Assembly (NCBI GenBank): GCA_965235115.1
Contig: OZ249436.1
Location: forward strand, 64,728,001-64,792,000
Direction of reading: 5' to 3'
DNA length: 64,000 nucleotides
DNA from: Laetmonice hystrix
Lineage: Eukaryota
Part shown: in pieces, positions 1 through 64,000 of the stretch
Numbering within the stretch: the stretch's first letter is position 1
Layout of the letters: every line of letters starts with the position of its first letter
Program-made: the position numbers and the translations under genes
The notes under the pieces: model-generated
The model's input: the letters and a program-made list of their open reading frames with translations, nothing else
Told to the model about the DNA's origin: nothing
Databases searched by the model: none

Positions 1-1267
1 ATGATCAGCTGATTAGGGCCCAATCTGCGCATGCTCGTACTCGCTGGTTAGGGATTGTGGGAGGTAAAATTGACGTCCAACAATACACTTGCGCAATCGT
101 ATGCATACGCCGGCGAAAGGGCGTACCGAAGAGATAGAAATGCAGTGAACAGGTGTCTAGCAAAGTAGTTTGCATTTGAACTGATATAACTCAAATTAGA
201 TACATTTAAGAAAATAAAATGAAGTGATAAACAACCTATCATAATGTAAGTAGGCCTAATGTTTGACTATAATTATTTTGTGAGTAGTACTTTAGCTGTC
301 GCAGGTGTCCATCTTGATTCTGACACTCCCCGGCTATCCCACAATACACAACCTGAAGAGGTCGGTTTCAGCAAAAGTGACCTCTGGCGGAAGGGTGATT
401 TGGGGCGAGTGCGCCGCCCCTGACTGGCCACCAATAAGCCCTGCCCACCGGGCTCAGGTGAGCCGAGGACAGCATGTTCGGGTGGACCGGTGGATGGGGA
501 CCGGCCTTGGAATTGTAATCTCAGTGGCCGATCTAGGAGGGGGGAGTGGACCCACCCCCTCTTTCAAGCCGTAAACCATGGATCAGTCAATGAAGCAGAC
601 ATCTTGAGTTTTCAAGGAGCATCGCGTATCCCGCATTCTACCCCTTGAGCTCAGCCCAGGCTAAACGGCCAGAAACGGTACACGCGATATTCCAAAGTTT
701 AGCTCCCTTGATATCAGCATCGTCGCTTCGCATCCAAAATTACACCCAAACACCGGCCAGCTCGGCCCAGTGTCGCCGGCGCTGACTGTCGGTCTCGGCT
801 TCTGCCGTGCCCGTTTAAGGTTATAGGTCGGAATAGGGTTATAGTTATGGTGTGTGTTCTTGCAGCCCTGTCAACTCAAAGTTAAATGCCTACTGGTTGC
901 TGCTATCGTTGGCTTCGCCATATTGCTTCGACACCAATAACTTTACTTGGGACGTTCCTATTGCTGGCTAACCAGAAATGCACGGTAATTTTTATTAATC
1001 GCGCCTCAGGCAGTGCTGTAATCTGATTGGTGCTAAGACTGCTTCCGGCCTACTTGCGGGTACTGAAAGTAGGTGGAAAACAGATGGCGCTGCGAAGTAC
1101 GCGCTTCTGAGAATAAGCGGGCAGTCGTGAGGGGGAGGGGGGGGGGTCACTGGAAGCGGTTCAACCCCGAGCGTATGAGGATGTTTTGCCACGTTCTGTG
1201 GAGAGGTCAGTGGACAAGCCAAACCTGGAAAAAGTCGTCTAGAAAACTTGTTTACGGCATCGCATGT

Positions 1268-3703
1268 TAAGCCTAATAGCCGGCAACCACGTGGGAACTT
1301 TCCAGGGTGGGGAGGGAAAAAGGATGTCGGTGGATGCCACCGCCAAATTTGAAGGGGAGGGTCATTTTGAAAGTCTTCAAGGTCTCTACACAACTGTCGC
1401 ATTGGGGAAATGGAGGGAGTGACCTTTGCCCTAAAGGTTTGTTATTGTAAGAAGTGAAGTGTTGCTGCGTTATGCCTAACAAGTGTGCCACTGCCACGTT
1501 TCAAGGTGTTCTGGTCAGGCTGCCCTTGTATATGATGCTAAACAAGGCTACACGAGGGGACATTAGTGAGGGTAAGGGCATATTTTTAGTAACCCTATTA
1601 TCACTCAGGACATCATGACATGCCTTGTACAGATGGTAGGCTTCTTCAAGCAGTAGATCTACAGGGAGATAATTCACCCAATATCATTATTTTTTAAATG
1701 CAGGGGTTCTCAGGGGCAGATCGGTGGGTGGGGGGCTAGGGGGTTCCAGTCCCCTTCCTAAAAAGGGAAGCAGCACTTCACATCTAATGTAAAACAACGG
1801 CTCATTGATGAAAGTGTACAGTTCCATGATGCTCTCAGGAAGCATCACACAAAAACGTTCGCAGATATGTACAAGGCAGCTATTTCCACTCACCAGAGTG
1901 TGCAAAGGTCTATTAAGGCTGATAGAAAATTGATGCAGGGGTTACTGAATGCTGCCACTGCAGGTCGATCAGTGGAAATGGAATCTATACTCCAGCATGA
2001 GCTGTCTCCAGTTCCACTATCCTTGGCTAAACCTGGAGGTCTGATGAACTCAACTCCAAAGGCAGAACTTGTCAGTATTTTGATGTCTGGAATAAATGTA
2101 CCTACAGAAGTCTCAGAGGCTGACATGAAGACTTGTGTGCTAATTGATGGTCATGTACTTATCCAGACTCTTGGAAAACCTCATGGGTGCCAGACATTTG
2201 GTGATGATGCTCATGTCTTTATACGCAATGTCACACACCACTTTGGAGAACACATAACAAGAGTTGACGTGGTGTTTGACCTCTACACTGGTGTGGAGTC
2301 AATCAAGGCTGTGACGCCATCAAAACGAGTGAGTAAGAGAAAGCCAATTCGCAAGACCATTGATAGCCCAGTTGTTCCACTTCCTCAGGTCTGGAGCAGT
2401 TTCCTTGCCTTGGAAGAGAACAAGGCAGATCTTGCAGAAGGGTGTGGATCTTTCAGCTAGATGTGAACTGGTGACTGGAGGTGGATTCTCTTATAATGCT
2501 GAAGCCAGCTCAACCTGGGGGCAAACTATCAGACTTCAGAGAAAGCATGAAGAGGCTGACACGAGAAGGTTATGACCCGTCAAGTCCAGTGATACAGATG
2601 TACTGTTGCTTCTGTTACACTCCATGCCAGGCAAGGCAGCTGAAGTGTGGATGATCTCTGGAACAGCAAGGAAGAGGAAATGCTGTCCAATACATAAAGT
2701 ATCTGAAAGGCTTCCACCTATCAGGGAAAACCTGCTCAGTTTTCATGCTCTCACAGGATGTGACACAAACTCCGCCTTCAGTGGTCATGGCAAGAAGACA
2801 TGCTGGAAAATTTTCCAACATCAACTACAACTAGTTAGTGGAGTTGGTCCTGATGGAGAACTTGCACCAGTTTAACAGTTTGTGTGTCTTCTCTATGGTG
2901 CTAGAGTGTTTGATGCTGACCAAGCCAGACTCCAGCTCTTTAGTAAGGCCAAGAAGGGTCTTGAGATGTTGCCTCCAACTCGGGATGGACTGGAACTCCA
3001 CACCTTTCGAGCCAATCACCAGGCAAAGATTTTGCTGCAAGCAGATCGGGAACTCATTCAGATGTCATCTCCCACTGATACATCAGCCTGGACGAAGGGG
3101 CAAAGTGGCCTGGTTCCTGTGTGGGCAAGACCTATCCCAGATGCTTGCCTTCAGCTTGTGACCTGTGTATGCAGATCTAAATGTGGGACGACTCGATGCT
3201 CTTGTTTCAGGGAAGATCTCAAGTGTACTCCTGCCTGTGGCTGCGATGCAACAGGCTGTTGTAACCCAGGAGGACAATAGAAAATGCAGACGGTTTAGTT
3301 TAATCAGTTAATAAGGGATCACGCATGTCTTGAAAAGAAAACATTAGCATGGTTGCGAAAATCGCAATTTAAGGTGCATTTTTTTCTAATTTTAAGGGTC
3401 ATAAATTGTGTTAATCATGATTCCATGACTTGTGTGCATTGTGCCTGAATAAAAATAAATAACCCAAATGCCCAGAGTTGCCAAACATACCCTGGTCTTT
3501 TTGAAGGAGGAAAAATATACCCCTTTGCGCCACCTTTGTTGTTTGACCTTAAAAATGACCTTTAAAGTCCCAATTCAGGGTGGCATCCACCCCCACTTTT
3601 TCCTTCACTCTATAATTGATTGATCTGGCATGGATGCATGCTATTAACAACCAATGCCCTCAAAGTGACAAAAAAATCAACTTTGGCTGGCCCGCTAGGC
3701 CTA
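1268..3703 (+). mobile_element. Internally deleted, decayed AcademX-type DNA transposon
   Basis: Contains the XPG-like + Cys8 coding remnant. Diverged inverted ends: GGTGGATGCCACC (1329-1341) vs GGTGGCATCCACC (3579-3591), and GGTCATTTT (1360-1368) vs AAAATGACC (3552-3560), at identical spacing. Termini TAAGCCTA.. / ..TAGGCCTA. No clear TSD, so the exact ends are approximate. Confidence 0.65.
1777..3280 (+). pseudogene. Academ transposase C-terminal region: XPG/PIN-like nuclease, H3TH-like motif and Cys8 (CXC-like) zinc finger; broken by stops and frameshifts
   Basis: ORF pieces 1867-2460, 2360-2575, 2606-2875 and 2882-3280 carry the motifs CVLIDGHVLIQ, RVDVVFDLY, KHEEADTR, FHALTGCDTNSAFSGHGKKTCWK, LPPTRDGLELHTFRANHQ and CVCRSKCGTTRCSCFREDLKCTPACGC. 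This XPG + Cys8 architecture is the one described for AcademX. Confidence 0.8.
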
Positions 3704-4899
3704 TATAAAAAAATTGGAGACCTCAATACAATCATTTTTGATCAGAGATATTTCTATAATCTACCAACTTGTCACATCATATTAGCCAACTTGGTCTATT
3801 AAGTGGCCTGCATGGCCCCAGTTCCTCAACGCTTAAATTCTTGTTTAGGCACTCGGAACGCCGACGCTGCTTCTGATTGGCTGTTTCTAGGTCATATCCA
3901 GAGGCGAACCAGGCAAAGTCTTGAATTTATTATACCTTTGCACGAAATAACGAGCGCTGATTGGCTGAGCTACTAGTGTAATAAAAATATCTGTATTACC
4001 CCTGTCTAATTTCTCAACATGCCTATCCTTCTCGAATTGTCTACGGTAGAGGCAAACCAGTCTCTTCTTCACCTGCGAGCAAACCAGATATTCTAACTCT
4101 GCAAAGTCCGATACAGGCTTATAGTGAGCTCCAGCAAAGAGAAATGTTAACCACCATTAATTCGCATGGTATTGTGGAGATCCCGGTCCCCCTAAGTCCA
4201 CCCCCTACTTGTCCTGTATGATCCATTTTCATCCCTTAGGCTCCCAACCATAATGTAGGTACGAGATTCTAAAAGTGCTTTTTGACAAACACGTACATGA
4301 GCCAGACAGAACATTTGAATGTTTAATGATTACTGAAAATAGGAATCGCTTAATTTGCATGGAGACCTCGATAACAGTTAACTGGCTCTTCAAACTGTCG
4401 GGTTCTGTGGCCTGTCTGAAAATTGCTTTCAGCGAACTCCAACCTTTCCCCAACACTACTTTCAAATATGAAAGTATCAGAAAGAGCTATACTACTTTAT
4501 GTTATCTCCAAATTGGTTTGGGTTTGGTATTTTTTCTATAATGTTTTCATTTCTTCCCACCACCTTTCTCCCTGCTTCTAATGGCGTGTTGTAGCCTACC
4601 AGGGGTTACTGTAGATAAGTAATTTTGGTACCGCGCAAATTTCGTGTATTTTCATTCAGAGGTTCTTGACTTCCCGTAGTCAGAATTCTATATTAGGTTT
4701 CTGAAATATCCGTGTTATGTTTGCGACCGGGCTGCTTGGTTAACATACTCATGACACCAACGATAGAACAACCAGTCAAGGACAAATATCCCTTTCTCTG
4801 AAAAAGGTTCATGTTGTTCCGCAGAGGAACGAAAATTGGTGACAAAAAAGGTTTGACAAATTCAAGACCAGGGCCAAGGTCAGTCAGATAATGACGGTC

Positions 4900-4990
4900 A
4901 CTAGGTAACCCCGTGTGTATCAGTGCCACGGTTCGAGGTTATATGACTAGGTAACCCCGTGTAATCACTGCTACGGTTCGAGGTTATATG
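4900..4990. repeat. 46-bp direct duplication (2 copies)
   Basis: ACTAGGTAACCCCGTG...ACGGTTCGAGGTTATATG occurs twice with period 46. Confidence 0.8.
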
Positions 4991-7900
4991 GACAGTCGGA
5001 GATAGGAAACCAAAACGAGAAATATTCCACCGTTCCCTGCAAGACAGCGAGTTCATCGCCTATCAAACCAGCAGAATTAATTGGAATTACGCAGGCCAAG
5101 ATTGTGACACGCCAAATACTTTTTATGAAATACATTTTTATGATATAGGATGTCCTAGGCAGCGTCTTGTACGATCACAGTCCGCCGCTGTGCAAGCGTG
5201 TCGGGAAATTAGATGTTTATTTTGAAAATAACTGCGAATGGGGAAAGTGTTACTGCTACCATCATGTAGGAACCATTAAATCTGTAAAATTGATATGATT
5301 TATCCCTGGGACTTTTCATTAATTTGAAGAGGGTCAACATTGGGAACTCGAATTATAACTCGAAGCTTCTGAGGTCCTGTGATACAGATCGATACAATGT
5401 ATATATCATTAACACTATTAAGGACCATCCGGAAAGTAGTAATTTCTTCCCATTTTTTATCGAAATAACTTAATGAAAAATATATTTCATTTCCTTTTGG
5501 AGTGCGACACAACTTCAAGTGTCATGTGTGACACTGTTATAAAACCTTGTTCAGCCAGTGAAAAAAAAGACTGTGCGCAACAAAACCGGGAATTCTTAGA
5601 CCTACTGACACTATAGTCCACACAGGTGAAATAATAAATAACATAAGGCGGACATCTGAATGTATAAACTGAAAGCAACCCCACATACTTATACCAACAA
5701 TTCGTATATCAAACCAAAGTCAAGGAAGACGTTTTCTGTTCGACGGCAGTATGAAGTATCTAGGCATTAATGGGCCCCATTGAAGTAATATCCCTATTAT
5801 ACTGGCAGTTAGCTCATCATTGGCAGCGGACCTGTGACAAAATGAACGGTACCTACACGTGCCCGATCATGTTTTACCATGACGTTTCACGGACTTCGTA
5901 TCGTGTCCTTGTCACACACTACATACCTAATTGTGTGCCACTAACCGCACCCCCCTCCCACACACACACCTTCTCCTCACAAAGTGGTCGGTCACCTCTG
6001 ATAACGTCTTAGCGGTTCATTATCTTTGTGATAATCTATTTATCTGCTCGCATTGTTCGTCCACACCGTAACACGTGCCGCATGGGCTTGTCCTTCAGGG
6101 GCCCGTTATGCTGGAATTATCTTAATTGGCCGTGATAAATACTCCATAAAAAGCCGAATATTTCTAGGGGGACCCCCCCCCCACACACACACACACACAT
6201 AATTGGGCAATTTCAATGATCCAGAGGTGCCGTTTTCTCCCATACCGAGAGCATAATAATTTATTTTTTCATAGACACTTTTGCTACGTGTGCGGCTACC
6301 ATTCCCTCTGAGGGATACGAGATATATTTGTCAGTAATCTGGTTGTCGAAGAGACAATCAAATGGTTCCCTTACAGAACCCTAACTGAATCAGCGAATTA
6401 AGGTCGGTATCAGCATATAGCTCAGACCGCCCGCTTATAAGAGTCAGATAGAAGTGAAGTCTTTGAGGGGGTGGGAGAGTTGGGGTTGGGGGGGGGCTGG
6501 GGGGAGGGGGAGGGGTTGGGGGGAGGGGGGAGGGGTTGGGGGGAGTTGGTTTGCTACGAGTTCCTCTCACGCTCTTGGTATACACAGGTGCATTGGCACA
6601 GCTTAGTTGGTACATACCTGGTCAGCAGGCAAAATGTGCTCAGTTTAATTCCATTTATGACTTATTTCCAACGATAGTTTATATATATCAAACACTTGAA
6701 CTCAACATGTATGTTTTGATGGTACAATATACGTGTTAAGGTTAAAGTTATGTCACCCGTCAGTCTCCCCGTACCCGTTCGGACCTTCGAAACCTCGCTA
6801 ATACGGCTGAGGATATTCATAACTGAATCCTCACCATTTTTCGAATAGAGTGGAGATTTCTGTTTCTCACTACATCTCTCATCATTAGCCTTCATCCCTC
6901 CCAACTCGCAGATTCATGACTGATCAAGTTTTAATCGTTTTATTGTCCCCCTGTAAATGGCAGAAATCTGACAGGACGTGAAACTATCAATTCACTCAGT
7001 GCACTCCCCCACTCCGTGGTCACAGTGGTATGTCAAATCTACCACAGTCCAACGGTCCCTGTGTTACAGGATACATGTATATAGCTCGGGATGGCGGGCG
7101 GGGGGTGTGTGTGTGTGCTGAATCACACATACAGAATCACGTGAAAATCCATGGGTTTCAGAAAGGTCAGTTGTTCAGTGTATCTGTACCACTCATGTTA
7201 ATAGACGATTGTAGAGAGATTGAATATCATGATTGGTCTTTCTCAAATATTTGGGGTATTTCAGGCAAACAACTATTCGAGAGGATAAAAACTGAAGAAC
7301 CTGATATACTTCTTTAGTTATCTGTCCTGCTGAACGTACAATCTCTATATTATATCAATAATTATCAATAAATAAACATATTCTTCTACAAATTGCAAAT
7401 TGTCAAATCACCCAATCTATATTTCGAACTCCTTTACTCCCAAATTTCAATTTCAAGATTTCACATTGTTCGTGAAAGATGTATGTCAAAGTTTCATGAT
7501 AAATGCCGATTCCGAGACACTTATGGTGTACAAATTCATTGAATCATAAATCTGATAACGTCTAGATTTACCCACGCCCCCCCCCCCCCGCACACACACA
7601 CACACACCAGGCACCTGTGATAGCATGTCGATGGCATGTCGCGGGAATTGAATCACAAGTCATGAGGCGGACCCACAGTTCATGTACTGGTATCAACCGT
7701 CACACAATATTAATAGATCTCCTCCTCACGGCTAATTATTATACTGTTCATAAATCTTCCTCTCCAGCCGCAAATTCAACAGAAACAAATAATAAAACCT
7801 TTGCTCAAATAGAGATAACACAATTTGTGACCAGTCTGACAAGGTGACCTGCTTTACCGAACATTGTGACTCCACCTCTTCCCGTTTTCCTCTCTACCGC

Positions 7901-8475
7901 TTTGTGTTATGGCCGCTTCCTGTATGATACTATATTAATGCTTTACATTCAAGCACATGTCCCAAAAAATAAAACAAAACACTAAACTATGTAACTACGG
8001 ACTTTGATACCATTCTAAGCATGCTTAGCTCACTAGCCTTTTGCTAATGACTGATGGAAGAGTAAAACAACATTTTTCTTCTCTAAAACGCATGAAGGAC
8101 CGTCCAAATAACGAACGTGTTACAAGGATCCACCTGTTTTTTTTTCTCGTCGTCTCACTTATTATGCTATGTATGGACTGGAATTTTATCTTGCTCTGGC
8201 TGATGTAGGTAAATATTACAGTATCTGGTCAATAAACGAACTAACTATCTACTTCATCAAACAACCTGCAATATGTGACCTCTCAATAAACATTTAATAT
8301 ATTAGAAAATCTCTATTTGCACGGATGCTAAAAAATAGGGTGATATTCTCCTTTGGAGAACATGGCAACATGCAGAATCTAGCAAGTTCTGATTATCCTA
8401 TCCTATAAAGAGATACAACCATGGATGGCCATGCATGCGGTCTTAATGGATCTAAACTTAAAGTTGGAAGCTTAC

Positions 8476-9678
8476 CTATGGAACGGCTGTTTTTTGCTCA
8501 GCTTCCAAAAGAAACTCCATACAGTAGTGTTGCTTCCTCTGTCAGTCGAGTGAGAGCCGGGGAAATGCCTGAAAGATGTGAGAGGTGTGTTATAAGCTGA
8601 ACTCGTGCTCGTTATGTGTCCTCAAGCGTGCAGTAGAAAGCAGAGCGTTGGGATTGTCTGTGGATCCGTTGTGGTTGCTCCCGCCTATAGAGAACTACGA
8701 CAGCACCCGGTGTGGACCGCGCAACCGCACTGCATTGGTTGATGCCTCCCCACCACTGCTCCCGACTCAATAATATGCACCTCACTGCCGTCATGCAGAA
8801 GACCCCTTCACGATAAGGTCTTTTCCAAGATAAATCACAATTAAAGAACTCTTTAAGTTGACAACTCGAACTTCGGTATCTTACCTTCCATGTAGACTCT
8901 AGCTATATTATTCATTCAACATTATGGTCATACCTTACGACGTACTTTCCCCTTTTCCTTGAAATTTTCAGACGTAATGAGGAAGATAAAGTTCCAATGC
9001 TAGTTCCACTGAGCTAAATCCTAATCGATACGCTTACGTTAGTTGCATACTCGTTGATCTTTCCTTCAATCGATCAAGTCCAACTCGACCTGACTCAGAA
9101 TGATTTATTGATCTCACAGGTCTGTACCTGTACAAAGACTTCCGGGACAAAAGTGTGTCGATTCTAATTACTGTCACAATTTACGTTTTGGTTTACTTTC
9201 ATACCTTGTCAAAGTCTGAAACGAATTAAACACTACTATCCATATACTGTAATTGCGTATGACATGCATGCGTAATCGTATGCATTTTACAAAGGGGGGG
9301 GGGCAACGAACCAACCACGATTGAACAACCACGATTGACACTTTATCCTTCTGAAAAACTTATGTTAATACAAAATGAGGCAAGGCTGGAATCTCTCAGG
9401 TTTTGGGCGTGGCTGACTCATACCAGAGGAAGTGATGATACCTTGAGCTGAGAGCGCGACTTCAGAAGAGTCTCCCCGAACGAGTCAATATTATTCTTGC
9501 GTGAAGCACTCTTATGAATATCTCCCCTGACATGCAGGGTCGGTCCGGAACTGCACACTCTAGAGGCAGGAACCTGGCCAAGTGCTGAGATCAGTCCATC
9601 GGAATCCTGGGAGGCCTCCTGGCGTCGAGGCCGGATCGCCGACTCTGGCTCCGAACACGTCTCTGCACGGGATATTGT
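8476..9678 (-). CDS. Candidate cluster of coding exons of an unidentified host gene (9424/9442-9678, 9205-9215, 9038-9127, 8934-9008, 8476-8568)
   Basis: Each segment is bounded by canonical AG/GT sites (TTTACATAG, TTCGTTTCAG, TCTTTGTACAG, CTTTCAG acceptors; GTATGA and GTAAGC donors). Phases chain 0-0-2-2-2 into one stop-free frame. No recognisable domain. Confidence 0.3.
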
Positions 9679-9930
9679 CTATGTAAATCTGCCCACAGAA
9701 TATTTTGGAGCTGCTACATGTCATTAGCTGGCGGTAGCTTAGGCGGTGTCATGCTATCTATGTATGTCGCCGTGGTTGTTGGTACAGCGATACTTCTCTG
9801 AATACGATACTAATAGAGGAGAAAAAAGTGCAAATCTCTCTCTCTCTCTCTCTCTCCCCCCCCCCATACAAGTATGTTGGAAAACTTTTTCTCTCTCTCG
9901 CTTTCCTGCCATCTACCGGCCTATATTTTA

Positions 9931-10010
9931 CCGAACCGTCCCCCGGATCATTGCCCAGCAGACGACATTCTGCCGAACCGTCCCCCGGAGTATTGCCCAG
10001 CAGACAACAG
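9931..10010. repeat. 42-bp direct duplication (2 copies)
   Basis: CCGAACCGTCCCCCGGA..ATTGCCCAGCAGAC at 9931 and 9973. Confidence 0.8.
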
Positions 10011-11339
10011 TACGGACACTTCCTCCGTTCCCATAGCCTGTGAGTGGCTGGGGCAACACGTTCACCGCCCAGCTGGCTAACACAGTGCAGACTGTCCATC
10101 TCTTATTTACTTGGAGCACAAAGGAATCGATTGGCAAACCTTAATTATGGAAAGGTTTGTTAACCTGGCATGCAGTGTCTTGGTAGCGGAATGTATATTT
10201 CACACTCATGCCTGTTTCCAACTTTTTTCATACCATCCAGTTCGCAGGTTATTCTTCTGGAGCAATTAAAGGCCTTTTGTATGGCCCAGGTTGTTTGCCA
10301 AGCCACATCCCAACGAGAGCATGGCATGCTATATATAAAACAGAATCTGAAAGGCGCGGCGGCTGTATGTGCACAACATGCAATCTCGCCTAGGTTTCTC
10401 CTTCGAGAGATTCCAACATGTTCAGATGAAACTCCTCTTATAGGTTAAACATTTTGAGCACACGTTATTGCTACTAAAAGTTGCATAATGCTATGATAAA
10501 AGCCACATTATTAAAGGATAATGCGCACCTGGCTCCGTCATGCTATATTCACTATAATGAACGTCCTTGTCAACCTTGATCTATGTCAGCCACGAAGCAT
10601 GGCCCACTTGCAATTGTTTTAAAGGTGCCATTCGTCTCGCACAGAATGGCATTTCTCCTATCATACATTGTGCACATAGTACTAGAAAAAATTCCTACCG
10701 ATACCATTGGCCTGATAAACCTTCTATTAGTTTGTGTGCAGCATTTGAAACCTATCTCGGTGCGCACCGAGATAGAGCCATTTCCTATGGTGGGGCGTGT
10801 CAGGGTCTCCACAGGCCTTCTGAGAGAGCCCCATTTGTGCCGTTATCCATGAAAAAATTTGATTTCCTTTGTTGTGAATCTATTTCCATAATAGGTGGGA
10901 TCACATAAACGTCAACAAAATTAAAAATAAAAAAATTGAATTTTTGTTCACGAATAGCACCTTTAAGATATCGGACGTCACAGAACTCTACCATTATGAA
11001 TCTCGAGTCCGACAAGGTGATGTGAATTCGGTCATTCCCGTTAGCAGTCATGGCAAGGAATCAGTAACAGGAATGTCATTTCGTTTTGAAGTGAAGATTC
11101 TTTTTTTCTTTCTGGGGAGACGGGACACTCCGTCGGTATAATTATGCCACTGTAGCTCTACGTCTGTAAGTAGATTTTCGTATGCCTTTTTGACGATCTG
11201 AGAGCGGCCATTCTCACCTCACGTCTTAAAACCATTAGGAAGGGGTACACAAATGACTTACTATGTCGTACGTTCGTACAATTGATATAAAAGTTGTATA
11301 CAGTGTGTCCTGAAAAAAGGAAACCAGGGTTTGGGGACT

Positions 11340-12650
11340 CCGCAGGGTGTTGGTAAGGGGGAGACCTCCTCACCGCAGGGTGTTGGTAAGGAACAGACCT
11401 CTCACCGCAGGGTGTTGGTAAGGGAGAGACCTCCTCACCGCAGGGTGTTGGTAATCGAGAGACCTCTCACCGCAGGGTGTTGGTAAGGGGGAGACCTCCT
11501 CACCGCAGGGTGTTGGTAAGGGAGAGACCTCCTCACCGCAGGGTGTTGGTAATCGAGAGACCTCCTCACCGCAGGGTGTTGGTAAGGGGGAGACCTCCTC
11601 ACCGCAGGGTGTTGGTAAGGAACAGACCTCTCACCGCAGGGTGTTGGTAAGGGGGAGACCTCCTCACCGCAGGGTGTTGGTAAGGAACAGACCTCTCACC
11701 GCAGGGTGTTGGTAAGGGGGAGACCTCTCACCGCAGGGTGTTGGTAAGGAACAGACCTCTCACCGCGGGGTGTTGGTAAGGGGGAGACCTCCTCACCGCA
11801 GGGTGTTGGTAAGGGAGAGACCTCCTCACCGCAGGGTGTTGGTAAGGGGGATACCTCCTCACCGCAGGGTGTTGGTAAGGGAGAGACCTCCTCGCCGCAG
11901 GGTGTTGGTAAGGGGGAGACCTCCTGACCGCAGGGTGTTGGTAATGGAGAGACCTCCTCACCGCAGGGTGTTGGTAAGAGAGAGACCTCCTCACCGCAGG
12001 GTGTTGGTAAGAGAGAGACCTCTCACCGCAGGGTGTTGGTAAGGGGGAGACCTCTCACCGCAGGGTGTTGGTAAGGGAGAGACCTCTCACCGCAGGGTGT
12101 TGGTAAGGGGGAGACCTCTCACCGCAGGGTGTTGGTAAGGGGGAGACCTCTCACCGCAGGGTGTTGGTAAGGGAGAGACCTCTCACCGCAGGGTGTTGGT
12201 AAGGGAGAGACCTCTCACCGCAGGGTGTTACTAAGGGAGAGACTTCCTCACCGCAGGGTGTTGGTAAGGGAGAGACCTCGCACCGCAGGGTGTTGGTAAG
12301 GGGGAGACCTCCTGACCGCAGGGTGTTGGTAAGGGGGAGACCTCCTCACCGCAGGGTGTTGGTAAGGGGGAGACCTCCTGACCGCAGGGTGTTGGTAAGG
12401 GGGAGACCTCCTGACCGCAGGGTGTTGGTAAGGGGGAGACCTCCTCACCGCAGGGTGTTGGTAAGGGGGAGACCTCTCACCGCAGGGTGTTGGTAAGGGA
12501 GAGACCTCTCACCGCAGGGTGTTGGTAAGGGGGAGACCTCTCACCGCAGGTGTTGGTAAGGGGGAGACCTCCTCACCGCAGGGTGTTGGTAAGGGGGAGA
12601 CCTCCTCACCGCAGGGTGTTGGTAGGGGAGAGACCTCCTGACCGCAGGGT
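11340..12650. repeat. 32/33-bp minisatellite, about 40 copies (CCGCAGGGTGTTGGTAAGGGGGAGACCTCCTCA)
   Basis: Direct tandem repeat with no unique spacers. Variants cluster after GGTAA, and CCT/CT length polymorphism is present. Overlapping ORFs are repeat artefacts. Confidence 0.97.
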
Positions 12651-12654
12651 CTTT

Positions 12655-12843
12655 TTATTTCATGTGATTTTATTTCTATGGGATTATTTGAAAAGCCAAG
12701 TGTGTCTCCACTTCAAAACATTGATGATCTGCGCGAAATAACTGTTGCAAAAGTTGAGGCACTACGGCACATGATCCAAAACAATGATGGCAATGTGGTC
12801 CAAAGCAGAAGCTTGTGTGGCCATAAATGGTGGCCACGTGGAA
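12655..12843 (+). pseudogene. Mariner-type transposase C-terminal fragment (frameshifted)
   Basis: Translates across frames to ..LWDYLKSQV..PLQNIDDLRE..CVAINGGHVE. This matches the DFFLWGYLKxxV ... CxxxxGxHxE tail typical of Tc1/mariner DDxD transposases. Confidence 0.75.
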
Positions 12844-13005
12844 AGGCATTGGGGTTAATTTTCGACGTGCATCAAAAAGTATGTGACGCAACCAAGCAAC
12901 TGTCATGAGTTTTCAAATAAAGTTCATACTTCCGGGAAATATTTATTAGTCACTTAGCAATTAACCCCAAACACCCGGATTCCTTTTTATTCAGAACACA
13001 CTATA

Positions 13006-13835
13006 TCGGGTGGATAAAAAAAACGCCCCGAACTTTAGACTTTAATATCGCAAAAACTATGCATTATAAGTCAATAAAATTTCTCTTAATATCACTTCAT
13101 GATATTATCTCTGGTATGTTAAAGTCTTAGCTCAATAGCTTTGATATTAATCCTGTGGCGCTAAAAACAAAAATCGGTGTCTAAAAACGCAATGCCGGAA
13201 TTAGGTCAAATATCATGCAGCTGCCAGGTGTCCAATTTGATACCTGTTTGATGCACCGCGTTGTACCTTGGGTAAAAAAAATTCAATATTTAGTTTTTGC
13301 ATGTTTTACAATATGTATAATGTTGGGGACCACTAGATATAATAAAATATGTGCTATTCCTAGTACTTTTAGAGAAAACAGATGTTTAATGTGCACCATT
13401 AGGACGATATGACTGTAACGAGAAGTTCAAGGGAAATCGTATCATTATCACGTTTAGCAACACATTCAGAACGTTGCGTATTTCCCAATGTTGGGAAGAT
13501 ATTTCCCTATCAGAGATCGGGGAGTGCATTGGCTCATGGAAAAAGAGACTGAGAACAGTATGGAGTGAAAACGGGGGACCGATTGACCACCTACTCTTGT
13601 GTGAGGCCAGGGACTCTTGGTGAGACTACAACTCGCTTTAGCCCGGCATTGCGTTTTTGTACAATGATTTTTGTTTTTAGCCCCACGGAAATATTATCCA
13701 AGCTATTGAGTTGTAACATAAACAACTAAGAGACAACATCATGAAGTGATATTAAGAAAAGATTCATTGAACTGCAATCATTACTTTTTGAAATATTGAA
13801 GTTTGAAGTTCGGGGCGTTTTTTTTATCCACCCGA
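13006..13835. mobile_element. Mariner-type non-autonomous foldback element (MITE) with ~200-bp TIRs and TA TSD
   Basis: TA|TCGGGTGGATAAAAAAAACGCCCCGAACTT ... AAGTTCGGGGCGTTTTTTTTATCCACCCGA|TA. Imperfect inverted similarity continues inward to AAAAACGCAATGCCGG / CCGGCATTGCGTTTTT. Confidence 0.85.
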
Positions 13836-15774
13836 TATAAGACTTAAATTTGTCTTGTGATAGGGCTTTGTGTCCGTGAGCAAGGCCTTCCCTGAAAACG
13901 CATCGTTCTGACATCCGGATATTATAGTGAGAACCCCAGCCCTCTCCCCTTTGTTTGTATTTGACGCCCCGCCGACAAGGCCCAAATCGAGAGACTTTGA
14001 ACAACGGATATTGTGAAGACGTACTCTTCCGGCCTTTCCATGTAGAGAACTCCATATGCATAGACCACGGCTCATCCGGAGTCAGAGAATCTCATTCCAA
14101 AACAATCACGTCGCACCGCTATGGCAGCCAACTCCTTTGCACAAAGACATAATTTGGAGAAAAAAAGAGCATACTCCTGAGAATCAGGCCAGGAACGATA
14201 GGCGGATTTATGTTCTGACGTGGTGTCCTCCAGGTATAATGTGGTGATAACGTGGGTGGACTGGAACTGCCGACAAGTAGTGAAACAAAACACCAACTAT
14301 ACAATGTGCTATGATGAATGCCACTGGTTCTAATCCTGACAGTCTACTTCGATTTTTCGCCGGACCCCATAACTTCTAAATCATCGAGGTGAGCTTCCTT
14401 CTTTTTGTTCTTGAATGTCCTGCGGCTCGTCTCCATCCATTGTTGACTTCTTCATGCTGGCATGAAAGAGCAGAATCGACCGGACCTGCCAACATGTTGT
14501 TTTATGCATACTCTATTCATCAACAACAATTCTATACACGCCATGGGGAGGTCTTGGATAGGACACGGCGTATTTTACAAAGTGATTGACGTCATATTTA
14601 TGACAGCGGCCATCCCTTCACGCCTCGGCTTCGCAAGCGGCAGAGAGATTCATATCGACCACGCATGTGTGGCGCATGTTTTGATCTTTCGAAAGGATTG
14701 CATGCAGTGTCATAAATGAAGGTTTTCATCGGTCATTTGGACAAAAATTCTTTGACTGACTCTGACATCTGACTCTGGTTATTAAAAAGACTTATCCGTC
14801 ACAAATTGTAATATGCCCCACTGCAGGGCTGATGAGAACTTTTTTTTCGAAATCGTGTTGCACGTGAAATTCATTCCTTGTCACCTCATATTGACAGGAA
14901 AATGTTGGATTTTGTGGTTTCCCTTATCAAGGAGAAGCATTCATTTCCTATATTACTTATATATTCCACCATAGAGTCGATATCAAAATAACCGTTTCAC
15001 AATGTTTGAATGGGAGGACTTTCGAAGAGGATTGAATAACTCTTTATTATTATTATTTCATGTATGATACGCATGGTGAATCATTTCGTTTCGAGATGAA
15101 AAGAAAACATGTCTTGGTGAGGTGGTCTACACATGCCATATCAAACTTGACGTTTTAATGCCATCTGCTATGATATGCATCACCGTCAGTGTGGCGGAGG
15201 GCGTGAACAATATATTGCCATTAGCATGTCAATGGCAAGCTGCGGAAGCACGGGCAATACAGCAAACACTGGTGAAAGCTGGGTGCGATGACGGTACGTC
15301 CAACAGTGAGAAAGCTGCACGTGCCGCAGGTATAGGACAGCAGACTGTGTCGCCGTAGTGCCTGGTCAACATAGTGTTTCTGACATTTCAATAAAAGGTA
15401 ACAATCGTGGGAGTCGCAGCGCGAGTTTGTATTGACGAGGTGGTGTTCGCCCCGTGAGGCAGGCACCCTGCCGACAGGGGTAGAAAAATGTATCGACAGG
15501 ACGCGTACCAGCTTCATTTGACATGGCAGGTTGCGTTTGTCACCGCCGGGAAAAAGTGCCACCTGGTCAGCGAAGCCGATATCAGTGCTAACTGTCTCCT
15601 GCAAGCTGGACGATTAGCCTTAGAACTCATCAATCAGAGAGTGAGCGAATAAGTGGGTTTACGCCATGGCACCACCTGTGGGGTATCTTTGAGGCGAGAA
15701 ACGCATCCGTTTTTAACTTGGACAGCCCCGATTAGTTATAGACGCTCAAGTGTTTTTGTTGTTATTGTTTTTAG

Positions 15775-15944
15775 TCCTAGGTATCGTGGAGTTGACACCT
15801 GATAATATTATTGCACCTGATGGTAATGATGATGGTGATGGAGATGGCAATGATGACAACACATACGAAAGCCTTTGGTCGTCCCATAAGACAAGCAGTG
15901 GAACCCTTTCCCCCGGCCTGTGTGAACCTACAGAATCAGCATAG
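15775..15944 (+). CDS. Candidate terminal coding exon (D/G/N-rich tail with NTYESL tyrosine motif)
   Basis: A long T-rich tract and AG acceptor precede an open frame VLGIVELTPDNIIAPDGNDDGDGDGNDDNTYESLWSSHK...PTESA* . No upstream exons were identified. Confidence 0.3.
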
Positions 15945-18793
15945 AATAACGTGTTCATGTCTAACATCATTTAAGCTTCATTGACATGCAATCAATTATA
16001 TTGTAGGGCAACCAATTGCACCGATACTCTCGAGAGTTCTCATAAATTGTCGTTTGCAATTTGTGGCTTCATGGACACCGGGAGAAGAAGAGGCCAGAGA
16101 AATGTCCGACTTCCACTAAATGAGTCTGCCAAGAAAATACAGGGGCCATGGGCACCCGAGCGCCCTCCCTCACATGTGCACATTCATTAAATCGAATTAC
16201 GATAAGTGGCTGTCTGTCAGTGTCTCTAGAGACAAATTACATTTATTGGCGTGTGTTTTTTAATTACGTTAAGTATATAGCCTCATTCAAACAAGGTTGG
16301 ATAGTTCGTGTCGCACGTGGTTGTACTAAGAGCCGTCGGATTCCAGGGTTATTTGCGGTTAAATACGCCTCCCTTGATCGTATTATCATGGAAGACATGA
16401 TCCTATAGGGTAGACCCATGTTGACCTCGGCACGAGCAGGTGCCCGGCGCTTTGTCCTAGAAGGTCAGGGGGTGGCAACCCCCAGCCTCACCCCCACCCT
16501 AAGCAAGGCTTAGGGATGATCCGGCGCTTCGTCGACCAATACACACGGTGACCCCAGCAGAAAGGCAGCCCCAAGGAAGGTCTGCCGCTAAAAGGCTATC
16601 GATCTCGAGAGGTCATGGAGTGAACAGCTTACCGCTGGTCGCAGGTCCAGCCGCAAGCGGGAGTGGCTTTTGCCCTTTGGGGGGGGGGGGGGTTCCTGCT
16701 CCTGAATTAAGATGAACATGTAATGGAAGCTTCTCAAGGACATCACAATTGCTCCTGTCTGATAAAATAATCAACGTTGAGCAATCTATCGCCTGAAGCT
16801 CACCGTGATTTCGGAGATATCTCCTTAATCTTAAGGAGCCTCCATATCTGATCAGGTCAATGCACCCCGGTTATCTCAATCCGCCTGATTCGGTCCAAGT
16901 TTTCTTGGACAGATGAAGAACAACTTCTCGGAGAGCAGAGTGAAACAATGCCATCTAAATTCCTTGGCCGTTGGTGGGATAAGGCCAGGTGGATTCCATC
17001 GATCTCTCGCTTTGAGATAGTAAGTCAATATTTGCTAAAAACCCAGCACAAGTTGGAAAGGGCCATAGTCTTCGGGAGAAAACGTATACACTCTCGTTGC
17101 TAGACGCTATTCTATCCGTCGTCCATCTTGCTCTGTAGTTACCCTTATGACAATTCGGAGCAGGGAAAGCGCTGCAAAGGTGAAGCGGTGACCCGGACAG
17201 AACCAGTCGTTGGTTTCGTCAGGTAAAAAACGAAAATGTTTCAGCACAGATGCATGGTGGCTTTATCTCCCTCAGTCCCATACTGGAGAAATTGGAAGGC
17301 GAAAGGTGTTTGGACGGTGAACAAGGGATAATTGGGTATGCCATTGGGACCTTATTCCAAAGCATTCCGGTCTCATTGTCTGGATAATGAATTCTGACAC
17401 CTGAATATGCCATCGGCTGAAAGTGACCATTTGGTGTGCAGTCGGCATTTTGTGACCCGGAAAGGGGCCATTTGGTGTGCAGTCGGCATTTTGGGACGCT
17501 AAAAGAGGCCAGCTGTTGATTTGCCATCATGATATTGGTAACACTGCCAGTGTAGCCACCTGATGTGCAATCACATTTAAACGATATATGTTGTGAAAGT
17601 GCCCATTTGGTGTGCATTCATGATATTAGTGATGTTGGAGGTGCCCATTTACTCAACAGTAAACGATCTCTCTATGCGATGTTTAGTCCGCAATGCATCA
17701 GGCTGAACGTACCAATTTGAAGTTTCAAGTTCTGTGTGTGCTCCCCCCGTTCATTATGCGTTGTGACGATATACCAAAGCACCACATTTGTTATTGAATC
17801 TCCTGCAGCTGCTACCGCGATACCAGTCTTTGTGTAATCATCCCTTTTCCTTCATCCCGTTTCTTTGTTCGATAGGTTCACAGCCAGACTGGGTAGATAT
17901 TTGTGAAAACTCATTCATCTCCTCAACGTAGTATACGTTTAAGAAGGATTCCATAACGGTTAGAAGCCAGGCATGGTAATGGAAGTCAGTATTAATTAAA
18001 AGCAACGCCAAAACGCATCCCCCCCCCACCTGACGACGGTACTCAGTTGTTCCAAATAGTGGCATGAAATGTCCTGAAACCAGCACGGTCTGGGTGGAAT
18101 AACATCCGACACACCCAGCGGTGCGCCAGCTCAGTTACCCTCTTGTGTAATAACGCTGTCGGTCCAATCAAATCCAGGCAAGATGACACATTAATCATCC
18201 GTTCAAAAACAGAATTCACTCTTAAAGGCTTGCTTCGCGCAATATAAACAAGGTTGCAGAAGTCTACCTCGCCCACGTGGAGGGATGACCCGGAAGTGTT
18301 TGAATGACAAAATGGCGGAGCCTGAGTACCAAAGTAGCTTTGAATATACTGAATCTGATTTTGCTGCACACGGCGATACTGAAAATTTAGTGAATATTGC
18401 ATGACGGGGAGAGATCGAGGCGATGTTATCATGTGATGATATATGCCCGAGGCGTAACCGAGCCTATAGGCTACACGGCAGAACATCGTCGAAAAGCCCC
18501 TCTGCGCTCAATTTGTCAGCATCGGCCTCAATGCGCGCCTAGATCTCTCAATGAACTGAAGAGCTCCCATGAGACTGTAGAGGTGCACAAACCAGTCGCC
18601 AGATGACACATTCCTACCAAATGCAATTAACTGGCTGTCCGACAAAAACGTCATGAGAACGTCTTCATAAGAAATTCAGTACGAGACGCTCTAAGGTGAG
18701 CAGTCATCCGTCATACCAGGTGCCTCCCTGTCACAGCAGTCATCACGTGGGGATCACAAGTTAACACGCACAAACGCCAGAACATTACGTCTG

Positions 18794-18875
18794 CATTTAT
18801 GTGTAATCAATTATGTGCCAAGGTTAATTATTGCCATTTATGTGTAATCAATTATGTGCCAAGGTTAATTATTGC
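18794..18875. repeat. 41-bp exact direct duplication
   Basis: CATTTATGTGTAATCAATTATGTGCCAAGGTTAATTATTGC x2. Confidence 0.85.
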
Positions 18876-19218
18876 CAGCTTAATTGTGGATTAAGATCAT
18901 TCGTCTGGCAACGGTTTCAAGAATACAACAAATGAAGACAATATCAGCAACATATCGGCATGTCTAGTCACGGAGTGACCCCTAAAAACCTCAAGCTATT
19001 AGCGCTTCGAATTCGATTAGAACAGGTGCGGATCCAGAGGGAGGCCCAGGCGACACCCTGGGCTCTAATATGGGAGACTTAACCAGTTCCATGGTGAAAC
19101 ACAATGACAATAGTCTCTACCCGTTTACTCAGTGTGCGTCGTCTAAGCAAGGCGGAGCGCCTCCTGGTGTGTGATTTATTGCACTACTCGTTAACATACT
19201 GTTATAACAGGTCGGTAC

Positions 19219-20965
19219 TTTTTTTTTTTTTTTCATTCCTTTATTTATACTGAGAAGTTTTCGGTACATATATGTGATACCGGTTTTCAAAACTGCCCAG
19301 TCCCAAAGAAATTACCATTAATCAACTTTACACGGTATAACTTCTTTTAAGTAGATGACGCTAATCAGGAAAACACGAAGAAAAAATTATTATGGTAAAA
19401 ATGAGATGGTAATGCAATGATAATATGTCTACAAGTAGGAGGTTTAATGCAAGGTCTTATCTGTATAAAAAGTGGTTTCATGCCAGTTTGTTCTTTAACC
19501 TCTCCTTTTGTCTACGTTTAAAACGTTCAATGGTTGTTATCTGCTTATCGATGGGATCTAAGTTGTTCCATAGGTATCCTCCTCTGAAACAAACGCTTTT
19601 GGTGAAAAGAGCATTTTTGGGATGCTGTACAATCAGAGTTTTATGATCATGAAGCCTGGTATGAATTTCTCTATTGTCAACATAGTCTGGGTCATTGCTT
19701 CGATGGAACATTAAGGTTAATAAGTGTGAATCTCTCCTGTCTTTTAAAAGATTGAGTTTGGCCTTTCGGTGGACATCTAGGGTACCTGTTATTTGAGGGA
19801 GTCTAAAGCACAGTTTAAGTCCTCTGTTTTGAATGCGTTGCAATTTGTCCAGTAGTTGCACGTTTGTACCACTATATAAGACATCACCATATTCGATATA
19901 CGGAAGGACCTTGGATTTATAAACCTGGAGACAAGCAAAGTCAGTGAGGTAAGGACGTAGTTTGTTTAAAAGATATAGTTTATGACTAGCTGATTTAATT
20001 ATATTTTTAGTGTGGGCCACGAAGGACAGCGATTTATCTAAGGTTACGCCCAGGTACTTGTACTCCTGTACTAAATCTAGTTTTGAGTCACCAATTTTTA
20101 ATTGAGGATCTTGAGTTCGTTTAAGTTTCTGTTGTGTGCCAAAGGTCATGACTTTGGTTTTCTTTGTATTAATGGTAAGACGATTCTCAGCACACCATTT
20201 GGTAATAGCGTTAAGGTCCTGTTGTAACTTGTGTTTAATACTATGGATATCAGGTCCTGACTGGTGAACAGCAGTATCGTCAGCATATAGATTGCTCTTT
20301 GAGTTTTTTATAGCTGCTGACAAGTCGTTTATATAACAAAGAAATAATAATGGTCCTAGGATGGAGCCCTGGGGCACTCCGCACGTGATAGGTAACGGGT
20401 CTGATGTTACATCATTGGCCACTGTACATTGTGTCCTTCCATATAGGTAGTTTTTGAACCATTGAATTGCATTGTCCTTTAAACCCAGGTGTTTCAATTT
20501 CAAGAGTAGAATATTGTGATTTATAGTATCGAACGCTTTTTTAAAATCTATAAATACTGCTACGGTTAACTCAGAATTATTCATTGCGGAGTAGATATCG
20601 TCAGTCAGTTTAGCTATTGTAGAAGTAGTGGAGAACCCTTTCCTAAAACCTGCTTGATTCTTATCTAGAATATTTTTAGCGGTAAGGTGTTCCATAAGCT
20701 GTGAATGTACGATTTTTTCTAGAAGTTTGCCAGGTAAAGGCAAAAGGGATATAGGTCTCAGGTTACCAACATCATCAGGGTTTCCGTCTTTTTGCAAGGG
20801 CACTACCTTCGCGATTTTCCATGCTTGAGGTACAACATTGGTTGTCAGAGATAGGTTAAGTAGAAAAGTTAGTTCAGTAATCAGTGCACTAAAGGCATCT
20901 TTTAATATTTGGGACGACAAGTTAGCGATAGCAGACGACTTGTTCGTATTGATATTTTGAACCAA
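19219..20965 (-). mobile_element. 5'-truncated non-LTR retrotransposon (L2/CR1 group LINE) with 3' UTR, AATAAA and poly(A) tail
   Basis: RT ORF 19478-20965. On the minus strand, AATAAA at 19240-19245 is followed by A15 at 19219-19233, and a stem-loop lies at 19262-19282. No endonuclease domain (truncated). Confidence 0.9.
19478..20965 (-). CDS. LINE ORF2 reverse transcriptase domain and C-terminus (495 codons, stop-free, no true start)
   Basis: Motifs LRPISLLPLPGKLLE, QAGFRKGFST, FIDFKKAFDT, GVPQGSILGPLLFLCYIND, LYADDT, YKYLGVTLD. Confidence 0.93.
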   Translation of the reverse strand: MVQNINTNKSSAIANLSSQILKDAFSALITELTFLLNLSLTTNVVPQAWKIAKVVPLQKDGNPDDVGNLRPISLLPLPGKLLEKIVHSQLMEHLTAKNILDKNQAGFRKGFSTTSTIAKLTDDIYSAMNNSELTVAVFIDFKKAFDTINHNILLLKLKHLGLKDNAIQWFKNYLYGRTQCTVANDVTSDPLPITCGVPQGSILGPLLFLCYINDLSAAIKNSKSNLYADDTAVHQSGPDIHSIKHKLQQDLNAITKWCAENRLTINTKKTKVMTFGTQQKLKRTQDPQLKIGDSKLDLVQEYKYLGVTLDKSLSFVAHTKNIIKSASHKLYLLNKLRPYLTDFACLQVYKSKVLPYIEYGDVLYSGTNVQLLDKLQRIQNRGLKLCFRLPQITGTLDVHRKAKLNLLKDRRDSHLLTLMFHRSNDPDYVDNREIHTRLHDHKTLIVQHPKNALFTKSVCFRGGYLWNNLDPIDKQITTIERFKRRQKERLKNKLA

Positions 20966-23900
20966 TCTTCAAAATTGTCACTGAATTGTCACTGACGGAT
21001 GACTGACCATCGTATACGATAACTCACCGCCTACGGCAGAGAGACCAATGGGGTGTTACTAGGACTTGGCAGGTGTAATTAATAAACATGGACGGCCGTT
21101 CCCCATCCATTAATATCCTATAAACCACAGAATAATGTAGCAGTCAGACGAGGTGACGATCCTTTCCTACTGAGTAAAAGGGGTTTCGTACACAGGGAGA
21201 AGACATGTTAAAAAATTAAATGAAGAAACAAAAAAAGACGGAAAGGGAAGGGCTTTTCCAGTTCTTTTTCCTACTCATGGAAAATACTGAATTTCCGCTT
21301 CTCTTTCACCAAACAAACAACCAAACAAACAAGCAGCGGATCCTACCATGGTCACACAGCTAGAAGAGTGTACAGATATGATTTGAAACTGAATTTCCAG
21401 TAGGTCGTGATCACCGCCGACCCCCCTATACATCAATATTTATTTATGGTTACCAAGGTGTCACACGGGTTTCCTCCGTAGAAGTAAACTGGAATTGTAC
21501 GTCATTTGTATAACACACAGGGTGTTCGTCCACCCGGAAACAACTCTAGCCTTAATTGACGACACGTCGGGGTCATCCCGACCGAAGGCATCCTGGCCAA
21601 GCTTCCTGTGCCAAGTACTTAAAATTATGATTGTAACTACGTTTGCAGCCACCTGCTTCTACGTTTGTGCACCGTCACATCCATCACGAGAAAATGGCCT
21701 CAAACACCCGTGGTCTTCTGGCACTCGACCTGAAGATCATGACCTCCTGATTGGACAGACCGACCATCCCTGGTCACCTACTCAGACGCCCCCTAGTGGG
21801 CATGATTACTAAACACCACTTCGTCACTTCCACGTGTGACGCGAGATCATTTCGCTTCGAAGTTCAAAAAACCGCCGTGAACAATGTGGAATACGTCAAC
21901 TGGAAATAACTTCTAGATGCTGATTACGTGTGGTTTTCTTTGGGAGGAAAATGAGTAGCTATCGCTAATTGTCATGTTAATTGTAAGCATTAGCCAAGTC
22001 AATAAGGCGCCAACGAAACGTTAAAATACCGAGCAGTGTCGGTTGAAAACAATCGGTGCCTGTTATTTGATTTGTCAACTGTTATCATATTTGTCAAATT
22101 CTTATCAATAGATCAACTGTATTCAGACCATATTCTCTTTGGTAAGAGACAATTCGAATAACTGTTGGTGGAAATGTGATGCATAAATAATGATTAAAGT
22201 CTGTCTATACCATCCGGTAACCCGGTTCTAGCTGTCTGTCGTCACTGACCCGGGGACACCGTGTCGCTATATCTCGTATATGGGTCAAACAACTTTCAAC
22301 AACCAATCATCTGTCTTCTTTCATACACTGCAAACGTGCCTGCTTAGCGATCTTGAGTTGTCAAGGAGCATCGCGCATCGTGGGAATCACTGGAAGCGGT
22401 GAGCATGGGAGGATACTCGCAGAGTGTAGCATTCGGGACTTCCTCGGGCATATAACGTCACTTCCTGCTATTCGAATATACCCTCGGGTGGAATAGCGGC
22501 CATGTTTGGCAACCAGATACACGGCCAAATGGAGGTGTGTAGCGAGGCACTGAGTGAACCGTCATATCCCATCGAGCCAAGAAGTAGTGTATTATTGATA
22601 CCTGCTCCTTCGGCGTTGTATGTGCAAATATAAATTTCTGGTATGAAGGGGAACGTTTGAAGAAGAAAAATGAATCACCCAATTTACCTAAATGGGCGTC
22701 AATACGGTAATTTATCAAATTCTGGGAAGCAATATGGCCGCGCCCATGTACGACACTGGCCCGACACATGGTAGGACTACTTGTAATCATGTTGTAATTT
22801 AAGTTGTATCATGGCATGATACTATTGTAATATTGCCCACTGACTTCGGGGAAAGCATTGTAGGCCTATTTTAGTTGCTTCCAGTTGCTGATGCAGACAA
22901 AATACTGCAAGCACTGCCATGCTGTCGAGAGTCCCGGCTAAATCTACCCGCGATGCAATGCTCAAAATGGCACCTATTTCACCCGAGGCTACTTTCGAAG
23001 ATATGGCCGAGGATCCCCGAATGAGAGTGTAGTGGGACCGCGATTTGCTTTGATTTAAGATCTGGCCGAAGAGCGCTTGTAAGAACTCTCCTGATTGGTC
23101 GCAAGGTTGTCGGTGATTGGTTAAATCTCCTGAGCTAAAATGCGAGTTTTGCTCCTGGTTATGCCAGGGCGTATACGTAAGCACGCAAAGCACGCAAACG
23201 TTACGCACTGGTCACAGGATGGTCTATACAAAAGTTTACCTCCCAGAGGGACGTGTTCTGCTCCCAGAGGAAGATGTTCTGGCCTCAGTGAAATGACATA
23301 TTGCATTGGGGGGGGGGGGGGGGGGGCAGTATGTGGGGCTTCACAGCATTTCGACAGGTCCTAAAAATGCATTCTCTGGCGACAACTATAGTATTTATCT
23401 AGGTACTAATCCCGTATTTCTGACTTTGTAGGAGATCTGACATGATTATTAGTACGAGCATGATTTTTATCCAGGATTTTAAAGGGCCTGTGAAAGAAAC
23501 TGTCGCCTAGGTAGTCGCCCTTCGAAGGTCTTAGGGACCCCAGATTTGGGGCCCCTGCAACCCTGACTCCGACTTTGTGGTCTGCAGCTCGAACCGCCTT
23601 TAGGCTACACCCCAATTTTCTCCAACCATCCCACAAGTGATTCAACAAGCGATGCGTTATACGGGGCACAATAATTTGGGTCTGCGTTCAGCTTATTTTC
23701 TTAAAGGCCGAGGTGGACACGTGCCCTCCCCATGGATCCGCGCCTGCATACCGGAACCCCACTATCCCACCCAACATTCCGGTCGAACCTCGATCCGATG
23801 TCTGACAAGCTTATGTTGGGCCAGCACAGGATGTTCTTGTGAAGATTCCACGTGGAAATGAACACCACATGGATTCCCTGCCCTCCTGTCCGACCTGTGC

Positions 23901-24550
23901 TACCACCACCTTCCAGTCCCTATAACCGGAAGTCAGCCTCGATCTGAATCGGATCAGTGGAACGCTAATGACATGTTGCAGCTGTCAACGACGGACGTTA
24001 GTCGATCGCTACCGGTATGGGCTGAAGGGCACGGAAGCGTCCGTATACAAGCTTAAGTTTGCGTAGGACGCAGGCATAATGTTCTTAACATGACACAACA
24101 ATACCATAATCAGATCTGCCTCCATGACCAAATGTCAGGATTACGTCAATTCAAGTGCGTCACCAGTATTACAAGGCATAGAAGTGAATGAGAAATAAAG
24201 AAAAAAATCAACACACTTGAAGGGCCACTTTCCTCTGGTCAGCAGAATTTGAAAATGTGCGGGTATGATTGGCTTGAGTACATTTAGGTAAAGGTTATTC
24301 AACGGGTCCGAGGGGTGGTCGCAGTTGATAACTGATTCGAGCGACAGCGACAGGAATATCTGCGATATATGCCCCCATGGGGTCTATTGTACACTTACGC
24401 TAATGGCAGCACCTTCGCATAATATAGTATGACGTATCCTAATCTTTGTCTGCTACAGCCAACCATAATACTCATGGACCTTGACGTTAATACTATAATT
24501 TGGCCGAGAGCAAGCAAGTGTGAAAGGAATGCAGGTCTGCCGGAATGGAC

Positions 24551-24729
24551 GTCCGCTGGACCTGAATTCTCTGGTTATGCAAGTCCTAGGTCGTCAACTT
24601 CGTGATATAAGAACATATAATTAAGAAAATACAATTAATGGATTAGGGTTAAGGTTAGCATTTGGGATAGCATTATGAGAAAATACAACATCGCGGACTT
24701 CAAATCCTAGGAATACAGGTCCGCCGGAC
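24551..24729. mobile_element. Small degenerate foldback element with central GGTTAG-like core
   Basis: GTCCGCTGGACCTGAATTC (24551) vs GAATACAGGTCCGCCGGAC (24711-24729) are inverted with about 16/19 identity. The centre reads GATTAGGGTTAAGGTTAG. Confidence 0.45.
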
Positions 24730-25219
24730 TTATACTTCAGGGATAGCAGACCTATCTACTTGGTGGGTACGGCCCTTTGTGCACACTCCTGTTGACTTAT
24801 ACTTCAGGGATAGCAGACCTATCTACTTGGTGGGTATGGCGCTTTGTGCACACTCCTGTTGACTTATACTTCAGGGATAGCAGGCCCATCTACTTGGTGG
24901 GTACGGCCCTTTGTACACACTCCTGTTGACTTATACTTCAGGGATAGCAGGCCCATCTACTTGGTGGGTACGGCCCTTTGTGCACACTCCTGTTGACTTA
25001 TACTTCAGGGATAGCAGGCCCATCTACTTGGTGGGTATGGCCCTTTGTGCACACTCCTGTTGACTTATACTTCAGAGATAGCAGGCCCATCTACTTGGTG
25101 GGTATGACCCTTTGTACACACTCCTGTTGACTTATACTTCAGGGACAGCAGGCCCATCTACTTGGTGGGTATGGCCCTTTGTGCACACTCCTGTTGACTT
25201 ATACTTCAGGGATAGCAGA
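24727..25219. repeat. 67-bp minisatellite, 7 full copies plus a partial copy
   Basis: GACTTATACTTCAGGGATAGCAGGCCCATCTACTTGGTGGGTAYGGCCCTTTGTGCACACTCCTGTT repeated with period 67. Confidence 0.97.
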
Positions 25220-27186
25220 ATGCCTTGGTTTTTGCATTTGAAGCCATAAGCCACGTCTACAACACAAAAATTGAGCTGCAAAAATGTCCAATGACGACGT
25301 TGTGCGGTGCCTAGCATTCATTCAGGACTGCTTTACAGCTGCAGACCACAGCACTCTTCCGTTGAATTTGATTTTTTGTTCTATTCTTAGTGGTTAATAC
25401 AATACAAACAGTCTGGGTCTTATGTGTGGCATAAAAAAGTGGCGGTACTGCAATGAGTAGGAACCACTCGAAATGTATAAAAACAAAAAAGCAACTGCTT
25501 TTCCACTTTCGATTCTCTGGTTTATGTGCTGACTGCAGACGTAAACCACATTGCATGGTTTTTACAAATGATCTGGGACTGACACGCCATGAATAGTAAT
25601 AATTTATCAATCACAGACATGTAAATGTTGTGCGTTAATGATGATGGCAGTAGTGTGTCTATTGGAGCCAAGGGACTTGCTTCACGCTTCTGATACTTTT
25701 AAAAGAGTTATAGCGTTAAACGTGCATTTTTGACATATTTTACTGTTGGGCTGGAGACCAACAGCACGCTCAGAGCTTGTAAGAAAGAACGTGATTGGTT
25801 GAGAATCTATTGACCAATCATATCAACATATCGCGCATGTCAGCATATCAGCATATTAACCAATCGGGTGGCGCCTTTCATTACGTGCTCAGAATGCACT
25901 AGCAGAATGGTCGTAGTGTTGAGTTTTCAACTCAACTTGGTAAGCCTTTTTCTGATTTGTTAGTTATTATTTATGAAAGAAAATAGTGTCTTAGATATGA
26001 TATTTTCAAAGTAGAACAGGGGTTAAACATGATTTCCCCAGATCACAATACTCGGTCCAAGTGCTGGGATCTGGGGTCACACACAGTGGCGCCGTATAAG
26101 AACAATAATAGTGATATTGAACTGAACAAATTGCTTTGGGAAATGAAAGTTTTAAGAATATGTGCCGGAACAAGAAGCCAACGTCTACTATTTATACTGC
26201 CTTAAATAAGAAAGTACAATGCATAGAAGAAAAGTTGATGAAAGCCCCTTTGAAAGGCATGCTCAGAGGAATTATTATGGCCAGAACAGAGGGTGTGATG
26301 TTGAAACGGGTGGTCATAATATCCATACACCTCAGTCGGTGCCCCTTTACAGCGGGAGTGATTTTGCTTGGTTGAATGTTCATTCAATGCCTTTATAATG
26401 GAGGATAAATATAACATATTATTTATTATAAATATTTTGGTGAGACGAGTCAAGGATATTTTTATGTTGCATACAGTGTGAGACTGTTAGGTTTTGGTCG
26501 CGACGGTGACGAAGGATGCGCAGTACGTGTCGGGAGAGTCGTCTTATTAAAACAGGGTGGTCTCATCAAACTGCTGGGTGCACCAATGTGAGCGTGTGAT
26601 TGATTAGATGATGCATTTTACCAGGCATGTTCAGAAGGCCGTCACCAGGGCAAGAACACATTTGTTGTCACCCATTCTGTCAGTACTCGGCCAGGGAAGT
26701 AATTCTGATCCACCCAGTCGCTGCGTGCACGGAAATAGCGGCGAGGATGGCGATTATAATGTGGGATGATGATGACTGAGTATAATGATGAGGATGATGA
26801 TGACTAATGCAAACCCCTGGTCGCCTCTCAGGATATCCCTGCCCTACCCTGTTGCCGAGCCCCACGCACAGGGGAAGTACTTAGAGCCTTGTAGCTTTGA
26901 TGCTAATTGAGGCAGTTTCCCACCCAACACCTGCCATAGTGCATCTGCCAGGGCAGCATTCACCTCCTGCCAGGAGCACCTCACGCGCACGTAGCTTGAG
27001 AACAGCGTTCTAGGCATTAATTCCCAGCAGTGTTCGATCTGTCTGGGGGGGGGGGGGGGCGTCCTCTCCCCGCCACCTCCAAATGAGAGAGAGATTTTCT
27101 TTTTCTTTGGGGGGGGGGGGGGGCAGCCAGAAAGGAAAATACAGGCCTGGCCCAGTCCTCAGAACCGTTGGATAACAGATTCTGCC

Positions 27187-27758
27187 TCAGAGTGAGGGAG
27201 TGCGTAATTTGTGTTTAACGCCCAGTGAGCAGTGTTTTACTGTCTCAGAGTGGGTGAGTGATTGCGTAGTTGGTGTTTAACGCCCAGTGAGCAGTGTTTT
27301 CCTGACTCAGAGTGAGTGAGTAAGTGAGTGGGTAGTTGGTGTTTAACGCCCAGTGAGCAGTGTTTTCCTGACTCAGAGTGAGTGAGTGAGTACGTAGTTT
27401 GTGTTTAACGCCCTGTGAGCAGTGTTTTCCTGACTCAGAGTGAGTGAGTGGGTAGTTGGTGTTTAACGCCCAGTGAGCAGTGTTTTCCTGACTCACAGTG
27501 AGTGAGTGAGTGTGTAGTTGGTGTTTAACGCCCAGCTATGAGCAGTGTTTTCCTGACTCAGAGTGAGTGAGTGAGTGGGTAGTTGGTGTTTAACGCCCAG
27601 TGAGCAGTGTTTTCCTGACTCAGAGTGAGTGAGTGGGTACGTAGTTGGTGTTTAACGCCCAGCTGTGACCAGTGTTTTCCTGACTCAGAGTGAGTGAGTG
27701 GGTAGTTGGTGTTTAACGCCCAGCTGTGAGCAGTGTTTTCCTGACTCACAGTGAGTGA
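27187..27758. repeat. Compound minisatellite, 9 units of ~58-67 bp containing a variable (GAGT)n tract
   Basis: GTTTAACGCCCAGTGAGCAGTGTTTTCCTGACTCAGAGT(GAGT)n recurs 9 times. Period varies with GAGT number. Confidence 0.93.
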
Positions 27759-28952
27759 ATGTTTTCTAGGACCGGGTCATTGCTGGTTGGGGAGTTGGAT
27801 CTAGAGGCACCCCAGTCACCATGCTGTTCTTGAGAACCCCTAACCTATTTTAAACCACGTATGAGCCATAAAGACAACGTTTCCATATATCCCCACTGCT
27901 TAGCCTGTCCAGAAAATTATGATGAACATTTTATAAATGGTCTGCCACCGATTGCATTATCGCTCAACCGTCCAATCGTCAATAGGCGGACCTGATTGGG
28001 CAATCGTGGCAAGGTGAGCCGAACCGAACACGTGCTCTCCACATTCACACGAAATGCTGGCTGCCGTAATGCCTCTGGTAATGCCACCAATATCGCTTGT
28101 GGAGGTTTGTCTTAATGGCTGCGATCTGTGGCGATGTGGGTGGTCGTTCTAAGTACGCCCTTAATGGACGGCAGTACGGCCCAATTAATTTATTGTAGAC
28201 ATCGGATGGAGCCAGTCCGCCTTTGGGAGGACAAAACTTTGGGATTGTTACGTGACTTGAAACTTGGTGAACACTGCCGATAAACTGGCCACACATGGTT
28301 CACTTAACAAGGTCCTTACGGTGCTCTTTGACGGCACAATTCGGAACGCCTGGCACTCAAGGAATTAATGGTTCAGTGTGAGAGAACCTTCCCTGTTTTT
28401 CATAAAAATGGCGGATACATTGACTGGGGCCAACAGATGAAGTCAGGCTGTATACCGCGATTCAAACAATTATTAAATTTCATAGAATATGTTATATATT
28501 TTCTGTATCCGGCACTGGTGGGTTCACGATGTAGGGACTACCGAAACACTGCCAAGCGTCAGGCAGCTTTAGAGAGGTTTTTTGCTCCTCTTAAAGGGAA
28601 CCTGTAACGTCGTCCATCTCCAACTCCTTGTCCGCGGATTTCATGCTTACCTTGACATTCGGGGTTTCCTTTCAATTTAATTTATTTGTGAATCGATTGC
28701 CTTAATCTTAATGTCGTGCCGAATTACCTTTAAACTGGATAGTGAATATACTCTTCTTGTTTATTGAATATATTTAATATTACGATAAATATGTCACATG
28801 ATAATTATAATCCGTGTGAAAATTCGTGTGAAACATCGCTTGACAATTGGTCTGACGATCGGTTGAGCATCAGATGTGATTCGGTCGGGTCGAAGTCGGG
28901 CGTCAATATCAACCTATAAAGTAAACTAAGGGCTCGGAGCCGGGAGGGGGTT

Positions 28953-30013
28953 TGTTCCGGCTAGTTATGTCCGAACGGCTAGTTATGTCCGACAGGAGAT
29001 ATGTCCGCAAAAAGGAGCTAGATGTAAACTGCCGGTCTCGCTCAGCCTTTGAATATCCATTTTAATACATCGCTGAAACTAGAAGAAAAAACTGGAACAT
29101 TTGGAAAGTTAACATCGTTTAACATCGAACAACTAAAAAAATCAGGGATTGGTCTGACTCTTCCGGGTCCAAGTTCTAACGTTCGTATCTGGCGTCTGGT
29201 GACACACGATAACCCATTGAGAGTCAACTGGTTTGGAACCTTGCCGCAGATTGAGCACACTGACGGGGTACGGGTTCTATTTATAGAACCCTTTAGAAGA
29301 GTTGTCCACGGATCTTCGAGTTTCACCCTCACCTCTCCCTCATGGACACCAACCGAGCCGACCTCTTCGTACTGTCAGGTTTTCAACAGCGTCTGTTTCC
29401 AGACTACGACCGAACGTGGAGACCCGAGTCTCGCCTTTCCTAGACAGTTGTACAAAGTTACTAATTGCTTTATATACACACCCTATTGGTCGGGTACTTC
29501 AGAACAGGTGTGACAGACACAGCACAGGGGTTGATCACGATATTAAACTATATCTCAGCGAAATCGCAAATCGTAAGGTAGTGCACGTTGTAGGTAAACA
29601 TTTAAGCATAGTTTTAAAATGCATTTTGTCTTGATTCTCAACATTTGGTTTAATGAAAATCAAAGAAACTTACATACATCCAGGCAACAACGACTCATGC
29701 CAACGTCCTATAGACGAAGGTGACACCAAGCGTCAATATCCACATTACAGATATTGGTGGTATCTGCGATGGATGCTGCCATCTGGTGGTCAGTTTTATA
29801 TAGGCGCAATCTAGAGGATAATCCGCGGATATGTCCACAAATGTCAGCTAAATGTGTCCGGTAATCCGGATATGTCCGCAAATGTCAGCTAAATGTGTCC
29901 GGTAATCCAGATATGTCCGCAAATGTCAGCTAGATGCGTCCGGTACCGGACATGTTTGCGGACATATCTCCGATGGGACCTAACTAGCCGTTCGGACGTA
30001 TCTAGCCGGAACA
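28953..30013. mobile_element. Non-autonomous TIR element with TGT...ACA termini and 5-bp TSD (Ginger-like, assignment tentative)
   Basis: GGGTT|TGTTCCGGCTAGTTATGTCCGAACGGCTAGTTATGTCC ... GGACCTAACTAGCCGTTCGGACGTATCTAGCCGGAACA|GGGTT. Three 41-bp subterminal repeats at about 29827-29943. Confidence 0.8.
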
Positions 30014-30557
30014 GGGTTCGACCTCTGGAACCTCCCACTCACTGGACACGCACATGGAGAGAGAACCGATTCTCAACCGATGGTACACAATCGTATGAAA
30101 TCATCGGTCGGCTTGTCGCCTTAACGGAATCGCAGCGCGGGGCTCCAGATATATAGCTGAACAACTTAAGATGGACATACACGTTTCAGTTTCTCTGAGG
30201 GCATGTATTAAACCGGGCCCGCCGAAAGGCGAGCACCGCCATCCGATTTCTCTAGATCCTTGTCGCGATATCAAGGATGGATCAAACGGATGAGATTCTA
30301 CAGATTCTCGCATTGAATGGAAATTGGAGACGGTCTTTGAATTATCTCACAATGCGCCAATTTGAGTGTTAAAATTCTCCGTAACATGAAATCGCCCAGC
30401 CTGCAGTTTTACACAAATTATTTTACACGAAACGTGTATTTTGAGAACGGCATGCGGGGACAACGCCTGACGTCATCAATCTGTGTCTTCATCGTCCGAG
30501 AGCCTTTCATCGGGTCTCCGCGTACCACCTATACGGTGTATTAGTGGTCTATCAGAA

Positions 30558-30718
30558 CAGGCACGTACCCAGGATTGTGCTTAGGGGGGGTTCCATCAGG
30601 ACAAGAGGGCTGCCCGGGGGCTACCTGTGTTTTTGCACCAGTCGACCTGGGGACCGGAGGGGGCCGGGGGGGGGGTTCCGGAACCCCTGGAACCCCCCCC
30701 CCCCTGGGTACGTGCCTG
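30558..30718. mobile_element. 161-bp MITE with 5-bp TSD
   Basis: CAGAA|CAGGCACGTACCCAGG ... CCTGGGTACGTGCCTG|CAGAA; G/C-tract-rich interior. Confidence 0.85.
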
Positions 30719-31629
30719 CAGAAGGATCGAAACCTCGGCTTTCCACGTAAACCTTTACGGGTTACGGGTTCTTTGGTCATTTGTTATAAAGCTGTAAAGT
30801 AAGTACCATTTCACAGAAGTTCTGAACTGGGATGTGAAAGGCACTCTTGTCTCACAAGCCGTGTTTGAAGGAGCCTAGAAGTTTTGCTTGACATTTATTC
30901 TAAACGCACTTCGCTTGGTGATTGCATGTCGATAACAGGTTTACCCAAACCTTCCCAATAAGATCTTCATCACTCGTCATGAATAAGTGTAATCTCAGAT
31001 GCAAGTGTAACGTTAAATTCCACTCAAACTGAAAAAAAACAATCACTAAAATATTGTTCAATCAATCTTTCTGCCGTGCCCTTTTTCACGTCCATATCAT
31101 CGCACTCTGCAATGCGATATGAAACCAAATCTGCTGGTATTCGTCACTGTCCATGCCCCGCAGTGAAATCTGACATCGTATGGTCCCTCGGTGTCCTTAT
31201 ATGATTGGTTCCTAAAGAAGTCTTACCGTTCCAATGTCTGGTTTGAGACACATCAAGGCAGAACCAGGAAAGCAAGAGCACTGAATGTGTGTAATATCAT
31301 TGTAATTAGCTTTCTGAAAACAACGAGGCGGGTCGCGTGACATGAGCCATTTGCCGCGGTAAACAAAAGGACAACATTTGTACATGACACGTCATTGGAA
31401 AGTTCGGTTTGACAAAACATTATGCTACCAAGCTATTAATTACCTGTCACATCATATAATAGCAAAGTGACTGACACAATGCACTGTATGACCACTTATA
31501 TTAGGTCAACACTACTGCTGAATCAAAATAATTGAATAAGCTGTATAATATTGTTTCACACTGACGAGGGCGGCAGTGGTGCAGCGATCTGAGAGCTATT
31601 CAGCTCTGGGCTGCAATCGCCTTTATTGC

Positions 31630-31733
31630 CTAACTAACTAACTAACTAACTAACTAACTGACTGACTGACTGACTGACTCAGTGACTGACTGACTGACTG
31701 ACTGGCTGACTGACTGACTGACTATAACTAACT
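31630..31733. repeat. Compound tetranucleotide microsatellite (CTAA)n(CTGA)n
   Basis: Direct reading of the sequence. Confidence 0.95.
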
Positions 31734-32243
31734 GCCCCATATTACCAAGGCCGTTTCTAACAATATAAGCATAACGTATATCAACAACGTCCACCTGCAC
31801 TCTTTGCAGAGCGCCAACTATCAAACATTTTGAGTATATCCCAGGGCAATGACACGCACTTTAAGATCAATACGCAGTTACCTGGTCCCTCCATCAAGCA
31901 GGGGCCAGCCACGGATCTCAGATTGTTAGATGTAAAGCACTCTTCGAGAGTAATATAAACACGAAAAAAAGTTGCCTGTCTTATCATTTGTAAAAATATG
32001 CTTTTCCGAACTCTAGCTCTGATCTCCGTACCGAAACACCGATGTCCACCTCCAAAATGATCGCACATATTTGCCTTGAATGGTGAGCTTTAAGGGGACG
32101 CAGTCTGGGCTGACCATTTACTAATCTCTCATTCTGAAAGGACACATGTGGCCCGCTGGCTAGAAACACGACATCTCTAACTTGAACCGCCTTCTCCGGA
32201 GAGCGTTATAGATATAAGAATCAATGATAGGCCTATAGAACTT

Positions 32244-32386
32244 GAATTACTTATATTTCCTTTTTAAATTTGTCATGTTGGATAGGGGGTTTTCATACTT
32301 TTGAAAGTGACGAAACACGGAATTGAAACGCATTACCTAATGGCAATGAGAATTTAAGAGCATTGCAAATATTCCATTGATCCTTC
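32244..32386 (+). other. 143-bp segment also found at both junctions of the 41-46 kb triplication (putative template)
   Basis: GAATTACTTATATTTCC...CCATTGATCCTTC matches 42845-42987 and 44450-44592. One substitution was seen (TAATGGCAATG vs TAATGACAATG). Confidence 0.92.
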
Positions 32387-35300
32387 AACGCTTACATTTC
32401 CGCTTGGAATATACTATCTTGACGCTCACTCGGAGTGAGGACAGAGCGGTATTTAACCACGTGGGATATCGATATTGGAAACATTAGTTTCAGGCAACGG
32501 CATGGAGCCTGGCTCAGAACGGATCAAAACGACGAAAGATGCTACCGCTGGACGGTTTGTCTGCTAAGGATACGTTGTTATCCTAATGTTATTGGAGATT
32601 ACAGTTGATCCGTTTTATTTTGTTTAAACTGAAACATAAGACTATTACGGTATAAATGTGGAGCCAGGCTATACAACGATAAGATAGTATTAGGCGGGGT
32701 CTACTTTGATTCAATTTGTTATAAATGTTCCACTGCATGCAGGACAGCCTGCGGACAACCACGACAACAGACATTTCCCTAAATGAATGTGAAAACTTCT
32801 AGACCTCCAAGGGGCAAGTAAGATTACATGACAGATTTTTGTCTACTTTCTCCAGTACTGTACCAAGTGGTACCAAACATGACATTTTCATGACGTCATA
32901 CAATGACGTCATGATATCATATGACTGTCGACATTCGGCAAGATGGGCTTTCGAATCCAGAGATATGAGGACCTGTGGTGACCAGCCTGAGGTTTGGACC
33001 TCCGAGCCATGGCCACTCAAAGACGAGGGAACATGAATCCACCCCAGACTTCCCGGACATGGACATAATGATGACATAATTATCAAAGATCAGACCTACT
33101 CCTTCAAGGTCGTGGCTGGTGCGGTCCCCGTGAGGCACACAACGTCTCCAGTGTTAAATTAGCATCATTACAACGGCCCTTTGCGTTAGGCCAGGGTTAA
33201 AGTGAGGGTGAGGGAAAATGTTGACAGGTCAAGCCACAACAACAGATGTGAACCTTGAAACATAGACCATTCCACTGGACCAGATACAGATATGAAACGG
33301 TAAAACATCGGCAATGCCGAGTAACATGAGCAAACGACACGACTAATGCATCTGATGGACCCCAAAATTCAGATCCCACCAAATAGACGAAATCTGCATG
33401 ATTTGTGTGATTTAATTCCTATTCTATGGTCGCCGCTCGGAATCGAGTAGATGAGTTGCGTGTGAGCGTCATTGATTCGTGCTTGCCCAGCATCGCAATA
33501 AATTACAACGGCCGCTCGACTCAAAGTCTGATTTTAAGTCGTCCTCCACACATTTGCCTGAATCATGTACCGTCGACATTACACCCCTGGGTGTAGTAAA
33601 TGCACCATTCGCTATCGGGGTCGTTTTTCAAGGAAAACTTTAATTGATTCTTCCATCGGTTTCTTTTGATAATATTCCTTTACTGATCCGAACACGCAAC
33701 TCTATTTCCAAGTCCACATAGGGATGGATGATTAACAAGCTGGGGCAGGCCCCCAATGTTCACGTGTTCCTCGTGTGAAGAAAACACAGATCTAAGGAAT
33801 AGACACGGTCTTCTGAAACCAGTCTATGCGGGACCTAACGGTAAAAGGTTAAACGTGCCATGTGTGTCAGGCTGATTCCCTACCCAGACGTTTCACAGGG
33901 ACAGACCTTTGTCCGACAAGTTGATGTTTGGGGGAGTTCGGCTAATTACTACACCATACTCAATATTCGATCGACCATAGGCCGGATTAATCATGGGACT
34001 GTGTAACGTCTGGGGAATAATGTGACCCACATTGAGGAACCCAATACATAGAGGAGCTCTCTTATAAATCTTCACAGATATTTCAAATCTGAAGTAATCA
34101 ACCCCCCCCCCCCCCCCCCAAAAAAAAAAGAAAGTCCTTTCCCGCACAGTTATTGCTTATCCCCACACTGTGTGGACACAGGCATAGTTAGGTAGGGCGC
34201 TGCGAGAGAGAAAAATTGGTAACTCACTTTGAAATTATTACAAAACTGGACAATGTAACCGTTCTCTTTAATAAACAAACCAACTTGTACAGATTGTCAT
34301 CTTGCGTAAACTTTGGTATTTCAACTTCGGCTGAGATATTTCAATCCTGTGGGGATATTGTGTTCATCTAAAGATACATCCAGCTATAGGGCATTCGGGT
34401 TCGAACGGAAAATGTAAATTGCCCTGTAAATCACAATACATGAGACAACAATCGCAGAGGGACAATTGTGCCGGATCCATCCAGTTGGAGTTCGGTCTAT
34501 TATGTGGATGCCATTATGTGAAAAGGAAAGGATATCTTAAGGGCAGCACTAAGAAACACGCACTATGATCAGGCTTTTAACGCGGCCCGCAGGCACCTCA
34601 TTGAAGATATGCCCGCCTTTATCGCTTCTTTCATATTCCGGAGAAGACGTATTGATGAAAGGCGGATATGTATAAGGTTTCCCTGTAGTTCTAATGTGAT
34701 TCCCTGCTAATTAGAAATACTGGTAAAAATGAGATGTGACAATCAGAAAACGACGAAAAGGACGAGCGCGCGAAGGTAAATACCAAAAATTATTTATAAG
34801 GAGCAATTCGTAAAACAAATTTAAAAGGCAATTACTGACTTTGACCCGTTGACGCATGCCACTGTATCAGTCAGCTCACTATAATGTTAGCATTCAAGTT
34901 AACTATCATTGTGCGGGTGTTCGTCACGTCTTCATATGTTTAGACTGATTATTGCCAGCTCAAGTTGTTTGCACACACAAAAACACCCAAAACACACAAA
35001 AACACACAAAAAAGAGAGAACTTCTTGTGTTAAATTACCAAACTGTCCTTTTTGTTTCTAAATCCGTTCCTACTTACAAACTACATCAAATAGGTAGTAA
35101 AGGAATAATCGTTTCTCTCTAAGGAAATTGTCCCCAGATATTGGTTCCACAGGAGAGACGCCATATAGACCTCCCTGCATCCGCTCCGTTCTGTATGTTT
35201 TCGTTGATCCTGAACCTGGCGGAGCCGTCCACCCGGGAAAGGTCTCCATTGCCCCCCGTACATCTGCATTATGTATGTTAAATTGATTTACGCCTCGCTA

Positions 35301-36996
35301 ATCACAGGTAGTTACCAAGATGCAGGACAGCGTTCCAGCCTTGTCGAGCTGGCTGGAGTTGGCAGCTCTGGTGCTTTCCGTTAGTGCCTGTTTTCTTGCG
35401 CACAGCCCATCATTGAGCACGGCGTATTGCATAAACCTTCACTTTCAAGAGAAGCAACTAGCACAGAGATGGCTCAATCACTTCCCACCTCCAATTGCAA
35501 TGTGTAAATTTAACGTTGGTCTTTTTAATGCGGTTAACAGCTCCAGCAGACGCGTCACCGTGGCTGGTTGAATTCCATGGTTACCCAAACATTTCTATCA
35601 CATTGGGGCGGATTGTGTGTTCCTTGGGTCAAGTAAACTAATTTGCAATACAACATATTGATGGAGGCTGATGTGGAAACAACAAGGCTATTAATGAAAT
35701 CCATCATCTTCATGCCACACCACCATATTTGAAGCCTTTCAGCTATCGAAAAGTCACGAGAACTTTTGAAGAAGAATGTGAATGTCTTGTTTGAGCATCT
35801 ATTAAAACATGTTCTTTGTAAATAATGTTTTTTATTATTGGCCCGCAGTGCGTTCCGCGTGAATCTAGTACGGCTTATTCTAGCATGGTAATTCTAATAG
35901 CAACCGGGCAGCATCATTTTATTAAAAAGGCGCAGGTGAAATGCACATTGCATAGAGAGTCAGGGAGAAGAGGTGACAACAGACGATGATCTAACCCCAG
36001 CAGGCGTGCCAGAGCCTGGCGATAGTAAAAGGCAGACGTATTACGTTCGGACAAAGACATTCTTTTTCTGTATATCTTAATGTATCCTGTACATTTAGCA
36101 GATTCGGAGAACGTTATCAGCGCATAATGACACTTTAGACGCCTGATCTACAGTCATAGCCGTTATCTTAGCTAAGGGCGGACGCACTCAAAGCGGGTGC
36201 TGAATCGACCTTAACGAGCAGGGGAAACAGGGACATCTGCTGCTTTCTGTATGATCCGCTGCGTGCTATCTGACGGGGCCTGTCTCTGAGCAGACTACCT
36301 AGCAGAAACAAACCATGCAATACAAAGCTTTTTCTTCCCCTAGCAAGTCTGGTTGTGCACCACACCATGATGTTTGTAATTGCCTCAAGGCATGTTCTTT
36401 GTACGCGGGCATCTTCTCAGAAACATCGCCAGCTGGTCCCGTAATACTACAACCGTAGCTACAACCGTATCTTAACCCGTTAACTATAGGGTTCCTAGGT
36501 CCGGTCCACAAGTACTACGTGGATTGAATTAATCGCCATCAGCACGGATATCGATATGAAATAAGTAAAGAGTGCTGTTGGAGTGGAGGGGCTTTGGTCG
36601 GATTAGGTCGGATTATCGGTCTTTATTAAGGCACTGCTCGCTGTCCGCGGTGCGGGTGAGATGGGGGCATAATCAGCCACTGCTGGCTGATGTGGTGAAT
36701 GGGTGGTTCAGATTAGCCAAAGTTATGAATGGGTATAGGTCAGCAACTCTCAGCTACAGTAATCGTGAATTGACAGCTGTAAATGCGATGTTGTGCCATT
36801 GTCCGCCGATGTTGTGAATGGACACTGTACACAGTTTCTTTGGACACTACCAGCAGAAGATGAAGAAACGAGTTCACCCGCTATCAGCACGGGCCACATT
36901 GATCAGCAGATGTTGCGACAGGATCTTCAGCCCTTCAGCGTGGGTCCAACCACGTCCAACTGTTCGGTGAAGGCGTTGTTTGGTCACTGTCATCAG

Positions 36997-37344
36997 GGCC
37001 CCGTTTCATAACTAACAGCGAACGCACACTAATAACGCACAAGTGCGTTATTAGCGAACGATGAAGATAGCGGTCGTTGCGTTAAAGTGTTTCATAAGCA
37101 TTTGCGTAATTGTCCCCGGTCTCCCCTACTTTTCAATTTAAGTATCCACGTTACGTATTTTCGTAGAATTGCCAGCTTTATATTTCATAATGGGAAGTTA
37201 GCGCACACCCTTATAGGTGCGCGTTAATTAAATGGTTTTAGAGGCAGACAACGCGCGCTATGCGTTGCGTTGCGTTATTAGTTATGCAACACATTAACCT
37301 CAAATAAGGCTATTTGCGCATCTGCGTTAATAACGCAGCTGCGT
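36997..37344. mobile_element. PIF/Harbinger-type MITE, copy 1 (right TIR missing)
   Basis: Highly similar to 57503-57873 and begins CAG|GGCCCCGTTTCATAACTA. It ends at GCAGCTGCGT, where the 35-bp array begins. Confidence 0.8.
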
Positions 37345-38092
37345 GGTGTGGTGATCAGTTTGTACGTTGGCTGTTATCTGGTGTGGTGAACGCGTTGTTA
37401 GGCCACTGTCGGCTAGTGTGGTGAACGCGTTGTTCGGCCACTGTCGGCTGGTGTGGTGAACGCGTTGTTCGGCCACTGTCGGCTGGTGTCGTGAACGCGT
37501 TGTTTGGTCGCTGTCGGCTGGTGTGGTGAACGCGTTGTTCGGCCGCTGTTATCTGGTGTGGTGAACGCGTTGTTCGGCCACTGTCGGCTGGTGTGGTGAA
37601 CGCGTTGTTCGGCCACTGTCGGCTGATGTGGTGAACGCGTTGTTCGGCCACTGTCGGCTGGTGTGGTGAACGCGTTGTTCGGCCACTGTCGGCTGGTGTG
37701 GTGAACGCGTTGTTCGGCCACTGTCGGCTGGTGTGGTGAACGCGTTGTTCGGCCACTGTCGGCTGGTGTAGTGAACGCGTTGTTTGGCCGCTGTCGGCTG
37801 GACGTGTGGTGAACGCGTTGTTTGGTCGCTGTCGGCTGGTGTGGTGAACGCGTTGTTTGGTCGCTGTCGGCTGGTGTGGTGAACGCGTTGTTCGGCCACT
37901 GTCGGCTGGTGTGGTGAACGCGTTGTTCGGCCACTGTCGGCTGGTGTGGTGAACGCGTTGTTCGGCCACTGTCGCCTGGTGTAGTGAACGGGTTGTTTGG
38001 TCGCTGTCGGCTGGTGTGGTGAACGCGTTGTCCAGCCACTGTCGGCTGGTGTAGTGAACGCGTTGTTTGGTCGCTGTCGGCTGGTGTGGTGA
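37345..38092. repeat. 35-bp minisatellite, about 21 copies (CTGTCGGCTGGTGTGGTGAACGCGTTGTTCGGCCA)
   Basis: Period 35. The 270-aa and 234-aa minus-strand ORFs are 35-residue repeat artefacts of three units. Confidence 0.97.
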
Positions 38093-38838
38093 CCAGGTTA
38101 GGCCGACCACTTGACACGAGAAGCGGCGGCGGTACACGGGCACGTGCTCCAGCTGGCCGCTCACCATGTTAGCGTCCCATTTCCGCGAGCCGTCGTTAAT
38201 TCACTGCAACACGCCCAGCCCCTCTCCGCTACACGCCGACGTTTCCGCGCTTCATTAGCTCGTATCTTCCCCCAAGCTCTAACCCTTAACACTCGAGGGT
38301 TGCACTGAATATGGCTGGGACTTGTGTTTAACCGATCCGTTATCCATCTAAACATGTGTACGTGATGTTGATGGGCACTGCAGATTTATTCTTCTCCATA
38401 TCGCCCATTAAGGACGGAAGGAAAATGTTTCCGTTAACCGACCTAATATTATATCATGCGGCCGGACAGACGAATATTAAGGCTACCTAATCACATTAAT
38501 GTATTATGTCCCTTTTTGCGAAAGGAGCATTTCTGTGAATTCACAAGACAAAGATGACGTAACTAATCTGGTAAACAGTATCGTATAACTAAATGCTCGG
38601 GTCTATCAGATCGAAGTACACGATTAATTTAAGATGATTGGTTGCTTTGACTAATTAGTTAATGTTTATATCCATAATTTTTTTTATTTTACCTTGACTT
38701 TGGGCGCCAGAACGGGTAACACCTGTATTAACGAAAGGTGCCCCATCGAACGTGACCAAGATTCGACTTATTTCACAGACGCCGATACGAGGTAAATTTC
38801 ATGAGAAGCATAAACATGGCCAACTGAGTAACTCTTTA

Positions 38839-39090
38839 GAAAATCACTATGGTTTTCTTAAGGGATTCTCAACTACAAAAATGTGTCTTCACTCTGATAA
38901 ATGACATTTCACGGGATAAGACAAATAATCAGTACACAGCAGTCGTATTCCTGAACCTGGCCAAAGCTTTCGATACTGTGCATCACGACAGTCTTTTGGG
39001 GAAGTTGTAAAATACAGGTATAAGAAATAGTGCAAAAAATGGATTGAAAGTTATCTGACAAATAGAAAACAGTCAGTTATTATAAATAAT
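38839..39090 (+). pseudogene. Decayed LINE (L2/CR1 group) RT fragment
   Basis: HYGFLKGFSTT..LINDIS..AVVFLNLAKAFDTVHHDSLLGKL*NTGIRN..WIESYLTNRKQSV, with a stop and frameshifts. Confidence 0.8.
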
Positions 39091-41940
39091 ATCACAAAGA
39101 AAGTGGCTTGCGTCAGAGACTATAAAACAGGGGTCTATACAAAAGTGTTCAAGCTTACATCTAATTTTAAGGATATTTTAAGGATATGCATGACATAAAC
39201 GCAAAAAATGCTCTGATTAAACCTCATGCATAATCTAGCATAATAGGTACGTCAATCGTCATAATCGTGAAATAGCAACCAGAAATAGGCCTAGAGCTGG
39301 GCCAGTGTTAAATTCTATATTACCGAAGGTTTATAGAATAAATCCATCATGGTCCGAACGTATGGAACAGATTAGATGCTCAACTCAGAAACATAGAAGA
39401 TAAAGATGCATATATAAATGCGCGTTAAAAACATATATCTTTGGTCTATTTTTACCCACGTGACTTTTACCTTATCCCATCCCACATCAAATTAGCACTA
39501 GGGCACCCGGGGTCCTTTTCTACAGAACATATCAATTTTAACAAGACAGCTGGGAGGCCACCATGCAAAGCTCTCCCAGCTAGATCCGCCACTGTTGTTT
39601 TCGTTTTGTGTACAAGGTAAGGTAACAGGGTCAGGGTCACTGTTATACATAGGCTCCGGAACGAAGGTATAGCGGGGCAAGCAGTTTCACCCCCTCCCCG
39701 CCCCACCCACTCTGAAGCGTGTAGGCGGAGCATCGGATTTATTCTTGCTCTTTTAACTGAGTACCTCACAACCTGCCCACCCCCATAGAAGTATCGGATT
39801 TGGTCTTGCATCCAAGCAGCTGGGAATATATCCGGTGCCTATGTTATACCCCTCAACAATAACCCATTAGGTCACTAAAATGCGAGAAACATGCGCCAGA
39901 AGGGCTCTTTTTTATTTTTTTTTAAAGTGGCCTTATGTCATGTAACTCAAGTTGAGATATCTGCGCGACGAGTCATGTAAGATGCGTACTGTAGCCATTG
40001 CCATCGGTGCAAGAAAGGTTCCGAAAAGAAGCATTCTATGTCGTTGGTATATGGCATTCAACAAATTGCCATAAAATAATCTTTAATAATAAAATTCAGA
40101 GAACAGTCTAAATGTTAATGGAGGCATGACTCTAAGATCAAGCAGTCAATCATCAACAAAATATGAGATGAATACTTGATTTGCGAAATGAAATGGGAAT
40201 TTTATTAATTCAGATATATGCTGCTCGGCCTCGGCCGACATTAGTCTATCACATTAGTGCAAATATCAAGTTCAAGTTATGTGATATGAAACGTCTCTTT
40301 TTTTAAATGACTTAAATTTGAATTCCACACATACCAAGCCTATCTATAATATATATGCACGTATTATGGGAAAGATAGCGGTTTGCAAAGTGGGAGATGA
40401 AGTATTTTAGTGCGATGTTGATGCTTCTGAATTGACAATAATCCTGAACTGTATTTGCACCCTCAGGCCATGGCAGACTCTCAAAGTGCCTACCAGGTTC
40501 CCGACTGCCTGCGCGCAAGATAAGGTCAAGAGTTCCAGGCAGACCTTCACAGCTGCCGCCTCTCATCAAGCGGCCTCTCGCTCGACCAATTGCCGTCAAA
40601 AATGAGCAACCCAGAAAAAAGGCATTAAATTCAGAGAGGTTAATTATACACTCCCACAAAAACTTACATGTGGTCAAAGTACAGTGAAACCCCCCCCCCC
40701 CCCCTGCGGGAAGGTCGTCAAACTGATCGGAAACTAATAAGGTAAGGTCATGAACTACATTCAGATTTCTCGGAAAGAAACATTACCTTTGACTATCTGT
40801 ATAGTTTTTCCATGCATGCCTTCTCCCTTCTCCTCCTATTCTGACCCCCATTGATTATTTGACAGCTAAAGTAGGCCCTACTCGACTAATGTCCCTTATC
40901 TGCCGAAGGACGCAAAGGGGTTCTCAATGCAGGTCATATCTCAAGGGCCTGTAGTCGGGTACATTAATTGTATACTAAGTAGGTTACCCCACCCCCTCGT
41001 CATTCCCGGTCAACCCACCAATATATACAAACCAAGGGTTATCCGGTCTGTCAAGTCTAACAATCCCATTTGAGTTGTAGTCATTTCGGAATCCATGTAA
41101 ATTTGTGTCTTGCTGCTAAAAATACAATTGCTGGAACTTAACTGTAATTTTGCTGGTGCCGCTGGAGTCACTACTGTTTACATCAGCCGCGTGTCTATGT
41201 ACACTTACATTTGCCTGGCTGGGTTACCAATACTATAATAACACATTGTAGGTTTTCCTTTTCACGCTTGGACGGTGGCCTGATTTTTCATCAGAGTATC
41301 AGGGTTGTCTTTTAACTGTTAATGACAGCACACCCTTTGATTTAGAATTCAAATAAGTCCAGGAAGATTGGTCTGAATTTCGTTAGTGTGACCTAAAGTA
41401 ATTATGAATTGTGAAAGCTGAGGCCTATTACCCTAGCAATTGGTTTAAAGAGCTTCGAGCAATTGAAGCCTGTCATTTCGCAATACGCGACTAGGAGGGT
41501 CGAGGCGAGTACACAGGGTGGCGCCCGGCTTTATAAGGGAGGGGGGCATTAGATTATTTCATGAGGAATTCAAGAAGCCTGCGATGACAATATTGTAAGG
41601 AGCATTGCCCTCTTTTTAAACATTACCGCAAGCAAGGACGTAAGTAGCGAGAAAAAAATTAATAGCTGCAATTCAACAAGGAACGCCTACAGTCTTAGGT
41701 CTCCCATGGTTACTGCAGCCAAGAACAAAAGGGTCACGTGTTACGTCGGTGTGTGATGTATTACATGGGAACTGAGTGGAATTGGTTCAGGTTTTACTAT
41801 GACCTACAGCTTTATCCTTCAACATATTAGGTAGAAGGACAGAAACTTGCCCCACACTTGCGATCTCCAGAGAAGTCAACCAAATTAAATTCCATTTCAT
41901 TAATCGTGATTCAGTAATCCGAGTCCGAGAGAGGCCATCG

Positions 41941-42095
41941 CTAACAATGACCTAACTTTACCTGTTTCATCCCTAACAATGACCTAACTTTACCTGTTTC
42001 ATCCCTAACAATGACCTAACTTTACCTGTTTCATTCCTAACAATGACCTAATTTTACCTGTTTCATCCCTAACATTGACCTAATTTTACCTGTTT
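41941..42095. repeat. 32-bp minisatellite (~4.8 copies), repeated at 43546-43700 and 45151-45305 by the triplication
   Basis: CTAACAATGACCTAACTTTACCTGTTTCATCC with period 32. Confidence 0.93.
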
Positions 42096-42409
42096 GTTTC
42101 ACATTAAACGAGGAAGCAGGCAATGAGTGCATTTCTCATTTTACTGATATTTTCCCTGGACTTGGCTTAGTTGTTTGCCATAACGAGCTAATCTTCAATT
42201 TCCATTTTACTCAAACCAAATTAAGCTAATAAAAGTCTTGCTCAGACCCATGGTCTCCCGGATGTGGCATCACCTACTTCCGGACAGAGGGCGCTTCTAC
42301 CTAGGCGACTTGTTCGGGAAGTGGTTCGGCGTGAACGTGTACGGGGTACTAGTCATAATAGGACTTGCCTTTGGTGGAACGATCGGCTAGACATCCACTG
42401 TGGTCAAGT

Positions 42410-42448
42410 CAAGAATATTGGGATGTATTCCCCATCCCAATATTCTTG
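42410..42448. mobile_element. 39-bp perfect hairpin flanked by a 7-bp direct repeat (also 44015-44053 and 45620-45658)
   Basis: GTCAAGT|CAAGAATATTGGGATG-TATTCCC-CATCCCAATATTCTTG|GTCAAGT. Confidence 0.6.
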
Positions 42449-45400
42449 GTCAAGTGAACACCCTGAGGACAACCTATTATAGAGACAGGGGGTTCATACA
42501 CGCACAGACGCCAACATCCGGCTGCCAGATATTAGAACTATAGGGGAGTCCCGCATAAAGACCCCCCCCCCCCCCATAGAGAGACCAACCTGTAATTGGG
42601 ACCATTTTGGCTCATAGGGTTGATCCATTGCGGTTTTCGTGTCACGCGACAATTGGCGACAAGCCATCTGATGACAATCTGCGACAAACTGCTGATGTAC
42701 GCTCGTCATGTTGCAGCTGTCGCAGGAAGGGGCGAAATGTCGCCTGATGTTTTTGTAGTTGTTCAAATTTTACAATATACGTCATCAGAATCATCTCAAG
42801 CCTGAGAAGCTTGTCGCCGAATACTTATACTTATGAATACTTATGAATTACTTATATTTCCTTTTTAAATTTGTCATGTTGGATAGGGGGTTTTCATACT
42901 TTTGAAAGTGACGAAACACGGAATTGAAACGCATTACCTAATGACAATGAGAATTTAAGAGCATTGCAAATATTCCATTGATCCTTCGTAGTGTGACCTA
43001 AAGTAATTATGAATTGTGAAAGCTGAGGCCTATTACCCTAGCAATTGGTTTAAAGAGCTTCGAGCAATTGAAGCCTGTCATTTCGCAATACGCGACTAGG
43101 AGGGTCGAGGCGAGTACACAGGGTGGCGCCCGGCTTTATAAGGGAGGGGGGCATTAGATTATTTCATGAGGAATTCAAGAAGCCTGCGATGACAATATTG
43201 TAAGGAGCATTGCCCTCTTTTTAAACATTACCGCAAGCAAGGACGTAAGTAGCGAGAAAAAAATTAATAGCTGCAATTCAACAAGGAACGCCTACAGTCT
43301 TAGGTCTCCCATGGTTACTGCAGCCAAGAACAAAAGGGTCACGTGTTACGTCGGTGTGTGATGTATTACATGGGAACTGAGTGGAATTGGTTCAGGTTTT
43401 ACTATGACCTACAGCTTTATCCTTCAACATATTAGGTAGAAGGACAGAAACTTGCCCCACACTTGCGATCTCCAGAGAAGTCAACCAAATTAAATTCCAT
43501 TTCATTAATCGTGATTCAGTAATCCGAGTCCGAGAGAGGCCATCGCTAACAATGACCTAACTTTACCTGTTTCATCCCTAACAATGACCTAACTTTACCT
43601 GTTTCATCCCTAACAATGACCTAACTTTACCTGTTTCATTCCTAACAATGACCTAATTTTACCTGTTTCATCCCTAACATTGACCTAATTTTACCTGTTT
43701 GTTTCACATTAAACGAGGAAGCAGGCAATGAGTGCATTTCTCATTTTACTGATATTTTCCCTGGACTTGGCTTAGTTGTTTGCCATAACGAGCTAATCTT
43801 CAATTTCCATTTTACTCAAACCAAATTAAGCTAATAAAAGTCTTGCTCAGACCCATGGTCTCCCGGATGTGGCATCACCTACTTCCGGACAGAGGGCGCT
43901 TCTACCTAGGCGACTTGTTCGGGAAGTGGTTCGGCGTGAACGTGTACGGGGTACTAGTCATAATAGGACTTGCCTTTGGTGGAACGATCGGCTAGACATC
44001 CACTGTGGTCAAGTCAAGAATATTGGGATGTATTCCCCATCCCAATATTCTTGGTCAAGTGAACACCCTGAGGACAACCTATTATAGAGACAGGGGGTTC
44101 ATACACGCACAGACGCCAACATCCGGCTGCCAGATATTAGAACTATAGGGGAGTCCCGCATAAAGACCCCCCCCCCCCCCATAGAGAGACCAACCTGTAA
44201 TTGGGACCATTTTGGCTCATAGGGTTGATCCATTGCGGTTTTCGTGTCACGCGACAATTGGCGACAAGCCATCTGATGACAATCTGCGACAAACTGCTGA
44301 TGTACGCTCGTCATGTTGCAGCTGTCGCAGGAAGGGGCGAAATGTCGCCTGATGTTTTTGTAGTTGTTCAAATTTTACAATATACGTCATCAGAATCATC
44401 TCAAGCCTGAGAAGCTTGTCGCCGAATACTTATACTTATGAATACTTATGAATTACTTATATTTCCTTTTTAAATTTGTCATGTTGGATAGGGGGTTTTC
44501 ATACTTTTGAAAGTGACGAAACACGGAATTGAAACGCATTACCTAATGACAATGAGAATTTAAGAGCATTGCAAATATTCCATTGATCCTTCGTAGTGTG
44601 ACCTAAAGTAATTATGAATTGTGAAAGCTGAGGCCTATTACCCTAGCAATTGGTTTAAAGAGCTTCGAGCAATTGAAGCCTGTCATTTCGCAATACGCGA
44701 CTAGGAGGGTCGAGGCGAGTACACAGGGTGGCGCCCGGCTTTATAAGGGAGGGGGGCATTAGATTATTTCATGAGGAATTCAAGAAGCCTGCGATGACAA
44801 TATTGTAAGGAGCATTGCCCTCTTTTTAAACATTACCGCAAGCAAGGACGTAAGTAGCGAGAAAAAAATTAATAGCTGCAATTCAACAAGGAACGCCTAC
44901 AGTCTTAGGTCTCCCATGGTTACTGCAGCCAAGAACAAAAGGGTCACGTGTTACGTCGGTGTGTGATGTATTACATGGGAACTGAGTGGAATTGGTTCAG
45001 GTTTTACTATGACCTACAGCTTTATCCTTCAACATATTAGGTAGAAGGACAGAAACTTGCCCCACACTTGCGATCTCCAGAGAAGTCAACCAAATTAAAT
45101 TCCATTTCATTAATCGTGATTCAGTAATCCGAGTCCGAGAGAGGCCATCGCTAACAATGACCTAACTTTACCTGTTTCATCCCTAACAATGACCTAACTT
45201 TACCTGTTTCATCCCTAACAATGACCTAACTTTACCTGTTTCATTCCTAACAATGACCTAATTTTACCTGTTTCATCCCTAACATTGACCTAATTTTACC
45301 TGTTTGTTTCACATTAAACGAGGAAGCAGGCAATGAGTGCATTTCTCATTTTACTGATATTTTCCCTGGACTTGGCTTAGTTGTTTGCCATAACGAGCTA

Positions 45401-45855
45401 ATCTTCAATTTCCATTTTACTCAAACCAAATTAAGCTAATAAAAGTCTTGCTCAGACCCATGGTCTCCCGGATGTGGCATCACCTACTTCCGGACAGAGG
45501 GCGCTTCTACCTAGGCGACTTGTTCGGGAAGTGGTTCGGCGTGAACGTGTACGGGGTACTAGTCATAATAGGACTTGCCTTTGGTGGAACGATCGGCTAG
45601 ACATCCACTGTGGTCAAGTCAAGAATATTGGGATGTATTCCCCATCCCAATATTCTTGGTCAAGTGAACACCCTGAGGACAACCTATTATAGAGACAGGG
45701 GGTTCATACACGCACAGACGCCAACATCCGGCTGCCAGATATTAGAACTATAGGGGAGTCCCGCATAAAGACCCCCCCCCCCCCCCATAGAGAGACCAAC
45801 CTGTAATTGGGACCATTTTGGCTCATAGGGTTGATCCATTGCGGTTTTCGTGTCA

Positions 45856-46257
45856 CGCGACAATTGGCGACAAGCCATCTGATGACAATCTGCGACAAAC
45901 TGCTGATGTACGCTCGTCATGTTGCAGCTGTCGCAGGAAGGGGCGAAATGTCGCCTGATGTTTTTGTAGTTGTTCAAATTTTACAATATACGTCATCAGA
46001 ATCATCTCAAGCCTGAGAAGCTTGTCGCCGAATACCGTAAAAAATATTCAAACAAGTTTAAAGACATTCAGCGACAGCCTTGACGCAGCTTGTCGCCCTA
46101 CCTTGATTTTGTTGCAGAGAGCTGCCAGTAGCCCCAAGAGGCCGTACGAGGTGATCAAATGGAATGTTATAAACTGTCGCAGGAAGGCGCCAAAATGGTT
46201 GGAAATCTTGTCCCAGGACGCCATAAATTGGCTTCTCGCATGTCGCTAATTGTCGCG
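45856..46257. mobile_element. Foldback element with GCGACA-rich arms; complete only in triplication copy 3
   Basis: CGCGACAATTGGCGACA ... TGTCGCTAATTGTCGCG (1 mismatch). Copies 1 and 2 are cut at GCCGAATAC. Degenerate inverted similarity extends somewhat further out. Confidence 0.65.
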
Positions 46258-46316
46258 CGGCAAAATACCGCAGCCATTTTGAACTCAGAAAATGGTCTTA
46301 TTGATATAGTCATATA

Positions 46317-47024
46317 TCGGGTGGGCCACAAAAAACTGGAACACTCTTTTCTTCACTATAACTTCTTCAATTTTATCCCAATGTCATAATATTTTACACA
46401 TGATATTTGGTTATTTGTGGTCTGTGGTACCAATTTCAGATAAATAATTCAAAATGTCTAAAAATAGTGCCATTTTTAAAACCTCATGTCAAAAATTGCA
46501 ATGCCGGACCATGGTAGTTTACGTGGTGCCGAACGTCTTAGGCAGGGTTGGGTCCACTGTGTCTAATCACGTGACATCTTTCAATCAAATTCTCCTGCCA
46601 AATCACAGGTGATCGTTCAGACTCCGTTTTGACACATTTTATCAGAATAAAACTAAGTTTGATTAAATTATCGTTTGTCAGGGCGGAGGCCGGCAAGAAG
46701 TGGGCTGAGCTCCATCAACATCACACCTGCCGAAACCCAGATGACAAGCTCTGTTACCATCACTGAACACCATGCAGAAAATTTAGAAAAACAACCTGTT
46801 CTGTGTGAAAGTTTCTGATGAAATGTGTCAACACGGTATTGCAATTTTTGACCTGCAGTTTTAAAAAATGGCGCTATTTTTAGACGTTTTCACCTACTTA
46901 TCTGAAATTTGTACCACAGGCCTCAAATAACCAGACGATATCATGTGTAAAATATTATTCCGTCGGGATAAATTATATTGTAGAAGTTATAGTCAAGAAA
47001 AGATTGTTCCAGGTTTTTTCTGCC
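46317..47024. mobile_element. Mariner-type long-TIR non-autonomous element, copy A
   Basis: TA|TCGGGTGGGCC left end. Inverted arms of about 200 bp (GTGCCATTTTTAAAAC / GTTTTAAAAAATGGCGC). The right tip is partly deleted. Same family as 57012-58079. Confidence 0.8.
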
Positions 47025-50000
47025 TATATCTTTTAACTGCAGGGTAAGTGATACTTCTACTGATTTAAAATCTAACTATGAAACTTATTATGCAAGGAGA
47101 AAATTCAGTTCTTGACTTCTGTTTGATTTCCGAATTGTGACTCCCAAAATTAGGATACTTTGCCCGAGTAAGATTGCATGGACTGCCAGTCTATCTCAGC
47201 CCGTCCTTGGAGACGGATGTTAAAGGTTGTGCTTGGTGCACCAGTAAACAACTCGAAGCCATTCAGTCAACGCTAAACGGGCCCTGAGGGCAACAGCAGC
47301 TGTATGGCACCCGACTGACGTATACACATACTCAACTCTGCTGGTACCGGTTGTCGTGTTGGTAGTACGAGGAGAGGTCGGGGTGCAGGGGTATAGGAGG
47401 GGATAGGGACACCCTATATGCCTGCACCTGAACAACGCTGGATCTTCTCAGTGTTAGCCTGTCTGGTCTAAAACTATTGAACGAATGGCACATTGACCCA
47501 AGCAAGAGTATCAATACCTGTTGCCATTATGATATATTTAGATACAAAAATGTTATATACCACCCTTCATGTTCAAACAAATGACTTTAAACATTTTAAT
47601 TATATATTACAACTTTTCTAAAGCGTTCATTAAACGTTCCTGGCTAACTGGGTTATATTGCGGTTTGTTACACGCAGACAGAGACATCTGCATTTTAAAA
47701 AAGACATGCAAAGGCATCAGCGGGTGGAATATCAAAATAAAAGAAACGGGATCACCCTATTCGTGTACAAATTCATTTCCTTTTGGCAAAAATTGGCATA
47801 TTGCCAACAATATAAGACTTACACCCACCCAAACCCACCCCCGCACCCCAACCCACACACGACGCAGGCACGTGCACACACACGTGGGTTCCGCCTCTTT
47901 CCTGTACTGCCGAGTCGATCGAATTCTACCCCTGTAATCCTATGATACGGCTACAGGTCGATAGCTTCTACAGGCAGGAATAACATTGGCTACATTTGGG
48001 GCACATCCTTCGGGTAAATTACGCCAGAGTGAAGTAGAATGATTGGGGGAGGGGGGGGGGTTACATGAGGTATATCCTTATTTATATTTTTTTAAATAAA
48101 ATGATTGATGATTGATCATTTTATGAAGTAGTGCAAACTCCCCCCCCCCCCCCCCCACCTGTTATGTTATTCTGAAGAAGGCTGAAGACCCCCAAATTTC
48201 GTACTCCAATGAACAGGTCCATATACTTCCCAATATATGTCACAATGTATCCTTTTAAGGTAATAACAGTTCCTCCAGTAGTTCATTCGGCAAATCAAGC
48301 CAGGTGTATATTGCCATTCACTATGACAAATTGACAAAAACCGTTTTATCCAGGGAACAACGTTTAAAATACTACAACGCTTTTGATAGAAGAGAAAGGA
48401 GTCCATTAGTCTACAAGGACATCGTTAATTGAGAATATGTAGGGACTGATTATCATGAGATAGTGTTCTATAGTTAAAAACAACAACAACGGGCGGGGGG
48501 GGGGACTAGCAGTCCAGTTGTAAACTATGGCGAGTCAATCAATAATGTATATCCTTATTCACTGTTCGTTATATTTTACATACAGGCATGTACATTCCGA
48601 GTGGATACTGCAGAGAAACTTTTTTAATATTGGCGAAGGCAATACGCCACGGGACAGGATCTGCCCCATGAGGCCTACCCCACTGATTGAATACATGTAC
48701 GCAGTACATGATGGCCATGACCAAATTTAGTCCTTGATCTCTCTCTCTTGGTCTGTCAGCGTGCCATTGGGAATATGGCAATGTTTAAACCAAGGCATTG
48801 TCATGCTCTAAATGTGGCCATGTACATGTCATATGTAATTGGTTTGCGCCATTTCTATAGTATGTGAACTTCTATCATCATCTATACTTTGTATACTATA
48901 TCGATATATTATTATTATTTATTCATCTAGTATAGCGCAAAATATATACACAAGGTTTCTATGCGCTCTACAGCAAGTAAAATAATAAATAGTAGTTTAA
49001 AACAATAAAACGATATAATATGTATTAGGCCCTAAGTTATCCTGACAATACAATCTTTTCCCCACCCTTTGTATTGGCAGACTTTTAAAATAAGTTTATT
49101 CTCCATTGCTCCCTTTTGTGTACATGTATTTTTGTATTTTCTCATCGATGGTAGTAGAAGCAGGAGTCTGGAAGTTAGCCTACATATCACTTTACCAATC
49201 AAGCAATGCGGCATGGGGTCATGGGTCCCCGTCGTTACCTTAATAATAAGCTCTTTTGCATGGAGGCCACATAAACTACTGGTTTGGTTTATACGCGCCC
49301 ATCCTCAGTGTAATTTGAAAACCATCGTGAGGCCAAGATTAGGGACATACAGATTCTGTTCTTGCTAATTAACGATAAAATGACATTAAAAAGGTTATTG
49401 ATTGTTGTTTATTGATTTCCAGGAAAATAAATAAATAAATAAGTAAACATATATTGATTTCCATTACCATTGCAAATACGACTACTGTATGCATAAAAAC
49501 CTTCCTCTCGTTCTCAGTTGTTCGGAATATTAAATAAGTGTGGCCCAGCAGGGTAATTGGTAGTCATCATCTGCTCATTCAAGCTTGTTCCGATATGAAC
49601 TGGTTAGTTTTGATTACCAATCGATAAAGAGAGCAAACAAGGCATTTCCCCATCCGTCAACCTGTTACGTTCAAGCACAGGGACTTCCTGACCTGGGTGT
49701 AAGCCAAAACACGGTCGCCCTTGAGATTGTAAGAGTGATATGTTGACACTGAAAGCTTCGTCTCTCCCACCAAGCCTGGACAGACCAGCTACACGCGTAG
49801 TCTACTATTCTTCTGGTGCCGACGGACCCCACTCTTCCTACCGTTTCACCCCCTCATGCAGGTCTAAAAGTCTCGAGCCAAAGATTGAAACGTCTGGTCC
49901 ATGGGGATATTTTGTTCTAATATTCCACATTTAGATGAAGACAATAAGTGTGGAGACTTTGGTCAAACTGTAATTGAGTGTATGTCCGCGTTTATTTGAG

Positions 50001-50442
50001 GGTTGCAGTACATTAAGAATGAGTATGCTAAAGGTGGACACAGAGCGACCCTGGATGTTGTGAAAACAATAGCACCTTGCGAGCAGTCGCTTCTCAGATA
50101 TCGTTTTGTGGTTAACCGACAATGTGACCGCCAGACAGCCATATGAAAACATCCTTTATGTATGATAGGCCTCTGTAGGCCTACATCCCATTTATGTCTG
50201 ATGATCCATTAAATTTAACGACATAATCATAGCAATATATTTACTTACCGTACATAGGAGTAAGCATGCAAGACGGCTGGAAGAATGTGTTGGTCTCTAA
50301 ATTATACGTAGGCCTAATTAGGTCTTCGCCGTGACGTGGTTCTCAGGGCATACCATCAGAGATTACCGCTCGGAACATCCATGTCCTTACCACCCCGGGT
50401 ACATGGATCCAACTCCTGTATCGTTGGCTGGCTGACCCCGCC

Positions 50443-50443
<1 letters not shown>

Positions 50444-50503
<60 letters not shown>
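50444..50503. repeat. (CTG)20 trinucleotide repeat in a GC-rich island
   Basis: Direct reading of the sequence. Confidence 0.97.
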
Positions 50504-50505
<2 letters not shown>

Positions 50506-52251
50506 CACTTGCCTCCGCCGCGTCCGCCGCGTCCGTCGCCCGTGAATGCGGCGAGCCAGCGGATCTGCGTGCCGTCAGATGGTATCACGGTAAACTCCCT
50601 AATGCGCCGGCGTCAAACCAAACTTATTCCACACTCTGACATAGTACCTTATAGTCTCGATCTATAACAATGCAGTATTTCCTACAACTGAGTTGTTACC
50701 ACACATATTTTGTATGCCCTCCACGAGTGAGGCTTTTATAGTGGATTCTATTTTCATTTTTTAGAAGTGTTGACTGGGTGAGCGTGTGACTCAGCGTCTG
50801 CTAGCGAGATCGTACACTAGTAAATTCAATTTAGTTTTTGTCCTCCTACTCTCGGTGCCGTAGGTCACCGTCCACTGGCTATCAGTGTCAGTCTGACGAG
50901 GCAGTCCACATCGGATTGTGAAAGGTCTTAATATCTAGGTGTGACAGCTACGTTGTTAATGGTACACTAGTAAATGACAAATGTCCCAAGTCACTCTCGA
51001 TTACAAAGTCACATCGGTTTGCCGTGTTTTCTCAGTCACAGATTCGAGAATTCACGTCAAGGCGGCGATGAAAGCATTGTCTCAAACTTACACTGCAGTA
51101 CACTACACCTATCGCCTTCACAACCTAATCAATCAAACTCTACCTCCCCGCAGCTCTTGCAGAGAGAAATGGCACCAGGCAGCAGTAGGACGCCTTTGAG
51201 CACTCGGTGCGGCCTGGCGTCATGCTCCCACAATCTGTCACGGACTCGAGTCCGACCACAGCGAATAAGTAATGCTTAGCGCAATTTGGACTAAAACATG
51301 GTGAACATGCAGTACGTGAGGCTCGCTTATTGTCGACCCCCTATCCAAAAATCGATTAGAAAATCATGATTTCACATTATGTTGAACTGTGTCATGTTTC
51401 TCCGAAGGAATTGACTGCGAGGCCCACGTCTCGGAACGAGCCCCGCTTGTGGCGCTATCTAGTGGCGCTGCCTGGAGGCAGAGTAAATCACGACGTGTCT
51501 CATGAAACATCTGGTCTTCACTTTTACCAGTTTATATCACGTTCTCAAAGGTCAATGCCGCGCAGGTCCTCCAGGGGAGGAGGCAATAATATTAATCACC
51601 CCGGCGGGCATATTGACCAGCACATTTTAACTGTCGCCGGAGCTTACCCGGGAAGGGTGGAGGAACCTCTCAAGATATAGTGATGTCCCCCCTGAGCCTT
51701 TTCAAGATTGCCATTACATGCTGCCAATACAAAAGTAGAAGAGCTATAGATTTCTTGTTGCCATGAGCCATATCATCTTACCGGTTTTAATCAGCGCATG
51801 CTTCAAAGCTTAAGGTCACGTGCGGCACCGATCAAATCTCACACCATAGTCGCCAATGTATCCAACCCAAACCCATTACAAATCAATATAATGCATTTCA
51901 ATGAAAGAACAAGTATTTTTGATTTAAAAAATGTTAAGATATTTATATGTCACCGTGGTTACGTTTTTATTATAAGCCTAGGTTTATGGGAAATAATGCA
52001 TTTGCAAAGCCTTGGGTTTACTCTGGTGGCCCCCAGATTAGTGTTTGGTGCACTCAAATTAACAGTAACTATATAGACAGCCCAGACAAAAGTCAGCATG
52101 GTAACATATATGGATATTTCCCCCTTTTTAAAATCAGAAACACTTGTTCTTTCTATCAAAATACATAATATTGATATGTAATGGGTGTGACTTGAGTGTA
52201 GCACATGACCTTAAGTCTATATGGCAGGCTGCCTTTTACTTACTCCTACCT

Positions 52252-52256
<5 letters not shown>

Positions 52257-52321
<65 letters not shown>
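52257..52321. repeat. (CT)~32 microsatellite
   Basis: Direct reading of the sequence. Confidence 0.97.
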
Positions 52322-52324
<3 letters not shown>

Positions 52325-55300
52325 CTGACCACTGTCACGCGTGACGTTTATGTGACAGAGCAAATGCATAATTTAATTCTATTACCAGGTATACCCAAAG
52401 GATCTTACTTTCACAACCGATCATCTCCGTAACCCATAACATAACGTAATCTATCATTAATATTGACAATTCCTTCCGATTTCCCAAACTCTTTCAACGT
52501 CAAACAGAAACGACATCATAGGTAATACATGCCTTTTAGCTGAGAAAAAAACGATAATCTGGACAAATTAACATGAATTCATCAGTCGTGCTCCGTCGAC
52601 CTATTTTCGCGCATTTGAACCGGGACCGTTGATACTTTTCATAGTTGTACCGACAATGGCAACCCTTCCTAATACATATAATAGGTCCAAACTAAAAGGT
52701 CAAGAGACTTACTTGTCTAGAAGGAGCTTAGCAAGCCTTGTCAGTGGTTCGCAATTCCAAAAACTCCCGTAAATGCATATAGCGCTCAAATGCGTCAACC
52801 CTAACAAAAATGCTGTTGCAGCAAGCAAATGTCTGTTTACATTATAAGCACACGATTGGGAACTACTCCCCCCCCCCTTCTGCGAGAGGATGATATAATA
52901 ATAATATGTCCTGTGGTCGAGTCGCCTGACATTCGCGAGGCCAAAGATTCCCATGTTGCCACCCAGAAATCTCCGTTATTATGAGTCATTCGCCGGGTAT
53001 CAGGTCAGTTCCTTGTTAATTAATTCAAATGATAACGTTCGGGTCACACAGAACCAGTTTGTGATTCTCGAAGTGGGTGTAGTTCTGTTGGTTTAACGTA
53101 ACAATAAAAGTCCAAATGCAAATCCATGCATATAATGAATACATGTTTTCGAAGGCCCGTACATCATGCATGCTTTTATAGGCCTTTATTTATATCTATA
53201 CACCGGACGAATTCTGAAAAAAGGTTATCTGGTGTCGCTGCTTTTGTGACTTGTCCCGTGGCGACAGGAAACGCTGACAAAAAGAACGCAACTACCTTCT
53301 TCACGACGTTGATGGAGTCAGGAACAGTATCGGGTGACGTGCCTTTTAAGATAACGACACATCAATAGAGAGAATGGCGAGTCCTCTGTAGGGAACTAGT
53401 CAAGGACGAACGTGTGATGGCTGCATTACCCGCCACATCTCGCACAAATCTCATCCCATCTCGGTGTTTGTGCGATTGTCGAGTAAAATGAGACAGCATA
53501 ATAGTAGCACTTTTCAGCGGTACCACCCAACATTCCTGGATCCGGTTTGGAGGGGGATAATCAGGCGAGCCCGCATGCAAGCTCGCCCTTCTACTATACT
53601 GGCACAAGGAACAGTGGTTTCACCGGAAGTACAATCTGACGCCATGGCGGAGGCCATCGTAGCAATCATGACGTCACAAGACGGAGCAGAACGACGTCGG
53701 GCGTTTCAGACTTGAGATAAAATGTTCCTGACAGGGTTCTCGTCTGAAGTCATACCGCTGACTCAAAAGTTACAGTGTTATGTTGCTCAGGAAATATGGG
53801 GATTCTGACGCTTTTGCTGCTTTTCTAGCTAAACAGGCCAATCTTACCAGGGCCAAGTACTGGCGGACTGCCCCTTGGTGGGTACGACTCCGATCACAGG
53901 AACTATGAATCAGTAACTGTCAGAGAAAATTGACGGGGGGGTCGAGGATACAGGTCAGACTGGAGGGAAGTATAACATCTAGCATCTATTCAGCAGATAA
54001 CAGGAGTAATTGTGCACTTTAAAATTTGTTGCAATAAATCTTCACATTCTTCTTCAAGAAAACGAAAAAGATGAGTGCACGTTGATAGCGTAGGATCAGA
54101 GTAACCAAATTCAATGTTAGTTTTGTGCTTTAGGTCCTTGACATTGACCTTGTATTTTCACAAAGAACCCAAGTTTACGGTGATTTGTGGAGATAAAAGC
54201 ATTGAAAATGGACATATTCACGGGAGAGAGGTGGAGATTCTGGTAAGTAGTTTGCGTGCAGACTGTTGTCGAGATGTTGCAGACAGCAATTGTTATGGTA
54301 CAATGTATGGATTCTTATGGCTAGTTATAAGTGTGACGAGATTTGGGAGTTTGCCGAGGTGTATTCTATTTTTTCCCCTTGATCCACCACGTCACTGCCA
54401 TTTAACCCTGAGCATTCACCCCTGAAATGAGATCCCATTAGGAGTAACATCAATCAAATATTTGTGGGGAGACGGGGTCTTATAGGTCTCTTGGCAGCGA
54501 GTTCGAGATTGCATGACAAGTAGGCATTCGTGTGCATTCCAATAGCTTCATCAATGCCGACAATTAGTTTTTATATGTTTAATTATGTAAATCAAGGTAA
54601 CTTACAATTGATCTTCGTTGCTTTACATGCTTAGCGTTTACCACAGCAGCTCTGCCTCCATCACTTCACTTTAACAACCATCAGTTCTGGCGTTTCACGG
54701 TTGAGTCCACCCCTCCCGTCCCCGAAACACGCCCAAGCGTTTATCCATTATGGTATGGTCTCTTCAAATTAAGAATCACAGGCAATCACGTGATACTGAG
54801 GGGCGATACGTGTACGAGGGTCCAAGCGATAGATTGACACGTTTACTGGACAATTATTAGATATTAATGGATCCGAAGTGGGCGGTTAAACTGCAGCATA
54901 TAGTCTAGTCAGAATACTGCAGTCGTAAGTTTCTCTTCAATATTTTCATACACGTCATTATTGTTTAAATTATCGATTCAAGCACTTTGAAGGATTCAGA
55001 AAATCTTCACTTATCACATTTTTTCAATAAATGCGACAAATTAACAATCCCTTAAAACCGTGCACGACTTGAGCGAACATCGTTTTACTGTGCTTCTTAA
55101 GCGATGAGAAAGTATTGAAATACACCTCTTCCATTAACATTTAATTAAATTCTACATGAGCCGAGTAAAGAGGTTACATTCTAAACCGATTAGTATTACG
55201 TTATGTCTATCAAAACTACGAAAGTTACTTTCGGTTACTTGCTCGGCTTTCGGTCGATGGCCGAATACACGCTAATAGGTATACTTCCATTTCAGTTGAT

Positions 55301-57011
55301 AAACCAGTCTTAATAAATTGTTTTAATATTGGCATAAGCTATTTCTTAAAAATGGTGTGGAGCATTGAAAATTTAGGCCAATTTAGGCTACACACAAAAC
55401 GCCGTTGGTTAAAAGTTGCTGGCAATGTACAAGTCCACTTATAGTTGATATTATTCGACATACACACTGCCTGGACCTAAATTACTATTAGAAAAACAGT
55501 ATAAAATTCATTAGCATTGAGATATTTACCCTGCTGCTAGCTAGAGTCAGAGCTATTTTCATGGCATTTTTACAATTTAGCCAACAGTAACGCCTAAACT
55601 TGCAAAAATTATACTTTAAACTTCCCCTTAATACAACTGACACTTTTAACCACAGACAAAAAAGGAAAATTGATTATATATAGACACGGTCACGGAATAT
55701 AGACACATTCACGGTATTAATATAATGGTTGATATCATGGTTTCTACTGTCTAGTAGACCTACGATTTTATCCCAAATATGTGTCGCCATGGCTGTTCTT
55801 CATATTTCATATCTGTCACTAAAATACAAAATTGTACATTCGGCGATGGTTTTATGTGGACACGATCACGGAATTTTCTACCCCACTTGGCCTTTGCCAC
55901 AGCCACTCCTACACTATGACGATGGAGACCATTTTCTTTTTTGTACTTTATTAAGACATATTAGACCTCAAGACCTCTATAAAAAGTGGCCAGGATTGCA
56001 TTAAGGTATCCGCACGGGGGTCCATATATATGGACGCGGTCACGCAATTAAGGTACCCCAACAGTTTAGTTTATATGTTCTCAAATTATCATTTTTTACA
56101 CCAATAATTACCCTCAAGTATACCCCAGATATTGGTCCAAGTACTTGAGGGGTTAATAAAGTTTTTTCAAAAGGCCCCAAAAAGGCAATTTTTGACCCAT
56201 AGAATCAAAAGTAATAAAGACAGAACCATAAAAGTAGGGTTCCCCTGAAAGGTCTCATAAAGGCGGATCCACCGGAAGTCATGTATTTGAATTTTAATGT
56301 AATTTTATTGTTATATAGTTAAAAAACGGAATTGTCGACGATTTTTGAGAATCGACCATAAAGTTATGGGAGTGTATTGCTTCTCGCTATTTGACCCTGA
56401 AGATCCATTGAGCGCCAATGGCAGTGGGTGTCCAGCCACTTGCCTGTTGTGGCCAGTTCGGATGACAATCCGCTAATGTGTTTAATATTTGAGTGCCAAC
56501 TCGCTTTACTGATAATAAATATGTCTGTTGGTATCAAACAACCCGGTGGGAGATTCTCCTATATTATGGGCTCCACGGCAAATGACTGGGTACAATTAAA
56601 TGCAGAAGTATTAGAAAATAAGACTCTAAATTGGGTGGAATTCCCAATCAAGGAGTATCCTCGGGCATCAGAGTTTGACGTATGTCAAACATGAGCGCGC
56701 TTGCCTGTCTACGGGCTATACAATTTTATTGACATTGCCATCTTGTCCCTTCGCCTGTGGCTGTTACACGTCTTGGCCCACAGAGCTCTTACAGCAGTGT
56801 GCTGCTTCAAAATTCTACCATTACATTGCTATTTTATTGAAGTCTAGGCTCCATTATAGATCATTTTCTGTGTATCATTTTTATTGATCCATTCCATTTG
56901 ATTCATTATGCGATATTTTCCCACTCAAATGACATTATGAAAACTGAAATTTCTGGAACGTTTCCTTGCACACGAGCCAAACTGTAACCTTCCATATTAT
57001 AGTATGATATA

Positions 57012-58079
57012 TCGGGTGGGCCCCCCAAATAAACTGAAACACTCTCTTCTTGACTATAACTTTAACCATTTTATCCTAATGTCATAATATTTTGCACATG
57101 ATAATGATCTAGTTATTTGGGGCCTGTGGTACAAATTTTAGACAAATAGGTCAAAACTCTGTTTTGACGCATTTTATCAGAATGAAACTAAATTTAATGA
57201 AATTAGTCACTATTCAGGGTGGAGGCCGGCAAGAAGTGGGCTGAGCTCAGTCATCATCACAACTAGCACCTGGCAGTAACGCAGGCTGCCAAACCCCAGA
57301 TCACAAGCTCTGTTGTCATCACTAAACACATTGCAGAAAATTTAGAAAATCAACCTGTGAAAGTTTCTGATGAAATGTGTCAAAACAGAGTTTGGCCGGC
57401 CACCTGTTTTTGGCAGTTGGCATTTGAATGTCAGGTGTCACATCATTCAGACACAGTGGAACCAACCGTGCCTAAAACCTGCGGCACCACTTAAATACCC
57501 TGGGCCCCGTTTCATAACTAACAGCGAACGCACACTAATAACGCACAACTGCGTTATTAGCGAACGATGAAGATAGCGATCGTTGCGTTGAAGTGTTTCA
57601 TAAGCATTTGCGTAATTGTCCCCGGTCTCTCCTACTTTTCAATTTAAGTATCCACGTTACGTATTTTCGTAGAATTGCCAGCTTTATATTTCATAATGGG
57701 AAGTTAGCGCAGACCCTTATAGGTGCGCGTTAATTAAACGATTTTAGAGCCAGACAACTCGCACTATGAACGCATAGTGCGTTGCATAGTTATGCAACAC
57801 ATTAACCTCAAAAGAGGCTATTTGCGCATCTGCGTTAATAACGCAGCTGCGTTATTAGTTATGAAACGGGGCCCGGGTCCGGCATTGCAATTTTTAACAT
57901 GAAGTTTTTAAAATGGCACTATTTTTTTTAGACGTTTTGACCTATTTATCTGAAATTTGTACCACAGACCCCAAGTAACCAGATGATCCCATGTGCAAAA
58001 TATTATCATATTGGGCAAAAAAAACTGTAGAAGTTTTAGTCAAGAAAAGAGTGTTCCAATTTCTTTTTTGCCTGCCCGA
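57012..58079. mobile_element. Mariner-type long-TIR non-autonomous element, copy B, carrying a nested Harbinger MITE
   Basis: TA|TCGGGTGGGC ... GCCTGCCCGA|TA. Shares the internal GGAGGCCGGCAAGAAGTGGGCTGAGCTC segment with copy A. Confidence 0.82.
57503..57873. mobile_element. PIF/Harbinger-type MITE, copy 2 (complete, 371 bp)
   Basis: CTG|GGCCCCGTTTCATAACTA ... TAGTTATGAAACGGGGCC|CGG: 18-bp perfect TIR and a 3-bp CWG-like TSD with one mismatch. Subterminal palindromes TAATAACGCA..TGCGTTATTA. Confidence 0.85.
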
Positions 58080-58518
58080 TATACAGAAGTTGTGAGTGAA
58101 TTTAAATGAGTAGGCCTACTTGTCTTTAATGCAGCAAAAAAATGCTTAAATTAGTTTGTCGCTATTTTGATTTTTGCAAGCGCAGTCCATAATGATTATG
58201 AAAATGGTGTGTTACAAAATACTGGCTAACTGGTCATATTACATTAAATAATTACGATTTCAGTAATTCAATCAGAGGTAATTTAAAAGTCCCATGGTGG
58301 TATGAAATTTTAACGGACGCGCAGGCGCAGGCGCCCTCGCGACAATGATGTTGGCAATGATGTTGGCAATGGGAAGCCGGGCCCAGGCGTTCTGCTGACG
58401 GACGTTATTGTCGAAGGATGCATAAGAAGGAGAACTCCTTAAAGCAAACATAGACTATCTCTCTCAATTCAATGATTCCAAAATGCAGGCACGGGCTGTT
58501 AGGTTAGATAAGGCCAAA

Positions 58519-58617
58519 CGTCTCATGGGTGGTTGTTGACCTGCCATTAACCTGACCAGCTAATGAAATTCTGTGGCTGTTCAAGCCAATGCCAAGTCAA
58601 CAACCAGCCATGAGACG
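58519..58617. other. ~99-bp inverted-repeat hairpin
   Basis: CGTCTCATGGGTGGTTGTTGAC / GTCAACAACCAGCCATGAGACG (21/22 paired), with an imperfect inner extension. Confidence 0.7.
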
Positions 58618-60256
58618 ATCGCTTCATAGCGACAACAGGCAACTGGAATGTTGAATTTCAATGGATTCCTCCATTGTTGTGATTATTTATACAGTCTACG
58701 GCCTTATCTAACCTACCATGCAGCCCATGTCTACATTTTGGAGACATGGAAATGAAATATAGTCGGTGTAAAGGATTTACGTCACCTAAAAGGAGTATTC
58801 CGCAAATCTCAGGTCATCGAGGTTTATGCGCCGGTAGTCATCGAAGTCCGGATTCGTTGAAAGGAAAGAGATTCCTAGGCCTCCTGCTAAACGCATTACA
58901 TGTCCCGTTTGTCGGCCGAAACATCACCGATACAATGCTTTCATGTTTCTTGTTGACTTCGAATTTGTTTCCTACTGTAGGCTACTCACAGCAAATATTT
59001 AAATTAGGCCGGAAAATAGTTTACTAATAGTTAACTACTTTTGATTCATATTATGCTTTAATTGTCTTCTTCTTCTTGTTGTTCATATGGCACGTAAGAT
59101 TCGATAAATAAAGCGCCATATGTCGTGAGAATGTTGTAGCGCCCATTTATTGTGTCTCATTCTGTTCTTTGGCTCTTGTCGGTTTAACATGGCTCTCTCA
59201 TTGCTCTATCATATTATGTTTTGGAAGTCCGAACAGGGAGCTATTTTACAGGCCGTTTCTTTCTTTCTTTTATTCATTCTCATTCAATTTAGATGTTGAT
59301 TGCTTGTTTGTCATACAGTGCATACATCCAGGATGTAGGCTACCGGACGTAGAATTCTGACACTTCACACCTTATTCATGGGAGAGCGAGACTTGCGCGA
59401 CCGACAGCTTCCGACACACGTCATCGCTCCCGTGTTCGGGGTTCTCGTGGAGACCATCCCAACCGGAAGTCTTGCTCAGGGTCAACGCGCAGTCTGGCCC
59501 CAGGCTCTGATCATCTCCGTAATCATCGCTGACACCATCGGCTTCTGGGATAGCTCTCATCAGAATGGGCATATTATAAAATATACCTCAGGCGTACCCT
59601 CATGGTTAATTTCCTGATAGCAAAGTGTGCTTGTGATTTTATAATTTAAATAATCACCAAAAGGGTCTGATGCTGAAGCCGAGGGGCAGTTGGGGTTACC
59701 TGTATCCTGGGCATGAGGGCTAAATTATCATGAATGGATCAACGCGCTGGACGGTCGGGTAAAACAACCGGTGTCAAAATAATTGGAAGATAAACGCTTG
59801 TGCTGTTCACCATATATTATAATATATGGGGACCATTATTTTCCCCGGCTCCGCCGTAGGATAAGCCACACAACTCTCGCGTGATGATAATTTGGCGATC
59901 GATCGAAACTTTTAACTTTGGCTACAAGGAAGCTGACTCGTGATGTAATCTGAGCTGGCTGACAGAATGGGTCAAAGCGTGGAATGTATGGGCCAGAGAG
60001 ATTAAAAAAGACTGTGTTGCTTGTCACTCCGTCCTGTATGCACATGCGCATTCTAATACAGATACTCTTTGCTGAGACATCCAGTCTCATTTGGCACCAG
60101 ACATTATTTTCTGTACCGTGCTGTCCTGAAGGAAGAATGGACAGTTTCTGAGACCTTTAGAATTCACCGAGGCTTTAATTTATTGAAATGAAGTGTGAGT
60201 ATTTGTGAGCATTTCTTCCGCTATCAGCAAATCAGGCCATTCTCATGAGGGGGCAG

Positions 60257-60518
60257 GGTTTAACGAGATATTACAACATTGAAAAGGTTTAACGAGATAT
60301 TACAACATTGGAAAGGTTTAACGAGATATTACAACATTGGAAAGGTTTAACGAGATATTACAACATTGGAAAGGTTTAACGAGATATTACAACATTGGAA
60401 AGGTTTAACGAGATATTACAACATTGGAAAGGTTTAACGAGATATTACAACATTGGAAAGGTTTAACGAGATATTACAACATTGGAAAGGTTTAACGAGA
60501 TATTACAACATTGGAAAG
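60257..60518. repeat. 29-bp minisatellite, 9 nearly perfect copies
   Basis: GGAAAGGTTTAACGAGATATTACAACATT with period 29; no spacers. Confidence 0.97.
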
Positions 60519-60959
60519 AGGTGCATTGTACCATTGTACGTGGAAAGGTTGTCAGAACAACGGTGAACATGGGCGGGCTGCACCCGTCTGAAAGAATGTC
60601 TCACCCATTCTGCAGTGCCATCACTCGACATCATTTTAACAAAAACCTTCGTTCACTTTCTTCATTAAACGATGAAGTAATAGGTAATTTGAATAATAAC
60701 TGAGGAACATTTAAAATTGTAAAAATTTAAATAAAAAAGAATAGTGTGAAAGACCGACAAGAACCAAAAGCTCTTGCAGCCCGAGTCAGCGCACCACTGA
60801 ATCGACTCGCTCAAACATCCGCCGACGCATGCGCTTGAGGTCCTATGTATTTTTTACAACGGGGGAATCCCAACTCCAGCCTCTCACGGTCGTTTTTTGG
60901 TGTTTTTTTCCTATTGTAAACGCCTAATACTAGTCTAATGATACAATACAGGCCTTTAG

Positions 60960-62400
60960 TAGTCGTAATACTCCCCGAAAACAACGATGGGCAACAATTC
61001 AAGCACCAAACTGTTACCATATCCAGTTGGGAAAAATGCGTGTGTTATTTGCTATTTCCAAGGAAATCACTATAGGTTTATCGGGGATTCACTTTTAAAT
61101 ATCGACAATTACGCATTCCTTTAGAGATCTATTGAGAATATAACGAACTTAGAATAACCATTGAGAAGGCTGAAAAACCTTTTCCTTTGAAATTCCAGTT
61201 TGATAGTCATGATGCTGTTGGAAACTACGTAAAGCAATACGTATGGTTGGTTGAAGGTCAGGGTCAGGCGAAGATGAGCCTGTTGTGTATCGATATATCA
61301 TTTTACATTATTACGGACAAGCTTTCCAGCAGGCCATTACTTTCTATGCATTGAAATAAACGAATACTCATATTACCTTGTCCTCATTTTCCCCCAATAA
61401 GTTGGCATAGTGAACTGATTTCTTTGTAAAGCTGTAATATCAAAGTTCAACACATGGTCCTTAACAAAATTGTTTTTTGTCACAGAGTCTAACATTTGTG
61501 TGTTCCCCCTTAGAAGACCTATAATTTCCTCATAATTACCGTCAGAGTAGATTGCCACTTTAATAGAGTGATTAATTTCCATTTTAAAATAACGAAGGAG
61601 ATCATTAGCAACGTTATCTCGTGTTATAATCACTTACTTCAAAATACTCCTTAAGTCTAATGTAGTAAATGTAATACGATCCACTTTCATTGTGTAAAGT
61701 TTTCAAATATAAACAGATTTAAGTCATTTTCCTATTGATACATAGGTCGTCTTGATGTTTGCTTAAAACAGACGCGTCCTCAAAATATGTATAATTCAGA
61801 TTCTAATATTATTCTGGAGGTACACATCATCCTTCTTTAAGAAGCAAATTCCCAGGTGTACTGTTCTCATTTGCGTGTTTATCTATTCTTCTGGTAAATG
61901 TTATTGAACAAATGCTTCTATACTATTCCTGTGTACCACGCTCCGTTAGACCCAAAGTATCCGAGCCAACCGCCTGTCGACAACGTTAACTGATATGACT
62001 GTAACCTGATTGTGAATCCGTAGAATATAGATTATGTACCTTACACGCTATGTCTCCTCCCAGCAACGTTTGATATGAGCGCCGTTTTCTTTGATTTTCT
62101 TCTTCCTTTAAACTGCTCGATATTGATTCTGAGCATACTTTAAAATCATATCAAGGTTTACTTGTTTAAACCTTGTTAAACAATCCTTTGATTTAAGTGT
62201 AGTGAAATTCCATCAAAGGATTACGGAAGCTTATAAGATTACGACGGAGTTATTTTCTTTTAGAAATAGTCTCTATCTGATAGGTCATTAAGTTTAGTTT
62301 AAGTACTGTGTTTTGTAGGAACTTTTAATTACCTTTTCACAGTGACACTGTACATGATAATCATTCGATTTTTGTCTATGATTCACTCTATAGATAACAG
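60960..62400 (-). pseudogene. Heavily decayed LINE ORF2 (pre-RT linker and N-terminal RT) fossil
   Basis: Ordered degenerate motifs on the minus strand: FKMEINHSIKVAIYSDGNYEEII, RLFQCIESNGLLE, YCFT*FPTA, MVILSSLYSQ, CCPSLFSGSIT. These resemble the successive LINE RT blocks. Many stops; boundaries approximate. Confidence 0.5.
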
Positions 62401-62955
62401 AACAATCTTGTTATCAGAAGGTGGCACGGTGTTCCTTATAACGGGATTACTGCGACGATCCGACTAGGACACATTTCCGCCGACTACCACCCTCCAACCC
62501 AGCTCGTGCCTCCCGGATTGACCTAAGCGATTTCTATCATATACACACAGGAATATGGGTCATAATTATCGTCAACGCCAGCTGAAATTCCGACGCGGTG
62601 TATTTTGCCGTTGTTATGTATAGCCTTACTTTGATAAGAACCAAAATTCTTAATTTCAAATAGATATTATTTTTCACCCCATGTTCTCGATATGTACGCA
62701 TCGTCTTGGCTCTGAGGAAATCCTCGTGTCCTTGCAGACGCGGATTAGGCCCTACATGGATCAAATGTAATCTGAGTATAAGCGAAGAATCTTGGACGGT
62801 CTAGTATGACTGGTGGGAGCCGGCTTACGGTGGGTGTGGCCTGCATAGTAATGTTTGTGCGGGGTGAATGTATACGGTCAGATTCATGATCACCTACCTC
62901 GGGTTCGGACACAAAGGGTTTCTCATGTGGATTGTTGAACCAGAGACAACACGGA

Positions 62956-64000
62956 GTAATACCGGGCTGACCTCCTCACTCGTGGATAGAGTAATACCGG
63001 GCTGACCTCCTCACTCGAGGATACAGTAATACCGGGCTGACCTCCTCACTCGAGGATACAGAAATACCGGGCTGACCTCCTCACCAGTCGAGGATACAGT
63101 AATACCGGGCTGACCTCCTCACCAGTCGAGGATACAGTAATACCGGACTGACCTCCTCACTCGAGGATACAGTAATACCGGGCTGACCTCCTCACTCGAG
63201 GATACAGTAATACTGGGCTGACCTCCTCACTCGAGGATACAGTAATACCGGGCTGACCTCCTCACTCGAGGATACAGTAATACAGGGCTGACCTCCTCAC
63301 CAGTCGAGGATACAGTAATACCGGGCTGACCTCCTCACTCGAGGATAGAGTAATACCGGGCTGACCTCCTCACTCGAGGATACAGTAATACCGGGCTGAC
63401 CTCCTCACTCGAGGATACAGAAATACCGGGCTGACCTCCTCACCAGTCGAGGATACAGTAATACTGGGCTGACCTCCTCACCAGTCGAGGATACAGTAAT
63501 ACCGGGCTGACCTCCTCACCAGTCGAGGATACAGTAATACCGGGCTGACCTCCTCACCAGTCGAGGATACAGTAATACCGGACTGACCTCCTCACTCGAG
63601 GATACAGTAATACCGGGCTGACCTCCTCACTCGAGGATACAGTAATACTGGGCTGACCTCCTCACCAGTCGAGGATACAGTAATACCGGGCTGACCTCCT
63701 CACTCGAGGATAGAGTAATACCGGGCTGACCTCCTCACTCGAGGATACAGTAATACCGGGCTGACCTCCTCACTCGAGGATACAGTAATACCGGGCTGAC
63801 CTCCTCACTCGAGGATACAGTAATACCGGGCTGACCTCCTCACTCGAGGATAGAGTAATACCGGGCTGACCTCCTCACTCGAGGATAGAGTAATACCGGG
63901 CTGACCTCCTCACTCGAGGATACAGTAATACCGGGCTGACCTCCTCACTCGAGGATACAGTAATACCGGGCTGACCTCCTCACTCGAGGATACAGTAATA
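62956..64000. repeat. 35/38-bp minisatellite, at least ~29 copies, running off the window end
   Basis: GTAATACCGGGCTGACCTCCTCACTCGAGGATACA, with a +CAG variant (TCACCAGTCGAGG). Confidence 0.97.

What the first reader, a model, noticed from the sequence alone, without database searches (positions are those of the whole stretch)
41384..46035. Tandem triplication whose junctions contain a 143-bp insert templated from 10 kb upstream
Seen: unit-insert-unit-insert-unit. The insert (42845-42987, 44450-44592) matches 32244-32386 at about 142/143, in the same orientation. The right join has TTC microhomology (donor CCTTC vs unit flank ATTTC-GT). The unit's right break falls inside a foldback element that is intact only in copy 3. 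Known: templated junction inserts with microhomology are hallmarks of replication template switching (FoSTeS/MMBIR) or Pol-theta repair. Inference: one composite junction formed once and was then copied, by rolling-circle synthesis on a chimeric circle or by unequal crossover. Near-identity implies a very recent event.
Basis: partly seen in the sequence, partly recalled or inferred. Interest (0 to 1): 0.7.

Follow-up and report, generated by a model that had tools for sequence, protein, structure and literature searches.

The report
Tandem triplication with template-switch junction
A 1.44-kb non-coding stretch of an animal chromosome stands three times in a row, and each joint carries the same scar: a 19-base stutter plus 144 bases copied from 10.6 kb upstream. 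This is a clear but ordinary footprint of error-prone, microhomology-primed DNA repair or replication followed by copy-number expansion.

Summary
A 1,441-bp unit (41384-42824) occurs three times at a period of 1,605 bp. Two identical 164-bp junctions separate the copies, and each contains 144 nt (not 143) copied in direct orientation from 32243-32386, with one mismatch.

- **Donor:** single-copy in the 627-Mb genome, so it is not a mobile element.
a 19-nt stuttered filler at the left join. The TTC microhomology at the right join holds only if one T was lost.
- **Right break:** it lies mid-way in a dispersed MITE-like element. Other family copies run through the break, so copy 3 keeps the ancestral state.
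- **Reads:** k-mer contigs from three runs of one sample branch at the four assembled breakpoints, so the junction is not an assembler invention. Unit depth is about 2x the flank, not 3x. That fits a 3+1 heterozygote, or a true 2+2 with the copy number overcalled.

Best reading: one serial template-switch event (FoSTeS/MMBIR-like, with a Pol-theta-like stutter) made a duplication with a composite junction, and homology-driven unequal exchange or slippage then added a copy. This is a new instance of a known mutational class. No gene or function is involved, and interest is modest.

The parts
32243..32386 (+). Donor of the junction insert: single-copy, contiguous with its own flanks
   Evidence: 144-nt match, 143/144, same orientation. 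Only three genome matches (donor plus the two inserts).
41384..42824 (+). Unit copy 1 (1,441 bp). Its left edge continues into the ancestral left flank. Its last ~211 bp (42614-42824) are the left half of a truncated MITE-like element.
   Evidence: Read contigs from the left flank stop at 41413, k-1 bases into the unit, which marks a graph branch exactly at 41383|41384.
42825..42843 (+). 19-nt filler TTATACTTATGAATACTTA. With its flanks it reads [GAATACTTAT][ACTTAT][GAATACTTAT][GAATTACTTAT], a stutter between the unit end GAATAC and the donor start GAATTACTTAT.
   Evidence: In one search, 19 of 19 filler bases are covered by >=7-nt matches to +-50 nt around the three ancestral breakpoints, against a shuffle mean of 9.1 (P about 0.02).
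42844..42987 (+). Templated insert 1, a copy of 32243-32386 with one G>A difference at 42944
42988..42988 (+). Single G between insert and unit. Either an orphan base, or part of a TTCG match to the flank 41379-41382 with loss of one T.
   Evidence: BLAST extends the repeat to 41379 with a 1-nt gap.
42989..44429 (+). Unit copy 2, identical to copy 1. Truncated MITE half at 44219-44429.
   Evidence: no difference between 41384-42988 and 42989-44593.
44430..44593 (+). Second junction (filler 44430-44448, insert 44449-44592, G 44593), identical to the first
   Evidence: Read contigs run from the unit through the filler into the insert with 0 mismatches (X3 record 18, 43610-44592; X1 record 3, 44167-44478). 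A 144-nt contig equals exactly the part shared with the donor.
44594..46035 (+). Unit copy 3 (1,442 bp, with one extra C in the poly-C run at 45772-45786). It continues into the ancestral right flank.
   Evidence: Read contig X2 record 14 ends exactly at 46035.
45825..46273 (+). Intact MITE-like dispersed repeat with terminal inverted repeats at 45840-45875 and 46238-46272. The unit's right break (46035|46036) lies about 15-20 nt from its centre.
   Evidence: Six family copies elsewhere in the genome align continuously across 46035|46036.

Best explanation
This is a real structural variant in non-coding DNA, made in two steps.

**Step 1 (one event).** A 3' DNA end ending in ...GCCGAATAC, broken or stalled in the middle of a MITE-like repeat, left its template.
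- It re-primed at an imperfect microhomology (GAATAC against GAATTAC) 10.6 kb behind.
- It stuttered there, leaving the 19-nt filler, and then copied 144 nt.
- It left again and re-primed at TTC(G), 1.44 kb behind the original break, with a 1-nt slip.
- It then carried on.

The product was unit-junction-unit, a tandem duplication with a composite templated junction. This is serial template switching of the FoSTeS/MMBIR kind. The short stutter is the kind of scar that polymerase theta leaves.

**Step 2.** Misalignment of the 1.6-kb repeats during recombination or replication (unequal sister or homologue exchange, or slippage) added a further unit plus junction. That gives three copies on the assembled haplotype.

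**Status in the sequenced animal.** It probably carries about four unit copies per diploid genome. That fits heterozygosity of three copies against one, so the variant is young and still segregating.

**Shown and inferred.**
- Shown: the anatomy, the single origin of the junction, the donor's uniqueness, the ancestral state, and the junction's presence in reads.
- Inferred: the enzymes, the order of switches, the second step and the zygosity.
For: - **Single origin of the junction:** the two 164-bp junctions and the units on either side of them (copies 1 and 2) are identical.
- **Donor:** single-copy and in the same orientation.
- **Filler:** tiled by local breakpoint sequence, 19/19 at k=7 against 9.1 in shuffles, P about 0.02.
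- **Joins:** imperfect microhomology at the left join, 3-4 nt at the right join.
- **Ancestral state:** MITE family copies run through the break, so copy 3 plus its flank is ancestral and copies 1 and 2 are truncated.
- **Reads:** de Bruijn contigs of three runs branch at 41383|41384, 42843|42844 and 42987|42988 or their equivalents, and contig X2 record 14 ends exactly at 46035, the equivalent of 42824|42825. They carry the unit-filler-insert path at depths comparable to the genome.
- **Depth:** unit depth is about 1.5-2.75x the flank. Heterozygous SNP depths give about 3.3-5 haploid equivalents.
- **Enzyme available:** the genome encodes a Pol-theta-like gene. One exon's best PDB hits are Pol theta, E 1.9e-17.
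- **Literature:** tandem duplications with templated insertions are documented outcomes of TMEJ and MMBIR (PMC7368036; PMC8421209 and PMC6902434).
Against: - No single read spanning 41.3-46.1 kb could be examined, and only contigs from one sample were available. Three copies, rather than two, therefore rests on the assembly.
- Depth is about 2x, not 3x.
- A 144-nt insert from 10.6 kb away is longer and more distant than typical Pol-theta templated inserts, which are drawn from the immediate vicinity (PMC7368036). The enzyme assignment is therefore mixed or uncertain.
- Microhomologies are short and imperfect. At 3 nt they are not individually significant.
- Local hairpin potential at the break is not significant (z = -1.4). 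The role of the MITE as the trigger is therefore only suggestive.
Confidence: 0.68

Rival explanations
1. The junction is real, but the assembler overcalled the copy number. The animal carries a homozygous simple duplication (2+2), not a triplication.
For: Unit k-mer depth is about 2x the flank in all three runs, and insert and junction depths fit about two junctions per diploid genome. This is equally what 2+2 predicts. The three copies are identical apart from a homopolymer length, so nothing in the sequence anchors the middle copy.
Against: A genome of 627 Mb in 35 contigs implies long-read assembly. Such reads usually span 4.7 kb and count 1.6-kb repeats correctly. Heterozygous sites lie immediately left of the unit (41100, 41171, 41201). 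Two different haplotypes therefore exist here, which makes 3+1 natural.
Confidence: 0.17
2. Rolling-circle origin. A 1,605-bp extrachromosomal circle (unit plus 144-nt insert plus filler) formed once and was copied as a concatemer. It then recombined into the chromosomal unit, giving the array in one integration.
For: There is an exactly constant period and identical junctions. The array phase is as expected if a concatemer integrated by homology within the unit.
Against: It needs more steps: excision or copying of the unit, chimeric circularisation, rolling-circle synthesis and re-integration. No other copy or circle-derived fragment exists elsewhere in the genome. The sequence product is indistinguishable from duplication plus unequal exchange, which is the commoner route.
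Confidence: 0.07
3. An older array kept identical by gene conversion (concerted evolution), not a recent event.
For: Tandem copies can be homogenised. The insert differs from the donor by 1/144, whereas the copies differ by 0 in about 3,000 bp.
Against: Depth suggests the variant is heterozygous and so still segregating. The single mismatch is within the local heterozygosity seen in the flank (three sites in about 100 bp), or it may be an error of the repair synthesis.
Confidence: 0.05
4. The 144-bp piece is a mobile element that inserted independently between pre-existing repeats, or the whole 1.6-kb period is a transposon or Helitron array.
For: The region is rich in repeats and MITEs.
Against: The donor has no other copy in the genome. 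The two inserts share identical filler and joins. There are no target-site duplications. The unit occurs nowhere else.
Confidence: 0.02

Closest known systems
FoSTeS / MMBIR complex copy-number gains (serial replication template switching; e.g. PLP1 and MECP2 locus rearrangements, PMC6902434, PMC4352052, PMC8421209)
   Same: A copy-number gain whose junction holds a templated insertion taken in cis from a few kb away. Joins lie at short or imperfect microhomology ('microhomeology'). All segments are in direct orientation.
   Different: The scale is much smaller: a 1.4-kb unit against tens to hundreds of kb. The triplication is direct with two identical junctions, so the third copy came from a second, homology-driven step. 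It did not come from the inverted-repeat-mediated DUP-TRP/INV-DUP route. It was seen in a wild-type animal assembly, not in a disease cohort.
Polymerase-theta-mediated end joining scars (templated insertions; tandem duplications in C. elegans brc-1/brd-1 mutants, PMC7368036; HELQ and TONSL papers PMC8654963, PMC13031629)
   Same: The short filler is made of pieces found within tens of bases of the break ends. There are iterative stutter, 1-nt slips and 1-4-nt microhomology. The tandem duplication is of kb scale.
   Different: The main insert is 144 nt long and comes from 10.6 kb away. Typical TMEJ inserts are short and come from the immediate vicinity. Dependence on Pol theta cannot be tested here.
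Unequal crossing-over or replication slippage in tandem repeats (minisatellite and macrosatellite copy-number change)
   Same: Expansion from two to three copies keeps the period and junction sequence exactly.
   Different: Only three copies, with a known founding junction. This is a possible first stage of a macrosatellite, not an established array.

Membership tests
FoSTeS/MMBIR-type template-switch rearrangement | Junction contains sequence templated from elsewhere, usually nearby in cis | tested here: met
   144 nt = 32243-32386, 10.6 kb upstream, same strand, 143/144. The donor is single-copy.
FoSTeS/MMBIR-type template-switch rearrangement | Microhomology (about 2-5 nt or imperfect 'microhomeology') at each switch | tested here: inconclusive
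   Left switch: GAATAC against GAATTAC (6/7, imperfect) plus stutter. Right switch: TTC, or TTCG with a 1-nt T loss. Both are present but too short to exceed chance individually.
FoSTeS/MMBIR-type template-switch rearrangement | Copy-number gain of the segment between the switch points | tested here: met
   Three copies in the assembly. Read k-mer depth is about 2x the flank.
FoSTeS/MMBIR-type template-switch rearrangement | Arises during replication or BIR from a collapsed fork | not testable with these tools
   The break lies mid-MITE, but the local hairpin is not significant.
[quoted passage not shown] | Short insertions templated from sequence close to the break ends | tested here: met
   The 19-nt filler is fully tiled by >=7-nt matches to +-50 nt of the three breakpoints, P about 0.02.
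[quoted passage not shown] | Inserts are short and local (immediate vicinity of the junction) | tested here: not met
   The main insert is 144 nt from 10.6 kb away. Compare PMC7368036.
[quoted passage not shown] | Organism has Pol theta, and the event depends on it | tested here: inconclusive
   A multi-exon family-A polymerase gene lies at G000:C6:28.54 Mb. One exon's best PDB hits are Pol theta, E 1.9e-17. Dependence is not testable.
Mobile-element insertion | Multiple dispersed copies, defined termini, target-site duplication | tested here: not met
   Neither the donor nor the unit has other copies. No TSD at the joins.
Assembly artefact | Junction absent from raw-read data, or supported by single molecules only | tested here: not met
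   The unit-filler-insert path and all branch points are present in contigs of three runs at k-mer depths of 36-105. All runs are from one sample, so copy number is still open.

The most novel reading that the evidence does not exclude
The array is the first stage of a macrosatellite, born in one step. A chimeric 1,605-bp extrachromosomal circle (unit plus a template-switch insert) was amplified by rolling-circle synthesis and re-integrated by homology. It is caught while still heterozygous in a wild animal.
Probability: 0.07. Interest if true: 0.6.

Novelty: new member of a known kind. Interest (0 to 1): 0.3.

Why it matters
This is a clean natural example of how a complex junction formed by template switching can seed a tandem array. 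Donor, ancestral state and stutter are all still readable, in a wild-type animal rather than a repair mutant or tumour. If it is heterozygous, it is a simple PCR-typable marker of a recent event. It could also serve as a case study for the birth of macrosatellites. It touches no gene, and the mechanism class is well established, so its value is illustrative rather than conceptual.

Tried and rejected
- **High-copy or mobile insert:** rejected. The donor has only three genome matches.
- **Unit as a transposon or Helitron array:** rejected. The unit is found only at this locus, and only its MITE tail and a 39-nt palindrome recur.
- **RNA gene in the window:** no Rfam family reached its gathering score anywhere in the window.
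- **Coding content:** there are no credible ORFs in or near the array. The 90-96-aa ORFs run through the poly-C and MITE part, and the long ORFs at 37355-38167 are minisatellite read-through with no Pfam match.
- **Hairpin-stall trigger:** 120-nt folds around the four breakpoints were not significant at the unit's right break (z = -1.4). They were not significant at the left break or the donor start either. Only the donor's 3' edge gave z = -2.7. The whole MITE folds better than shuffles (z = -3.8), but only its ends pair.
- **Copy number from depth:** only Logan contigs of one sample were available.
- **Earlier scan notes:** only this same finding came up, and a word search found nothing.
Full report
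**1. Observation**

The window belongs to a 627-Mb genome in 35 contigs, at C1:64,728,001-64,792,000. It is an animal-type genome:
- a non-LTR reverse transcriptase ORF (RVT_1, E 2.6e-40);
- many mini- and microsatellites;
- multi-exon Pol-theta-like and Pol-nu-like genes.

Repeat finding and direct comparison show a 1,441-bp unit at 41384-42824, 42989-44429 and 44594-46035, with a period of 1,605 bp. Period 1 and period 2, junction included, are identical over all 1,605 bp. Copy 3 differs only by one extra C in a poly-C run (14, 14 and 15 C).

**2. Junction anatomy**

After the last unit base (...GCCGAATAC, 42824) come three parts:
- a 19-nt filler, TTATACTTATGAATACTTA (42825-42843);
- 144 nt (42844-42987) that equal 32243-32386 on the same strand, with one difference (G at 32343, A in both inserts);
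- a single G (42988), followed by the next unit (TAGTGTG...).

Read with its flanks, the left join is [GAATACTTAT][ACTTAT][GAATACTTAT][GAATTACTTAT]ATTTCC. This is a stutter between the unit end GAATAC and the donor's own GAATTACTTAT. All 19 filler bases are covered by exact matches of 7 nt or more to the +-50 nt around the three ancestral breakpoints. Shuffled fillers average 9.1 covered bases (P about 0.02).

At the right join the donor supplies ...CCTTC. The ancestral left flank reads ...ATTTCGTTAGTG, and the junction reads CCTTCGTAGTG.

**3. Which state is ancestral**

The donor is contiguous with its own flanks and occurs nowhere else in the genome.

Outside this locus the unit has only two kinds of match elsewhere:
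- its last ~210 bp, which belong to a dispersed family at 68-85% identity;
- a 39-nt perfect-stem palindrome.

BLAST of 45780-46320 against seven family loci shows that six of them align continuously across 46035|46036. The element spans about 45825-46273 and has imperfect terminal inverted repeats of ~36 nt. It is therefore MITE-like rather than a full foldback, and the break lies 15-20 nt from its centre.

Copy 3 plus the right flank, and copy 1 plus the left flank, therefore preserve the ancestral single-copy arrangement. The truncated MITE halves and the inserts are derived.

**4. Is it in the reads?**

Only three runs were offered, all from one sample and one study, and all as Logan k-mer contigs. 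They are probably the assembly's own individual, so they are not independent of it biologically. They are independent of the assembler.

The contig ends reproduce the assembled breakpoints:
- Flank contigs stop at 41413, k-1 bases into the unit, in all three runs.
- Unit contigs start at 44594.
- One unit contig (X2 record 14) ends exactly at 46035.
- A 144-nt contig equals exactly the stretch shared with the donor.
- Contigs run from the unit through the filler into the insert without a mismatch (X3, 43610-44592; X1, 44167-44478).

No listed contig bridges the insert-to-unit-start join. It is implied by the branch and by depth in bin 42957-43143.

| Run | Flank depth | Unit depth |
|---|---|---|
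| X1 | 59.5 | 107-125 |
| X2 | 32.1 | 49-63.5 |
| X3 | 52.3 | 104-144 |

- The unit-to-flank ratio is about 1.5-2.75, most often near 2.
- Heterozygous sites at 46407 and 46418 give haploid depths of about 23, 14 and 28. The unit is therefore present at roughly 3.3-5 haploid equivalents, near four and not six.
- In X1 the 144-nt insert contig (depth 105) fits two junctions per diploid genome (about 103 expected) and not four (about 162 expected). X2 is lower, at 35.7.
- The tool warns that contig depth is not a copy number, so this is suggestive only.
- Three heterozygous differences within 41100-41201 show that two distinct haplotypes meet here.
- The simplest fit is three copies on the assembled haplotype and one on the other. 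A true 2+2 with an assembly overcall fits the depth equally well.

**5. Mechanism**

Shown:
- The junction arose once, because the idiosyncratic filler and the mismatch are identical in both copies.
- The insert was copied from a unique site 10.6 kb upstream.
- All three segments are in direct order and orientation.
- The joins use short or imperfect microhomology with slips.

Inferred step 1: a nascent or resected 3' end ending in GAATAC, released in the middle of the MITE, went through the following steps.
- It primed at GAATTAC 10.6 kb behind.
- It stuttered there and copied 144 nt.
- It dissociated and primed again at TTC(G), 1.44 kb behind the original break.
- It then continued, giving a duplication with a composite junction.

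This is the FoSTeS/MMBIR scheme (PMC8421209, PMC6902434). The stutter and 1-nt slip are the type of scar ascribed to polymerase theta (PMC7368036), and the genome encodes a Pol-theta-like gene. The 144-nt distant insert is atypical for TMEJ alone, so I do not assign the event to one enzyme.

Inferred step 2: a second identical junction cannot be made by an independent switch. The third copy therefore came from misaligned homologous exchange or slippage between the 1.6-kb repeats, or, less parsimoniously, from a rolling-circle concatemer.

The MITE as a fragile site is only suggestive:
- The whole element folds better than shuffles (z = -3.8).
- The local hairpin at the break is not significant (z = -1.4).

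**6. Age (inference)**

There are zero substitutions in about 3.0 kb of pairwise comparison. With an assumed 1e-9 to 1e-8 substitutions per site per generation, this bounds the age at roughly 5e4 to 5e5 generations (95%). Gene conversion could extend that bound. Probable heterozygosity argues for a young, segregating allele. The one insert-donor mismatch is within local heterozygosity, or it may be a synthesis error.

**7. Comparison and verdict**

There is no gene, RNA family or credible ORF in the array. This is a well-preserved natural instance of a known mutational class, and possibly a nascent macrosatellite. Novelty is a new member of a known kind, and interest is about 0.3.

Noticed in passing
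window 11340-12650, 24727-25218, 27182-27758, 37344-38099, 60257-60518, 62954-64000: The window is unusually rich in minisatellites, with periods of about 33, 67, 62, 35, 29 and 35 bp. The last one runs off the window end. The 35-bp array at 37344-38099 creates spurious 234-270-aa ORFs with no Pfam match.
   Followed up: partly
window 42410-42448, 44015-44053, 45620-45658: A 39-nt palindrome lies inside each unit: 16-nt perfect arms CAAGAATATTGGGATG / CATCCCAATATTCTTG with a 7-nt loop. It has at least 15 dispersed matches at about 78-95% identity on many chromosomes and both strands, so it looks like a small dispersed hairpin element.
   Followed up: no
window 46311-46500: A very high-copy repeat starts at about 46311-46313, immediately right of the MITE-like element. 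K-mer depth jumps to about 3,000-4,800 and many contigs have loose ends there.
   Followed up: no
window 41936-42095 (and 43541-43700, 45146-45305): Each unit holds an internal 32-bp x 5 tandem repeat (96% matches). Read contigs break there.
   Followed up: no
window 19478-20965 (-): A 495-aa ORF with a reverse transcriptase domain (RVT_1, E 2.6e-40): a non-LTR retrotransposon copy.
   Followed up: partly
window 36996-37344 and 57502-57852: A 350-bp dispersed repeat pair at 94% identity. The first copy abuts the 35-bp minisatellite.
   Followed up: no
G000:C6:28544567-28550859 (-) and G000:C5:2999827-3004606 (+): Two multi-exon family-A DNA polymerase genes. Single exons hit solved Pol theta best (E 1.9e-17) and Pol nu best (E 3.5e-8) respectively.
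   Followed up: partly
window 31630-31734: A compound tetranucleotide microsatellite, (CTAA)n(CTGA)n, lies about 500 bp upstream of the donor segment.
   Followed up: no
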